From positions 1 through 52,085 of the IMG/VR virus record IMGVR_UViG_3300014208_001045: a DNA stretch of 52,085 nucleotides. One strand, 5' to 3'. The translations under genes were made by a program, and so were the position numbers. The notes beneath the pieces were generated by a model. That model saw only the letters and a list, made by a program, of their open reading frames with translations. It made no database searches and was not told where the DNA came from. Source of the DNA: a virus. Its lineage: Duplodnaviria > Caudoviricetes. Shown piece by piece: positions 1 to 52,085 of this stretch (positions are counted from its first letter, which is position 1; the number at the start of each line of letters is the position of its first letter).

Positions 1-1
1 G

Positions 2-163
2 ACATTGAGCCCGGCGCCGAGCAAGATTGAGTTTGTCAGTCGTCATAAATGCGTATTGGTTGGCATTGGCAAGGATCATACGGCGGAATTATATCTCGAC
101 GAAGAAGCCCTTGTGGCATTAAGGGAGATGAAGAAAAAGAAGAAAGTCCTGATATGCGAGTGA
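2..163 (+). CDS. Hypothetical protein, 3' end only (runs off window start)
   Basis: Frame 2 open from window start (TLSPAPSKIEFVSRHK...KKVLICE) to TGA at 161-163. Confidence 0.55.
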   Translation, partial: TLSPAPSKIEFVSRHKCVLVGIGKDHTAELYLDEEALVALREMKKKKKVLICE

Positions 164-197
164 TGTAGCGATTAAATTACAGTCTTTTTTTGTTTTT

Positions 198-206
198 TAT
201 ATAATA
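198..206 (+). promoter_or_regulatory. TATATAATA putative -10/phage promoter motif
   Basis: Same 9-mer at 198, 1693, 5588, 19944 and 46991, each about 15-35 nt upstream of a start codon. Confidence 0.45.
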
Positions 207-221
207 GAAAAAGGAATAGAT

Positions 222-653
222 ATGCAGAAATCACCGACAACAGATAAAACATTAGGTCTTTCTATAAATAGAGAAGTATCCTTTGCTGATGTTAGACAAA
301 GAGCGACAGAAGATTACCAGCAGAGAAAAAAAAGAAGAGATAAAAAGGACAAAAAAGACAAAAGAATAGATAATATTCCTATGTATAAGCCTGGAGATTT
401 AGTTGTTATTTCTACACAGGAGAGAAAAAACAAGCAATATGTTTTAGTTGAAGTATTTGATTTTGAGCAAAGGAATGAAAATAGATATTTTGGAATGTTT
501 GAATTTACTTATTTTGGTATTGTTAAAAAGACTACTTCTAAAGAATTAAATGAAAGAGTGGGTCGAGCAATTACTTTTCAAGAATCTCCCGGATATTTTT
601 CAAGATTTAAAAATGAAAAGTTTGATTCTACTAAAATTAAATGGTTAGAATAA
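222..653 (+). CDS. Hypothetical protein (AT-rich, Lys-rich)
   Basis: 143-aa ORF with AAGGA RBS upstream. Confidence 0.7.
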   Translation: MQKSPTTDKTLGLSINREVSFADVRQRATEDYQQRKKRRDKKDKKDKRIDNIPMYKPGDLVVISTQERKNKQYVLVEVFDFEQRNENRYFGMFEFTYFGIVKKTTSKELNERVGRAITFQESPGYFSRFKNEKFDSTKIKWLE

Positions 654-820
654 AAATGCCCCATAAGAATTATGGTAAAGAAAGATGTAAATATATGTGT
701 AAAGGATGGGCAATGCCTTATAGATGTAGTAGGCATGAAGTTAAAGATGGTTTTTGTAGACAACATCATCCAGATGCTGTAAAAGCAAGAAAAGAAAAGT
801 TTGATTCTACTAAAATTAAA
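615..820 (+). repeat. 27-bp perfect direct repeat GAAAAGTTTGATTCTACTAAAATTAAA at 615-641 and 794-820
   Basis: Read directly; gives two adjacent ORFs the same EKFDSTKIK near their C-termini. Confidence 0.95.
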
Positions 821-844
821 AGGAGTAAGCATGCTTGTAGCTAA
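641..844 (+). CDS. Small Cys/His-rich, putative Zn-binding protein (likely start ATG 656)
   Basis: C..C..C..FCRQHHP pattern; lies between the two direct repeats. Confidence 0.55.
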   Translation: MVRIKMPHKNYGKERCKYMCKGWAMPYRCSRHEVKDGFCRQHHPDAVKARKEKFDSTKIKRSKHACS

Positions 845-1298
845 AGACGTTGTAATTGGACTGGGAACTAAGATCTGGAATCCACAGCTTGTCAATATTT
901 ATGGTGACTGCATAATTGGTTCAGGTTGCAATATTGGCTCTTTTGTTGAAATCGGCCCGGGAGTAAAGATAGGAGATCGGGTCAGGATCGGCGCTTTTAC
1001 TTTCATACCCGAAGGGATAACCATAGAAGACGATGTTTTTATTGGCCCGGGTTGCGTCTTTACTAATGATAAATATCCTCCAAGTCATAAGAAGGATTGG
1101 CTGAAGACTTTAGTGAAAAAGAATGCTTCTATTGGAGCGGGTTGTGTTATTTGTCCCGGTGTTACTATAGGGGAGGGAGCAATGGTCGGAGCCGGGACTG
1201 CCGTCTCCAAAGATGTCCCTGCAGGATCATTGGTGGTCGGAGCTTCAATGAGATGGTTGGGTGTAGATAAGTGTTCAGATAAAACCAGGCAAGATTAA
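831..1298 (+). CDS. Left-handed beta-helix (hexapeptide) N-acetyltransferase, WbpD/WxcM-like
   Basis: Hexapeptide repeats (IGSGCNIG, VKIGDRVRIG, VFIGPGCVFTND, ASIGAG, VTIGEGAMVGAG); AGGAG RBS before ATG 831. Confidence 0.9.
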   Translation: MLVAKDVVIGLGTKIWNPQLVNIYGDCIIGSGCNIGSFVEIGPGVKIGDRVRIGAFTFIPEGITIEDDVFIGPGCVFTNDKYPPSHKKDWLKTLVKKNASIGAGCVICPGVTIGEGAMVGAGTAVSKDVPAGSLVVGASMRWLGVDKCSDKTRQD

Positions 1299-1657
1299 TG
1301 AAAAAGAAAATATCCGAATTTATGAAATCCGCTATTGATTATGTAATCGCGTCACAGCCCGCCCATAAACCTATTACTCCTTTAAAAAATCAAAGTCCCG
1401 AAGGCAAAGAAGTGGTTTGTCAAGAAGAGGGTATAATTTATACCGAAGTTATCCGTCATGTCTATTCAGGAAATAATTGTGTTTTTTCGGCTGGTTTTGT
1501 CGAAAATGCTCCGGCTAAAGAAGATACAATTTATCTTAAGATGATAAAGGATGGAGAGACCGCAACAATTATTCTTTTACGTCCAGACGAAGCGGCTATT
1601 GTTTCTTGGATTATGTCAGGAGCTTTATATTCTAAACTTGTTGTTGAGAATAGGTGA
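1298..1657 (+). CDS. Hypothetical protein
   Basis: 119-aa ORF translationally coupled to the previous gene (TAATG). Confidence 0.7.
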   Translation: MKKKISEFMKSAIDYVIASQPAHKPITPLKNQSPEGKEVVCQEEGIIYTEVIRHVYSGNNCVFSAGFVENAPAKEDTIYLKMIKDGETATIILLRPDEAAIVSWIMSGALYSKLVVENR

Positions 1658-1692
1658 TACGTCGATAAAATAACCAGATAAATTTTGTTTCT

Positions 1693-1701
1693 TATATAAT
1701 A
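1693..1701 (+). promoter_or_regulatory. TATATAATA putative promoter motif
   Basis: Intergenic copy upstream of the AGGAG RBS of the 1722 ORF. Confidence 0.45.
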
Positions 1702-1721
1702 TAGCGGACAGGAGAAAGTAA

Positions 1722-1937
1722 ATGAGTTGGGGAGAGAGAACTTGCAGACATTTTGGCCATTGTCAATATAACCCCACCATTCACACCTGTAATAGGCATT
1801 GTAAGGATTTCGAGCCTGACTTGACTAAACCTCCTTGTCAGGAATGCGGGGCGATGACTCCGGAAGAATCTGAAAGCAAATGTATTTGCGCCGGAGATAA
1901 AGACGATTGCCATGGCTGTCATTTATGGCCTGATTGA
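1722..1937 (+). CDS. Small Cys-rich protein (putative metal-binding)
   Basis: 10 Cys in 71 aa including CQEC and CHGC; AGGAG RBS. Confidence 0.7.
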   Translation: MSWGERTCRHFGHCQYNPTIHTCNRHCKDFEPDLTKPPCQECGAMTPEESESKCICAGDKDDCHGCHLWPD

Positions 1938-1949
1938 AAGGGAGAAACT

Positions 1950-2273
1950 ATGTCGCTTACTGTATATCTGGTTGAAGAGAGACTAACGGATATTTTTCGA
2001 TACAATATCACTCATAACTTAGGAGGAATGGCGGTCGAAGCTGGAATTTATAATCAACTCTGGCAACCGGAAACGATTGAGATCAAAAAAGCCTCCCAAT
2101 TAATTAAACCCCTTGAAGATGGGCTTAAGAGACTCAGGGAAAATCCTGCCAAGTTTATGAAGTTTGATACTCCTAACGGGTGGGGAGCTTATAAAGATCT
2201 TGTATCCTTTGTGGAGAAGTATCTTGAAGCCTGCAGGAGTAATCCAAGCGCTAAAATTGAAACACATAGATAA
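1950..2273 (+). CDS. Phage hypothetical protein (NITHNL...NGWG type)
   Basis: RBS GGGAG; NITHNL and PNGWG motifs recalled from phage hypothetical proteins. Confidence 0.75.
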   Translation: MSLTVYLVEERLTDIFRYNITHNLGGMAVEAGIYNQLWQPETIEIKKASQLIKPLEDGLKRLRENPAKFMKFDTPNGWGAYKDLVSFVEKYLEACRSNPSAKIETHR

Positions 2274-2476
2274 TGAAGGTCTATCAGATTGATATGGGTT
2301 ATGCGTGTTTTGGGATACTGGAGAATGAAGGCAGAGTGATTGCCGCCGCTCCCATTGCAAAGTGGACAATTGGCAAAGAGATTGATTATGTCATATCTTA
2401 CTACCGCAAAAAGAGATCTTTAATAATAGGGACGAAGGAGAGCGATCATGGAATTGACAAGACAGGAGGCATATGA
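2273..2476 (+). CDS. Hypothetical protein
   Basis: Coupled ORF (TAATG). Confidence 0.6.
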   Translation: MKVYQIDMGYACFGILENEGRVIAAAPIAKWTIGKEIDYVISYYRKKRSLIIGTKESDHGIDKTGGI

Positions 2477-2861
2477 TATTTGTGTTCGTTGGTGGTTGTG
2501 GCTTTCGAAGGCGAAGTCCCCGAAAGCAGATAAGGAGGATTGGCCGGAACTTGAAATAAATGGTGGTAATTTACCGCGCTTTGAATTTAATTGTGCCGCC
2601 TGCGAATATCTTAAACAGCAAGGAATTCTTGTTGGCTATGATGATACTTATGCCTTTTGTGCTGGTAAATGTATTATTGAGTGGCCAGGAGGAGCTGGCT
2701 GTTGTTTTACGAAGAATTTCAAACCTGAAATTTATATGCTTTGGGAGACATTGGCAAAATCTCCTAAGGCTTGGAATTGGCAAAGCCAACGAAGAAAATT
2801 GGCTAAACAGATTGCAGGTCTCCCAATGAGAAACATACATAATTTAAAGGGGTTTTTATGA
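2448..2861 (+). CDS. Hypothetical Cys/Trp-rich protein
   Basis: AAGGAG RBS; CAAC and CAGKC motifs; ATGA overlap with the next gene. Confidence 0.7.
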   Translation: MELTRQEAYDICVRWWLWLSKAKSPKADKEDWPELEINGGNLPRFEFNCAACEYLKQQGILVGYDDTYAFCAGKCIIEWPGGAGCCFTKNFKPEIYMLWETLAKSPKAWNWQSQRRKLAKQIAGLPMRNIHNLKGFL

Positions 2862-3580
2862 ATTTTAAAAGGATTGCTATAGAGGCGGTGGATATTCCAG
2901 ATGCTTGGTTTCAATGCGTAGATTCGGTTTTAGAAAATGGTAACAAATATATTGTTCAGCAAGGATCTTATGTCGGCCAGACCCGTTTGGAATTTGACTG
3001 GATAACCATCTTGATTAAAAAACCGTATCGGGAGCCTTACGATCTTATGTTGCCGGAGATACCTGCTCACCTTGGAATTCCTAACCCGGTGGCGAAGGGT
3101 TATATCGAACAATATCTCCCATATCTTATGACTGAAGTTGTAGATGAAAAAGAGCAATATACTTATGGGAGCAGAATAGGTAAAGTTGATACAGGAATGC
3201 GGACTCTTAAAAAGGGACATTGGTTTAATATAAATATCAGTCAGAGAGAATGTTTTATCAAATTATTAAGAGAGACCCCGAATACCAACCAGGCTGTTTT
3301 GAGAATTTGTCAACCTTCTGACTGTCTCTTGGGAGATCCTCCATGTCTCTGTCTTATTGACATGAGAATAAAAGAGGGAGAACTTATTTTTTATCCGTAT
3401 TTTCGTTCATGGGATTTGTGGGGTGGATTCCCGGCGAATCTTGCCGCGATAGCAGTTTTACAAAAGTATATGGCTGATGAGATAGGAGTGGCGCCGGGCC
3501 CAATTTGCGCTTCTTCAAAAGGATTACATATTTATGGTTATGTGGAGAGTTTGGCGAAATTAAGAACAGGGAGATTATAG
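2858..3580 (+). CDS. thyA: Thymidylate synthase family protein (short archaeal-like ThyA; dUMP-specific Asn retained)
   Basis: YTYGSR, PPCL catalytic Cys, RSWDLWGGFPAN (compare RSCD..GLPFN) and LHIY motifs. Confidence 0.85.
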   Translation: MNFKRIAIEAVDIPDAWFQCVDSVLENGNKYIVQQGSYVGQTRLEFDWITILIKKPYREPYDLMLPEIPAHLGIPNPVAKGYIEQYLPYLMTEVVDEKEQYTYGSRIGKVDTGMRTLKKGHWFNINISQRECFIKLLRETPNTNQAVLRICQPSDCLLGDPPCLCLIDMRIKEGELIFYPYFRSWDLWGGFPANLAAIAVLQKYMADEIGVAPGPICASSKGLHIYGYVESLAKLRTGRL

Positions 3581-3582
3581 TC

Positions 3583-4098
3583 ATGTTGATAGGGATAACG
3601 GGCAAGTTACAGGCGGGTAAGACAACTGTGGCAGGTTTTATAAAAGAGAAACATCCTTTTGCGGTTTTACTGGCTTTCAGTGATTTATTAAAGGAGATGA
3701 TTTTCAAAGCTGGTCTTTGTACAAGAGAAGAATTATGGGAAAAGAAGACTGATTTCTCCCGTTTGATGATGCAGAAGATCGGTACAGAGATCGTAAGAGA
3801 TCAAATTGACCAGGACTTTTGGGTAAAAAAGATGGATGAGTTAGTTGGTTCCCACAAAGGGGGACTGATTATAATCCATGATGTTAGATTTTTGAATGAG
3901 GCTAATTTTATTTCAAATAGAGGAGGAGTTATAATTCGCGTTATCAGACCTTCTATGATCTCGACCAGTGTTCATAGAAGCGAGACGGAAATGAGCAGGA
4001 TCAAAGAAAAGATTGTTGTTTTCAATGATGGAGATTTGGAAAGTTTGAATGATAAGATAGAGCGGCAAGATTTTATTGAAATCTTGAAAGGAGAATAA
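3583..4098 (+). CDS. Deoxynucleoside monophosphate kinase (T4 gp1-like)
   Basis: IGITGKLQAGKTT P-loop, AFSDLLKE, RLMMQKIGTE, DVRFLNE, HRSE; GGGAG RBS before ATG 3583. Confidence 0.88.
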   Translation: MLIGITGKLQAGKTTVAGFIKEKHPFAVLLAFSDLLKEMIFKAGLCTREELWEKKTDFSRLMMQKIGTEIVRDQIDQDFWVKKMDELVGSHKGGLIIIHDVRFLNEANFISNRGGVIIRVIRPSMISTSVHRSETEMSRIKEKIVVFNDGDLESLNDKIERQDFIEILKGE

Positions 4099-4101
4099 AC
4101 T

Positions 4102-5193
4102 TTGATACCATTAACAAAACCGTATTATGATGATCGGGAACTACAGGAGATTTCCAAGGTCGCGGCATCTGGCTGGTTGGCTCAGGGGCCGAAATGTGAG
4201 GAGTTTGAAAAGGAGATCGAAAAGATCCTTAAGGTCAAACACGCCATTGCTCTTTCTTCTTGTACTGCCGCCCTTTATTTGTCTTTGAGGGCTTTGGGTA
4301 TTGGTGAAGGAGATGAAGTGATTGTTCCTTCTTTTACTTTCCCGGCAACGGCTTTGTCTATTTTACAGGTAGGGGCGATTCCTGTTTTTGTTGATGTTGG
4401 CAGAGATTATAATATTGTTTCGGATCAAATTACGGAGGCGATTACGGATAAGACCAAAGCGATAATGCCCGTTCATCAATTTGGCAGACCTTGCGAAATG
4501 GTTTTGATAATGGAGATCGCAAACTATTATAATCTGAAAGTGATAGAGGATGCCGCCTGTGCTTTGGGAGCGTCTATTTTTAATCGCAAGGTAGGGACTT
4601 TTGGAGATATTGGTTGTTTCTCTTTACATGCTCGTAAAATCATAACGACAGGAGAGGGAGGGATTGTTATAACAGACGATGACGACCTGGCCAGAATAAT
4701 CAGGAGAGAATCTTGCTTTGGAGTTGAAAGGGCATTTAAGAGAATAAAGCCTCCGCTCTTCACAAACATGGGTTTTAATTTTAAGATGTCTGATATCCAA
4801 GCGGCTATTGGTTTGGTTCAGTTATCCAAACTTGATGAGATAATAGGTTTAAGAAAACAGGAGAAACGGCGCTGGGATGCAATTATTAAGGGAGACTCTT
4901 TTTTAAATAGAGTCCTTTGGCCGCAAGAAGAAACCCCTTCTTATATGAATCCTGTTTATCAATCATATGTCAGGAGTATTTGTTCTTCGTCTCAGAGAGC
5001 AAGGGTAGTTGGATATTTTCTTGACAAGGGTTTTGAAACCGGGGTCGGGACTTTTGCCTGCCATCTTCAACCGGTATTCTGTGGGAGAAGTAGAATTGTT
5101 GGCGGTTGTAATTTGTCATGGCTTTGGTCTGAACAGACAATATCACTTCCAATATTTCCAGGACTTAATCTTTTGCAACAGTGGAGGAAATAA
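4102..5193 (+). CDS. DegT/DnrJ/EryC1/StrS PLP-dependent sugar aminotransferase
   Basis: SSCTAAL, IGEGDEVIVPSFTFPAT, IEDAACALG, SLHARKIITTGEGG (PLP Lys), GFNFKMSDIQAAIG; TTG start after AAGGAG. Confidence 0.95.
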   Translation: MIPLTKPYYDDRELQEISKVAASGWLAQGPKCEEFEKEIEKILKVKHAIALSSCTAALYLSLRALGIGEGDEVIVPSFTFPATALSILQVGAIPVFVDVGRDYNIVSDQITEAITDKTKAIMPVHQFGRPCEMVLIMEIANYYNLKVIEDAACALGASIFNRKVGTFGDIGCFSLHARKIITTGEGGIVITDDDDLARIIRRESCFGVERAFKRIKPPLFTNMGFNFKMSDIQAAIGLVQLSKLDEIIGLRKQEKRRWDAIIKGDSFLNRVLWPQEETPSYMNPVYQSYVRSICSSSQRARVVGYFLDKGFETGVGTFACHLQPVFCGRSRIVGGCNLSWLWSEQTISLPIFPGLNLLQQWRK

Positions 5194-5211
5194 TAATTTT
5201 ATAAAAGAGTA

Positions 5212-5283
5212 TGAGCGGTTAATGAGGATTGCCCGCTCAGAAACAAGTGTGGGAGCAGGTAGGTAGAATCCTGCCCCACACTT
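5212..5283 (+). promoter_or_regulatory. Tandem RNA hairpins (possible terminator, processing or regulatory element)
   Basis: TGAGCGG 5212-18 / CCGCTCA 5233-39; AAGTGTGGG-A-GCAGG 5245-59 / CCTGC-CCCACACTT 5270-83. Confidence 0.55.
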
Positions 5284-5309
5284 TAACTTTAATCGGGGGG
5301 AGAATAAAA

Positions 5310-5564
5310 ATGAAGCACGAAACAGAAGCCAGCTTGTCTGGCAAATTGTATTTTTCGAAGAAGCAATATGGCAAGGCAAGAGAACTTGGTAATGACAGGA
5401 CTTTTGCCAAACTTACTAACGGACGGATGGTTGAGTATACCGAGCTTATTACTTTTGAACAGCTTATGGAAGACCCCGCTACGCTTCCCTTAGATCTTGA
5501 TGCAACTTTCCTTGGAGAAGGATCTTTCCACCACTTTACTGATGAGCAGGGCAGAGTATATTAA
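5310..5564 (+). CDS. Hypothetical protein
   Basis: GGGAG RBS before ATG 5310 (in frame with track ORF 5229..5564). Confidence 0.65.
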   Translation: MKHETEASLSGKLYFSKKQYGKARELGNDRTFAKLTNGRMVEYTELITFEQLMEDPATLPLDLDATFLGEGSFHHFTDEQGRVY

Positions 5565-5587
5565 TTTGTTCATCATTTTTAAATTCG

Positions 5588-5596
5588 TATATAATA
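5588..5596 (+). promoter_or_regulatory. TATATAATA putative promoter motif
   Basis: Intergenic, upstream of the GAGGAG RBS of the 5621 ORF; weak TTGTTC -35 candidate upstream. Confidence 0.45.
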
Positions 5597-5620
5597 TAAT
5601 CAGATAACAAAGATGAGGAG

Positions 5621-5863
5621 ATGATTATGAAGCCGATTCCCTTTAAGGAGCAGAATGTGACCTACGGCGAAGGACAACCGGAATATTACCCTTTACCTGT
5701 TCATAAAAAAGAAGACGGTCAGGTAACAAGTTGTTGGAAGTTATCTTGGCCGGAGAGGATTAAGATCTTTTTTACGGGGAGGCTTTATTTGTCATGTTTA
5801 ACTTTTAATAAACGATTGCAACCGGTAAGTCTATCTTTAAATAAAGGAGATTTTGTCGAATGA
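5621..5863 (+). CDS. Phage hypothetical protein
   Basis: GAGGAG RBS; QPEYYPLP...SCWKLSWPERIKIFFTGRLYL motif recalled from phage hypothetical proteins. Confidence 0.75.
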   Translation: MIMKPIPFKEQNVTYGEGQPEYYPLPVHKKEDGQVTSCWKLSWPERIKIFFTGRLYLSCLTFNKRLQPVSLSLNKGDFVE

Positions 5864-6795
5864 GTAAGAAAAGAATTCTTGTGATTGGCGGAGCCGGTTT
5901 TATAGGGAGCCATCTGGTTGATGCTCTTATTGAAGAAGAAAACCGGGTTATAGTGATTGATAATTTGTTTTTAGGGCAGAGACAAAATGTTAATCGCTCG
6001 GCAGTCTTTATTGAATTAGATCCAATTTATGAAAAGGAGAGACTTCGGTTTATATTGACTCATGATAAGATTGATCTTGTTTATAATCTGGCCGTTCTCC
6101 CTTTACCTCATTCTTTGGAATATCCTTTCAAGAATATTTCCGACAATATTTTGTTGGTTCAGATCCTTTGTGAAGAACTCCGGTGTGGTTTTTATAAAAG
6201 ATTGATTCATTTTTCATCTTCCGAAGTTTATGGATCTGCTCAGTATTCTCCCATGTGCGAGAGCCATCCAATAGAGCCTTCGACTCCTTATGCCGCAAGT
6301 AAAGCCGCAGGAGATATGATTTGCCTTTCTTATTGGAAGACTTTCGGATGTAATATTTCAATTGTCCGTCCGTTTAATAATTATGGGCCGAGACAAAATG
6401 CCGCAGGTTATGCGGGGGTGATCCCTTTGACTATTAATAGAATCCTTGATGGATTACCTCCTATAATATATGGAGACGGTAAACAGACGAGAGATTATAT
6501 TCACGTTTGTGATACTGCCCGCGCGGCTGTTTTATTAGGAGAGCAGGATTTACCAGGAGAAGTGATTAATGTTGCGTCAGGGCATGATATCAGTATTGCT
6601 TGGCTGGTGGAGAAGATTGTGGTTTTGATGAAGGGATCTCATTCGATTATTTTTGCCCCGGAAAGACCTGGTGATGTTAGAAGACATATCGCAAATACAT
6701 TAAAGGCAAAAGATCTTCTGGATTTTGAACATGTGATAGGAATGGAAGCAGGATTACGGGAGACTATTGACTGGTTTAAAATGAAAAGAGGCTAA
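5860..6795 (+). CDS. NAD-dependent NDP-sugar epimerase/dehydratase (extended SDR)
   Basis: GGAGFIG Rossmann motif, SSSEVYG, catalytic YAASK, RPFNNYGPRQ, GDGKQTRDYIHV. Confidence 0.95.
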   Translation: MSKKRILVIGGAGFIGSHLVDALIEEENRVIVIDNLFLGQRQNVNRSAVFIELDPIYEKERLRFILTHDKIDLVYNLAVLPLPHSLEYPFKNISDNILLVQILCEELRCGFYKRLIHFSSSEVYGSAQYSPMCESHPIEPSTPYAASKAAGDMICLSYWKTFGCNISIVRPFNNYGPRQNAAGYAGVIPLTINRILDGLPPIIYGDGKQTRDYIHVCDTARAAVLLGEQDLPGEVINVASGHDISIAWLVEKIVVLMKGSHSIIFAPERPGDVRRHIANTLKAKDLLDFEHVIGMEAGLRETIDWFKMKRG

Positions 6796-6796
6796 A

Positions 6797-7177
6797 ATGA
6801 GCGTGCTATTCCCACACCCCTGTTGCAGATGCGGATTTTGTTGTTTGACCGAACAATGTATTTCTTCGATAATGGTTTTTGGCAGAGTGCCTGGTATCTG
6901 TTCTGCCTTGTCTTGGCAGGGAGAAGAATCTAAGTGTGGTCTCCCCTTGCTTGTTAATTTCGGAGACGGATGTTGTCTATTGGCACGTTGTTATGTTGGT
7001 GATGTATGTTATGATTTTGCGGCTTTGCCGGGAGAAGTAAAAATCAAAGTGGCCCAAAGGCTAAAAAAGGAGAAAAAAAATGAGCTATGCAAGAGACAAA
7101 AGAAAGAAGTTGATCAAAAAACTCAGCAAGAAGGGCAAAGATTTGTCTGCTTACAGATCCAAAGCAAAACAAATTAG
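6797..7177 (+). CDS. Cys-rich protein (CxxCGxCC, YkgJ/Zn-Fe-chelating-like)
   Basis: CCRCGFCC plus further Cys; the C-terminal ~30 aa probably result from readthrough over the next gene. Confidence 0.6.
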   Translation: MSVLFPHPCCRCGFCCLTEQCISSIMVFGRVPGICSALSWQGEESKCGLPLLVNFGDGCCLLARCYVGDVCYDFAALPGEVKIKVAQRLKKEKKNELCKRQKKEVDQKTQQEGQRFVCLQIQSKTN

Positions 7178-7205
7178 ACAGGAGAAGCTTTTGAGAAAGG
7201 AGTAA
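7080..7205 (+). CDS. Small highly basic protein (41 aa), not in the ORF track
   Basis: AAGGAG RBS then ATG 7080: MSYARDKRKKLIKKLSKKGKDLSAYRSKAKQIRQEKLLRKE; stop 7 nt before the next start. Confidence 0.55.
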   Translation: MSYARDKRKKLIKKLSKKGKDLSAYRSKAKQIRQEKLLRKE

Positions 7206-7211
7206 AGGCTT

Positions 7212-8312
7212 ATGAGAATTGTAATGTTGAATTCATTATTGACTGATCAGTATAAGGAATATGTGGGGAGACAAGATCATGCTCTTTTTTCTTCCTCTTT
7301 GTTGTTTTGTAATTTTATCATATCTTTAATGCCGGTGCCGGAGATTATCCCTTTTTATTTTATGGTTATGGACGATAAAGATCGGATCTGCGGAGTGCTC
7401 CCTTCTTTTGTATGCAAGGGTAAATATGGGTCGGTCTTAAATAGCATGCCTTGGTATGGGTCTAACCCGGGAGTACTCTCCGACAATCATGGTGTTTTTT
7501 ATTTGCTTCTGGACGCTTTTAATAAGACGGCTGAATGGCTGGGTTGTGCTTCTTCGACTATTGTAACCAGACCGTTTGAGCCCATGTCTGATTATTTCTC
7601 TTATTATTCCCGTAATCGTTCAGATCGGCGGCTTATTATTAATTCGAGAACGGGCATGATGACTCCTTTGCCGGAGTATAGCAAAAATCTTGAATCAGAT
7701 CTTTTTAATCTTTTCGATTCAAAGACAAGAAATCAGATCAGAAAAGGATATAAGGAGACGGAGATATTTTCCTGTGATTATATGACTGATATACAAAGGA
7801 ATTCTGTCATAGAATGGACAAGATTAAAACACCAGGAAAACATGATAAGGCTGGGGGCTCCTTCGAAAGATAAGGAGTTTGATCTTTTTAAGACATGGGA
7901 TTTTGGCAAAGATATAAATATTTTTGTCGCCGCTACTCCGGAAGATTCAAAACCACAGGCCGCTTTACTCCTCAAATACTTTAACAAGACTGTTGACTAT
8001 TGTATCCCGGTGATTGATGTCGAATATAGACATTCTTGTGCTATGAATGCTTGCATAATGACGGCAATGAAAGATGCTACTGAGAAAGGTTATCGCTGGT
8101 GGAACTGGGGAGGGACAAATAAAGAGACAATGCCTGGAGTATATCATTTCAAGAAGAATTTCGGGGGAGTTGAATGTCAATATAATTATTTTACTACTCT
8201 TTATGATGACAATCTTTTGGATATTCCCAAAGAAGAGTTGTGGGCGGAATATCCGTTTTTCTTTGTACTCCCTTATGATCTTTTGAATGATCGTGTGAAA
8301 ACAAGGGGGTAG
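7212..8312 (+). CDS. FemAB-like / GNAT-fold acyltransferase (possibly aminoacyl-transferring)
   Basis: SMPWYGS, KTRNQIRKG and C-terminal WWNWGGT...GVYHFKKNFGG motifs typical of FemAB-related GNAT proteins of polysaccharide loci. Confidence 0.8.
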   Translation: MRIVMLNSLLTDQYKEYVGRQDHALFSSSLLFCNFIISLMPVPEIIPFYFMVMDDKDRICGVLPSFVCKGKYGSVLNSMPWYGSNPGVLSDNHGVFYLLLDAFNKTAEWLGCASSTIVTRPFEPMSDYFSYYSRNRSDRRLIINSRTGMMTPLPEYSKNLESDLFNLFDSKTRNQIRKGYKETEIFSCDYMTDIQRNSVIEWTRLKHQENMIRLGAPSKDKEFDLFKTWDFGKDINIFVAATPEDSKPQAALLLKYFNKTVDYCIPVIDVEYRHSCAMNACIMTAMKDATEKGYRWWNWGGTNKETMPGVYHFKKNFGGVECQYNYFTTLYDDNLLDIPKEELWAEYPFFFVLPYDLLNDRVKTRG

Positions 8313-8315
8313 ATA

Positions 8316-8507
8316 ATGCAAGGATCTGCAATCTTCAGCCCATGTCGGGAGTATAGATATAGTTTGTGGCGCAAGTGGGGTGGATTATTTGCCCCTGACT
8401 ACAAGGGATATGTGATGTTTATCGGGCTTAATCCAAGCACTGCGGATGAGAACAGAGATGATCCGACTATTCGTCGTTGTATTGCCTTTACAAAAGCGTG
8501 GGGTTAA
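8316..8507 (+). pseudogene. Truncated DUF1643-like gene (N-terminal 63 aa only)
   Basis: YRYSLWRKW...[10 protein letters not shown]...DDPTIRRC...AWG is the recognisable N-terminal part of the family; it stops right after AWG. Confidence 0.7.
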
Positions 8508-8535
8508 ATGATCATATTAAAAGAAAGGAGATAAG

Positions 8536-8901
8536 ATGAAATTTTTGTTAACCGGGACTTCTGTTTATGGGCCGTTATCTGCAGATAGCGATATTGATAT
8601 TGTTTTGATGCAGGAGGATGGTTTAAAACTGGAAAAGTATTTTATCAAAACAGGGACAGAGCTTTCGCCTTGTGGATTGAGACAGGATTACCAGGGGTTT
8701 AACGTCCATATTCCTGGCATGCCGAAGATCAACATTATTTTTTGCGAGAACGCTATGCATTTTGAATGTTGGAGATATGCAACGGAGCAAATGAAACAGA
8801 GTGCTGTGATACCGGATAAACAAGATAGGATTCGCTTATTTATAACCTTTTGGGATGAAAGAATGAAAAGACTGAAGGAGGCGTCAGGAACTGGGAACTA
8901 A
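8536..8901 (+). CDS. Minimal nucleotidyltransferase (Pol-beta superfamily)-like protein
   Basis: LTGTS..G....SDIDIV motif near the N-terminus; AAGGAG RBS. Confidence 0.6.
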   Translation: MKFLLTGTSVYGPLSADSDIDIVLMQEDGLKLEKYFIKTGTELSPCGLRQDYQGFNVHIPGMPKINIIFCENAMHFECWRYATEQMKQSAVIPDKQDRIRLFITFWDERMKRLKEASGTGN

Positions 8902-8920
8902 TACAAAAAAACTTTCTGCA

Positions 8921-9298
8921 ATGGGCTATCAGAAACTTGTTGGCGGGGCTGTAAAAGGTAAAGGATTAAGGCGGAGAAGAGTTCTTGATACGGGAGGTGC
9001 ACAGATTACTTTGGAGCTGGACTTTCCCAAACTCCTTGAACTATATCATGCACAGAAGGGAGAGTGCTTTTATTGCGGGGCAAGGATGACTCTCCAGAAT
9101 GGGGTTACAAGGGATCATTTTTTTGCTAAGTCTATCTCCTGGAGAAACAGAAGTCTTTTGGGCAATGCTGTATTGGCCTGTCAAAGATGTAATAATGAAG
9201 AAAAAGGGAATCGCCTACCGTCTGATAGTGAGTTTGAAAGGTTTTTGTCTTTATATAATGCAGTAGTTGTGGCCGGATCTTATAAGGAGTCAAAATGA
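8921..9298 (+). CDS. HNH endonuclease
   Basis: CFYCG, TRDHFF, N.VLACQRCN..KG zinc-finger HNH signature. Confidence 0.85.
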   Translation: MGYQKLVGGAVKGKGLRRRRVLDTGGAQITLELDFPKLLELYHAQKGECFYCGARMTLQNGVTRDHFFAKSISWRNRSLLGNAVLACQRCNNEEKGNRLPSDSEFERFLSLYNAVVVAGSYKESK

Positions 9299-9492
9299 CG
9301 CACACACAAGCAACGATAACGGTTTATGTGACAAAAGCAGAGAAGAACGACATAAAAAACTCAGCAATTATTAAGAAAAAATCAATGTCAAAATATCTTC
9401 TTGATTTACATCTGAGCCAAAAACAGACATATAGTTACCCACCTGGCCCACCAGATCCGCCGAGACCGAAAGGGCATAATCCTTGCGGGTGA
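9295..9492 (+). CDS. Small protein, possible ribbon-helix-helix DNA binder with Pro-rich tail
   Basis: ITVYVTKAEKNDIK..A...KSMSKYLL pattern; AAGGAG RBS. Confidence 0.5.
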   Translation: MTHTQATITVYVTKAEKNDIKNSAIIKKKSMSKYLLDLHLSQKQTYSYPPGPPDPPRPKGHNPCG

Positions 9493-9503
9493 AAGGAGTC
9501 AAA

Positions 9504-9686
9504 ATGAAAACGACGGTGATCGGTCTTGAACTCATAAAACAATTATCTACAGCTTATGATCACAATCCTTCTATTTTTCCGCTGGAGAGCAAGATAAACG
9601 AGATAATAAGAAAGGTGAATCTTCTAATTGAATTAGAAGAGGAGAGACTTAATAATACTTTTACGGTTTTAAAGGAGACGAAATGA
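9504..9686 (+). CDS. Hypothetical protein
   Basis: AAGGAG RBS before ATG 9504; ATGA overlap with the next gene. Confidence 0.6.
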   Translation: MKTTVIGLELIKQLSTAYDHNPSIFPLESKINEIIRKVNLLIELEEERLNNTFTVLKETK

Positions 9687-10600
9687 ATGTTTTAATTACC
9701 GGGGGCAGAGGCTTTGTCGGCAGATATCTGGTCAGACTTTTAAAAGAGACTGGGCATCAACCAATCGTTTTGAATCCAAACTTTGATATTACCGGCATCA
9801 ATAATGCGGCCTTTAAAGCTTTAAAAGGGGTTGAGATTGATGCCGTAGTTCATCTGGCCGCATTGTTGATGATAGACGGACATCAAGCTACGGAGTATTT
9901 TAGAGTTAATAGTCTCGGGACTTTAAATGTTTTGGAATTTTGTCGCTATCATGGAGTGAAAAAATTTATCTATACCATGACGCATTCAGATCTAAACGGG
10001 ACGGATGGAGTAATCAGCTCAAATGATCCTGTGAATTTTAAGACGGGGAGCTGGGAACACAATTCGATCCCTTTTATCACTTCCAAGATTGCCGGGCAAT
10101 TAATGCTTGAGGCTTATTATCGGGCCGGGGCTTTTCTCCAGGCATATACCTTACGCCTGTCAAACATAAGAGGTTACGGGAGTAAAGATGCGAAGTATAA
10201 TTGTGTCTTCCATCAATTTATTCAGAAGGCGATAAAAGGAGAGGACATTGAAATATGGGGCAATCCGCCAAAGACAAGAAGAGACATTATTTATGTCAAG
10301 GATGTCTGCTACGCCATTATAGATGCAATAAATACCAGAACAAAGGAATATAAGTTGCTTAATATCGGTTCTGGTATAGGATACACAATCGAAGAAGAAG
10401 CAAAGGAGATTATTGAAGTGTTTTCTCCCGCAGATAATAAGTCCAGATTGATCTACAGACCTGATATAGAGGAGGTGAGAAAGAAGGGGCAGATCTTTGA
10501 CCGGGTTGATGCTTGGGCGGCATTAAACTGGAAGCCGAAATATTCGTACCGGGAGGCATTGCAAGATTATAAATATGAAATGGAGAAAAATCTAAAATGA
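9683..10600 (+). CDS. Atypical NAD-dependent NDP-sugar epimerase/dehydratase (FxxxK in place of YxxxK)
   Basis: GGRGFVG, VVHLAA, NSLGTLNVLE, RLSNIRGYG, RDIIYVKDV; the catalytic motif reads FITSK. Confidence 0.88.
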   Translation: MNVLITGGRGFVGRYLVRLLKETGHQPIVLNPNFDITGINNAAFKALKGVEIDAVVHLAALLMIDGHQATEYFRVNSLGTLNVLEFCRYHGVKKFIYTMTHSDLNGTDGVISSNDPVNFKTGSWEHNSIPFITSKIAGQLMLEAYYRAGAFLQAYTLRLSNIRGYGSKDAKYNCVFHQFIQKAIKGEDIEIWGNPPKTRRDIIYVKDVCYAIIDAINTRTKEYKLLNIGSGIGYTIEEEAKEIIEVFSPADNKSRLIYRPDIEEVRKKGQIFDRVDAWAALNWKPKYSYREALQDYKYEMEKNLK

Positions 10601-11307
10601 ATGAAGTTGCGATTACTTTTGATGTCGACTGGGCAGAGAGCGGGATTATCAGTGAAACTTTAGAGATTGTAAAAGAGGCAAAAATCAAGAGTACTTGGTT
10701 TATCACTCACTATAGTCCCGCTGTTGTTGAATTGATGGATAATAAACTAATTGAGGTAGGATTACACCCGAATTTTTTACAGGGATCGACTCAAGGACAA
10801 ACCCCTGTGGGCGTGATGAATTATTTGACAAAGATTTGTCCGAAAGCAAGATCGGTCAGGACTCACGCAATGGTATATTCCTCTTCAATTGCAAGGATGT
10901 TTCCTCTATATAATCTGACAATTGATAGTTCCATATGTCTTTTCGGGGCAAAGCAGGTTGAACCGTTTGTGATAAGGTTCCCGGAGGGTAAAAAGCTGAT
11001 AAAGATGCCTTATGTTTGGTCAGACGACGGAGAGATGATAAATTCTCCCGAATGGAAGCTTCCGAGTTTGGATGAGGAAGGATTAAAGATTCTTTGTTTT
11101 CACCCGATACACATTGCTCTTAATACATGTTCGTGGGAGCAATATCTTGCTTTTAAGGCCGAATATAAACAGACAAGAGATCTTTCAACAGTTCGCAAAT
11201 TTTATCAGGTCTCCAAATATGGAGCGAGAAACTATCTGCTTGATGTAATGTCTCTAAACTTTCCGTTTAAAAAACTGAGCAGGATAGCGGGTGTTTATGG
11301 ATTATAA
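10597..11307 (+). CDS. Polysaccharide deacetylase, WbmS-like (NodB fold)
   Basis: ITFDVDWA, TWFITH, EVGLHPNF, SVRTH and FHPIHIALN metal-binding motifs. Confidence 0.82.
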   Translation: MNEVAITFDVDWAESGIISETLEIVKEAKIKSTWFITHYSPAVVELMDNKLIEVGLHPNFLQGSTQGQTPVGVMNYLTKICPKARSVRTHAMVYSSSIARMFPLYNLTIDSSICLFGAKQVEPFVIRFPEGKKLIKMPYVWSDDGEMINSPEWKLPSLDEEGLKILCFHPIHIALNTCSWEQYLAFKAEYKQTRDLSTVRKFYQVSKYGARNYLLDVMSLNFPFKKLSRIAGVYGL

Positions 11308-12241
11308 AATACTCCCTTGTGGTCTATCAAGCAGAAAGGACAGCCGGATTCGGCAATATATTTCCTGCTTGATAGACAAGTATTCTTTGAATTTGAGAGA
11401 CAGGATCATCTTTACTGAATACGCAACAGGCAATTATTACTATACGGCAGTCATGGCCAAGATGGCAGGAGCTGAAGAAGTTTATGCTTATAGTCCTTTG
11501 TCTTTTAGTCAGCCCTGTTTGAGTCAGGATGGAATAATACAAACCTCTATCAGAGACTTTATACGGGCGGCAGACATAATAACGAACTCAGGTAATGTGA
11601 GACCCATTACCCGTCTTGATATTGATATAATGAAACCTTCGGCGGTGATTGCTTTAATGATGATGAAGAGTCAGGTCAGGGACGGAGATGTTGACCTGCT
11701 TTATTGTGACAAGCGGCAAATTAGATTTGTCGAAACTGATGAGGCAGGTATTGGTATTTTGGATTCAATTGGTTTTAAGATAATGAAAGTTTGCTTTGAA
11801 GCGGGTCTTTCTGTTTGGAGAGATCGCTTTTTTCTTCTTTCCTCCCGCCTTATTGGTTTTAAGACGAGAAAGTTCTTTGAAAAAATGGGAGTTCATATTA
11901 GTATATCCTTGGTTGATGATTTTTACGACGCCATAATACTCTCCGATTATAGTAACGATATTGATGCGAGCTTGTTGAAGGAATGGATACAAAGGCTTGC
12001 GAAGATTAATCCATTGATTCGTGTTATATGGATATCAGGAGAGCTTGATGAGTCTTGGTGTTTACAAAAGGGAATAGATATCTATCCGCTGATGAGTAAA
12101 TTGGTTGGAGGGTTAAGAAAAACAAATGTTTCCGGAGATTATTTATCATATAAAGTGACGCTGGAGTTAAATGTGGCTTCTTTAAAAGCCGCTGAAATTG
12201 CTTTGGATAACCGGGGAGAGATAAGCAATAAAAACAAATAA
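11291..12241 (+). CDS. Hypothetical protein of sugar-modification loci (possibly Rossmann-like)
   Basis: TEYATGNY..TAVMAKMAGA and ADIITNSGNVRPI..MKPSAVIALM motifs resemble proteins recalled near WbmS-like genes; overlaps the deacetylase stop. Confidence 0.55.
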   Translation: MFMDYKILPCGLSSRKDSRIRQYISCLIDKYSLNLRDRIIFTEYATGNYYYTAVMAKMAGAEEVYAYSPLSFSQPCLSQDGIIQTSIRDFIRAADIITNSGNVRPITRLDIDIMKPSAVIALMMMKSQVRDGDVDLLYCDKRQIRFVETDEAGIGILDSIGFKIMKVCFEAGLSVWRDRFFLLSSRLIGFKTRKFFEKMGVHISISLVDDFYDAIILSDYSNDIDASLLKEWIQRLAKINPLIRVIWISGELDESWCLQKGIDIYPLMSKLVGGLRKTNVSGDYLSYKVTLELNVASLKAAEIALDNRGEISNKNK

Positions 12242-12265
12242 GAATAAACAGAAAGGAGAAGTCAC

Positions 12266-13666
12266 ATGGCTGTTATACAACCAGATACTAAAGGGCGGTG
12301 GTATCAACATTATCTCTCTGAATGGTTAAGGATCGACACTCTTAAAAAGGGGGAGTCTGCAATTAAGGCGGCAGGAGAGTTGTATTTACCGAAACTCTCC
12401 GGACAGACTCCTAATGAATATAAAGCTTATTTGGCAAGGGGCTCTTTTTTTAATGCATTCTCCCGTACTGTTGGGGGCTTGACCGGAGCGGTAATGCAAA
12501 AGAGTCCGAAAATAGACTGCTCCACCGAGACGTTGGAATTCCTGAAAGACATTACTTTGTCTGGAGAATCAGTAATGGAGGTTTGTCGGCAAGCAGTTCA
12601 AAATGTTCTTGAGTTTGGTTATTTTGGTATTTTGATTGATTGCCCTCCTGAGATAATAGGATCTCCTGCGACTCCTTATTTTGCCATGTATGAAGCGGCG
12701 ACAATATTGAATTTTAAAACTCTCCGCATTGGAGCAGAAGATAAATTAATGATGCTTTCTTTGGCGGAAGAAATTGCGGAAGATGCTGTTGATAATCAAT
12801 TTGCTACTGTTTCAAAGGTGAGAGTTCGCGTTTTATCTATTGAACAAGACGGGTTTCTGGTTGTCCGATTATATGAAGAGCGTGGAGAAAAAAAAGATAA
12901 AGCATGGGTTCAGGTGGGAGATGATATTAAGCCGCAGATCAGAGGCAAGCGATTGACTGATATTCCTTTTGTTTTCTTTGGGGCGATCAGCAATTCTCCG
13001 ATACCGGATCAACCGCCTTTGATTGACCTGGTAAATATTAACATCAAACATTGGCAGGTCAACGTCGATTATTTTCATGGTCTCCATTATTGCGCCATAC
13101 CAACACCTTGGGCGGCTGGATTCCCGACAACAACCGAGTTATATCTCGGAGCTATGAAGGCTTGGGTCTCTGAAAATCCTCAAGCTACGGCTGGTTTTTT
13201 GGAGTTTACAGGACAGGGACTTCAGGCCGTTGAAAAGGCTCTTGACAAACTTGAGAGACAAATGTCCATCCTTGGCGCCAGAATGTTGGAAGAGCAAAAG
13301 AAAGCATCAGAGGCGGCAGAGACAGTAGTGATGAGATATTCCGGAGATACTGCAACCCTTTCAAATATTGTTAACTCAGTTGAGCTTGGAATTACAAAAG
13401 CTATCCGATATGTTAATTTGTGGAGATCCAAAGAAGAAAACGTTACTGTCAGATTGAACAATGAGTTTGTCTCTTCAAAACTATCCGCTCAAGAGATTGC
13501 CGCTCTTTTACAGGCGTATCAAGCAAATACGATCTCTTTGGACACCTTTCTTTTAAACCTGCAGTCAGGGGGCAGATCATTAGCCGGTGGTTCAATTGAA
13601 GCGGAGAAGATAAAGATTCAGGAGAATCCACCAGCCTTCCAGAACACCATGTTTGATAATCAATAA
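12266..13666 (+). CDS. Portal protein (DUF4055-like)
   Basis: 466 aa; YLPKLSGQ..EYKAYLARG.FFN, IPFVFFG..N...D.PPL.DL..N.KHW, LEFTGQGL motifs; first gene of the head module. Confidence 0.9.
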   Translation: MAVIQPDTKGRWYQHYLSEWLRIDTLKKGESAIKAAGELYLPKLSGQTPNEYKAYLARGSFFNAFSRTVGGLTGAVMQKSPKIDCSTETLEFLKDITLSGESVMEVCRQAVQNVLEFGYFGILIDCPPEIIGSPATPYFAMYEAATILNFKTLRIGAEDKLMMLSLAEEIAEDAVDNQFATVSKVRVRVLSIEQDGFLVVRLYEERGEKKDKAWVQVGDDIKPQIRGKRLTDIPFVFFGAISNSPIPDQPPLIDLVNINIKHWQVNVDYFHGLHYCAIPTPWAAGFPTTTELYLGAMKAWVSENPQATAGFLEFTGQGLQAVEKALDKLERQMSILGARMLEEQKKASEAAETVVMRYSGDTATLSNIVNSVELGITKAIRYVNLWRSKEENVTVRLNNEFVSSKLSAQEIAALLQAYQANTISLDTFLLNLQSGGRSLAGGSIEAEKIKIQENPPAFQNTMFDNQ

Positions 13667-13688
13667 AAAAGAATAAGGGAATCAACTA

Positions 13689-16600
13689 ATGCCTGATAAA
13701 ATTCCTGAAAAGCTTTTTAACTCAGTAGTCAAAGACCAGGTTCAGCTTGATAAATATTCTATTGGTTTGGCAAACAGGGTTGAATCGCTTTTAAAAAAGA
13801 CGCAAGCGGATGTTGTAGGGGCAATTGCCAAGAATGATCCGACTGGCCCCGTAATGACAAAGTGGAGAGCTGATCGCCTTGAAAAACTGAATGCCGATAT
13901 CTCCTCTATTGTCGATTCCCGTTTTTCCGAAATAAAAGATTCCGTTAAACAAGATCTCTCCGCAGTAGCCAAAGCCCAAGCTTCCAATGTTGTTCAAAAA
14001 ACCAATGCCGCCATTGGAGCGAATCTGTTTGAGGTTACTCTTGATCCTAAAAACGTAAAGAGCATCCTTGAAAATACTCTTATTGATGGCAAATTGATTG
14101 GAGACTGGTGGGATAAGCAAAGCGCCGATACTAAAAGTCTTCTTCAGGGACAGATGATTGCCGGGACACAGGCTCTTCAGATTGGTATGGTTCAGGGAGA
14201 GTCTGTGGGAGAGTTGATTAATCGGATAAAAGGGACGGCGACAAAACCTGGAATTATGAATATCACAAGACGAGCCGCCGCCAGTTTGGTAAGGACTTCG
14301 GTAATGCAGGTTGCCAATAATGTAAGGATGGAGACCTATAAAGCAAATGCTGATGTCTTGGCAGGGGTTCAGGTCATAGCGACATTAGATGGCAAGACCA
14401 CTCCTACATGTAGAGCTTTGGACGGCAAGGCTTATGATATGGAAGGCAGGCCAATAGGACATGAAATGCTTTTGCCTCCCGGCCCTCCTTTCCATTTTAA
14501 TTGCAGATCAAGCATGATGCCTTTGCTAAAGTCTTTTGAAGAGCTTGTTGGAATTAAGTCTCCCCTAAGTAAACAGGCGATAGCCGAAGTCAATGATCTG
14601 CCGGGCGAGCAGAGAGCATCAATGAATGGTCAGGTAGCGGGAGATCTTGATTATAACGGATGGTTAAAAATCCTACCCATTAAAGAACAACAGGCAATTC
14701 TTGGCCCGGGCAAGTGGAAGCTTTGGTTTGAAAATAATCTGGACATGACTGATCTGGTAGACAATCGCGCAAACCCTCTTACTCTTAAAGAACTTCAGGC
14801 GGCTTTCGGAGATCTTGTGGCAAAAAAGGAACTTGTCCTTGAAGATCAATTAAAGAATCTTGCTTCTCAGGCTGAGGGGGTGGCAGATTTTAATAAAAAG
14901 GTTGGCGAACTTAGTCAGCAGGGAGATTCAGTCTACGGCTCCTGGTCTTTGGCCAAACAATCTTCGGAACAGGTGATAAAGCTGATACAAGAAGCGGAGG
15001 CGATGACTTATGAACAATTAAAACTCGCCTTTGAAAAACTTAAAATTAAAAATAATTTTTTTGATCCACAAATTGCGGCGAAATTACCGAGACCTCATCT
15101 GAATCAATTATATGCCTCCCTTAAACAACATGTCGGGATGTTTAGTAAAGGCAAGCAGTGGCCGGAGATCATTATAAAAGAGTTGTCTCAATCTCAAGCA
15201 AATTGGATTGGCTCGTTTACTCCGGCTAACAATAAAATTGCAATCAATTCAAAATATGCATTTAATGTTCAAAAAATGGCGACTGCCGGCAAGAATTGTA
15301 TGAGTAGCAAGTTTCATTGTCCGTCTTTTGCCAACTACTCTTTAAAGTCAACGCTGGATCACGAGCTGGGTCATTCCTTGACAACGAAAGAACCAAAAGC
15401 TCTCCGTAAACTTAAGCTGAGTCTTAAAAAGATTGATATCCAGACAGGAGTGTCAAAATATGCCACCAAAAGCAGAAAGGAGTTCTTTGCAGAAGCGTGG
15501 GAGGAATATCTAAACGCTGAACACCCGCGTTTGCTCGCAAGGACAGTTGGAGATATAGTTACGAAAAAAGATCCGGCCTTAGTGGAGAAGATTCTAAAAT
15601 GGGCGTCCACGGGAGAAAATGTATTTAAGAACCTTGTTTTTCTTAATAAAGAGACAACAGCGGCCGAGATTATCAAGGCTAAGGGAGGGGCGAGTCAGTT
15701 TGTCGCCAAGGTAGTGCAAACAACGGAGGCCGAGATAATCGCCAAGCAAGAGAAAGTCTTGTTGACCGATCTTAAGGACGCTAACAAGGTCGTGACATTT
15801 ACCCCTAAGCAGAAACTACCAGAAGGGATATTTACTCCGGTTGAGGGAGGTTTCCCGGCGCTTGCAGAAGGCAAGAAAACCATGTATGGTAAGCTAAATA
15901 TTTATCCTGATACAGGAATAATACACGAGCCCATTATGGCTTCTGGTAAACAATCTGCTGGCATGATTCTTATTGATGCGGAGACTGAAAAAGTTTGGCT
16001 TTGTTCTCCGAAGGGTCAATTTGGCGGTTATCAAAATACTTTCCCGAAAGGAACGATTGAGCAAGGAGTGTCACGCCAGGTAACCGCCATTAAAGAAGTT
16101 TTCGAAGAGACCGGCCTTGAGGGCAAACCTTTGTTTCACTTGGGAGATTATAAAAAGACAACCGGGACGACCAGATATTATGTCGGGGTAAAGACGGGGG
16201 GTAGTCCGGCCATGATGGGTTGGGAATCGGAAGCTGTCCATTTATGCCCGCTCAACAAACTCTCTACTCTTCTGAATTCGGAAATAGACAAGGATATCGC
16301 GAAAGATTTTATCTCTAATTATAAGGAGGCTTTGAAACTCGGAGAAGGCAAACCCATTAAAGGCTTTGAAATTCTCAACAAGGAAAAAATTGCCAAAGAT
16401 AAAGTTGAGAATTTAATTGAGGAGTATAGTGGCTTATTGGGAGAAAAGAAAATTGGAGCCCTTAATAAAGCGGAAATTAAGTGGGAGCAGAAAAAGGGCA
16501 TTATTAAAACAGACATTTATGAAACGGCGCAGGAAAAAATTGGAATATGGGCACAGAATCCAAACACAACTGGAGGCATGGCGCTTGAAAAATACAAAGG

Positions 16601-19600
16601 CAATTTCCCCAAGTTTCTTGATACTGATAATGTAGAGAAAGTGGATTATCCTTCTTTGTGGAAGAAAGTTCATACAGATCTCCTTAAAATAAAAAGTAGT
16701 AAAGACCAGGAACTGTTGAATTTGATTAATACCGATAAAGGGGCTATCGCTTATGACAAAGCTCTTAAGGCTGGCAAGATCTCGAAAGCCATAGAGTCAG
16801 ATCCGGTCGCAAAACTCAAGATCATTAATGATGAGCTTAAGACAATGGCGGAGATCGCAAAAGCGGTCTCCCCGGAATCCACAATCAAAACTCTTGGCGC
16901 AACAAACTATGACATATCTGACCCGACTCAAGCCAAGAAGTTTAAGAAGATGGTCAATTTTCATACATACAAATTCATTAAGACGGTTCAGACTGGAGGA
17001 GCGATCCCGAATGCTCAGCAACAGGCTTATAATTTTTTAAGTGATGCGGAGAAGAGAAAAGTACAGAAGAAGCTGGCAAAATTTGGCAAGACTGTTCCTG
17101 CAGGTGTTGTGACCTCTCCTAAAGTCACTGTAAAGATTGCAGAGACTAAAGTTCCTGTACCGCCGGCAGAGACCGTCAAACCTCCCATAAAATCTAAAGT
17201 TTCTGTGGAGCCAGAACCTGCAGGATCTTCCATCAAAATTCTTGGTGCAACAAAATATGATCTGTCAAACGAAGAGGAGTATGCTAAGTTTAAGAAGATG
17301 GTTAGTTTCCATGCTTCCAAGTATGTTAAATGGGCGGCAGAAGGTAAAGCAATCCCGAATGCTCAGCAACAGGCTTATGATTTCTTAGACGAATTTCAAA
17401 AAGCTAAAGTTAACGAGAAGATTGGTCTCCTCAAAGCTAAGTTGGGACTTGGGGAGACGATGAAACCAGTCCCTTCTTCGGTAGCAAAGAAATTGGATTT
17501 TGATAATCTGGTTAAGTATGGCAGTGCGGAAGGGTCGAATGTCGGGGGTTATTATAACGACATAAACAATCCAGCAGAGAGATATTATATTAAATTTTCT
17601 TCGAATCCGGAGATTGCAAGAAACGAAGTTCTGACCAACAAGCTTTATCAGGCGGCAGGGGTTGATGTCCCTGATGTTCAGCTGATTGATGTCAATGGTA
17701 AGACTGGAGTGGCTTCTAAAATAGTTGACGGCTTATTAAAAGATGGAGGCAAAACCTTAAAACAGGGTGTAGTGACCGCAGGAGTAAATGATGGATTTGT
17801 TGTAGATGCTTGGCTTGCAAACTGGGATGTTGTTGGTCTTAATTATGACAATATGTTGATTAAGGACGGGGTAAAAGCAATAAGAATGGACAACGGAGGA
17901 GGATTAAGATTCAGGGCTCAAGGGACACCGAAAGGGACAGATTTTGGAAAAACCGTTTTTGAATTGGAGACTATGAGGGGAGTAAAAAATCCTCAAGCGG
18001 CAAAGATCTTTGGGAAGATAACAAAAGCGGATTTACAAGCCGGGGCAAGAAAAGTCATCTCCATTCCGGATTCTAAGATTGAAGAGCTGGTTCGTAAATT
18101 TGGCCCGGCAAGCGAAGTGGAGAAAACAAAACTTTTGGAAACTTTGATTGCCAGGAAAAAATACATAAAGGCGGAATTCCCGGAAATTAAAATGGAGGCT
18201 CCGGCCAAACTTCCCGCAGGGGCTACCGACAGAATAACTAAATTTGAGGCTAATGCGATAGAGAAATCAAGAATCAATGGTTATGCTGTCAAGACTGATA
18301 AAAAGATGGTTGAAGATCAACAGGTTTTATTCTGGACGGAGAAAAACGTTCAGGGTAAGCCGCTCGTCTGTGCTCAATTTAAACTAAGAGCAGAGGGAGC
18401 GGAGAAAATGAATTCTTATTTATCAGGAACCCAGCAGGGTGCTTATGATTCAACAAAGCTTTATGATTCTATAATGACTACCCTGAGAGGCATTGCTATG
18501 GTTTCCCGGGAGGGTAATGCTTTGAGGGGTAAAGATATTACCCGGGCAAAAGAGTCTCTTGCTTTATTTAAAAGTGAAATACAAAGTCTCAAGGCGTCAA
18601 ATAAATATCGTCTTTCTGATGTGCAAAATCTTGAGAACCATTTTAAGCCATGGCTGGACGTTTTGGAAACGACAATTTCCCGTGGAGAAGGGACGGTTTA
18701 CAAATGGGCAAAAGACAATAGTTTTAAAAACGCCTTTACTTCTCCAGACTCGATTGTAGAAAAAGCTCTTGACTCAGCAAAGTCTTCAGTCCAGTTTGTA
18801 AAAACCCCTAAGTCAAAGATTGTGGTTGCGAAAAATGTGGTCAAAGGTTATGCCCGCCAGACAGAAGAAGTTTTGGACATGGCGAGCCATTATAGCGGAC
18901 AGCCTTATGAAACCGTAATTGATGGAGTAAAGATCAAGTATTGGCCAGATAATAACGACACTCCTTTTTCTTTCCGTGGGTTGGTAAGGGCCGAAACGCA
19001 GGGACAGACGAAGGCTGAAATGGAAAAGATTTTATCTGTCTTAGAAGAAAAACTGTCTCTTGATATGGCACGGGCAAGTCAGGCAGATCAGGAGTTATTA
19101 TACCTTTCGCAGATAGCTTATAGCAGGAATAGTCCTGCTTGTAAAACTCTCTTGACTCAATTAGAGAAAGGGCCACGGGCTGGAGATATTGAAAAGCAGA
19201 TTGACTTTTTGAAAAAAGGTATTTCGTCTGATGCCGGTTTTGATATAACAAAAAGTTCGAATTATAATTATGAAGGATTTACGAAGACATATGGAACTGG
19301 CAAGCTTCATAATTATCGGCCGGACTATGTTGATTCGGAGTGGAAGGAGTTTGAAAACGGACACAAAATTGTCAAGGACGTAGGGGGAAGCGGAAGGGAA
19401 CTTCTTAGACAGCTTCTTGACAATGGAGGAGAGATGATTTCCAATGTTGAAAGAGGAAGAAAAGGCTTTGATTATGGAGGCATGTCTCCGGTAGCAGATA
19501 TAGATACTGGTGGAGCTAATTATTTTTTTACACGGATTAAAACAAATGATGAAGCTTTTAAATTTGACATTGTATGGAATGCAAGGGTTTTAAGAAGGGT

Positions 19601-19910
19601 TGATGCCATATCATACCCGCGGGATCTTTACGGAAAGACAACGGGCAAGACTGTGACGGCCCATAGACAAAATCATAATGTTGCTTCTTTAAAAAATGCG
19701 GCAAATGGATCGAGTAATGAGACAAATTTTAAACAATCTTTAAGCGTTCTTGATCCTGATTTGGAAACATGGATCTGTTCATCACCGTCTCAAAAACAAG
19801 AGATGATAGAAATTATGCGGGAACATGGTTATCGGGAATGGCCGGGAGGTAAAAAATTGAGTGATGTTTTTCTGACGAAGGAAGAAGCAATTGAAAGATA
19901 TCGTAAATAA
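13689..19910 (+). CDS. Giant MuF (SPP1 gp7-like) head morphogenesis protein with polyvalent C-terminal enzyme domains (zincin, Nudix, HipA/PI3K-like kinase, possible ART)
   Basis: MuF ATLDGKTTPTCRALDG...PPFHFNCRS; HELGH at 15360; Nudix box GTIEQGVSRQVTAIKEVFEETGL at 16050; kinase YYIKF/NEV/DAWLANWD/DNGG at about 17580-17900; located directly after the portal. Confidence 0.9.
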   Translation: MPDKIPEKLFNSVVKDQVQLDKYSIGLANRVESLLKKTQADVVGAIAKNDPTGPVMTKWRADRLEKLNADISSIVDSRFSEIKDSVKQDLSAVAKAQASNVVQKTNAAIGANLFEVTLDPKNVKSILENTLIDGKLIGDWWDKQSADTKSLLQGQMIAGTQALQIGMVQGESVGELINRIKGTATKPGIMNITRRAAASLVRTSVMQVANNVRMETYKANADVLAGVQVIATLDGKTTPTCRALDGKAYDMEGRPIGHEMLLPPGPPFHFNCRSSMMPLLKSFEELVGIKSPLSKQAIAEVNDLPGEQRASMNGQVAGDLDYNGWLKILPIKEQQAILGPGKWKLWFENNLDMTDLVDNRANPLTLKELQAAFGDLVAKKELVLEDQLKNLASQAEGVADFNKKVGELSQQGDSVYGSWSLAKQSSEQVIKLIQEAEAMTYEQLKLAFEKLKIKNNFFDPQIAAKLPRPHLNQLYASLKQHVGMFSKGKQWPEIIIKELSQSQANWIGSFTPANNKIAINSKYAFNVQKMATAGKNCMSSKFHCPSFANYSLKSTLDHELGHSLTTKEPKALRKLKLSLKKIDIQTGVSKYATKSRKEFFAEAWEEYLNAEHPRLLARTVGDIVTKKDPALVEKILKWASTGENVFKNLVFLNKETTAAEIIKAKGGASQFVAKVVQTTEAEIIAKQEKVLLTDLKDANKVVTFTPKQKLPEGIFTPVEGGFPALAEGKKTMYGKLNIYPDTGIIHEPIMASGKQSAGMILIDAETEKVWLCSPKGQFGGYQNTFPKGTIEQGVSRQVTAIKEVFEETGLEGKPLFHLGDYKKTTGTTRYYVGVKTGGSPAMMGWESEAVHLCPLNKLSTLLNSEIDKDIAKDFISNYKEALKLGEGKPIKGFEILNKEKIAKDKVENLIEEYSGLLGEKKIGALNKAEIKWEQKKGIIKTDIYETAQEKIGIWAQNPNTTGGMALEKYKGNFPKFLDTDNVEKVDYPSLWKKVHTDLLKIKSSKDQELLNLINTDKGAIAYDKALKAGKISKAIESDPVAKLKIINDELKTMAEIAKAVSPESTIKTLGATNYDISDPTQAKKFKKMVNFHTYKFIKTVQTGGAIPNAQQQAYNFLSDAEKRKVQKKLAKFGKTVPAGVVTSPKVTVKIAETKVPVPPAETVKPPIKSKVSVEPEPAGSSIKILGATKYDLSNEEEYAKFKKMVSFHASKYVKWAAEGKAIPNAQQQAYDFLDEFQKAKVNEKIGLLKAKLGLGETMKPVPSSVAKKLDFDNLVKYGSAEGSNVGGYYNDINNPAERYYIKFSSNPEIARNEVLTNKLYQAAGVDVPDVQLIDVNGKTGVASKIVDGLLKDGGKTLKQGVVTAGVNDGFVVDAWLANWDVVGLNYDNMLIKDGVKAIRMDNGGGLRFRAQGTPKGTDFGKTVFELETMRGVKNPQAAKIFGKITKADLQAGARKVISIPDSKIEELVRKFGPASEVEKTKLLETLIARKKYIKAEFPEIKMEAPAKLPAGATDRITKFEANAIEKSRINGYAVKTDKKMVEDQQVLFWTEKNVQGKPLVCAQFKLRAEGAEKMNSYLSGTQQGAYDSTKLYDSIMTTLRGIAMVSREGNALRGKDITRAKESLALFKSEIQSLKASNKYRLSDVQNLENHFKPWLDVLETTISRGEGTVYKWAKDNSFKNAFTSPDSIVEKALDSAKSSVQFVKTPKSKIVVAKNVVKGYARQTEEVLDMASHYSGQPYETVIDGVKIKYWPDNNDTPFSFRGLVRAETQGQTKAEMEKILSVLEEKLSLDMARASQADQELLYLSQIAYSRNSPACKTLLTQLEKGPRAGDIEKQIDFLKKGISSDAGFDITKSSNYNYEGFTKTYGTGKLHNYRPDYVDSEWKEFENGHKIVKDVGGSGRELLRQLLDNGGEMISNVERGRKGFDYGGMSPVADIDTGGANYFFTRIKTNDEAFKFDIVWNARVLRRVDAISYPRDLYGKTTGKTVTAHRQNHNVASLKNAANGSSNETNFKQSLSVLDPDLETWICSSPSQKQEMIEIMREHGYREWPGGKKLSDVFLTKEEAIERYRK
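16884..17387 (+). repeat. Two ~52-aa internal repeats in the MuF protein, 348 bp apart
   Basis: IKTLGATNYD...KFKKMV.FH..K...AIPNAQQQAY.FL twice; identical 27 bp at 17004-17030 and 17352-17378. Confidence 0.92.
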
Positions 19911-19943
19911 TTCTCTTTATTTTTCACGGGTTAACGGATTATA

Positions 19944-19952
19944 TATATAATA
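19944..19952 (+). promoter_or_regulatory. TATATAATA putative promoter for the post-MuF small genes
   Basis: AT-rich 75-bp gap after the MuF stop contains the motif. Confidence 0.45.
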
Positions 19953-19985
19953 TAAATATAGTCCGTTAATTATTTTAGAAAGGAG

Positions 19986-20369
19986 ATGGTAATGGCAAGA
20001 CTTACAGATAAACCGTTGAAAATTGAGGGAGAAGCTTGTGGCAAAAGGATTGTTGACAGTCTGTATAAAAGCGGAGATCTTTATTATTTTGTAGACATTG
20101 GTTGGGCAGAGCCGATATCTCATCCGGTACATTGCATTGGCAAAATGACCGGGGCAAGCTCGGAGGAATGGGAGTTTACTGATGATATTGATCGGGTTTT
20201 TTATATTACCCCTATTGAGGACGCTGATTCAAATGGCGGCATTCCCATGATAAAGGCTTACAATGACTGGAAACGGTATTTGCAGGAGAAGTATCCAAAG
20301 GCGAACGCAGTTGATTTTATGAAAAGAGACTTAGGGATGCCAGATGCTGAATTTGAATTAATTGGATAG
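19986..20369 (+). CDS. Hypothetical acidic protein, candidate immunity protein for the MuF effector
   Basis: 127 aa, AAGGAG RBS, immediately downstream of MuF. Confidence 0.7.
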   Translation: MVMARLTDKPLKIEGEACGKRIVDSLYKSGDLYYFVDIGWAEPISHPVHCIGKMTGASSEEWEFTDDIDRVFYITPIEDADSNGGIPMIKAYNDWKRYLQEKYPKANAVDFMKRDLGMPDAEFELIG

Positions 20370-20380
20370 GAGATTTTATT

Positions 20381-20557
20381 ATGATAGGAGAAGTGCCCCT
20401 TTGTTTGGAATGCGAAAGATTTGTTGATGATCTTGATAACTGGCATTGCCCTGCTTTCCCTGAAGGCATCCCTGACGAGATCATTATGGGTTTTGATCAC
20501 AGAAAAGAATTCCCGGGCGATAAAGGAATCAGATTTTTGCCTAAGAAAGGAGAATAA
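20381..20557 (+). CDS. Small CxxC...CxAFPxGIP...DH..GDxGIxF protein (58 aa), not in the ORF track
   Basis: AGGAG RBS; MIGEVPLCLECERFVDDLDNWHCPAFPEGIPDEIIMGFDHRKEFPGDKGIRFLPKKGE; family recalled as often following MuF genes. Confidence 0.8.
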   Translation: MIGEVPLCLECERFVDDLDNWHCPAFPEGIPDEIIMGFDHRKEFPGDKGIRFLPKKGE

Positions 20558-20561
20558 CGTT

Positions 20562-20945
20562 ATGTGGGTTTTTACAATAGACGGCTTTTTTAGCGTGGTG
20601 CATAAGCCACAACAGAAAGCCGGTATGGTTACAGTCAGAAGCAGATCTCGTAGAGACCTGCTTTGGTTTTTGGAGCGGGTGGACGGAGCTATTAAAGATA
20701 TTAAAGAGCATGCCGGGACTGATTATGAATTTCGGGTGGAGATAAGTGAGGAAAAATGGCGTGCTTATCTTGGCGAGATGAGTCAAAAACTGAACTACTC
20801 CAATTTTAAAGATGAGGTCTCTTTAATAGATAAAAAACGAGGCTCATTATATTTACAGGTCTGGTTGGCCATGCTTCATGTTTTTGAACCGCGAAAAAAG
20901 CGTAAAAAAAGCAAAGATTTATTTATTTATGAAAAAGTTCTTTGA
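20562..20945 (+). CDS. Conserved-looking hypothetical protein (MWxFTxxGFxSxV...DYxxR...YxNFK)
   Basis: AAGGAG RBS before ATG 20562 (in frame with track ORF 20421..20945). Confidence 0.75.
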   Translation: MWVFTIDGFFSVVHKPQQKAGMVTVRSRSRRDLLWFLERVDGAIKDIKEHAGTDYEFRVEISEEKWRAYLGEMSQKLNYSNFKDEVSLIDKKRGSLYLQVWLAMLHVFEPRKKRKKSKDLFIYEKVL

Positions 20946-21007
20946 GATTTAAAAGTTTTAGGTTAATATAAGTCATCATTAATTCAAACCTACCGGGAGG
21001 AGATTTT

Positions 21008-21778
21008 ATGTTAAAATTGGTTGTCGACAAAGTAGAAGACGTTGAAGAGAAAAACCGAGATCTTTATAAAAAAGGAGCCGACGGTAAATTTTATCTTCAG
21101 ACGGAAGAAGACACAGAGACAAAGAAGAAGATCGACGAGTTCAGGACAAACAACATCAAGCTGATGAAGGAAAAAGAAGACCTTGAGAAAAAGATGGCTT
21201 CGATGGGTGATCCTACCGAAATTGCAAAGATGAAGAAAAAATTGCAGGAGATCGAAGACAAAAAAATGATCGAAGCCGGTAAGCTTGACGAACTGGTTGA
21301 TCAAAAAGTTGCAAGGATGAAGACCGATTTTGAGAATCAGATTAAAAAGATGACCGAGTCTTTGGAGAATAAAGATAAAGATCTGATTAAGATAAACGAG
21401 CAACTATCTTCTGTCCTGATTGACTCTGAGATCACAAAAGCGGTTACCTCTGTCGGCGGCGTTCGTAAGGATGCAATGCAAGACATCTTATCAAGGGGCA
21501 GAAAGGTATGGAGACTGGAAGATGGCAAGCCGGTTCCCAAAGAGGGAGACAAGCTTTTATACGGTAAAGATGGTAAAGCGGCAATGACTTTTGATGAATG
21601 GGCCAATATCCTTGCAGATACGGCCCCTTTCCTGTTTGAAGGATCTGGTGGTTCCGGAGCTGGCGGGAGTGAAAGAAAAATTATTCCCGGGTCAACAAAA
21701 GTGGAGTGGGGTAAAATACCCCCGAACGAAAGACTTAAAATGATTCATGGAGATCCTAAACTTCAGGCAAAACAATAA
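21008..21778 (+). CDS. Capsid scaffolding protein
   Basis: Charged coiled-coil, EFRTNNI motif, PFLFEGSGGSGAGG near the C-terminus; directly upstream of the capsid gene. Confidence 0.85.
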   Translation: MLKLVVDKVEDVEEKNRDLYKKGADGKFYLQTEEDTETKKKIDEFRTNNIKLMKEKEDLEKKMASMGDPTEIAKMKKKLQEIEDKKMIEAGKLDELVDQKVARMKTDFENQIKKMTESLENKDKDLIKINEQLSSVLIDSEITKAVTSVGGVRKDAMQDILSRGRKVWRLEDGKPVPKEGDKLLYGKDGKAAMTFDEWANILADTAPFLFEGSGGSGAGGSERKIIPGSTKVEWGKIPPNERLKMIHGDPKLQAKQ

Positions 21779-21791
21779 GGAGATAAATAAC

Positions 21792-21910
21792 GGCTCGGTG
21801 AGCCAACCAACTTTATAAACAAACAGTTTGAGTTCGGTGAACAAAAACGGAATCCCGGCGGGATTTTAATCTTTAAATAGATTACTATCTTTAGCCGGGA
21901 TTTTTTATTT
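21792..21910 (+). promoter_or_regulatory. Three CGGYG-loop hairpins plus a mutually exclusive terminator-like stem in the capsid leader
   Basis: GGCT-CGGTG-AGCC (21792-804), GTT-CGGTG-AAC (21832-42), AATCC-CGGCG-GGATT (21851-65); AATCCCGGC 21851-59 also pairs with GCCGGGATT 21894-902, followed by a U-tract. Confidence 0.65.
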
Positions 21911-21943
21911 AACAACCACTAAAAAAGAAGGAGGACGATTAAG

Positions 21944-22888
21944 ATGGCGTTAACACTTGTAGAAAGCGCAAAAATTGCTTTAGGCAGAGATGAAGTCTTG
22001 AAAGCAACGGTCATGGAACTCTTCGCCAAAGGGTCAGACATCATGCAGTTTCTTCCGTTTGAGGACATTACCGGTAATGCCTTGAAGTTTGACAGGGAGA
22101 AGAATCTCCCGGGCGTAGCCTTCAGGGGAGTAAATGAAGGATATACCGAAAGCACTGGCGAAGTTGAAAAAGTCATTGAGTCACTGGCAATTGCTGGTGG
22201 AGACCTTGACGTTGATGTTTTCCTGGTAAAAACAGGCGGTGCTGGTCAAAGAGCTGTACAGGAAAATCTGAAGATCAAGGCTTTAACACTCAATATCACC
22301 AAACAGATTGTTAAAGGGTCAGTTCTTGTTGACCCGAAAGGCTTTGATGGCCTTCAGGTCAGATGCACAGGAGATCAGCTTATCTCTTCTGGTGCGACCT
22401 CTGCTTCACAGGCTCAGGCATTGGCGCTCACCAAACTTGATGAGGTAATTGATGCAGTCGAAGATCCTACCCATCTTATCATGAACAAGACAATGCGCCG
22501 GTTGCTGTCTGCGGCCGCAAGAAGCTCATCTGTAGGCGGATACATCACTTACGAGCTGGATGCTTTCGGCCGAAGGGTGACAAGGTACAATGATCTCCCG
22601 ATTCTCATTGTCGACAAAGACGAAAACAATTCCGATATCTTGGCATTTGACGAACTTGGCCCGGCCGCTTCCGCCAGCGAAAACACCTCTATCTACTGCG
22701 TCTCCTTTGCAGAGAATGGGGTTCTTGGTCTTCAAAATGCGGAGATGGATGTTCGGGATCTGCAGGAACAGGATTCCAAACCGGTTTACCGGACAAGGGT
22801 GGAATGGTATATTACTCTTGGTATTCTCCGCCCGAGAGCCGCGGCAAGGCTTTATGGTCTCCGGAATTCGGCAGTAACGGCAACTTAA
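21944..22888 (+). CDS. Major capsid protein (HK97 fold, epsilon15 gp7/BPP-1-like)
   Basis: 314 aa; LPGVAFRGVNEGY, GGDLDVD, KGFDGL, SIYCV, YRTRVEWY, AAARL; strong GGAGGA RBS. Confidence 0.92.
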   Translation: MALTLVESAKIALGRDEVLKATVMELFAKGSDIMQFLPFEDITGNALKFDREKNLPGVAFRGVNEGYTESTGEVEKVIESLAIAGGDLDVDVFLVKTGGAGQRAVQENLKIKALTLNITKQIVKGSVLVDPKGFDGLQVRCTGDQLISSGATSASQAQALALTKLDEVIDAVEDPTHLIMNKTMRRLLSAAARSSSVGGYITYELDAFGRRVTRYNDLPILIVDKDENNSDILAFDELGPAASASENTSIYCVSFAENGVLGLQNAEMDVRDLQEQDSKPVYRTRVEWYITLGILRPRAAARLYGLRNSAVTAT

Positions 22889-22976
22889 TAATTTTTTGAA
22901 TTAACTATCGGCGACTGGATCGCCAAAGGTTTTAATATTGACTTAAACATTTTACTTTGAAAAGGAGGATTTTATA

Positions 22977-23447
22977 ATGTTAGATAACAGGAAGGTTATT
23001 ATTGATATGCTTGGTAAGCTTGCTGATACTGGGTCTGCCGCTATTGCCGCGAGTGCCGCTGGAACGATTGACGGGGTGGCAAAAGTGTTTGATACCGGTG
23101 GTGGATATACGGAAGGCAAATTCGTTATCGACATCAGCGCGCATACGGGCTATGCGGCGGCGGCAAGTTGCCAGACAATAGAGATCTGTCTGGAAGGATC
23201 TACCACAACGACTTTTACGACCTATGCAAAACTTGCCTCTTTAACAATTGGCCAGAAAGCGGCGGCTTTTGCTCACAGCCGCTTGGGCAATGACAGCACC
23301 ATCGCATCAATCGGTACCGGCCGTTTCATCAAACCGTTTACAAACGATTTCGGTGGAACAGTTCTCCGTTACCTGAGATGCTATGCGGCTTTCGGCGGAA
23401 CAGTCAGCGATAACGATATCGAATTTGAGGCTTGGCTCTCCAAGTAA
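22977..23447 (+). CDS. Capsid cement/decoration protein (Bbp16-like)
   Basis: Follows the capsid gene; N-terminal IIDxL and C-terminal LRYLRCY...AWL pattern; Ala/Thr/Ser-rich. Confidence 0.7.
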   Translation: MLDNRKVIIDMLGKLADTGSAAIAASAAGTIDGVAKVFDTGGGYTEGKFVIDISAHTGYAAAASCQTIEICLEGSTTTTFTTYAKLASLTIGQKAAAFAHSRLGNDSTIASIGTGRFIKPFTNDFGGTVLRYLRCYAAFGGTVSDNDIEFEAWLSK

Positions 23448-23465
23448 CCATTATGATAAAGGACG

Positions 23466-24686
23466 GTGACGATAATGAAATCCGGGAAATTGTTGTCCGC
23501 CTGCATGATGGTGAAAGATGAAGAGGCAAATATCGGCAGGTGCTTAAACTCGATTAAAGGTTTTGTAGATGAAATAATTATTGTAGACACGGGCTCGACA
23601 GATGATACGATCAACATCGCCAAGTCTTTTGGCGCCCGTGTCTACAATCATCCTTGGCAAAGTGATTTTTCACTTCATCGCAATCAATCACTTTCTTATT
23701 GTAAAACAGAGTGGGCTTTTATAATTGATGCTGATGAAGAGCTGGTTTTTGAGGAGAGTAGCAAACAGCTAAGAACCAGGATCAAGACAATCCCACATAA
23801 GTTTCCCTCCGCCGCGCTTTTGGTTAAAGATATACAAAAAGGGTTGGCGGTGATGCAATTCAATTCAGCAAGATTTTTTCGCCGGGGTCAGGTCAAATAT
23901 GAGGAAATAGTCCACAATCAGCCTGTCGTAAAAGGCAAGGCGGTTTTTTGCAAGGGCTTTTATCTTAAACATTACGGATATGATTTGTCTCCAGAACAAA
24001 AACAAAAGAAATTTGAGAGAACTCACTCTCTATTGATGAAACAGGTGGAGTTGGGAGAGCTTAAAAACGGCTTTCCTTATTTCTATCTCTGCCAGCTTCA
24101 TGCTCAAAACGATCAACCGGATCAAGCAGTTGTTTGGGGGGAGAAGTATTTTGAAATCTATGATCGCGGAGAGATCCCTGACGGAATGTTCAATAAAACG
24201 CATTATTTTACCATGGTTAAGCAGTACATGAGGTGCGGGGAGAAAGAGAAAGCACATGCCTGGTTGATGAGAGGGCATGAAAAAATGCCGGGAGATCTTG
24301 ATTTGACAGCGGCCGCGCTTGAATATGGTTTATGGATCGGAGATAAGGATCTTGTAATTCATTCTGGAAATGATTTTATCAAAATATATCAGCAGTATGA
24401 AAAAGATCCTTCTAAAAAGTCTCAAAAATTTGTCTTCTCTATGAGGCCGGAAGTTTTGTCAATGATATTGATGCATCTTGTACTTGCTCATGTCGGTAAA
24501 GCAGGAGACGGTCTTAGGCTTTTATTCGCATCATTAAAAGACGCACCACCAAATTTTAGAGACGGCATTATGACTGATCTTAAAAGGGAGATGGCTAAGT
24601 TATCTTTCCCTGTAAAGATAGAGCCGGTTACCCGGCCAGAAGAAATAAAGAATGTCGATATGGAACTAACAACATTAAGTATTTAA
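23466..24686 (+). CDS. GT2 glycosyltransferase with helical (TPR-like) C-terminus, resembling flagellin/peptide glycosyltransferases
   Basis: LSACMMVKDEE..IGRCL.S....VDEIIIVDTGSTDDT, WQSDFS..RN, DADE (DxD), VHNQ, HYGY. Confidence 0.9.
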   Translation: MTIMKSGKLLSACMMVKDEEANIGRCLNSIKGFVDEIIIVDTGSTDDTINIAKSFGARVYNHPWQSDFSLHRNQSLSYCKTEWAFIIDADEELVFEESSKQLRTRIKTIPHKFPSAALLVKDIQKGLAVMQFNSARFFRRGQVKYEEIVHNQPVVKGKAVFCKGFYLKHYGYDLSPEQKQKKFERTHSLLMKQVELGELKNGFPYFYLCQLHAQNDQPDQAVVWGEKYFEIYDRGEIPDGMFNKTHYFTMVKQYMRCGEKEKAHAWLMRGHEKMPGDLDLTAAALEYGLWIGDKDLVIHSGNDFIKIYQQYEKDPSKKSQKFVFSMRPEVLSMILMHLVLAHVGKAGDGLRLLFASLKDAPPNFRDGIMTDLKREMAKLSFPVKIEPVTRPEEIKNVDMELTTLSI

Positions 24687-24706
24687 ACCGAAAAGGAGAT
24701 TAGATC

Positions 24707-25030
24707 ATGCCATTTTACGCTTATAGAAAACCAGACGGAACACAGGTTTCTTTTATCCACAAAGTTGATTGGCTGACTGCTGTTAAGTCAGGTAATTTTA
24801 CCGCTAATCCTCCGGGGACTCCGCAGGAAGCCCCTAAGCCTCCCAAAGTAAAAGGGGAGAAGATTCAAGATGTAGATCCTGAAAAAGATAAGGCTCCTGT
24901 AGATCCTGAAAAAGATAAAGAGCCGGTAGATCCTGAAAAAGATAAGGCTCCTGTAGATCCTGAAAAAAATAAGGCTCCGGTAGATCCGACAAAGCCAAAG
25001 AAACGATCGTCTAAAAACCAGACCTCATAA
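24707..25030 (+). CDS. Lys/Pro-rich low-complexity protein with VDPEKDKAP repeats
   Basis: AAGGAG RBS; 9-aa repeats. Confidence 0.8.
   Translation: MPFYAYRKPDGTQVSFIHKVDWLTAVKSGNFTANPPGTPQEAPKPPKVKGEKIQDVDPEKDKAPVDPEKDKEPVDPEKDKAPVDPEKNKAPVDPTKPKKRSSKNQTS
24872..24987 (+). repeat. 27-bp tandem repeat, 4.3 copies (GTAGATCCTGAAAAAGATAAGGCTCCT consensus)
   Basis: Units start at 24872, 24899, 24926, 24953 and (partial) 24980. Confidence 0.95.
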
Positions 25031-25117
25031 TTATCGGGTTTAAAAAGTAAAGAGCCTGTGACAGCATTGAGATAAGGCACAACCAGTAAAGAATTCATAC
25101 TCTGCAAGAGAAACCGG

Positions 25118-25163
25118 GACGACTACTAAGAAGATGAAACCAAATTAGATCTTAGTGGTCGTC
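25118..25163 (+). promoter_or_regulatory. 14-bp intergenic stem-loop between head and neck genes
   Basis: GACGACTACTAAGA 25118-31 pairs with TCTTAGTGGTCGTC 25150-63 (one G-U); no U-tract. Confidence 0.55.
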
Positions 25164-25207
25164 AGGACAAAGATCATTCTATAGCAGGTTGTTAAAAGGA
25201 AGAGACA

Positions 25208-25510
25208 ATGAATAAACTTAGGGCCAAACAACCATACGAAGAATATTATGTATCTTTTGATTTTTCTGATGTTCTTGGATCAGCTTCGGTCGCTACTGCA
25301 GACATTATTGTTTATGATTCAACCGGGGCGACTTGCACCTCCAGTATTGTAGATCTGGCAAATACGAGTCTTGCTACAACTTCCGTCAATGTATGGGTCA
25401 AAGGAGGGGTAGCAGATCAAGGGTATAAAATAACTTGCAGGATTGAGGGAAATTCAATCCCGTCGGAGAAGTATGAGCTTGATGCTCTTTTACCAGTTGT
25501 AGAAGTTTAA
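25208..25510 (+). CDS. Virion structural protein (fibre/tail adaptor-like, KxPxExxxxxFDF type)
   Basis: KQPYEEYYVSFDFS...VWVKGG..G..YKITC motif; position before the head-tail connector. Confidence 0.65.
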   Translation: MNKLRAKQPYEEYYVSFDFSDVLGSASVATADIIVYDSTGATCTSSIVDLANTSLATTSVNVWVKGGVADQGYKITCRIEGNSIPSEKYELDALLPVVEV

Positions 25511-25521
25511 GGAGGGTTTAA

Positions 25522-26043
25522 ATGGCGGCAACTTTAATTATTGAAGACGGAACAGCGGCCACAATGTCTGCAAACAGCTACATTACTGTGGCTGAAGTAG
25601 ATGCTTTTTGCGTGGATCATGGTTTGTCTTCTTGGGCATCTCTTAGCAATACGGAAAAGATAACGGCAATACTCAGGGGTATGGCTTTTGTTGAATCTGA
25701 GTTTGATTTCAAAGGAGTAAAAATGTCTTATGATAACCCTTTGGAATGGCCGAGGTTCGGAATATATGAGGAAGCGGGCGTTAATCCGTCAGAAGATTTG
25801 ATATATTATCAGGAGATTCCAAAGGGTTTGAAAAAAGCTGTATGTCGTGCGGCTTATGAGGAAAGTGCTTCTCCCGGAATCCTTCAAGCAGATATTACAT
25901 CAAATATTAAAAGGGAGAAAATTGATGTAATTGAAATTGAATATACCGGTCTCCAGCCTTCTAAGACGGTTTATCGGACGATTGAGGGTTTTTTAAAAGG
26001 GCTCCTTAAAAATAAAACCACCGCAAACGTATTGAGAACTTAA
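25522..26043 (+). CDS. Head-tail adaptor/connector protein (DnaT-like-annotated family)
   Basis: IIEDGT..ANSYITVAE, LEWPR, IPKGLKKAVC, KREKIDVIEIEY. Confidence 0.82.
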   Translation: MAATLIIEDGTAATMSANSYITVAEVDAFCVDHGLSSWASLSNTEKITAILRGMAFVESEFDFKGVKMSYDNPLEWPRFGIYEEAGVNPSEDLIYYQEIPKGLKKAVCRAAYEESASPGILQADITSNIKREKIDVIEIEYTGLQPSKTVYRTIEGFLKGLLKNKTTANVLRT

Positions 26044-26045
26044 AA

Positions 26046-26402
26046 ATGGACTGGGGCGCGAAACAAAACACAGTAAAGAAGCTTACTGACAAGTATGGAG
26101 TTTCCATGGTGATAAGGGTTTCGACCCCAACAACGGCTTATGATCCCGTTGAAGACACCGACACTCCTTCGAATACAGATTATACGGTTAAAGGAGTGAT
26201 TATTTCTCCTGATAATAAAAGGGAGAATAAAAATACATCAAGGAGCGATAATGTCAGGATCATTTTACCGGCCTTGACATTGCCTACTTTATCAGAAGTT
26301 GATTTTAAGATATTGTATGGCGCTAAAGTTTGGTCTCCTGTAAATGTTCCGGAGTTGAGGCCGGGCGGAGACATTTTAATGTATATTGTGGAAGTGAAAT
26401 AA
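26046..26402 (+). CDS. Head closure/head-tail joining protein
   Basis: 118 aa, YDP motif, position in the neck module. Confidence 0.7.
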   Translation: MDWGAKQNTVKKLTDKYGVSMVIRVSTPTTAYDPVEDTDTPSNTDYTVKGVIISPDNKRENKNTSRSDNVRIILPALTLPTLSEVDFKILYGAKVWSPVNVPELRPGGDILMYIVEVK

Positions 26403-26881
26403 TGGAATTTTTAGCAGTCGAACAATTAAGAGATGACATATCGGCATCAGCCGCAGATTTTTCAAAGGCCTTGACTGAATTAGGCAAGGCTTATGAAAAG
26501 GATGTGGGAGCGATAATTCGGTGGACTGTTTTAAAAGTGTTTAGAAATATTGTTAAGAGATCTCCAGTTCTGACCGGAACTTATAGAGGATCTCATGCCA
26601 TTTCCAATATTGAGCCTGTCTTAAATGATGTGACAGGAGCACAAAACGTCAAAAAAGGTAAGGGATTAAAGGTTCCGGTTCCCGAAGCGACATGGATATG
26701 GAAAGTTGGAGATGGCAATATCTGGATTTACAACAATCTCCCTTATGCTGAAAGGCTTGAGAATGGTTGGAGTAAACAGGCTCCGGCGGGCGTTTATAGA
26801 CTTGCCTTAAGAGAAGTTACTGTTTTTTTAAACCAGAAAACGGCACAAGCAAAAGGGTTTGAACCAGGAGGGATAGAATGA
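26402..26881 (+). CDS. HK97 gp10-like neck/tail completion protein
   Basis: SPVLTGTYRGS, NNLPYAERLENGWSKQAPAG; coupled ATG at 26402. Confidence 0.85.
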   Translation: MEFLAVEQLRDDISASAADFSKALTELGKAYEKDVGAIIRWTVLKVFRNIVKRSPVLTGTYRGSHAISNIEPVLNDVTGAQNVKKGKGLKVPVPEATWIWKVGDGNIWIYNNLPYAERLENGWSKQAPAGVYRLALREVTVFLNQKTAQAKGFEPGGIE

Positions 26882-27297
26882 CTCCAGAAGGGATAAGACA
26901 AGCAATCATGGGAGAATTGGCAACAAAATGGGTATCTGCCGCTACAGCGACATTGCCTGTTACCCCTATTGCTTACCCGAATCAAGCTTTCCAGGAAACC
27001 AATAATATCTGGATAAGACCTTTTATCAAGATGGCGGACACCCTTTATGCGGAATTAGGAGATCAAGGGGTTGGTATGAGACCCGGCGTTTTAATGGTCT
27101 CAATATTTGATCTTGCTAATACAGGGAGCAAAAAGTCTCTTGGTTATGCTGAGAGATTGGAATCATTTTTTAGAAGGAAAGAAATTTCAGGAGTAATTTT
27201 TGAAGAACCAACAACCGACATACTTGGGATTGAAGACAACGGATATTTTCATACAATGGTTTCAGTTAATTTTAGTGCTTGGGTTGGTGAAGCTTAA
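26878..27297 (+). CDS. Tail terminator-like protein (DUF4128-like)
   Basis: IAYPNQAF..WIR, GVLMVSIF..TG pattern; synteny. Confidence 0.75.
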   Translation: MTPEGIRQAIMGELATKWVSAATATLPVTPIAYPNQAFQETNNIWIRPFIKMADTLYAELGDQGVGMRPGVLMVSIFDLANTGSKKSLGYAERLESFFRRKEISGVIFEEPTTDILGIEDNGYFHTMVSVNFSAWVGEA

Positions 27298-27324
27298 GAC
27301 AATTAATATTAAAGGAGAAAAGAG

Positions 27325-27996
27325 ATGAGAAAATTACTTGATTCGATAATTTCAGCGGGAGCAAAAGGATCAGAAAAGCTTCCAGACCCCCGAGCTTATC
27401 ATGCGCTGGAGTTGGTTGTTTCTGGAACTTTTGCAAGTCTGGAAGTTGCTCTTCAAGGGAGTGTTTCGGGAAATGTTTGGGCGACTTTGGCTTCTCACAC
27501 ATTTGTAGAAGCTGACTTTACTGCTGGCGGAGTTGTAATTGAAGCAGTCAATAAGCCGGTGGAGATGGTCAGATGCAATGTTCGCATTTATAATTCCGGG
27601 ACTGCGGCAACTGCAACTCTTACCTCTACGGGTAATGCCGCTTCTGGAGACACAATTACTCTTGACACAAAGACATATACTTTTAAAACTACCTATAAGG
27701 AGATAGAGGGGCTCGTGGTTGTTGGCGGATCAGCGGCGACAAGTTTACAGAATTTAAAATATGCGGTTAACTTAGGGGTTGGTAGTGGGACGACTTATTT
27801 TGCCGCCGCCGCGCATCCTACAGCATCCGCCGCAACAGCTGATGCAACAACAATTTCTTTTGTAGCTAAAGAAGCAGGAGACGCAGGAAATGATATTGCG
27901 ACGACAAAAGTTGCCGCGAATCTGGCTTTTGGCGGTTTACACATGACTGGCGGGGTCAACTACGGAGTAGTTGATGGATATTATATGCCATATTAA
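27325..27996 (+). CDS. Ala/Thr-rich virion structural protein (neck/tail appendage)
   Basis: VALQGS..GNVW and GDTITLDTKTYTF...GNDI..T motifs; lies between terminator and tail tube. Confidence 0.65.
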   Translation: MRKLLDSIISAGAKGSEKLPDPRAYHALELVVSGTFASLEVALQGSVSGNVWATLASHTFVEADFTAGGVVIEAVNKPVEMVRCNVRIYNSGTAATATLTSTGNAASGDTITLDTKTYTFKTTYKEIEGLVVVGGSAATSLQNLKYAVNLGVGSGTTYFAAAAHPTASAATADATTISFVAKEAGDAGNDIATTKVAANLAFGGLHMTGGVNYGVVDGYYMPY

Positions 27997-28029
27997 TTTT
28001 TAACATTAATATAAGGAGGAAAAGGGACA

Positions 28030-29418
28030 ATGAGTACAAATTCAAACAGCATAGGATTGGCAAGGAGACAAAAAGCGTTCTTTTTGCTTGAGGACACTTT
28101 TGGAACAATTCAATTCCCGGTTGGGACTTTGGACTTTATCGCCCCGGTCGGAAACGCATCAATTAATCAGAACCCGGCATTTGTTGATTCAGAAGAAGTC
28201 CAAGATACTTTGGATGTGACAAACCGATTTCAAAACGCTCTCCCTGCGGCTGTTTGGAGTCTCCCAATGTATCTTCGTCCTTCGGGGACTATCGGATCTC
28301 CTCCGCAGGGTTCTGCTTTGTTCAGAGCATTACAGGGAGCGACAAATGCTACTACGACCGCCGCTATTACAACTGATCCCGGCGCCACTGCAGGAACGAT
28401 TGAAATTGGAACCATTGCTGGCGGGATTATGCCGGAGACAGGAGTAGTCACAGTAGATACGGAGAAAATCCGATACTCTGGCATTTTAAGGGCATCAAGA
28501 ACGGCCACAGCGGCGACTTTGACCGGTTGCGAAAGAGGATATGATGCTTCGACTGCCGCAACCCATGCGCCTGCTAAAGTCGTAACCCTGTCAAGTATTT
28601 TTTACAGACAAACGACAACCTCTCCGTCATTTTCTCTTTGGGTAGAATCGGATCATCTTGTTCAGGGAGTTCAAGGAGCAAGTGTTGATGCCTGCGATAT
28701 GGAGGTCAACAACGAAGGAGCCATTACGTTTAATTTTTCCGGGCAGGGAATGAAAATGGTTTGGGCTGGATCTTCGTCCCTGTCTGCATCAAGCTTGGCG
28801 ACAAATACTCATCTCCATGTAGTAGATGCCTCATTATATTCTACAGGGGCATATATCTGGAACTATACAAAAGGGGCAGGGGTTAGCGCTCATGCCAGCA
28901 TAGCGACTGTTGATACGGTAAATAACATCCTTTATCTTTCTAATGCGCTCGGTTGTACCGGAGCTACAAGCGATGTTATAAAAGGATATCTCCCGACAGG
29001 AACGCTTATTGGAGATCCGATTGAATCAAAGAATACTTCTCTGTTGATTAATGGGGTAGCGACTTTGATCAAGGCTTCGTCTCTTTCTATTAAGGCTCCG
29101 AAAAAGTATCTGACTGATGAGGTTGGTACTTTATTTCCTGAAGATTTTCTTGAAGACAAAAGAGACATAAGCGGATCATTGAGAATTTATTTCCGCAAGG
29201 CTGATGCCAAATATTTTACCAAAGGATTGAGTTCGACAGAGTATCCTGTGCTTATCAACTTTGGTAATGTTGACGGAGAAGAAGTAGTCCTTTATATGAA
29301 GAGAGTAAAGATAGAAGCTCCGGCTGTTGAGTTTAGCACTCCGGCAATTGATCTGACAATTCCGGTAAAGGCTCTTGGCACGGTTGGAGAAGATTCACTT
29401 GAAGTAATTTTACCATAA
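28030..29418 (+). CDS. Major tail tube protein with inserted surface domains
   Basis: PSFSLWVE, KRDISGSLRIYF core; inserts such as GVVTVDTEKIRYSG...LTGCERGYD...H; precedes the chaperones. Confidence 0.82.
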   Translation: MSTNSNSIGLARRQKAFFLLEDTFGTIQFPVGTLDFIAPVGNASINQNPAFVDSEEVQDTLDVTNRFQNALPAAVWSLPMYLRPSGTIGSPPQGSALFRALQGATNATTTAAITTDPGATAGTIEIGTIAGGIMPETGVVTVDTEKIRYSGILRASRTATAATLTGCERGYDASTAATHAPAKVVTLSSIFYRQTTTSPSFSLWVESDHLVQGVQGASVDACDMEVNNEGAITFNFSGQGMKMVWAGSSSLSASSLATNTHLHVVDASLYSTGAYIWNYTKGAGVSAHASIATVDTVNNILYLSNALGCTGATSDVIKGYLPTGTLIGDPIESKNTSLLINGVATLIKASSLSIKAPKKYLTDEVGTLFPEDFLEDKRDISGSLRIYFRKADAKYFTKGLSSTEYPVLINFGNVDGEEVVLYMKRVKIEAPAVEFSTPAIDLTIPVKALGTVGEDSLEVILP

Positions 29419-29426
29419 AATTAAAG

Positions 29427-29494
29427 TTTGGTGCGGATAGATAGAATTCATCCTATTGAAAGCGACCCGGCGCCCTCCGCACCAAAGCCTTTTT
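29427..29494 (+). promoter_or_regulatory. Three-way-junction RNA structure / terminator-like element between tail tube and chaperone genes
   Basis: Perfect 11-bp TTTGGTGCGGA 29427-37 / TCCGCACCAAA 29476-86 enclosing ATAG/CTAT and GCG/CGC stems joined by GAAA; T-run follows. Confidence 0.55.
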
Positions 29495-29534
29495 CTCCGG
29501 GAGATATGATTGCAGGTTAAACCGGGAGGATAGT

Positions 29535-29918
29535 ATGAAATTAAGAATCAAAGCAGAAGAAAGATGGGTAACAGTTCACAAGTCTGAAGGATCAGAAGAG
29601 AAAGCAGAATTTTTATTGATCTGCTTGAGCCCAAGAGACAATTTCGATTTAGTCCAGGAAAATACTAAAAAAGAGTGGGAGAATGGACAGCGTTTTGAGA
29701 CTGCTGATCTATATGCATTTAAGATCGGCAAGATCTGCAAGACAATAAAGGACTGGAAAGGAATTGAAGCGCCAGACGGAAGTCCTCTCCCATGTACTGA
29801 TGAATGGAAAAAGATCGTTTATCTCTACAATCCCGAATTTATCAACAAGGTTTTAGATGAAGCGGAGAAATTATCTCAAGATGTTGCCGGTAAAACGGAA
29901 GCTGAAATAAAAAACTAA
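29535..29918 (+). CDS. Tail assembly chaperone (gpG-like)
   Basis: IKDWKGI..PDG.PLPC motif; ends EIKN at a slippery site. Confidence 0.85.
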   Translation: MKLRIKAEERWVTVHKSEGSEEKAEFLLICLSPRDNFDLVQENTKKEWENGQRFETADLYAFKIGKICKTIKDWKGIEAPDGSPLPCTDEWKKIVYLYNPEFINKVLDEAEKLSQDVAGKTEAEIKN

Positions 29919-30235
29919 TTGAGTGGGTTGGGTGGGAGTCAAATTTAAGCAATGCGGGGTGCCCAGCCTGCCGAGAACTTTATAACAATTCTCCTCCTTG
30001 TGATGAATGTAGTAAAATAGATCTTCTGCCAGAAAACCAAAGTTCCTGGCATCTTTGGAGGGGTCTGGCCATCAATTTTAGAAAGATGGGTTTTAGTCAT
30101 TGGAATAAACTGGAGTTAAGAGACATTTTAGAGCTTTGTGAACTTTATGACATTTGTCTGGACGATTTTGAAAAAGTATTGTTGATTGAGCAATTAATGC
30201 ACCCGGCAGTAGTAAAAGGGTATTTTCCAAAATAA
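29909..30235 (+). CDS. -1 frameshift extension of the tail chaperone (gpGT-like, DUF1799-like), not in the ORF track
   Basis: Slippery A AAA AAC at 29909-29915; -1 frame open to TAA 30233-35: LIEWVGWE...CPACRELY..PPCDEC..LLPENQSSW... Confidence 0.85.
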   Translation, partial: KKLIEWVGWESNLSNAGCPACRELYNNSPPCDECSKIDLLPENQSSWHLWRGLAINFRKMGFSHWNKLELRDILELCELYDICLDDFEKVLLIEQLMHPAVVKGYFPK

Positions 30236-30247
30236 GGAGAAGAGAAA

Positions 30248-33001
30248 TTGCCTGGAGTAAAAATAAAAGTTGATACCGCTGAATCGGTCGCTAAGACTGA
30301 AGCCCTTAAAAAGTCTTTCGACAAGCTTGGAGACTCTGCTCAAAAAACGGCTAAACAGACAGATGGGTTTAGCAAGGCTCTTAAACAGGCGATGGGTTTT
30401 ATTGCTGTTGGTCAACTCACCAATATGTTAAAGGATGTCGCCCTTGCAGGAGCCAGATACGAAACCCTTGGTGTTTCGATGAATGTTGTTGGTAAGACGG
30501 CGGGATATTCAACCCGGGAGATGGAGAACTTCTCAAAGGCTTTACAATCAACCGGTATTTCAATGTCAGAATCCCGCCAGTCTCTTTTACAAATGACTCA
30601 GGCCCAGCTTGATCTTAGTAAGTCAACCGAGCTTGCCCGGGTGGCTCAGGATGCGGCTGTTATTGGCCAGATGAACTCGTCAGAAGCTTTTAACAATCTT
30701 GTTTATGGTATCCAGTCTGCTAATACGGTTGTCCTTCGGACAATGGGTATCAATATTAGTTTTGAAGATTCTTATAAGAGAGTTGCCGCCGCCACAGGGA
30801 GAAGTGCAGTCTCTTTCAGCAAAGCGGAAGAAGCAGAGATCCGATTAAACGCAGTTTTGGAATATGGTAAAAGGATTGCCGGGACTTATGAAGCGGCAAT
30901 GAACACCGCAGGCAAACAACTTAGTTCTTTTACCAGGTATATTCAAAATTTCAAAGTCGAAATGGGACAGGCTTTTAATCCAGCTACTGCTTTGATTATT
31001 GAAACTGCAACTAAGGAGATGAAAGAGTTTACCAAAGAGATTACCCGCCCCGATGTCCAAGAGGCTTTGGCCGGGATGGGTAAGACTACGGCAGATACTT
31101 TTAAAAATATTATAAGTTTTTCAAAAGCGGCAGGAGGAATGGTTTTCACCATTTTAGAAGGATGGAATCAACTTCCTCCTTTAATACAACAAGTAGGTTT
31201 GCTGGCGGCTGTTGCTTTTGGAGCAAAGGGGGTTGCGGCTTTTGCAGGGATCTCTTTGCTGGAAGACTGGGTTGGATTAATGGGTCAGGCGATTGATCTG
31301 GCCAACAAAGGGAAAGTAAGCTGGTCTCAAATTGCAGGGGCGGGAGATGTCAAAGAATTAAGAGCCCTTGTCGCCAACACCACAAGCAAGAATCCTTTAG
31401 TCCGTCTTGAAAGCCAGGAGGCAAAGTTAAAAAAGGACATCGAAAATTATGAAAGAGAGATGTCTGGTATTATGTATTTCGGGGAGACTCCTGAAAAACT
31501 TAAGAAAGCGAGAGAAGATTTAAAAAAGATTCAGGAAGAGAAAAAGATATATACTGTCAAAGACGATTTGGTCGATTCTCATGGTGTGGGTAGATTTAAC
31601 TCCCTTAAAAGAAAGGCGATGAAGGATGAGGCAGACGAAAAGGAGAAGGCCTTAAAAGCATCTGAGGAAGCAAAAAGGGTGGAAGAAGATATTTTTAAGA
31701 TCAAGTTGGAGACCCGTAAAATCGGTAAAGGAGAGACGGGTAAGGCTTTAGAGGATCTGGATGAAGAAGTCAGGAAAATGAGAAAAGCCGGGGCGGATGA
31801 AAATACCGTCCATAGATATACGGCCGCTCAGAAGGTACAGATTTATGCCAAAGCGGCAGAGGAAATGCAAAAGTCTGATTTGGAAGGGATTGAGGCGGGA
31901 CAAAAAGCAAGGGATGAAATATTTGATGATTGGTTACAAAAGTTTCAGGAAGCTGAAAAATTAGAACAGGAGAGAAATGAGCGTCTTGGCGAACTTGCTT
32001 TGGTTGATCAAAAAACAAGAGACCAGACTCCGGAAGAGACAAAGAATAAACTGGAGACTGCAAAAGCGATGTACGAAGGGATGAAGGGCTATGAAAAAGA
32101 TTATTATGCCGCTTCTTTATCTCTTTTAAATATTTCAAAGGATCAACAACTGTTAATATTAAATAGAGGGGTTTCTGATTATGAAGAGATATTAAAGAAT
32201 CGTCTTTTAGTGGATGAATGGTATGAGGAGCAGAAGAAACAATTGCAGTATAATGCGGCAGTTAATGGCGATGATTTTATTGCAGGAGCGCTTGCCGAAT
32301 ATCAAAAAATGGAAGACGAGAAATTAAGAATGGGTAGGGCTGGAGCGGAGTTGATGAAAGGAGTCTTTTCTGAAATGAGATCTTCTTTTTCGGAGATCTT
32401 TTACGACAGCTGGACGGGTAAACTGAAATCAGCGGAAGATTATTTCAAAAGCTTTGCCAATTCGATTGCAAAGATGTGGGCAGATACTTGTAGCCAGATG
32501 ATTACCGATTGGCTTCGCCAGCAAATGATTACAGGGATAACAAAGATTGTTGGAGCCGCCGTCAGTTATGGAGCAGGGGCAGGAGCCAGCGGGTTCGGGG
32601 GAGAGTCAGCCCCAAGTAGCGGCTGGGGTGGTGGAGATGGTGGTTTTGGCGGGGGTAATTATCAAGTAGCTCAGACAGGACACACCGGAGGAGTAATTGG
32701 CGAAGATCGTCTGCCCTTAAGACTTCTTCCTGATAGTTATTTTGTTAATGCTCCGAGATATCACTCAGGTATTGGCCCGGGAGAACAGGCCGCAGTTATT
32801 AAAGATGATGAAGGGGTGTTTACTCAGGCTCAAATGAAGGCAATGGGCAAAAAGTCTGAAGTAAAGGTGGAGATAGCCAATATTGTCTCTCCCGAAATGT
32901 TTGATTCTTATATGTCGACAACTCGTGGTCAGAACGCAGTGATGAATGTTATTTCAGGCAGAGGCGGAACGCTCAAGAGAGTGATACAGATGGAAGGGTA
33001 G
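30248..33001 (+). CDS. Tape measure protein (917 aa)
   Basis: Long Ala-rich helical ORF after the chaperones; C-terminal HTGGVIG..APRYHSG..GE motif; TTG start. Confidence 0.92.
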   Translation: MPGVKIKVDTAESVAKTEALKKSFDKLGDSAQKTAKQTDGFSKALKQAMGFIAVGQLTNMLKDVALAGARYETLGVSMNVVGKTAGYSTREMENFSKALQSTGISMSESRQSLLQMTQAQLDLSKSTELARVAQDAAVIGQMNSSEAFNNLVYGIQSANTVVLRTMGINISFEDSYKRVAAATGRSAVSFSKAEEAEIRLNAVLEYGKRIAGTYEAAMNTAGKQLSSFTRYIQNFKVEMGQAFNPATALIIETATKEMKEFTKEITRPDVQEALAGMGKTTADTFKNIISFSKAAGGMVFTILEGWNQLPPLIQQVGLLAAVAFGAKGVAAFAGISLLEDWVGLMGQAIDLANKGKVSWSQIAGAGDVKELRALVANTTSKNPLVRLESQEAKLKKDIENYEREMSGIMYFGETPEKLKKAREDLKKIQEEKKIYTVKDDLVDSHGVGRFNSLKRKAMKDEADEKEKALKASEEAKRVEEDIFKIKLETRKIGKGETGKALEDLDEEVRKMRKAGADENTVHRYTAAQKVQIYAKAAEEMQKSDLEGIEAGQKARDEIFDDWLQKFQEAEKLEQERNERLGELALVDQKTRDQTPEETKNKLETAKAMYEGMKGYEKDYYAASLSLLNISKDQQLLILNRGVSDYEEILKNRLLVDEWYEEQKKQLQYNAAVNGDDFIAGALAEYQKMEDEKLRMGRAGAELMKGVFSEMRSSFSEIFYDSWTGKLKSAEDYFKSFANSIAKMWADTCSQMITDWLRQQMITGITKIVGAAVSYGAGAGASGFGGESAPSSGWGGGDGGFGGGNYQVAQTGHTGGVIGEDRLPLRLLPDSYFVNAPRYHSGIGPGEQAAVIKDDEGVFTQAQMKAMGKKSEVKVEIANIVSPEMFDSYMSTTRGQNAVMNVISGRGGTLKRVIQMEG

Positions 33002-33007
33002 AGACAG

Positions 33008-34213
33008 ATGTCCGTTTATCTTACAATAAAACCGAAAGCTCAAAAGGTTTCTCATATCTGGAGAACTGGTATTCAAAGAAATTATTCCGGAAATGAAAAA
33101 AGGACTATGCTCTACACTTGGCCGCGGATTAAACTTAATGCTTCTTTTTTGGCCCTGAGAGACAATAAAATAAATTGGATCAAGAGAAATTTGATTTACA
33201 GTTCTGATTCTCTTTGGTCAGTTCCTATCTGGCTTGACAAAACACTCTTGACCGCTCAAGCTTCTTCCGGGCAAAAAATTATCTCTGTTGCTGAAACAGA
33301 TTATAGACATTTTTATCAGGGGAGAAAATGTTTATTGGTTAAACCGTCTGATTTTACTGTTTATGAAGCGGCGACAATGTCAACAATAAGTTCTGTGGAA
33401 ATCATTACGACTTCTAATCTGGTGTCTACTTGGCCTGCAGGATCTTTTATCTTCCCTTTATATGATTGCCGCCTATCTCCGGAACAGGAGATCTCTATTA
33501 ATTCGGCAATAATGAGAAATACTATCCTTGATTTGGAATTCGTTGAGGCGTATGAGACGGCCAGATCCTTTACTTATACGGCTCCGTCTTCTGGAGCGGC
33601 TACATATCACGGAGAAGATGTTTTTATTCAGCCCTTGCATAAGCCTCTTTCATATAAGTTTAATCGGCCCGGTGAATTACTCCAATTTTTAGGGATCGGC
33701 TATTTTGATTCTGAATTAGCATTGGGCAGAAATTTTATGACTATGAAAAGTTCTATAAGAAGGCTTTCGAGACAAGATCTTTGGGAGACTTTTACTTTTT
33801 TTGATTCTAAGCAGGGCAGGCTTGGTCAATTTTGGGTTCCTACATGGGCAAAAGATATTGTGGTTACTCAAGCAATATTATCTACGGATACCGTAATAAA
33901 TATTGAAGACATTGAATACGGAACATTTTATTTGAATAACGAGATAATCGGGAGACATATTTATATACAGTTTCCAGACGGATCTTATACTTTTAAGAAA
34001 ATTGTAGATGCGGCTACGACAACAATTACTCTTCATGAGGCAATCGGAACGACAGTTTTGGGGAATGGATTGTCAAAGGTTTTGATCTGTTTTTTAATGT
34101 TGGCAAGGTTTGATATGGATACCCTGACGATGAATTATATAGATGGAGACAAAGGAATGGCAGATTTAAGTTTTTGTGGTTTATTGGACTCTTCTACTTT
34201 GGCGACTTTATAG
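33008..34213 (+). CDS. Distal tail / tail tip protein
   Basis: Follows the tape measure gene; GNEKR, GRLGQFWVPTW, LARFDMD motifs. Confidence 0.72.
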   Translation: MSVYLTIKPKAQKVSHIWRTGIQRNYSGNEKRTMLYTWPRIKLNASFLALRDNKINWIKRNLIYSSDSLWSVPIWLDKTLLTAQASSGQKIISVAETDYRHFYQGRKCLLVKPSDFTVYEAATMSTISSVEIITTSNLVSTWPAGSFIFPLYDCRLSPEQEISINSAIMRNTILDLEFVEAYETARSFTYTAPSSGAATYHGEDVFIQPLHKPLSYKFNRPGELLQFLGIGYFDSELALGRNFMTMKSSIRRLSRQDLWETFTFFDSKQGRLGQFWVPTWAKDIVVTQAILSTDTVINIEDIEYGTFYLNNEIIGRHIYIQFPDGSYTFKKIVDAATTTITLHEAIGTTVLGNGLSKVLICFLMLARFDMDTLTMNYIDGDKGMADLSFCGLLDSSTLATL

Positions 34214-34222
34214 GGAGATTTT

Positions 34223-35035
34223 TTGAAAACACAATCACAAACCTATATAGATAAAGAGACCGGATCTACTCGTAAACCATTGGAGCTTTACAAGATATGG
34301 AGCGGGTCTACCTATTGGTATTATACTAATGGAGATGTTGCTGTGACTTATGATGGCCATTCTTATGAACCTGCGCCTATCAAAAGACAAAGCGTTTCTT
34401 ATGATTCAACTTTAGATGTAACGAATCTCAAGATAGAGTTTGCGACTATAACAGATCCAGCCGTTCAATATATAGCTCAAAACCCGATTGCGATTACATG
34501 GATCGAAGTCTCCCGTTTGTTTAGAGATCAAGATCCTTATGAAAAATCGGTTATTTTTATTGGTCAGATAAAGAAGGTTGCTTTTAAAGGGCTCTCTGCT
34601 TTAGGTGATTGTGTTGGTTTTGAGCATTTTTTAAAAGTCCCGGTTCCTGCTTTTAGATATCAGATCACCTGCAATCATCAAGTTTTTGATGCTAAGTGTC
34701 AATTAGTTGCGGCAACCTGGAAAGTCTCTGCGCAGGTTACATTGGATGCTACAAAGACTATTTTATCAAGTGCTACTTTTGCGTCTTATGCCGGATCATA
34801 TTTTACAGGGGGTCTTGTTTCTTTTGAAGGGGAGAGCAGAACGGTTGTTGCAAATTCTTCCGGTACAATTACTCTTGGTTTTAAAATGTTGAATTTGGAA
34901 GACAATGATGTGATAGATGTCTATCCCGGCTGTAATGGTAGGGTAACTACTTGCAGAGATAAATTTAATAATATTGTTAATTTTTTAGGATTCCCGTTTA
35001 TTCCAGACGAAAATCCAGCGACAAGGATGCCATAA
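34223..35035 (+). CDS. Tail hub protein, DUF2163/BR0599 family (gpL-like, Cys cluster)
   Basis: YQITCNH.VFD.KC...YPGCNG..TTCRDKFNN..NFLGFPFIP. Confidence 0.9.
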   Translation: MKTQSQTYIDKETGSTRKPLELYKIWSGSTYWYYTNGDVAVTYDGHSYEPAPIKRQSVSYDSTLDVTNLKIEFATITDPAVQYIAQNPIAITWIEVSRLFRDQDPYEKSVIFIGQIKKVAFKGLSALGDCVGFEHFLKVPVPAFRYQITCNHQVFDAKCQLVAATWKVSAQVTLDATKTILSSATFASYAGSYFTGGLVSFEGESRTVVANSSGTITLGFKMLNLEDNDVIDVYPGCNGRVTTCRDKFNNIVNFLGFPFIPDENPATRMP

Positions 35036-35490
35036 TGAAAGACTATTTTGATGATATTGAAAGACGGGAGAAGCTTTTGGCCATTCTTGAATCTTGGCTC
35101 GGGACTCCTTTTCGACATCATAGTGGAGTAAAAGGTCTCGGTACGGACTGCATACATTTTGTGGGCCGGGTATTTGAGGAGATGGGGTTAGTAAGGTGGA
35201 AGAAAGACATTATCCCTGATTATCCAAGAGACTGGCATTTACATAGTACCCGGGAAATGTTAAAAGAGCGGGTTTTGAAAGAGCTAAAAGTCGTTCAGGT
35301 AAGTTTGGGTGATGAATTAAAAGATGGAGATATTTTGTTATTTCACTTGGGCAAAGCGGCATCACATGCGGGTATTTATTATAAAGAATATGTTTATCAA
35401 GCGGTGGAGAGAATGGGAGTTTGTAAGGTTTCTATTGTGGATAAAGTAGCTAAGAGACAATTAAAATTTATTTTGAGGGTGATAGAATGA
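35035..35490 (+). CDS. NlpC/P60 tail-associated peptidase
   Basis: WLGTPFRH..G.DC (catalytic Cys), GDILLF, SHAGIY (His). Confidence 0.9.
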   Translation: MKDYFDDIERREKLLAILESWLGTPFRHHSGVKGLGTDCIHFVGRVFEEMGLVRWKKDIIPDYPRDWHLHSTREMLKERVLKELKVVQVSLGDELKDGDILLFHLGKAASHAGIYYKEYVYQAVERMGVCKVSIVDKVAKRQLKFILRVIE

Positions 35491-35798
35491 GTTTACAAGG
35501 AGCAATTACCGGCGGCATAAGTGGGGCGATGTACGGAGGTATGGGCTGGGGCTGGGTTGGCGCTATTGTTGGTTTTGTAATTGGCGCTGTGGTTGGAGGA
35601 CTTCTTGGTCTTTTAAACCAGCCGCCCGATGTCAAATTGCCGGGGGCTCCTGATGTTCAGGCCTTATCTATTACAAGCAATATTATTGGAGAGCCGGTTA
35701 TTGATGTTTTAGGATCAGCAAAAGTAGTTGGAACTCTCCTGTTTTTTGGCGGAGAAAGAGCGGTGCCAATTCTTCAGAAAGTACAAGAAGGAAAGTGA
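35487..35798 (+). CDS. Small tail tip protein (N-terminal hydrophobic Gly-rich segment)
   Basis: GEPVIDVLGS motif; same frame as the next gene, separated by TGA TAA. Confidence 0.75.
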   Translation: MSLQGAITGGISGAMYGGMGWGWVGAIVGFVIGAVVGGLLGLLNQPPDVKLPGAPDVQALSITSNIIGEPVIDVLGSAKVVGTLLFFGGERAVPILQKVQEGK

Positions 35799-35801
35799 TA
35801 A

Positions 35802-38654
35802 ATGTCAAAGTATCAAGTTACCGGTTATAACTATTACATGTCGTGGGGTATCGGCATTTGTCTTGGCCCGGTAGATGAATTATTAACCGTTTTTCGAAAT
35901 GAAGACATTGTCTGGTCGGGAAATCTTGTTCGTCCTGTCAGCGGAGGGCAGGAGACTATTTCAATTCCCGGTATGGGAACAATGATCTTCTTTTTTGGGA
36001 CAGATGATCAAGTAGCAGACTCTACGGTCGGTACTATTATTGGAGATGCCACTCTCAACACTCCTTACCGCGGTCTCTGCTGGGCGTATTTCAAGGACTG
36101 CTTCATTGGAACATATAATCGGATGCCGACGATGAGATTCATTGTCCGGAAAACTCCGACTCAAACTTTTTCGGCAAATAATCGCATTGGAGACTACAAT
36201 TATAATCCGGCTCATAGCCTTTGGTATATTTTAAATACTATGGCTGGATTGCCGACGACCTGGCTTGACGAAACTGGTTTTGCCGCTCTTGCATCTACAT
36301 TGAGCACAGAGATAAGAGGAATAAGTATATGTTTTGCAGAGCAAAAGACTGCTCTTGATTATGTCGGGAGTGTTAATACTCATATTGACGGACTTCTTCG
36401 ATATGGGGGAGATGGCAAATTCCATCCGAAATTACTCAGATATGATTATACTGCCGCCAGTCTGCCTTTGATTGACGAAGATGTTTATATGGAGTCTCCA
36501 ACTTTTGAAAGAGGTAGCTGGATTGATACACAAAATGAATTAAAGATTCAATATAGTGAAATAACAAAGACTGATAATGTGTGGTATATAAATGGGTCTC
36601 GTTGGGGAGGATCTGTTGTTACGGTCGGGACTGGAGACTATGATTTTGACAATATTACTGACGCCTTGACTGATCTTGCAGGCGAATCAGCTTTGCTTTT
36701 AATTTATGATGGAGATTATAGTGATGAAGATATTTATCCTACTCAGAACGGGCAGGCTCTTTATGTCCGTGGAATGGGAACGAGTTATTCAGATGTGATT
36801 GTCAGAAGAGCGGCTCAGTCTACATATACTTCTTGTATCATGATTTTGGAATGGGTTACGATCAAAGCGGCTTCTGGCAATGGTTGTATTGAACCAAATG
36901 TCTCCGGCTGTTCTTTTCATGTTAATAAATGCGCATTAATTCCATTGCCTTTTGGGTTTTTGGTTTTTACTAATCAACAACCAATTACTCCTACTTTATT
37001 GAAGTTTACCTATTGTCTTTTAGACCCTGGTCTTTATGACTGGGATTTTTATGCCTGGAATGATAATTTAAGCGTTGCTACTACTTATATGAGTCGCGTT
37101 TGGCGGACTTGTGGCCCGATTTATTGTGGCTGGTCTCTTTATGGATGTGTAGGTAGTTTTGCTCAAGATGATACAAGCTACACTTTTAAAGAGGCTGATG
37201 CTCCTGACGGGTATGGGCCGGATGAAGGATCTTTTATAATCTCTGCCGTAGCTATGAGCAGAGGAGGCGTTGACATTAAACAATCTACGGCTTCTCCGAT
37301 TGGCTTAGATATCGGCAATAAAAATATTCAAAACAGGATTGTCTCCAGGACTCTTCAGTTACCTCTTTTTACAACAAATGCTTGTGCTGTTTGGGCCGGG
37401 AGACAGATTCTTTTGAAATTGTCTTATCCCTTTGCTAATGTTGGTTTTAAAGCAACCCGGGAAGCATTTTTATATGAGGTTGGAGATAACTTTTTGTTTT
37501 CCTGCTTGACATATGGCATTACCAATATGGTTTGTAGAGTTGTCAGGATAACAGAAGAAGGGCCCGAGAGCGAGGAAATTAATATCGAAGCAGTAGAGGA
37601 TTGGTTTTCAGGAGCTAATCTTGTCACGGAATATGAGGTACCCACATTTTATAATCTTTTACCGGAACAATATATTGTCTTGCCTCTTCAAAATCAGAGA
37701 ATTATTGAAGCCCCTTATGCTTTGATTTCCAGCGAGATTAATTTGATTCCTTTGGCGAGCAGGAGATTGGCTGGTGATCTTGGTTATAATATTTATATGA
37801 GTGTTGATGGAGGAGTCTCTTATAATTCTTTAGGAGTGGCCGGGGCTTTTCAACCTTTTGGTCTGCTTACTTATGCCTATCCCGAAAATACATTTTCTAT
37901 TGACGACACTGTTGGCATTACGATTGATTTTGAGCAAGACCAGACTTTAGTGGAGACTGTCCCGTGGGCTGATGTTTTTGCCGGGACAAAAAATCTTGCT
38001 CTCCTTGGTGATGAGATTATTTCTTTTCAATCGGTCACTCCAATTACCGCGACTCAATATAAATTGGAAGGGATTATCCGCGGTAGATATGATACTGTTA
38101 GAGAAGATCATCCTGCAGGAGAAGAATTTTATGTTCTCCAGTCGAATGAATTGACCTTGTTGACAAATCCTGAAATTATAAGTGGAGCAACGAGAAAATT
38201 TAAGTTTGTTCCTTTCAATGCCAGAGAAGAAGGAGAGATTGTTGATGCGACTGTTATAACCTTGGCGATTGCAGGAAGAATGTATACTCCATATAAACCG
38301 ACAAATTTTCTTGCTAATGGAGGAGATTTTAACGCCAGATATAGCGGAGATATTGTTTTGACATGGAATGCCAGGTATAGAGGCAAAGGAGCCGGCCTTG
38401 GCATTCCAGGGGTTGTTTTAGCAGAATCTGATTACGAAGGATATTTTAGCGTTGATGTTTATATTGATGCCGTTTTACATCGCCAAGTAACCGATATTGA
38501 TGCCTTGACTTGGACTTATACGGCGGCGATGAATGCGTCAGATACCGGGGGAGACTTGGCCCCAAGTGTGACTTTTAGATTGTTTAATTTCCGTCTTGAA
38601 AACGGAGTGACTTTTACCTCTCCATATTCAGAGGTAACATGTAAAAAGAGTTAA
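35802..38654 (+). CDS. Tail tip/host-specificity protein (phage-tail_3/gpJ-like) with an inserted ~235-aa domain
   Basis: GICLGPVD, PYRGL, NPAH, KLLRYDY, EVGD.F, GDEIISF...IRGRYDT..H motifs. Confidence 0.85.
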   Translation: MSKYQVTGYNYYMSWGIGICLGPVDELLTVFRNEDIVWSGNLVRPVSGGQETISIPGMGTMIFFFGTDDQVADSTVGTIIGDATLNTPYRGLCWAYFKDCFIGTYNRMPTMRFIVRKTPTQTFSANNRIGDYNYNPAHSLWYILNTMAGLPTTWLDETGFAALASTLSTEIRGISICFAEQKTALDYVGSVNTHIDGLLRYGGDGKFHPKLLRYDYTAASLPLIDEDVYMESPTFERGSWIDTQNELKIQYSEITKTDNVWYINGSRWGGSVVTVGTGDYDFDNITDALTDLAGESALLLIYDGDYSDEDIYPTQNGQALYVRGMGTSYSDVIVRRAAQSTYTSCIMILEWVTIKAASGNGCIEPNVSGCSFHVNKCALIPLPFGFLVFTNQQPITPTLLKFTYCLLDPGLYDWDFYAWNDNLSVATTYMSRVWRTCGPIYCGWSLYGCVGSFAQDDTSYTFKEADAPDGYGPDEGSFIISAVAMSRGGVDIKQSTASPIGLDIGNKNIQNRIVSRTLQLPLFTTNACAVWAGRQILLKLSYPFANVGFKATREAFLYEVGDNFLFSCLTYGITNMVCRVVRITEEGPESEEINIEAVEDWFSGANLVTEYEVPTFYNLLPEQYIVLPLQNQRIIEAPYALISSEINLIPLASRRLAGDLGYNIYMSVDGGVSYNSLGVAGAFQPFGLLTYAYPENTFSIDDTVGITIDFEQDQTLVETVPWADVFAGTKNLALLGDEIISFQSVTPITATQYKLEGIIRGRYDTVREDHPAGEEFYVLQSNELTLLTNPEIISGATRKFKFVPFNAREEGEIVDATVITLAIAGRMYTPYKPTNFLANGGDFNARYSGDIVLTWNARYRGKGAGLGIPGVVLAESDYEGYFSVDVYIDAVLHRQVTDIDALTWTYTAAMNASDTGGDLAPSVTFRLFNFRLENGVTFTSPYSEVTCKKS

Positions 38655-38666
38655 AGGGAGGATTTT

Positions 38667-40826
38667 ATGGCGACTGATAAATACGATTTACATACCATTG
38701 ATTATTCTGTTCAGGGCTGGGATTCCATTTTACAGACAGATATGGAAAAACTTGACGAAGTCATTCCCTCCCGGGAGATTGTTGTTGTCGGGGAGACGGT
38801 CGCTACTTATGATTTTTTGTGTTTTAGTAATTCAGATAACAAGTGGTATAAAGCAAAGGCGGATGGAACTTTGCAACCTGCTCATGGAATATCTTTGGCC
38901 ACAGCGGCGACAAATGATTCGATTAGAATTCAACGAATGGGTACGATTCTTAATACTGCCTGGTCATGGGCGACATTGGGAGTTCCTGTTTATCTCCATG
39001 GCTCTACAGCTGGATCTTGTACTCTTGTTAAACCGGCTTCAAACGTTCAAATAGTTGGTTATGCGCTTGCTTCGGACTCTATGCTTGTTGAAATTGAATA
39101 TGGATCTCTTGGTTTGGAAGGGGAGACAGGAACCGGGGCTTTGGTGAGAGCAGTCAGTCCGGTTTTGACGACTCCGCGGTTTGTGACTCCAACTTTGGGA
39201 GCGGCGGCAAGCGGGACTTTGGACAATTGTGTCTCCAATACAGAGGCGGATAATAATAGTTCAACGCAATTGGCGACTACAAAATTTGTAAAAAAAGAAA
39301 TTGGAGTTCTTGTAAGAAAACCAGATCAAGCAGTGAATTTAACTTATGCGGCTTCGGGTAGTTCGGGAATCACTGTTGCAAATAACGATAATATCAATTC
39401 TGGAATTGGAAATTTTACGCAGGTTTGGCGGGGTAGAATACCAGATTGGACACCTGGCGGTATAGCATCCTTTTTCTTATCGAAAATTCAGGATGGTAAT
39501 AATCAAGTAACTTTTTGGATAGAAAGCGATGCAAAGTTTCAATATTATCATTCAAAGACAGGTGGGGTAACTGTCTTTGAAAAAGGGATTGTAGCTATTT
39601 CAAAGCCAGACGGGACAGAGGTAGAAATAGCAATGGTAGTAACAAGGGAATCTGTTTCTGTGGCAGGATCTGTCAATTTTTATATTGATGGAGTACTACA
39701 TGATACTCTTGTAATTGATGCGGGTATTCCGGCAGATATTTCCAACACAGGATCGCTATATATATTAGGCACGGCAAGTCTCCGCAATTCAGGCGCTTGT
39801 AGTTTTGCCGCTCACTATAATCGGGCCCTCAGTGCGGCAGAAGTCCTTGATCTTTACAGAAACGGAGTGGCTTGGGCTGACAAGTGGGGAAGTCAGATAA
39901 GTTTAAATTTGGCGGCAATGGTAAATAATGGCACTTACTCCTATCCCGTTTTTAGTGGCGCGTCAATAACTGGTTTTCATGCGGAGAGCGATGGCTCTGC
40001 TGTTCATGCGGCTAATACTACTGATGCTATTTTGTATGAAGCTGGTTTAAAATATAGAATATTTTTTAATTTGGCAAAAACCAGTGGAAGTTTCCCTTCT
40101 TTTCAACCAGCTATAGACGAAGCCGGAACCCTGTTGTCTGGTGCCGCGACGCAGACTGCGGTAGAAGGAGTAAATTCTTATGAGTTTATTGCTGGAGAAA
40201 CAACAACCGGGCTTATTTTATGGTATAACAGTTCAACATCCGCCACTTATACGGTCTCCGATTTTTCAATTGTTCAAATTGGAGCGGTTCTTGATCTTGA
40301 ACCTGAAGGGATTAATGAGATTGATTGGCAAGACGCTTCTTCAAATGGTCTTGACGCTACTTATCCGACTTCGGGTTCAAGTCTTACCAGGCAAGTAAGA
40401 TCTATTGGGTTGGCTTCTCCTGAGCCAATAGGAGAGACTTTAGCCGATACTATCAGGGGTAAAAATAAGGAGATCTTTGTAACTGCGTCTGCTTCTTTGT
40501 CTACTCAAGATTGTTGTGGGACTATTATCAGCAATTATGGAATGACTGATGCCGATTGCTTGATAGAGCTTCCAGCGGCTCAGGCCGGTTTGGCTTTTGT
40601 CGCTATTCTCCCAGCGGTGCAGGCAAGATATGTCAGATTTCAAACTAAACAGGCAGAGACAGATAAAATTTATTTGCTTGGAGTGGCCGGGACTGACGAC
40701 GGCTATGTTGGGGTTGCTTCCGGTTATGCTACCGGAGCGGCCGCTTCTTTCTTTTGCTTTAAAGCGAGCGATGGTGGATACGATTGGTATGTTGTACCAA
40801 TATTCGGGACATGGGTGGCAGGATGA
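38667..40826 (+). CDS. Tail fibre/spike protein with LamG-like (concanavalin) domain
   Basis: GTGALV.A.SP.L.TP, QLATTKFV, FYIDGV, YNRALSAAEV.DLY motifs. Confidence 0.8.
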   Translation: MATDKYDLHTIDYSVQGWDSILQTDMEKLDEVIPSREIVVVGETVATYDFLCFSNSDNKWYKAKADGTLQPAHGISLATAATNDSIRIQRMGTILNTAWSWATLGVPVYLHGSTAGSCTLVKPASNVQIVGYALASDSMLVEIEYGSLGLEGETGTGALVRAVSPVLTTPRFVTPTLGAAASGTLDNCVSNTEADNNSSTQLATTKFVKKEIGVLVRKPDQAVNLTYAASGSSGITVANNDNINSGIGNFTQVWRGRIPDWTPGGIASFFLSKIQDGNNQVTFWIESDAKFQYYHSKTGGVTVFEKGIVAISKPDGTEVEIAMVVTRESVSVAGSVNFYIDGVLHDTLVIDAGIPADISNTGSLYILGTASLRNSGACSFAAHYNRALSAAEVLDLYRNGVAWADKWGSQISLNLAAMVNNGTYSYPVFSGASITGFHAESDGSAVHAANTTDAILYEAGLKYRIFFNLAKTSGSFPSFQPAIDEAGTLLSGAATQTAVEGVNSYEFIAGETTTGLILWYNSSTSATYTVSDFSIVQIGAVLDLEPEGINEIDWQDASSNGLDATYPTSGSSLTRQVRSIGLASPEPIGETLADTIRGKNKEIFVTASASLSTQDCCGTIISNYGMTDADCLIELPAAQAGLAFVAILPAVQARYVRFQTKQAETDKIYLLGVAGTDDGYVGVASGYATGAAASFFCFKASDGGYDWYVVPIFGTWVAG

Positions 40827-42013
40827 TAAAATTATTTCAAATGATCATAGGAGCAACGGAAAGTACAGCGCCTTCGGGAGATCTTATTAATTTTCTTTTG
40901 GCAAGTACTTGGGCGACTGTCAATTCAGATCCGTGGGGGTACCCTGCGGCATATACAATCGACGAAGATCTTTCTACTTTTTGGCATACAGATTCAGGCA
41001 CTTTTCCAAACTGGATTGAGTTTGATCTTGGTGCGGGAAATGAAAAAGCCGCCGGAGACATTATTCTGGCGACAAGAGATTCGGGAGATCAACATTATTG
41101 GAAAGATTTTAAGCTTCAGGGGAGTAGCAGTGGTACTCCGTGGACGGATATTTTTGTTATAGAGGATTATGACCGTTATGCAAATGGGGTTCCTCAGTTC
41201 TTTCCAAATTCGGATATAACAACATATAGGTATTTTAGATTTTATATAACTCAAACAAGTTCTACTTATTGTTGCATGGGAGAAGTTATGTTGTTTGAGA
41301 ATGAGACTCCCGGAGGAGCTGGTCTTGATTCTTATACAACATCATTAATGCATTTTAATAAGCCGTATAATTTTTATACTTGGCAACTTTTGAGAGACGA
41401 AGCCTCCTATACAGCGGCGACTTTTAATAATTTGCCTCTTTGGTTTGCATCAGCGGCTAATGTGGCTACTTTTGATACAACGATTAAAAAGTTTGGCAAT
41501 TCGAGTTTATATCTTGACGGGACACAAGATGCTCCTTTTTATTTGTGGCCGTATGGAACCTTTGATGGTTTTACTGTTGCAACGGGAAATTTTTGCATAG
41601 AGATTCAGGTAGCGGTACAAGAACTTTTGGCTCACGATCAGTATATTTTCTCCGCCGCCGGACTTGGTTATTTATGTTATACAAGCGCCGGAACCGTAGT
41701 GGCGAATCTCGAAATTTCTACTGATCCTTGGAATCTCACGCTGACATCTTCGGTGGCGCTTTCTGCGGATTCAGAGTTTAATCATATTGCGGTGGTGAGA
41801 TATGGAGACAATCTGTTTTTGTATATACAAGGGGCTTCTGTGGCGACAAAGGATTGTACTGGAAAATCAGTTGGGCCTTATTGGGGTACTCCTTGGTTTG
41901 GTGGCAGTGGAGGAGCAAGTAGTAGTATGAAGGGCTGGTTAGATGAATGGAGATTTTCAAAAGGTACAGCAAGATACACCGGAGAATTTACTCCTCCAAC
42001 AGAGGAGTTTTAA
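40823..42013 (+). CDS. Receptor-binding protein: F5/8 type C (discoidin) plus LamG domains
   Basis: FWHT..PNWIEFDLG, KDFKLQGS..W, YRYFRFYI; KFGNSSLYLDG, HIAVVR, GWLDEWRFSKG.ARY..F.PP; ATGA-coupled start at 40823. Confidence 0.85.
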   Translation: MIKLFQMIIGATESTAPSGDLINFLLASTWATVNSDPWGYPAAYTIDEDLSTFWHTDSGTFPNWIEFDLGAGNEKAAGDIILATRDSGDQHYWKDFKLQGSSSGTPWTDIFVIEDYDRYANGVPQFFPNSDITTYRYFRFYITQTSSTYCCMGEVMLFENETPGGAGLDSYTTSLMHFNKPYNFYTWQLLRDEASYTAATFNNLPLWFASAANVATFDTTIKKFGNSSLYLDGTQDAPFYLWPYGTFDGFTVATGNFCIEIQVAVQELLAHDQYIFSAAGLGYLCYTSAGTVVANLEISTDPWNLTLTSSVALSADSEFNHIAVVRYGDNLFLYIQGASVATKDCTGKSVGPYWGTPWFGGSGGASSSMKGWLDEWRFSKGTARYTGEFTPPTEEF

Positions 42014-42029
42014 TTAGGAGACATTTGAC

Positions 42030-42461
42030 ATGAGATACATATTTATTTTTGTCTTGGCTTTGATAATGCTTTCTTCTCCTATAGGCATGGCCAAAGACGT
42101 TGACTTGAGACAACATTTAGAAATGCTGATTGCCGAGAGGATAAAAAACTTAGACTTACGCTTTGAAGCGGCTGAGCTGGCAGTTAAGATCGCAAGTGAA
42201 AATCTTCAAAGAGAACTTAGTAAACTTAATGAGCTTCGACAGGAAGTGGTTAAGGATAGAAGCCTGTTTGTTACTAATGACTATTTTACTTCAAAGATGG
42301 CCAGTCTGGATAAGGAGATAGCACAACTGAGGGAGCGCCAAATAGCCACAGAGACAAAGGCCGCAACTTGGGTAATTGCTCTTGGAGTATTCTTTGCAAT
42401 TATCCAGTTGACACTTAGTTATTTAACCAAAAGAAAATCATTCAGGAGAGAGGACTGCTAA
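42030..42461 (+). CDS. Membrane protein with coiled coil (holin/spanin-like candidate)
   Basis: N-terminal signal/TM segment, central coiled coil, C-terminal TM segment. Confidence 0.6.
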   Translation: MRYIFIFVLALIMLSSPIGMAKDVDLRQHLEMLIAERIKNLDLRFEAAELAVKIASENLQRELSKLNELRQEVVKDRSLFVTNDYFTSKMASLDKEIAQLRERQIATETKAATWVIALGVFFAIIQLTLSYLTKRKSFRREDC

Positions 42462-42904
42462 TGGAGATCGGAGCCGGTACGTTAACTGTTGTTGGCCTGC
42501 TGATTGGTATTGTACAGGGATTGAATGCGATTGTTCTTTCGGGCGTTGGCACAAAGATTAAAACTCTTTGTACAGAAAATAGGGAAGATCATAAAGACAT
42601 TTATGACAAGATATCCACAGCAACAAAAGAATTTCAAACAATTAAAGGGTGCGATAGTAAGTCTCTATTATGTAATCATAATAGAGATGAAAAGGTTTTG
42701 TTAAGACTTTCTCTTCTTGATACTGCAAATGGTAAGGCAAATACCGTCTTGCAAGAAAGGAGATATGAGCAAGACCAGATAGATGGAGAAAGAAGGACTA
42801 TCCTTTCGGAAAAACTTGACATCATTGCAAAGGGCCAGGTGGCAATGGTGTCAAGTTTTGAGTCGCTGGCGAAGTCTATTTCGAAAGATAAAGGAGAGCA
42901 TTGA
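42461..42904 (+). CDS. Membrane-anchored hypothetical protein (holin-like candidate)
   Basis: N-terminal TM segment; directly upstream of the endolysin. Confidence 0.55.
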   Translation: MEIGAGTLTVVGLLIGIVQGLNAIVLSGVGTKIKTLCTENREDHKDIYDKISTATKEFQTIKGCDSKSLLCNHNRDEKVLLRLSLLDTANGKANTVLQERRYEQDQIDGERRTILSEKLDIIAKGQVAMVSSFESLAKSISKDKGEH

Positions 42905-42907
42905 TAA

Positions 42908-43321
42908 ATGTATAAATGTGAGTATTTTAAAATTTATGAACTTGTCCCGAAGGCGTATTATGAGGGTTATCCAGAATATAAATTGTGGTGGCTTTTTGAT
43001 GACAGAGCTTTAATGACTTTGGATTTGTTAAGAAAGCAGTATGGTAAAATTGTTGCTAACGATTGGTACTTTGGAGGAATATATCAGGAGCGTGGAATTA
43101 GGCCGGAAGATTCAATTACGGGAGCATTATTCAGTCAACATAAATACGGGAGAGCTTTTGATCTGAAATTTAAAGATATTCCTGTCGGTGTGGTTAGGCA
43201 GGATTGTATCGCAAAAAGATATGATTGCTTTAAATACATTACTGCGATAGAGATAGAGGTAAGCTGGTTTCATTTTGATACCAGAAATAATACAGGAGAT
43301 TTAATAACTTTTAAAAAGTGA
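42908..43321 (+). CDS. Endolysin, Zn peptidase M15 family
   Basis: FKIYELVP, RGIR, SQHKYGRAFD and WFHFD metal-ligand motifs. Confidence 0.85.
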   Translation: MYKCEYFKIYELVPKAYYEGYPEYKLWWLFDDRALMTLDLLRKQYGKIVANDWYFGGIYQERGIRPEDSITGALFSQHKYGRAFDLKFKDIPVGVVRQDCIAKRYDCFKYITAIEIEVSWFHFDTRNNTGDLITFKK

Positions 43322-43329
43322 GGTGAATT

Positions 43330-43662
43330 ATGTTCAAAAAAATTGCTTTGTTTTTATGTTTGATTTTAATTGTCCCGGTCTCTGCTTCGGCGGTAGACAT
43401 CTGGTTTGACTGGACTCCCGTTATTGGAGCTACGGGGTATTTGATGACCACTTCGACGGATCTTGGAGTAACCTGGAGTACTCCTGTTGATATGAAGTTG
43501 GTGAAGCCATATAAATTTGTAGGAGCCCCGGAGGATAAACTGGTTTTCTTTAAACTCGGTGTCTACAAGGGAACAGATATTGTCTGGAATAATTGGGCGG
43601 GTTGTTGGTATGATAACCGGCTCAAGACGATATTCCCGACTGGTTTTGTTATTATTAACTGA
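43330..43662 (+). CDS. Secreted protein with signal peptide (FN3-like beta domain)
   Basis: MFKKIALFLCLILIVPVSASA|V signal; W.PV.GATGY motif. Confidence 0.7.
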   Translation: MFKKIALFLCLILIVPVSASAVDIWFDWTPVIGATGYLMTTSTDLGVTWSTPVDMKLVKPYKFVGAPEDKLVFFKLGVYKGTDIVWNNWAGCWYDNRLKTIFPTGFVIIN

Positions 43663-43722
43663 TAAGATCTCCTTATGAATAATGAAGGAGAGTTTAACAA
43701 CTTAAAGGAAAGGAGGAATCAG

Positions 43723-44082
43723 ATGTACTCAAGAAAAATGAAGTTAATCATTTTGTTATTTTTACTGGTATTTGTGGCGGCATGTTCGTCATGCGCTTGG
43801 TTTGAGGCACAGACGAAGATGAATCCCAAACAACAGGCTATCGTGTGGATGGGTATTTATAATTCAGTCTACGACGATACATTGGCAGTAGCAAAGAATC
43901 CTATGTCTTCAATCGCACAAAAAGAAGTGGCGGAGAAAAAGAGAGTTATATTGACTCAGGTTTGGCCACTTATGAAGGTGTATATTTCAGTACTTGAAGG
44001 CGGCGGGACTCCGACGTTAACCCAAACTGCGGCGATTACAGATCTTATTAATCAGCTCGCATTACTGGCAGGAGGTGTTTAA
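43723..44082 (+). CDS. Lipoprotein (spanin or exclusion candidate)
   Basis: AGGAGG RBS; basic N-terminus, hydrophobic core, lipobox VAAC. Confidence 0.7.
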   Translation: MYSRKMKLIILLFLLVFVAACSSCAWFEAQTKMNPKQQAIVWMGIYNSVYDDTLAVAKNPMSSIAQKEVAEKKRVILTQVWPLMKVYISVLEGGGTPTLTQTAAITDLINQLALLAGGV

Positions 44083-44264
44083 TGGAGACAGCAGTCGTAA
44101 TGGCTATAACGGAGCTTTTAAAACTTTCTATGCAGGTTTATGCTTCTTATTTGGCGCAGGCCGGTAAGACCGAAGCGGAGATAGAGGCTATTTTCCAGGA
44201 AGCCAAGAAAGGAATGTTTGAGAGAGATCCGGCCAATATCCCTGTTTTTACGAAACCGGCGTAG
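44082..44264 (+). CDS. Small helical protein coupled to the lipoprotein
   Basis: GGAGG RBS, TAATG coupling. Confidence 0.65.
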   Translation: METAVVMAITELLKLSMQVYASYLAQAGKTEAEIEAIFQEAKKGMFERDPANIPVFTKPA

Positions 44265-44312
44265 GCAATAGACCGGGATAATAATAAGCCGGGATAGAAC
44301 AAAGGAGAAATC

Positions 44313-44522
44313 ATGTCTCTTCTAAGTTTAATAATTACATTGGTAGTGGTCGCCTTAATACTGGGGTTGATTAACTGGGTAGCAAGCCAGTACCCTACTA
44401 TTCTGGACGCAAAGATTATTAAAATTCTTAACATTGCCATAGTTATAATTGTGGCAATATGGTTGATCGGCGTTCTGCTTGGAGGGTGGGGAGGTATCGG
44501 ATCAATCAGGGTAGGGAGATAA
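44313..44522 (+). CDS. Small 2-TM membrane protein (Thivi_2564-like)
   Basis: MSLLSLIITLVVVALILGLINW...IKILNIAIVIIVAIWL...IRVGR. Confidence 0.75.
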   Translation: MSLLSLIITLVVVALILGLINWVASQYPTILDAKIIKILNIAIVIIVAIWLIGVLLGGWGGIGSIRVGR

Positions 44523-44526
44523 TGAA

Positions 44527-44925
44527 ATGAATCGCATGTCGACTGGGATGCAATTTGCTCTTATAGTGATGCTTCTTGCTTTTTTATATTTATTTTGCTC
44601 AACTTTTGTTCCTATGACAAAAGACGGGGCAGAATCATCTAAGACGATTAACCCTTTTATGCTTTCAACTGTTGTTGGGACTATTTTGTATTTTTATTTT
44701 GGCAAGAAACATGAGAACCAGTCTCCTGAATATTTATCTGCTCTGGAGAAAAAAGCAATGGAAGAGGCCGTCAAAGCAGAAGAAGAAAGGATAAAGGTGG
44801 CCAGATCTCTTGCGATTGACCAGGAGAAGACTCGACTTGATGCGGCAAAGACATCTGCATCTGTAGTTGCGGAAGACATAGTTAACTCGACTGAAGAAGA
44901 ATGCGAAAAAGATCAAAAGAAGTAG
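44527..44925 (+). CDS. 2-TM membrane protein, holin-like
   Basis: Two TM segments ending in YFYFG, charged C-terminal tail. Confidence 0.65.
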   Translation: MNRMSTGMQFALIVMLLAFLYLFCSTFVPMTKDGAESSKTINPFMLSTVVGTILYFYFGKKHENQSPEYLSALEKKAMEEAVKAEEERIKVARSLAIDQEKTRLDAAKTSASVVAEDIVNSTEEECEKDQKK

Positions 44926-44940
44926 TTGTTGATTGACTTT

Positions 44941-44994
44941 AAAACAATTATGGCCATTGTCTCTATATTAATGACAATGGCCATAATTGGTTTT
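44941..44994. terminator. Bidirectional terminator-like inverted repeat at the end of the late operon
   Basis: Perfect 17-bp CAATTATGGCCATTGTC 44945-61 / GACAATGGCCATAATTG 44973-89, flanked by AAAA and TTTT, between convergent genes. Confidence 0.8.
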
Positions 44995-45178
44995 AATCTT
45001 TGGCTTTGATCCTTAATATTTCCATGCCCCTTTTTATAGATGAGTCTGCGTTTTTGTAATGGGCGCCGTCTCCGCATAATACCCGAATTTTTGCGATGTG
45101 ATAAGGTTGCCCATATTCCCGCGCGTATTTTTTTAGCCAGTTAATTGCCGCGTATTTGTCAACATGATCCTGTCCCAT
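44993..45178 (-). CDS. Small hypothetical protein, the only credible minus-strand gene
   Basis: AAGGAGACAAAAATG RBS/start on the minus strand, like those of the early genes. Confidence 0.7.
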   Translation of the reverse strand: MGQDHVDKYAAINWLKKYAREYGQPYHIAKIRVLCGDGAHYKNADSSIKRGMEILRIKAKD

Positions 45179-45262
45179 TTTTGTCTCCTTTGTTTGAGGG
45201 TTGATTATGTCGTAATAATAAAGGATCTAATTGACAAAAACAACAAGATTTTGCGGCTCCCG

Positions 45263-45530
45263 GCCGGATCGTAAAAGCCCCTTGTGGCTCTATCACATCC
45301 TGTTTAAAGCCCCTCAGATAAAGATCCGCCCTTTTATCCGCCCCTTGATTTGATCAAGCCTTGTAAATTAGGACAATTTAATGCCGGATCGGCCCTTGTT
45401 TTACCCTTTATTTTGCCCCTTTTAGCCCCGTCAGATCGCGTTTAACCCTTGATAAATAAAGATCCGCCCATTTATATGCCCTTTTATGAATCCTTTGATT
45501 TGATCAATTTTAAGGATTTTGGGACAATAA
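45263..45530. repeat. Two imperfect ~120-150 bp tandem units in the non-coding control region
   Basis: GCCGGATCG 45263/45383; ATAAAGATCCGCCC 45318/45456; TTGATTTGATCAA 45345/45495; GGACAAT 45371/45522. Confidence 0.8.
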
Positions 45531-45662
45531 AGCCGTATAAAGCTAACTCTTTGAATTTATTAGTTATATATGATATCCCGCTTTTTTAGGATATCTGCGA
45601 TAAGTCTTTGAAATTATTCGCAATAATAATTGAAAAAAAACAGTCTTTTTTTACCTTTTTTC

Positions 45663-45691
45663 TTGCCTTTCGCCTTTTTATCCTTTATAAA
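45663..45691 (+). promoter_or_regulatory. Sigma70-like early promoter
   Basis: TTGCCT-17 bp-TATAAA with A/T-tract UP-like element upstream. Confidence 0.6.
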
Positions 45692-45697
45692 GGGGGC

Positions 45698-45975
45698 AGA
45701 TCTTTTAGATAATCTGGACGGTTGGAAAGGGGCGAGAGCCGCGCGGGAAAAGAATGGCGGCAGAGAGTAAACCCTTTAGAAGCAGAAAAATCATACTCGC
45801 CTGAACGATCAGATTATTTCGACCCCGGCAAATAGCCGGGCACCCGCTCCCTGCAAGGAGACATAACCGACAGCGAAGGCATGACCTTCCGAATAGACTT
45901 GGGTCGGTCAGGGCAAGGAGGCCGATGGCCACAAACGAGCAACGCGGGATTTCAGGACGGTCAAGATTATGCCGG
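45698..45975 (+). ncRNA. Candidate structured leader/ncRNA
   Basis: GC-richer, no + strand gene; closing stem 45709-22/45957-70 (12/14) and internal hairpins at 45824-40, 45875-89 and 45866-71/45903-08. Confidence 0.4.
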
Positions 45976-46051
45976 ATCAAACTCACCGATTAGGAGTATA
46001 AGCATAATAAACCGCAAATGGGATTTTAACAAAATCATTTTACAATTTATA

Positions 46052-46110
46052 ATATGAGTCTGCAGGGCATTAACCTGCATTGATAAAGTTAGAAACAGAA
46101 ACTCAAATAT
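46052..46110 (+). ncRNA. Type III hammerhead-like ribozyme variant (U3-A8 core)
   Basis: TGAG-TC(cleavage after 46060)-TGCAGG/CCTGCA stem I-TTGATAA core-short GTT/AAC stem II-GAAA-CTCA. Confidence 0.55.
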
Positions 46111-46124
46111 AAGGAGACAAAAAA

Positions 46125-46436
46125 ATGACAAGAAAAGAAATTAGCAAAACAATCCGAGAATTTTGTAAGCGCAATAGTATTAAGTCTGGCGGAATTTGGT
46201 TTCCAGTAACCGGAAGAGGGATAATTAAAGCTCCTAAGATATTCAACGATAAAAGAAAAGCAGGATATAGAATAAAGGTATGGGCCGTATTTATGACAGA
46301 AGCCAGTATAAAAAATTTAATAAAGCTGATGATTAGCTTAGGAGGAGAAAATATAAAACAGATTCCAATTCCGAATCAATACGGCGATGGCAAAAGATAT
46401 AATAGTGTGATTGCTACTTTTAAAGACGAAATATAA
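46125..46436 (+). CDS. Early hypothetical protein
   Basis: AAGGAG RBS; first gene after the leader. Confidence 0.75.
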   Translation: MTRKEISKTIREFCKRNSIKSGGIWFPVTGRGIIKAPKIFNDKRKAGYRIKVWAVFMTEASIKNLIKLMISLGGENIKQIPIPNQYGDGKRYNSVIATFKDEI

Positions 46437-46465
46437 TGATTTTCAATCATAATAGGAGGAGACAA

Positions 46466-47032
46466 ATGGGAAAATCACAAATAAAGACTTTATCCGAAAT
46501 TTTAGGAACTGAAAAACTTGAACAAATAATAAAATTTTTTGATTATCTTCATAATAGATGGCAGGATGAAAAAAATTATGAAAAAATAGAGGAGTATTGT
46601 TCAGCTTTTGAAAAAAAACTTGGATATAAGATAACGGGTTTTTCTAAAAACCCTTTTCAAGTCTGTTTTATGATTGATGCGACAAAATATTTTTTCAAAG
46701 TATCAAAAGGCAGAATTGTTTATGGTTATTTTATTCATCAGAAAGAGGAGGCAAAAATGTTAGAATCACGGACTTTTACTCTTCAAGATAAAAATGGAAT
46801 GACGATGTTGGTTGAGGAGACAATTTACCCTTCAATGTGCGCCGAGTTTGATCCGAATGGTGCTTTTACTATCGGATATCAATTCTTTCTTCTTTGTACT
46901 CAGAATTTATGGATTGTCAAGATGAGTAAACAAGATGTCAAGGAGTTTTACAAGAATATGAATTCCAGGAAAGACCGGATCTCACTTTATTATATAATAA
47001 AAGAGCAGTTTGAAGGATGGAGGGAAAAATGA
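46466..47032 (+). CDS. Early hypothetical protein (possibly two fused genes; internal RBS+ATG at 46757)
   Basis: AGGAGGAG before ATG 46466 and GAGGAGG before in-frame ATG 46757. Confidence 0.65.
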   Translation: MGKSQIKTLSEILGTEKLEQIIKFFDYLHNRWQDEKNYEKIEEYCSAFEKKLGYKITGFSKNPFQVCFMIDATKYFFKVSKGRIVYGYFIHQKEEAKMLESRTFTLQDKNGMTMLVEETIYPSMCAEFDPNGAFTIGYQFFLLCTQNLWIVKMSKQDVKEFYKNMNSRKDRISLYYIIKEQFEGWREK

Positions 47033-47184
47033 GAAAATTCAGAGCATATAAAATGACAGATAAACAATTGGAAGATGCGAAGATCAGAGTAACTATGGCA
47101 ATGTATCCACCGAGAGAATCGTTTTTGTTAAAGATCGGGAGTTTTTTGTTTATGATAATTTATGAGCTTGGAAAAAAGAGATAA
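47029..47184 (+). CDS. Small hypothetical protein (51 aa), not in the ORF track
   Basis: GGAGG RBS, ATGA overlap; MRKFRAYKMTDKQLEDAKIRV... Confidence 0.55.
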   Translation: MRKFRAYKMTDKQLEDAKIRVTMAMYPPRESFLLKIGSFLFMIIYELGKKR

Positions 47185-47198
47185 AAAGGAGGGACAAA

Positions 47199-47549
47199 AT
47201 GAGCGAGTTTTTTACAAAAATAAAAAAAGAAGACATTTTGAAAATCCGGGAGGCCTTAAAAGTTCTTTTTCAAACTCCGGCGGCAGAGGAGATCATCTTT
47301 CTTTCTGATTCAATAGGACTTGATAAAGTCAGAGAGGCAATTAAAATTATAGATAAATATTTTGATGATCAAAATAGAAGTCTGCCTTTCATGTATATTG
47401 GAGCTAAAAAGGTAAAAAAAGGAGATTATGTCAGGGATAGAAGCAATGGTAAAGCGGTTCTTGTCGAATATATTGAAAGTGATCAAATAATTATTGATGG
47501 CAAAGTCTTCAGGCCGGGAGATAATTTGGAAGCGCTATATGGATTTTAA
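47199..47549 (+). CDS. Early hypothetical protein
   Basis: AGGAGG RBS. Confidence 0.7.
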   Translation: MSEFFTKIKKEDILKIREALKVLFQTPAAEEIIFLSDSIGLDKVREAIKIIDKYFDDQNRSLPFMYIGAKKVKKGDYVRDRSNGKAVLVEYIESDQIIIDGKVFRPGDNLEALYGF

Positions 47550-47584
47550 TTTGTTTTTATCAATATAAATGAAAGGGATTAGTT

Positions 47585-47857
47585 ATGAAAAAATTATATA
47601 TGTGGACAGGGGTCAAACTTTTCATTGATTCTTCGGGAGCAGATCCGTCATTTTTTGGTCAGGCTTTTAAAAAGCTGGATGATATAAAAAAATATGCTTA
47701 TCAAGAATATGTAGAGTTTGGGTTTGATGAAAGTGAAAAACCTGGCAAGATCAACTGGGAAATTGTTGATTCTTCGACCCGGCAGACTTTTTTGTTTGAT
47801 GGACAATTACAGATTGTTTTATCCAAGGTTTTTATTAATATGGATGAGAGGAGGTAA
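47585..47857 (+). CDS. Early hypothetical protein
   Basis: 90-aa ORF in the operon. Confidence 0.65.
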   Translation: MKKLYMWTGVKLFIDSSGADPSFFGQAFKKLDDIKKYAYQEYVEFGFDESEKPGKINWEIVDSSTRQTFLFDGQLQIVLSKVFINMDERR

Positions 47858-47859
47858 TT

Positions 47860-48171
47860 ATGCCTTGCTATGAAGTCAGATTAGTCACGGTTGAGTTTAA
47901 GGCCAAGAATAAAGATGTTTTAATCGAAGTTTTAAAAGAGATGGATTTTCAAGTTGATGTCCGCCCGACTGGGGAGATCACATTAAAAAAGGGCTGGAAT
48001 ACGGCGGGAAATATAGATCTTCCCAAACAGACGGCTGAATTTAAAGATGCCGGGATCGCAAATGAGATTAAGCGGAAATATGCGGAGAAGATCATTCAGC
48101 AAGTTGCATTAAAGAAAAAATGGTTGTTTAAACAGATGGAGAAAAATCAAATTCAACTTCGAAGATATTAA
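47860..48171 (+). CDS. DUF1257/Ycf35-like protein
   Basis: VTVEFK..NKDVLIEVLKEM.F...IKRKYA...A.KK.W pattern; context with DUF2997-like and Ycf46-like genes. Confidence 0.55.
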   Translation: MPCYEVRLVTVEFKAKNKDVLIEVLKEMDFQVDVRPTGEITLKKGWNTAGNIDLPKQTAEFKDAGIANEIKRKYAEKIIQQVALKKKWLFKQMEKNQIQLRRY

Positions 48172-48184
48172 AAAGGGGGTTGTT

Positions 48185-48394
48185 ATGGCAATGGCAAAAC
48201 AGAAGAGTTTTTGGAGTCCGGAACATGAAGCCGCTTTTCAAGAAGTGGTCAGGGCTTTAAGACCTCCCGAATTGGCGATACCTAACATGAGAAAAAAATA
48301 TAAAAGGATAAAATGGTCAGCTGAGCAGATTAAAAATGAGGCCGATTATTTTAAACAGACCGGAAACGATTATATTAAAACATATCAGCAGTAA
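48185..48394 (+). CDS. Hypothetical protein
   Basis: 69-aa ORF with GGGGG RBS-like sequence. Confidence 0.6.
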   Translation: MAMAKQKSFWSPEHEAAFQEVVRALRPPELAIPNMRKKYKRIKWSAEQIKNEADYFKQTGNDYIKTYQQ

Positions 48395-48404
48395 GGAGAT
48401 AGCG

Positions 48405-48617
48405 ATGGACATCATTAATATTGAGATTTTAGAGGACGGGGTCATATCGGTAAAGACGACCGATATAAGTCAAATAAACCACATGTCTGCTGACTCTTTG
48501 TTGGAATCATTAGAGGATGAATTAGGAACTCTTACTTCAAAGACAAAAAACGAGCATGTTTTTTGGAAAGATAAGATCGTTCAAAAGGGCGGCAAAGTTG
48601 TTCAAATAAAAAAGTGA
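48405..48617 (+). CDS. DUF2997-like small protein
   Basis: IEILEDGVISVKT...LE.LEDELG pattern; AAGGAG RBS before ATG 48405. Confidence 0.6.
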   Translation: MDIINIEILEDGVISVKTTDISQINHMSADSLLESLEDELGTLTSKTKNEHVFWKDKIVQKGGKVVQIKK

Positions 48618-48653
48618 TTGATTTTAATCCAATTATATAAAGGAGAAAAGATT

Positions 48654-50093
48654 ATGAATACGACTGAATTGATGAATTTTGTAAAAGCCGGCTATGCTTA
48701 TTTTTACATTCAATCTTCCGAAGTCAATAAAGCGGTTGATGATGTCAAGGAGATTTTCAATACGGCAAAAAATGGTAGTTCATTTAATCTGATTGTTTGG
48801 GATTTTGAAAAGGATCTTGACCCGGCAAGCGTTATTGAGTCATTGAAAAGTGAGCCGCCAAAGACGGTCGTTATCGCTAAGAATTGGAATTGGTTTATAC
48901 AGGATGCGATGGGCGGTTTCGATAAAGGGATCGTTCAACATTTACAGAACGGGGTTTTGGATTATTCGTCAGGAGAATTTAGAAAGATTTTAGTGATTAT
49001 TTCAGATCAGTCTTTTTCAAAGGCGATTCCCTCAGAGATCCAGAAGGATTTTGTCGCTCTTGAGTATTCCCTGCCGGATAAAGAAGAGATCATTGTTATA
49101 TTGGCTGGTTTGTTGGCTGACTTGAAAGATAGACCAGGATTTGTGATGCCAAGTGATGAGGAAAAATTAAAGATTGCCGATTCCGCAAGGGGTCTGACCC
49201 GACGGGAAACAATAAATGCCTTTTCATACAGCATCGTAAAAGATAAAGGACAGATCAAGTCTTCCACTGTCTCTGAATTACAGGCCAAGGAAGTCCAGAA
49301 AACGGCGGGTCTTCGCATTGGTAATTATAAAGTTCCGGAGTTGATAGGATACGACAACCTGAAAAAATTCGTTTTGGCTACGATCAAAAGCCCTTTGTCA
49401 AAAGGAATTATGCTGGTTGGCCCGGCCGGGACTGGTAAAACTCATTTTTGTAAATGGGTTGGATCTGCAGTTGATATGAAAGTCATTGAATTGGAAATGG
49501 CCGAGTTATTTGGCGGTCTGGTTGGCGAAACGGAGCAGTTAGTAAGAAGCGCCCTTGAGATCATTTCAGCGAATGCCCCTTGTATCCTGTTTGTAGATGA
49601 GATTGAAAAAGGATTGGCCGGGGTAGGGAATGATCAAAATGGAGACGGCGGGACGACTAAAAGAGCGATGGCTCAATTTTTGAAATTCTTATCAGATTCC
49701 CGGCCCGAAGGGGTCTATGTCATGGCGACTTGTAACAACATATCTTCCCTGCCTCCTGAGTGGGTCAGGGCTGAAAGGTGGGATTCAGCCCCTTTTATGG
49801 TGGATCTTCCCAATGAAAAAGAGGCCAAGGCTATATTGGATCATTATAAAAAGAGCTACAAAGTTAGTGGAGATCCTAAAAGTATGAAAGGTTGGTCAGG
49901 GGCGGAGATCAAGTCAGTTTGCCGGATCGCCGCAATGATGACCAGTTCGATTGATGAAGCGGAAGAGTATATCATTCCTGTTAGCAAGACAATGAAAAAT
50001 GAAATTGATGGACTTCGTAAATGGGCAGAAGACAGGACAATTCCTTCCACTACGGTATCAAAAAGTCTGAATAAAAGGAGTATTTCGATATGA
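48654..50093 (+). CDS. Ycf46-like AAA+ ATPase (degenerate N-terminal AAA plus active C-terminal AAA)
   Basis: Walker A GPAGTGKT, Walker B ILFVDEIEK, ATCN..LPPEWVRAERWD, GWSGAEI; AAGGAG RBS before ATG 48654. Confidence 0.9.
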   Translation: MNTTELMNFVKAGYAYFYIQSSEVNKAVDDVKEIFNTAKNGSSFNLIVWDFEKDLDPASVIESLKSEPPKTVVIAKNWNWFIQDAMGGFDKGIVQHLQNGVLDYSSGEFRKILVIISDQSFSKAIPSEIQKDFVALEYSLPDKEEIIVILAGLLADLKDRPGFVMPSDEEKLKIADSARGLTRRETINAFSYSIVKDKGQIKSSTVSELQAKEVQKTAGLRIGNYKVPELIGYDNLKKFVLATIKSPLSKGIMLVGPAGTGKTHFCKWVGSAVDMKVIELEMAELFGGLVGETEQLVRSALEIISANAPCILFVDEIEKGLAGVGNDQNGDGGTTKRAMAQFLKFLSDSRPEGVYVMATCNNISSLPPEWVRAERWDSAPFMVDLPNEKEAKAILDHYKKSYKVSGDPKSMKGWSGAEIKSVCRIAAMMTSSIDEAEEYIIPVSKTMKNEIDGLRKWAEDRTIPSTTVSKSLNKRSISI

Positions 50094-50179
50094 AAAGAAA
50101 GACTCAGGAGATTTTCAAGGCTTTGGTTTTGTTTGCTGTGATCATTATTTTGATAATAATTGGTTTTTGTTTTAATTAA
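50090..50179 (+). CDS. 29-aa single-TM micropeptide, not in the ORF track
   Basis: AAAGGAG RBS, ATGA overlap with the AAA stop; MKRKTQEIFKALVLFAVIIILIIIGFCFN. Confidence 0.55.
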   Translation: MKRKTQEIFKALVLFAVIIILIIIGFCFN

Positions 50180-50228
50180 ACGGACAAATGACTGGGCTAT
50201 CGGTTAGACGGGCGAAAGGAAATAGACA

Positions 50229-51134
50229 ATGACGACTATAAATTACGAAAATATATTTCAGAAAGGCGTTTTGGTAAATATCACGATTAGTTGCTGGGAA
50301 GGACGGACAAAGTTGACCAAAGAGCAGTTAAAGGATCTGCCTACGGAAATCGTCAGGGGAGTAACTGATTTGCTGATTGGCGATGAGAACAAACTGCTTA
50401 AAGAGATTTACGGACATGATCATTCTACAAGAGGCCTGGTCGCGAAGATGGCGATTCCTTTTCCGATATCGGGAGTCTATTTTATCCCTGCTACTCGTTT
50501 GGAAGCTCTTTTAGCCTTGTTGGAGACAAGAAAAGCTGACAGGTTGCTGATGATTACCGACTTAATGAACAGTCTTGAATCTGGAATCGAAAAGTTCAAA
50601 GAAAAATTTCCCGAATATTATAAGATTGCCAAGGACAAAGGCAAATACCCCTCCAAAGAAGAGCTTGCAAGAAAGTTTAAGTTTGACTATCGGATCTTTC
50701 AGATTTCGGTTCCTGATGTTAAAGGATCAACCTTCATCACTTCTGATGTTTATAAACAGGAGATGGGTAAATTTCAGGATGAGATTGACGAAATGAAAAG
50801 GGAAGTGGTCAATACGATTTGTAATGAGCTGTTGGTTAAAGCTGACCGTCTGATTAAACAAGCGACTGATGGCAAACCGAATCAAAAGACTCTCAATTCA
50901 TTAACTGAGTTTTTTGGAGACATCACTAATGTATATTCCGACTTTATTGATCGGGAGGATATCTTCAAAGCGGTTGATAAATTTAAAAAGGCGGTTGGTA
51001 CGACTACTGCGGATGATCTTCGGTTTGATGACGATTTCAAAGCTAAGTTTGCAAAAAAGATAGAAGCCGTAAGTATCAATCTTAAGAAGTTGCCGGGGGT
51101 GGATATCAAGCCTGCTCGCGCAATTGATTTTTAA
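50229..51134 (+). CDS. DUF3150-like helical protein
   Basis: GVLVNITISCWEGRTKL, AIPF..GVYFIP, YPSKEEL..KF.F.YRIF pattern; downstream of the AAA ATPase. Confidence 0.65.
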   Translation: MTTINYENIFQKGVLVNITISCWEGRTKLTKEQLKDLPTEIVRGVTDLLIGDENKLLKEIYGHDHSTRGLVAKMAIPFPISGVYFIPATRLEALLALLETRKADRLLMITDLMNSLESGIEKFKEKFPEYYKIAKDKGKYPSKEELARKFKFDYRIFQISVPDVKGSTFITSDVYKQEMGKFQDEIDEMKREVVNTICNELLVKADRLIKQATDGKPNQKTLNSLTEFFGDITNVYSDFIDREDIFKAVDKFKKAVGTTTADDLRFDDDFKAKFAKKIEAVSINLKKLPGVDIKPARAIDF

Positions 51135-51159
51135 TCTTGATCTTTTACGGGGCGTCTGA

Positions 51160-51187
51160 TAAAGGGGGCATATAAATGTCCCCTTTA
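51160..51187 (+). terminator. Hairpin after the DUF3150-like gene (terminator or operator)
   Basis: TAAAGGGGGCAT 51160-71 / ATGTCCCCTTTA 51176-87 (one G-U). Confidence 0.5.
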
Positions 51188-51342
51188 CATCTTAAAAACT
51201 CGTTAAAAGCGATGTGGGCCTTGTTTTTTTGGATGTTTTGACCCCTATTTTGGGCGGATCTGACATATGTTATTGATCTGGAGCCGCAGGGCAGAACAGG
51301 GCTGATTTAACAATCAATCTGAAAGACCGGGAGGGCAATAAA

Positions 51343-51657
51343 ATGGTTAAGAAGACTTTGGTAATCACCGAAAAAAGAAAGGGCAATTTGATTAAAGCTT
51401 ATGACTGGGTTAAATGGGACATGACTTCCTTGGAAATTTCCACAGTTGGACTGGGAGATGCCCCTGTTTTTATTTTGTGGGGCGCTTATGACAATTTTGA
51501 GGTTCGGTATAAGTCTGCTTCAAGGGGTGGATCTGTTTCGAGTATCGCTTTTTTTAATAATCGCCAATTGAAGAATAAATTTTTTAACGGAGCATTAAAA
51601 AGATCGGCAGAAAATAAAAAGGCAATTGACAAATTAAGGGCGGAGAATTTAATTTAA
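51343..51657 (+). CDS. Hypothetical protein
   Basis: GGGAGG RBS, 104 aa. Confidence 0.7.
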   Translation: MVKKTLVITEKRKGNLIKAYDWVKWDMTSLEISTVGLGDAPVFILWGAYDNFEVRYKSASRGGSVSSIAFFNNRQLKNKFFNGALKRSAENKKAIDKLRAENLI

Positions 51658-51689
51658 TTAATGCCTCAACCGGGTAAAGGAGGTTCCAA

Positions 51690-52085
51690 ATGAAAATAAT
51701 CAAAGCGACCGTTTGTTTTGCGATTAGAGATGACCAAGATCCTGACAATTTTATTGATGATCTTCAAAACAGCATTTCCGAAAAGTTTGATCCGGAATTT
51801 CATTACAATATGTCCGCATTTTTCGATAAAGAAGTGCGCTCTGTAGATTATCCTGACCCGCAAATTAAGGATAGTGATTTAACTGATCGGATTGATGACT
51901 GGACAGATAAGTCAGTTGAAGAGATTGACACCCGCATTATGGCCGAACAGGACGGATTAAAGGAAGCCAAGGTTTTATTAAGAGATACAATTGCCCGGGT
52001 AGCTCTTGATGGAGAAGACGAGATTGCGAATATTGTAGACAATCTGCTTGACGGAAAGATCCTTGAAGGACTTAAAAATTTAAAA
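51690..52085 (+). CDS. Acidic hypothetical protein, runs off window end
   Basis: AAGGAGG RBS, ATG 51690, frame open to the end (MKIIKATVCFAIRDDQDPDNF...). Confidence 0.7.
   Translation, partial: MKIIKATVCFAIRDDQDPDNFIDDLQNSISEKFDPEFHYNMSAFFDKEVRSVDYPDPQIKDSDLTDRIDDWTDKSVEEIDTRIMAEQDGLKEAKVLLRDTIARVALDGEDEIANIVDNLLDGKILEGLKNLK

Follow-up and report, generated by a model that had tools for sequence, protein, structure and literature searches.

A covarying RNA element with the anatomy of an attenuator, and a candidate protein-gated switch, between the scaffold and capsid genes of a tailed phage

Introduction

Protein-gated RNA attenuators have been described mainly for bacterial metabolic operons. 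Outside of P22, we know of little detail about how tailed phages match the supply of scaffold to that of capsid. In P22, work by Wyckoff and Casjens from 1985 is said to have found that scaffold is autoregulated: it reportedly senses free scaffold and exerts negative feedback on its own synthesis.

The closest described systems are as follows. The targets of the ANTAR proteins (i.e., EutV, NasR, and AmiR) are dual hairpins whose hexanucleotide loops have A at position 1 and G at position 4, with a linker of 5-12 nt between the hairpins (PMC3369931). The RAT elements of BglG, SacY, and LicT are single stem-loops of about 30 nt (PMC12591593 and PMC3369931). GP20-a and GP20-b (RF02991 and RF03003), along with six further motifs, lie upstream of GP20 genes, and their function is given as not known (PMC10690425). 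Finally, Aca1 and Aca2 are phage HTH proteins that repress translation from hairpins in the 5' UTR (PMC13551039).

Here, we describe an element from a 52-kb virus record (the window, by which we mean the whole stretch of 52,085 nt that was analyzed). The element lies in the 165-nt gap between the genes for the scaffolding protein (21008-21778) and the major capsid protein (21944-22888). Like the GP20 motifs (PMC10690425), it is a structured RNA beside a GP20-related scaffold gene. Those motifs are upstream of the gene, while this element is downstream of it, has a predicted switchable terminator, and matches no Rfam model.

Results

The window and its head operon

Nearly all of the long ORFs in the window are on the + strand. 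The same scaffold protein is recorded on a contig of 90.6 kb, so the window represents about 52 of about 90 kb. Because about 40% of the genome is outside of the window, a regulator could be encoded there.

The scaffold gene (21008-21778, + strand) encodes a protein of 256 amino acids (phrog_206, E = 2e-33) that is our candidate for the loop binder. Some relatives' scaffolds contain PF06810. The conserved middle domain (residues 121-218; model pLDDT of 88) matches other phage scaffolds and proteins that are labeled as GP20. Fold searches with the full-length scaffold or with the domain (best Z = 4.3) found no match to a solved structure, nor did a sequence-based search, which neither supports nor excludes RNA binding by the scaffold. 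The scaffold of one relative, at 49% identity, is recorded under a Syntrophales MAG, while the bins of other relatives belong to unrelated phyla.

Just 5' of the scaffold gene is a sigma70-like promoter candidate (20942-20969, + strand) that matches the consensus at 9 of 12 positions, in a scan whose total number of hits was at the chance level. Most relatives have AT-rich stretches resembling -35 and -10 boxes at the same place (by eye), and a strict regular expression matches 10 of 21. The scaffold leader also has an ACCGGG motif (20992-21002, + strand) that runs into the Shine-Dalgarno sequence. WCCGGG is found in 15 of 21 related scaffold leaders, as compared to 21 of 1,004 ORFs overall, and 7 of those 21 are scaffold genes themselves. 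In addition, 4 of 8 records have the word CCGGG in front of the portal gene (at 12266 in the window).

The capsid gene (21944-22888, + strand; phrog_212, E = 3e-77; PF20911; NF045672) would be the first gene behind the predicted gate, and it is followed by head-completion and tail genes. Elsewhere in the window, a 2,073-amino-acid head morphogenesis (MuF) protein (13689-19910) is fused to a NUDIX domain and to further unannotated domains; across relatives, the length of the MuF protein ranges from 377 to 2,073 amino acids. A glycosyltransferase within the head operon (23466-24686) is kept in 9 of 11 records, and many sugar-nucleotide-type enzymes are encoded 5' of the portal gene (801-12241).

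Three hairpins and two mutually exclusive folds

All of the hairpins are on the + strand. H1 (21792-21804) is GGCTC-GGT-GAGCC. H2 (21826-21848) has a two-part stem, with GTTC-GGT-GAAC at 21832-21842 and an extension that pairs GTTT (21826-21829) with AAAC (21845-21848). H3 (21851-21865) is AATCCC-GGC-GGGATT. H1 and H2 are thus capped by C-GGU-G triloops and H3 by a C-GGC-G triloop. Positions 21851-21859, from the 5' half of H3, are the exact complement of 21894-21902, which is followed by TTTTATTT, and this pairing encloses a TAATCT/AGATTA stem (21867-21872 with 21879-21884).

An earlier note on this DNA had listed the three hairpins, the complementarity, and the inner stem, and every one of its coordinates and pairings is present in the sequence. 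It had described the apex as CGG(T/C)G. The loop is indeed shared, but the pentamer is not the right description: both thermodynamically and in the relatives, the apex is a three-base loop that is closed by C-G or sometimes by U-A, and its third base is free (Y-RGN-R).

The alternative fold is a long stem like that of an intrinsic terminator (21849-21910, + strand), with a 5' arm at 21849-21864, an inner hairpin at 21867-21884, a 3' arm at 21887-21904, and a U tract that runs to 21910. The earlier note overlooked a middle helix that joins 21860-21864 to 21887-21891 and includes a G-U pair. With this helix, the long fold reaches -26.4 kcal/mol, as compared to -12.6 kcal/mol if H3 is enforced. 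The long stem has about 22 pairs. A G+C-rich stem followed by a U tract is the anatomy of an intrinsic terminator. A simple terminator scan, which permits only loops of 3-8 nt, did not list this + strand stem. H3 overlaps the 5' arm, so that it is a predicted antiterminator that would hide this arm. When prefixes of increasing length are folded, H3 is predicted as far as 21895, and the long stem takes its place once 21898 is reached. H2 is weak in the window (its upper stem is worth -1.6 kcal/mol) and is outside of the MFE fold, so the support for H2 comes from relatives.

The three hairpins are real and beyond chance. The window has 109 CGGYG pentamers if both strands are counted, and just the three from the earlier note cap a Watson-Crick stem with at least three further pairs. 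When the gap was shuffled by dinucleotides, 26 of 20,000 shuffles produced three hairpins with a common apex, and 2 of 630 real tiles have them as well. The region folds with z = -5.79, and none of 200 shuffles was as stable.

We also considered translational control via the capsid gene's Shine-Dalgarno sequence (AGGAGG, 21929-21934, + strand). This sequence is outside of both folds in the window and is in neither fold in the relatives (in 21 of them, 33-71 nt lie between the U run and the capsid start codon), so we rejected this idea.

Conservation and covariation across relatives

We retrieved related loci by their capsids, which is blind to the RNA, and obtained 62, 80, and 27 loci. Pattern searches supplied further loci. 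The set of elements combines the two sources (36 elements were analyzed, or 35 without one near-duplicate). H1 was not part of any pattern, while counts for H3 and the terminator lean towards the pattern because pattern-retrieved loci are in the set.

Each of the 16 distinct junctions whose capsid identity is at least 73% has the element, and it persists down to 54% identity (L507). One of the 16 has a 251-amino-acid ORF between the element and the capsid gene: in the closest relative (L065, 95% capsid identity), an ORF of this length, which looks endonuclease-like by eye, lies between the terminator and the capsid gene (after 1550). In another locus (L386), the capsid gene that directly follows the element is interrupted at its start by a group I intron (1367-1594; RF00028, 99.8 bits).

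The earlier note had staked its proposal in part on conservation of the loops, and they are kept. Across 73 distinct hairpins, position 2 is always G; position 1 is G, A, or T in 65, 7, and 1 cases; and position 3 is free, with U in 38 and A in 20. The closing pair is C-G in 70 hairpins and U-A in 3. That note also called for a covariance model, and ours has a single strong match per record in 8 of the 10 phage records that were searched whole; the other two are variant types. There is one copy of the element per record in 8 records.

In the model-fitted alignment (34 rows, one of which is an antisense match), 90.5% of the cells in the antiterminator fold are paired, as compared to 76.3% in shuffled alignments and at most 57% in slid controls. 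The same alignment has 62 double changes versus 19 if shuffled, with the caveat that relatedness inflates such tests. In an unfitted alignment, 88.7% of cells are paired versus 76.9% if shuffled. As for H1, if the hairpins are anchored on their loops, all 24 distinct ones retain the three pairs beside the closing pair, with 4 or 5 types of pair at each. Because the H1 positions were picked as hairpins, we made a separate background check: C-RGN-G with at least three further pairs occurs in the H1 zone of 29 of 35 elements, as compared to 26 of 343 in the window at large. There are 25 G-U pairs and just 4 A-C mismatches, which points to an RNA from the sense strand.

The spacing of H2 and H3 is nearly fixed: 34 of 35 elements have a distance of 20-22 nt between the two loops, and only about 1-3 nt separate the base of H2 from H3. 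The distance between the loops of H1 and H2 varies from 25 to 42 nt. On the terminator side, the 3' arm changes together with the H3 loop (in L002 and L003) or with the H3 stem (in L454, L480, L476, L478, and L507). The mean energies in relatives are -26.6 kcal/mol for the long stem and -11.2 kcal/mol with H3 enforced, and all 21 of the capsid-retrieved terminator-type loci have 6-8 T within the 9 nt past the stem core. The length of the stem and the inner loop differ widely. So the aligned sequences indicate that the folds exclude each other, as the earlier note had it; that compensatory changes preserve both; that the loop is the conserved part; and that the element is strand-specific.

Just past the U tract, 15 of 35 elements have sequence whose pairing with the freed 3' arm beats that of 95% of shuffles. 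This helix is stronger than in shuffles (Wilcoxon p = 0.0013) but not significantly so against the next 24 nt (p = 0.074), and it is absent from the window (p = 0.20). Because it can form only after read-through, we count it in favor of an attenuator. We also noticed that the terminator's 3' arm (21887-21893 in the window, and its counterpart in relatives) pairs with the 3' half of H3 mostly via G-U (22 of 36 at two positions), which prevents the arm from becoming a second H3-like palindrome. This bias towards G-U is possibly selected.

Three relatives have two hairpins and no terminator, so the loops can do something besides antitermination.

Our broader searches found little else. A loose H2+H3 pattern gave mostly noise, and none of the 167 loci that were searched exceeded 27 bits (11 of 178 were excluded because their records were already known). 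A pattern for a GCTC variant gave three loci, of which one was known and two were without H1, H2, or head genes. In bacterial genomes, matches to H3 plus the terminator were mostly ordinary terminators or Bacteroidota repeats that lack H1 and H2. These Bacteroidota intergenic repeats (L119, L125, L129, L132, and L134) have the H3 palindrome and a CGGTAGC word in inverted pairs, and we treated them as unrelated.

The element tracks a subfamily of scaffolds

We built a tree by a quick method for 68 capsids (from 69 hand-picked non-redundant rows, with one dropped for a wrong start). All of the loci with hairpins are in one clade of 47 capsids (97*), where they are intermixed with loci that lack the element. 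Within this clade, all 21 terminator-type loci and all 3 two-hairpin loci with upstream sequence have a scaffold of the window's type (E of 5e-48 or below). Another 22 loci of the clade (14 "S," 3 "V," and 5 with short gaps) have a different subfamily of scaffold (E of 4e-11 or worse), and all but one of these are without two such hairpins. Conversely, 24 of 25 window-type scaffolds carry the motif. The exception is an outgroup locus (L025) that has no hairpins at the junction and has a hairpin with a GGT loop in its scaffold leader. Of the three two-hairpin loci, two have the scaffold's Shine-Dalgarno sequence under a C-GGA-G triloop. In the terminator-type loci, none of the 21 scaffold leaders has a triloop hairpin, and only WCCGGG is found there (15 of 21). 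Long-range pairing of this leader word with H3 was rejected, as there is no compensation in L002 or L003.

An all-versus-all comparison of 11 phage records recovered the scaffold as the sole cluster in all 11, with the caveats that ORF calling missed some capsids and that the records are incomplete.

The distribution of the motif matches that of the scaffold subfamily and not the capsid tree, and the motif also occurs in islands without a capsid (see below). This disfavors the capsid, which the earlier note had offered as a possible binder. Because the motif follows the scaffold subfamily and, more tellingly, the loop types match on both sides of the scaffold gene (as in the S group, below, and in two of the two-hairpin loci), the scaffold is the likeliest binder. 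If the element is an attenuator, then these patterns favor the scaffolding protein, to a modest degree, as the protein that binds the loops. The scaffold gene adjoins the element, so linkage alone could make them travel together and could explain part of the pattern. The lack of a triloop hairpin in all 21 terminator-type leaders, the bare junction of L025, and the islands without a scaffold also speak against the scaffold as binder. As to the joint proposal, that scaffold is the factor of a gated attenuator, we put it forward tentatively.

Other hairpins beside head and tail genes

The S group, a sister group (L467, L470, L471, L474, L475, L477, L488, L490-L494, L500, and L504) has a hairpin with a GGAA tetraloop beside the scaffold's Shine-Dalgarno sequence in 12 of 12 leaders and at the junction in 14 of 14. 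These hairpins covary and are accompanied by a conserved GTAGC word and by no terminator. They are a candidate for a second RNA family.

In a third type of motif, from L006, L459, and L486, the junction has GAGCCTC..GAAGGCC, and a hairpin of the sequence GGC-GTGAT-GCC is found where the scaffold gene starts. It is also seen in the leader of L027 and at the junctions of L531 and L534, and GGC-GTGAT-GCC hairpins lie 5' of the capsids of two cyanobacterial loci.

The leader of the tail assembly chaperone has a hairpin with a TCCCGG loop in relatives G001, G005, G006, G007, and G010, often with CCGGG further down; before this gene, the window has CCCGG and two copies of CCGGGA (29415-29535). A pseudoknot or a second regulatory element is possible. 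A C-GGA-G hairpin with 8 further pairs (27955-27975), within the last part of the ORF that precedes the tail gene at 28030, is not kept in six relatives and was rejected.

Copies in islands that lack a capsid

Three copies of the element are in MAG contigs of Desulfobacterota (i.e., Desulfobacterales, Desulfobacteraceae, and Smithella). These copies have -10-like hexamers 5' and short operons 3'. H1 is degenerate in the Smithella copy, whose promoter region has AAAAAATATCTTT in common with phage scaffold promoters. The island genes include an integrase (L351), recombinases and a Prim-Pol (L353), and a replication-initiator-like gene (L346), and we found no homologue of capsid or scaffold in any of these three. 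The islands share two unnamed proteins pairwise, and we infer that an HTH protein that is common to them is terS-like. A fourth copy (L330) has only H2, H3, and a weak terminator. We sampled 150 + 150 further genomes from two host classes and found no match, with just 30 candidates scored per genome. Possibly, these islands are satellites that sense a helper phage: as they carry the element without the scaffold, either a helper or a different binder is needed.

Discussion

This appears to be an undescribed, strongly covarying phage RNA element with the anatomy of an attenuator. No Rfam model reached its gathering score in the window or at the element in 20 related loci (RF02991 and RF03003 included). 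At a weak level (E up to 10) there were seven matches, all far below the cut-off, and neither RF02991 nor RF03003 was among them; a separate RF03003 search is uninformative, as it gave no match even in the controls. We did not find the element in the literature that we searched, including the accessible parts of PMC5737381 and PMC13551039, nor in four table files of PMC10690425. It could sit unnamed in the alignment supplements of Weinberg 2017 and of PMC10690425.

The earlier note had suggested a protein-sensing attenuator. This idea is partly borne out, as both of the exclusive folds are kept, the loop is kept across unrelated stems, and there is a U tract; the part that fares badly is the capsid as a binder. 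We think it probable, on comparative grounds, that this is a regulated attenuator with a trans-acting binder. A more specific reading is that transcription is attenuated until a protein, most likely free scaffold, acts on the Y-RGN-R triloops. We regard this as a good possibility, if short of probable.

This mechanism would work as follows. Transcription of the scaffold gene would start at a promoter of its own. In the default state, the long stem, which is predicted to be more stable by about 15 kcal/mol, would form, and RNA polymerase would stop in the U tract. H1 and H2 would emerge first and load an oligomeric binder, which, given the fixed 21-nt spacing of the loops of H2 and H3, would clamp H3 before the 3' arm emerges. 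Read-through would then express the capsid, head-completion, and tail genes. If the binder is scaffold, then capsid would be made only after scaffold builds up, and its synthesis would drop when scaffold is tied up in procapsids. The predicted gate would probably control the order and timing of everything downstream on the + strand, and not just of the capsid. The gap of about 15 kcal/mol between the folds is large for one small hairpin to overcome, which counts against this mechanism.

The same attenuator might be opened by a separate antiterminator that is encoded by the phage, such as a small late regulator outside of the head cluster. A large part of the genome is beyond the window, small unannotated or HTH-like proteins are common to 5-7 of the 11 related phage records, and the known ANTAR and RAT systems have dedicated proteins (PMC3369931 and PMC12591593). 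Nevertheless, we think that this is unlikely: the scaffold is the only cluster that was recovered in all 11 records, a single site per genome in 8 records does not amount to a regulon, the type of loop switches with the scaffold subfamily, and among the 47 window ORFs that were scanned (from about 52 of about 90 kb) there is no member of the ANTAR, CAT, NusG, or CsrA families.

A host factor (an RNA-binding protein, a small RNA, or a metabolite) would let both phages and islands read the state of the host, and the three chromosomal islands without scaffold or capsid speak for it. Also, the pair of words CCGGG and UCCCGG recurs before portal, scaffold, and tail-chaperone genes and could be a seed for base pairing. 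Yet the motif is lost or altered in those capsid relatives that have another scaffold, and there are few conserved unpaired bases to make a pocket for a ligand. CsrA needs GGA, while the third base of these loops is U in 38 of 73 hairpins and A in only 20. The lack of a further copy in the 150 + 150 genomes also weighs against a host factor, if weakly, with 30 candidates scored in each. All told, we consider a host factor to be distinctly unlikely.

No more plausible is a device for RNA processing or stability, in which cutting by RNase III or protection of the 3' end of the scaffold mRNA sets mRNA lifetimes and there is no termination switch. Phage heads require more capsid than scaffold, and a plain terminator would oppose that; also, the long stem has about 22 pairs and two-hairpin forms without a terminator exist. 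This scenario is hard to reconcile with a U tract behind the stem in 21 of 21 loci or with the wide variation of stem length and inner loop, and it leaves unexplained why three hairpins share a loop and why a helix forms after read-through.

We doubt very much that this is a leaky terminator that works without any factor. H3 could fold first and act as a kinetic trap that commits a set share of transcripts to read-through. Indeed, H3 is the predicted fold as far as 21895, and the long stem replaces it only when the 3' arm is all but complete, but such a trap needs no H1, H2, conserved loop, or fixed spacing of H2 and H3, all of which are kept.

Finally, we give almost no credence to an element that acts as DNA (a cruciform, a REP-like repeat, an N4-type hairpin promoter, or an operator array), despite the perfect short palindromes, the 21-nt spacing that equals two helical turns, and the H3 palindrome in Bacteroidota repeats, because the stems change freely with pairing kept, the G-U and A-C counts (25 versus 4) favor one RNA strand, and there is one copy per genome, which overlaps a U-tailed stem. 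For a REP-like repeat in particular, we would expect many dispersed copies without strand preference. We set aside resemblances to CsrA, PyrR, IRE, guanidine-II, RfaH ops, and the N4 promoter on the basis of loop sequence or strand, with comparison to models limited to Rfam.

Returning to a gated attenuator, a head operon here offers a 120-nt, strongly covarying, and directly testable candidate switch, and we can name a candidate for its binder. If scaffold does bind, then a structural assembly protein doubles as a regulator of transcription, the orphan RNA motifs next to GP20 would have a likely partner, and the copies in islands would point to a new means by which satellites detect their helper. 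If scaffold is the antiterminator, then this is close to a new kind of protein-gated antitermination, and it would offer a compact orthogonal protein-RNA switch. A broader idea is that scaffold is a sequence-specific RNA-binding antiterminator that reads GGN triloops and thereby turns on its own capsid and tail operon, that GP20-type scaffolds generally read family-specific hairpins next to their gene, and that Desulfobacterota islands without a capsid copied the switch so as to respond only once a helper begins to make heads; we offer this as speculation that is more doubtful than not.

How does this compare to what is known? P22 is the functional precedent: as is reported for that phage, the scaffold is proposed to act on head-gene expression after the start of transcription. 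In P22 this is reportedly negative feedback, whereas we propose positive control of a downstream capsid gene via a terminator. The Aca1 and Aca2 systems (PMC13551039) are alike in that a phage protein acts on small cognate hairpins in its own operon and in that loop and protein diverge together; they differ in that translation is repressed and there is no terminator.

In RAT elements, as in the element, a weak hairpin overlaps the 5' arm of a terminator and needs a bound protein to win (PMC12591593 and PMC3369931). A RAT is a single stem-loop of about 30 nt, whereas the element has a hairpin of 13-15 nt plus two upstream copies of its loop, and no CAT-domain gene is among the 47 ORFs scanned in the window, which is a partial genome. 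Compared to ANTAR targets (PMC3369931), the element has three hairpins instead of two, a three-base Y-RGN-R loop instead of a hexaloop (in 73 distinct loops), and only 1-3 nt between H2 and H3 instead of 5-12 nt; it is in a phage head operon, and the 47 scanned ORFs include no ANTAR-domain gene. What the element and the ANTAR targets have in common is a tandem of small hairpins (with stems of at least 3 bp) in which the loop is shared, the stems vary, and the spacing matters, and whose last hairpin overlaps the 5' arm of an intrinsic terminator. It is likely that the element works in much the same way as ANTAR and RAT antitermination.
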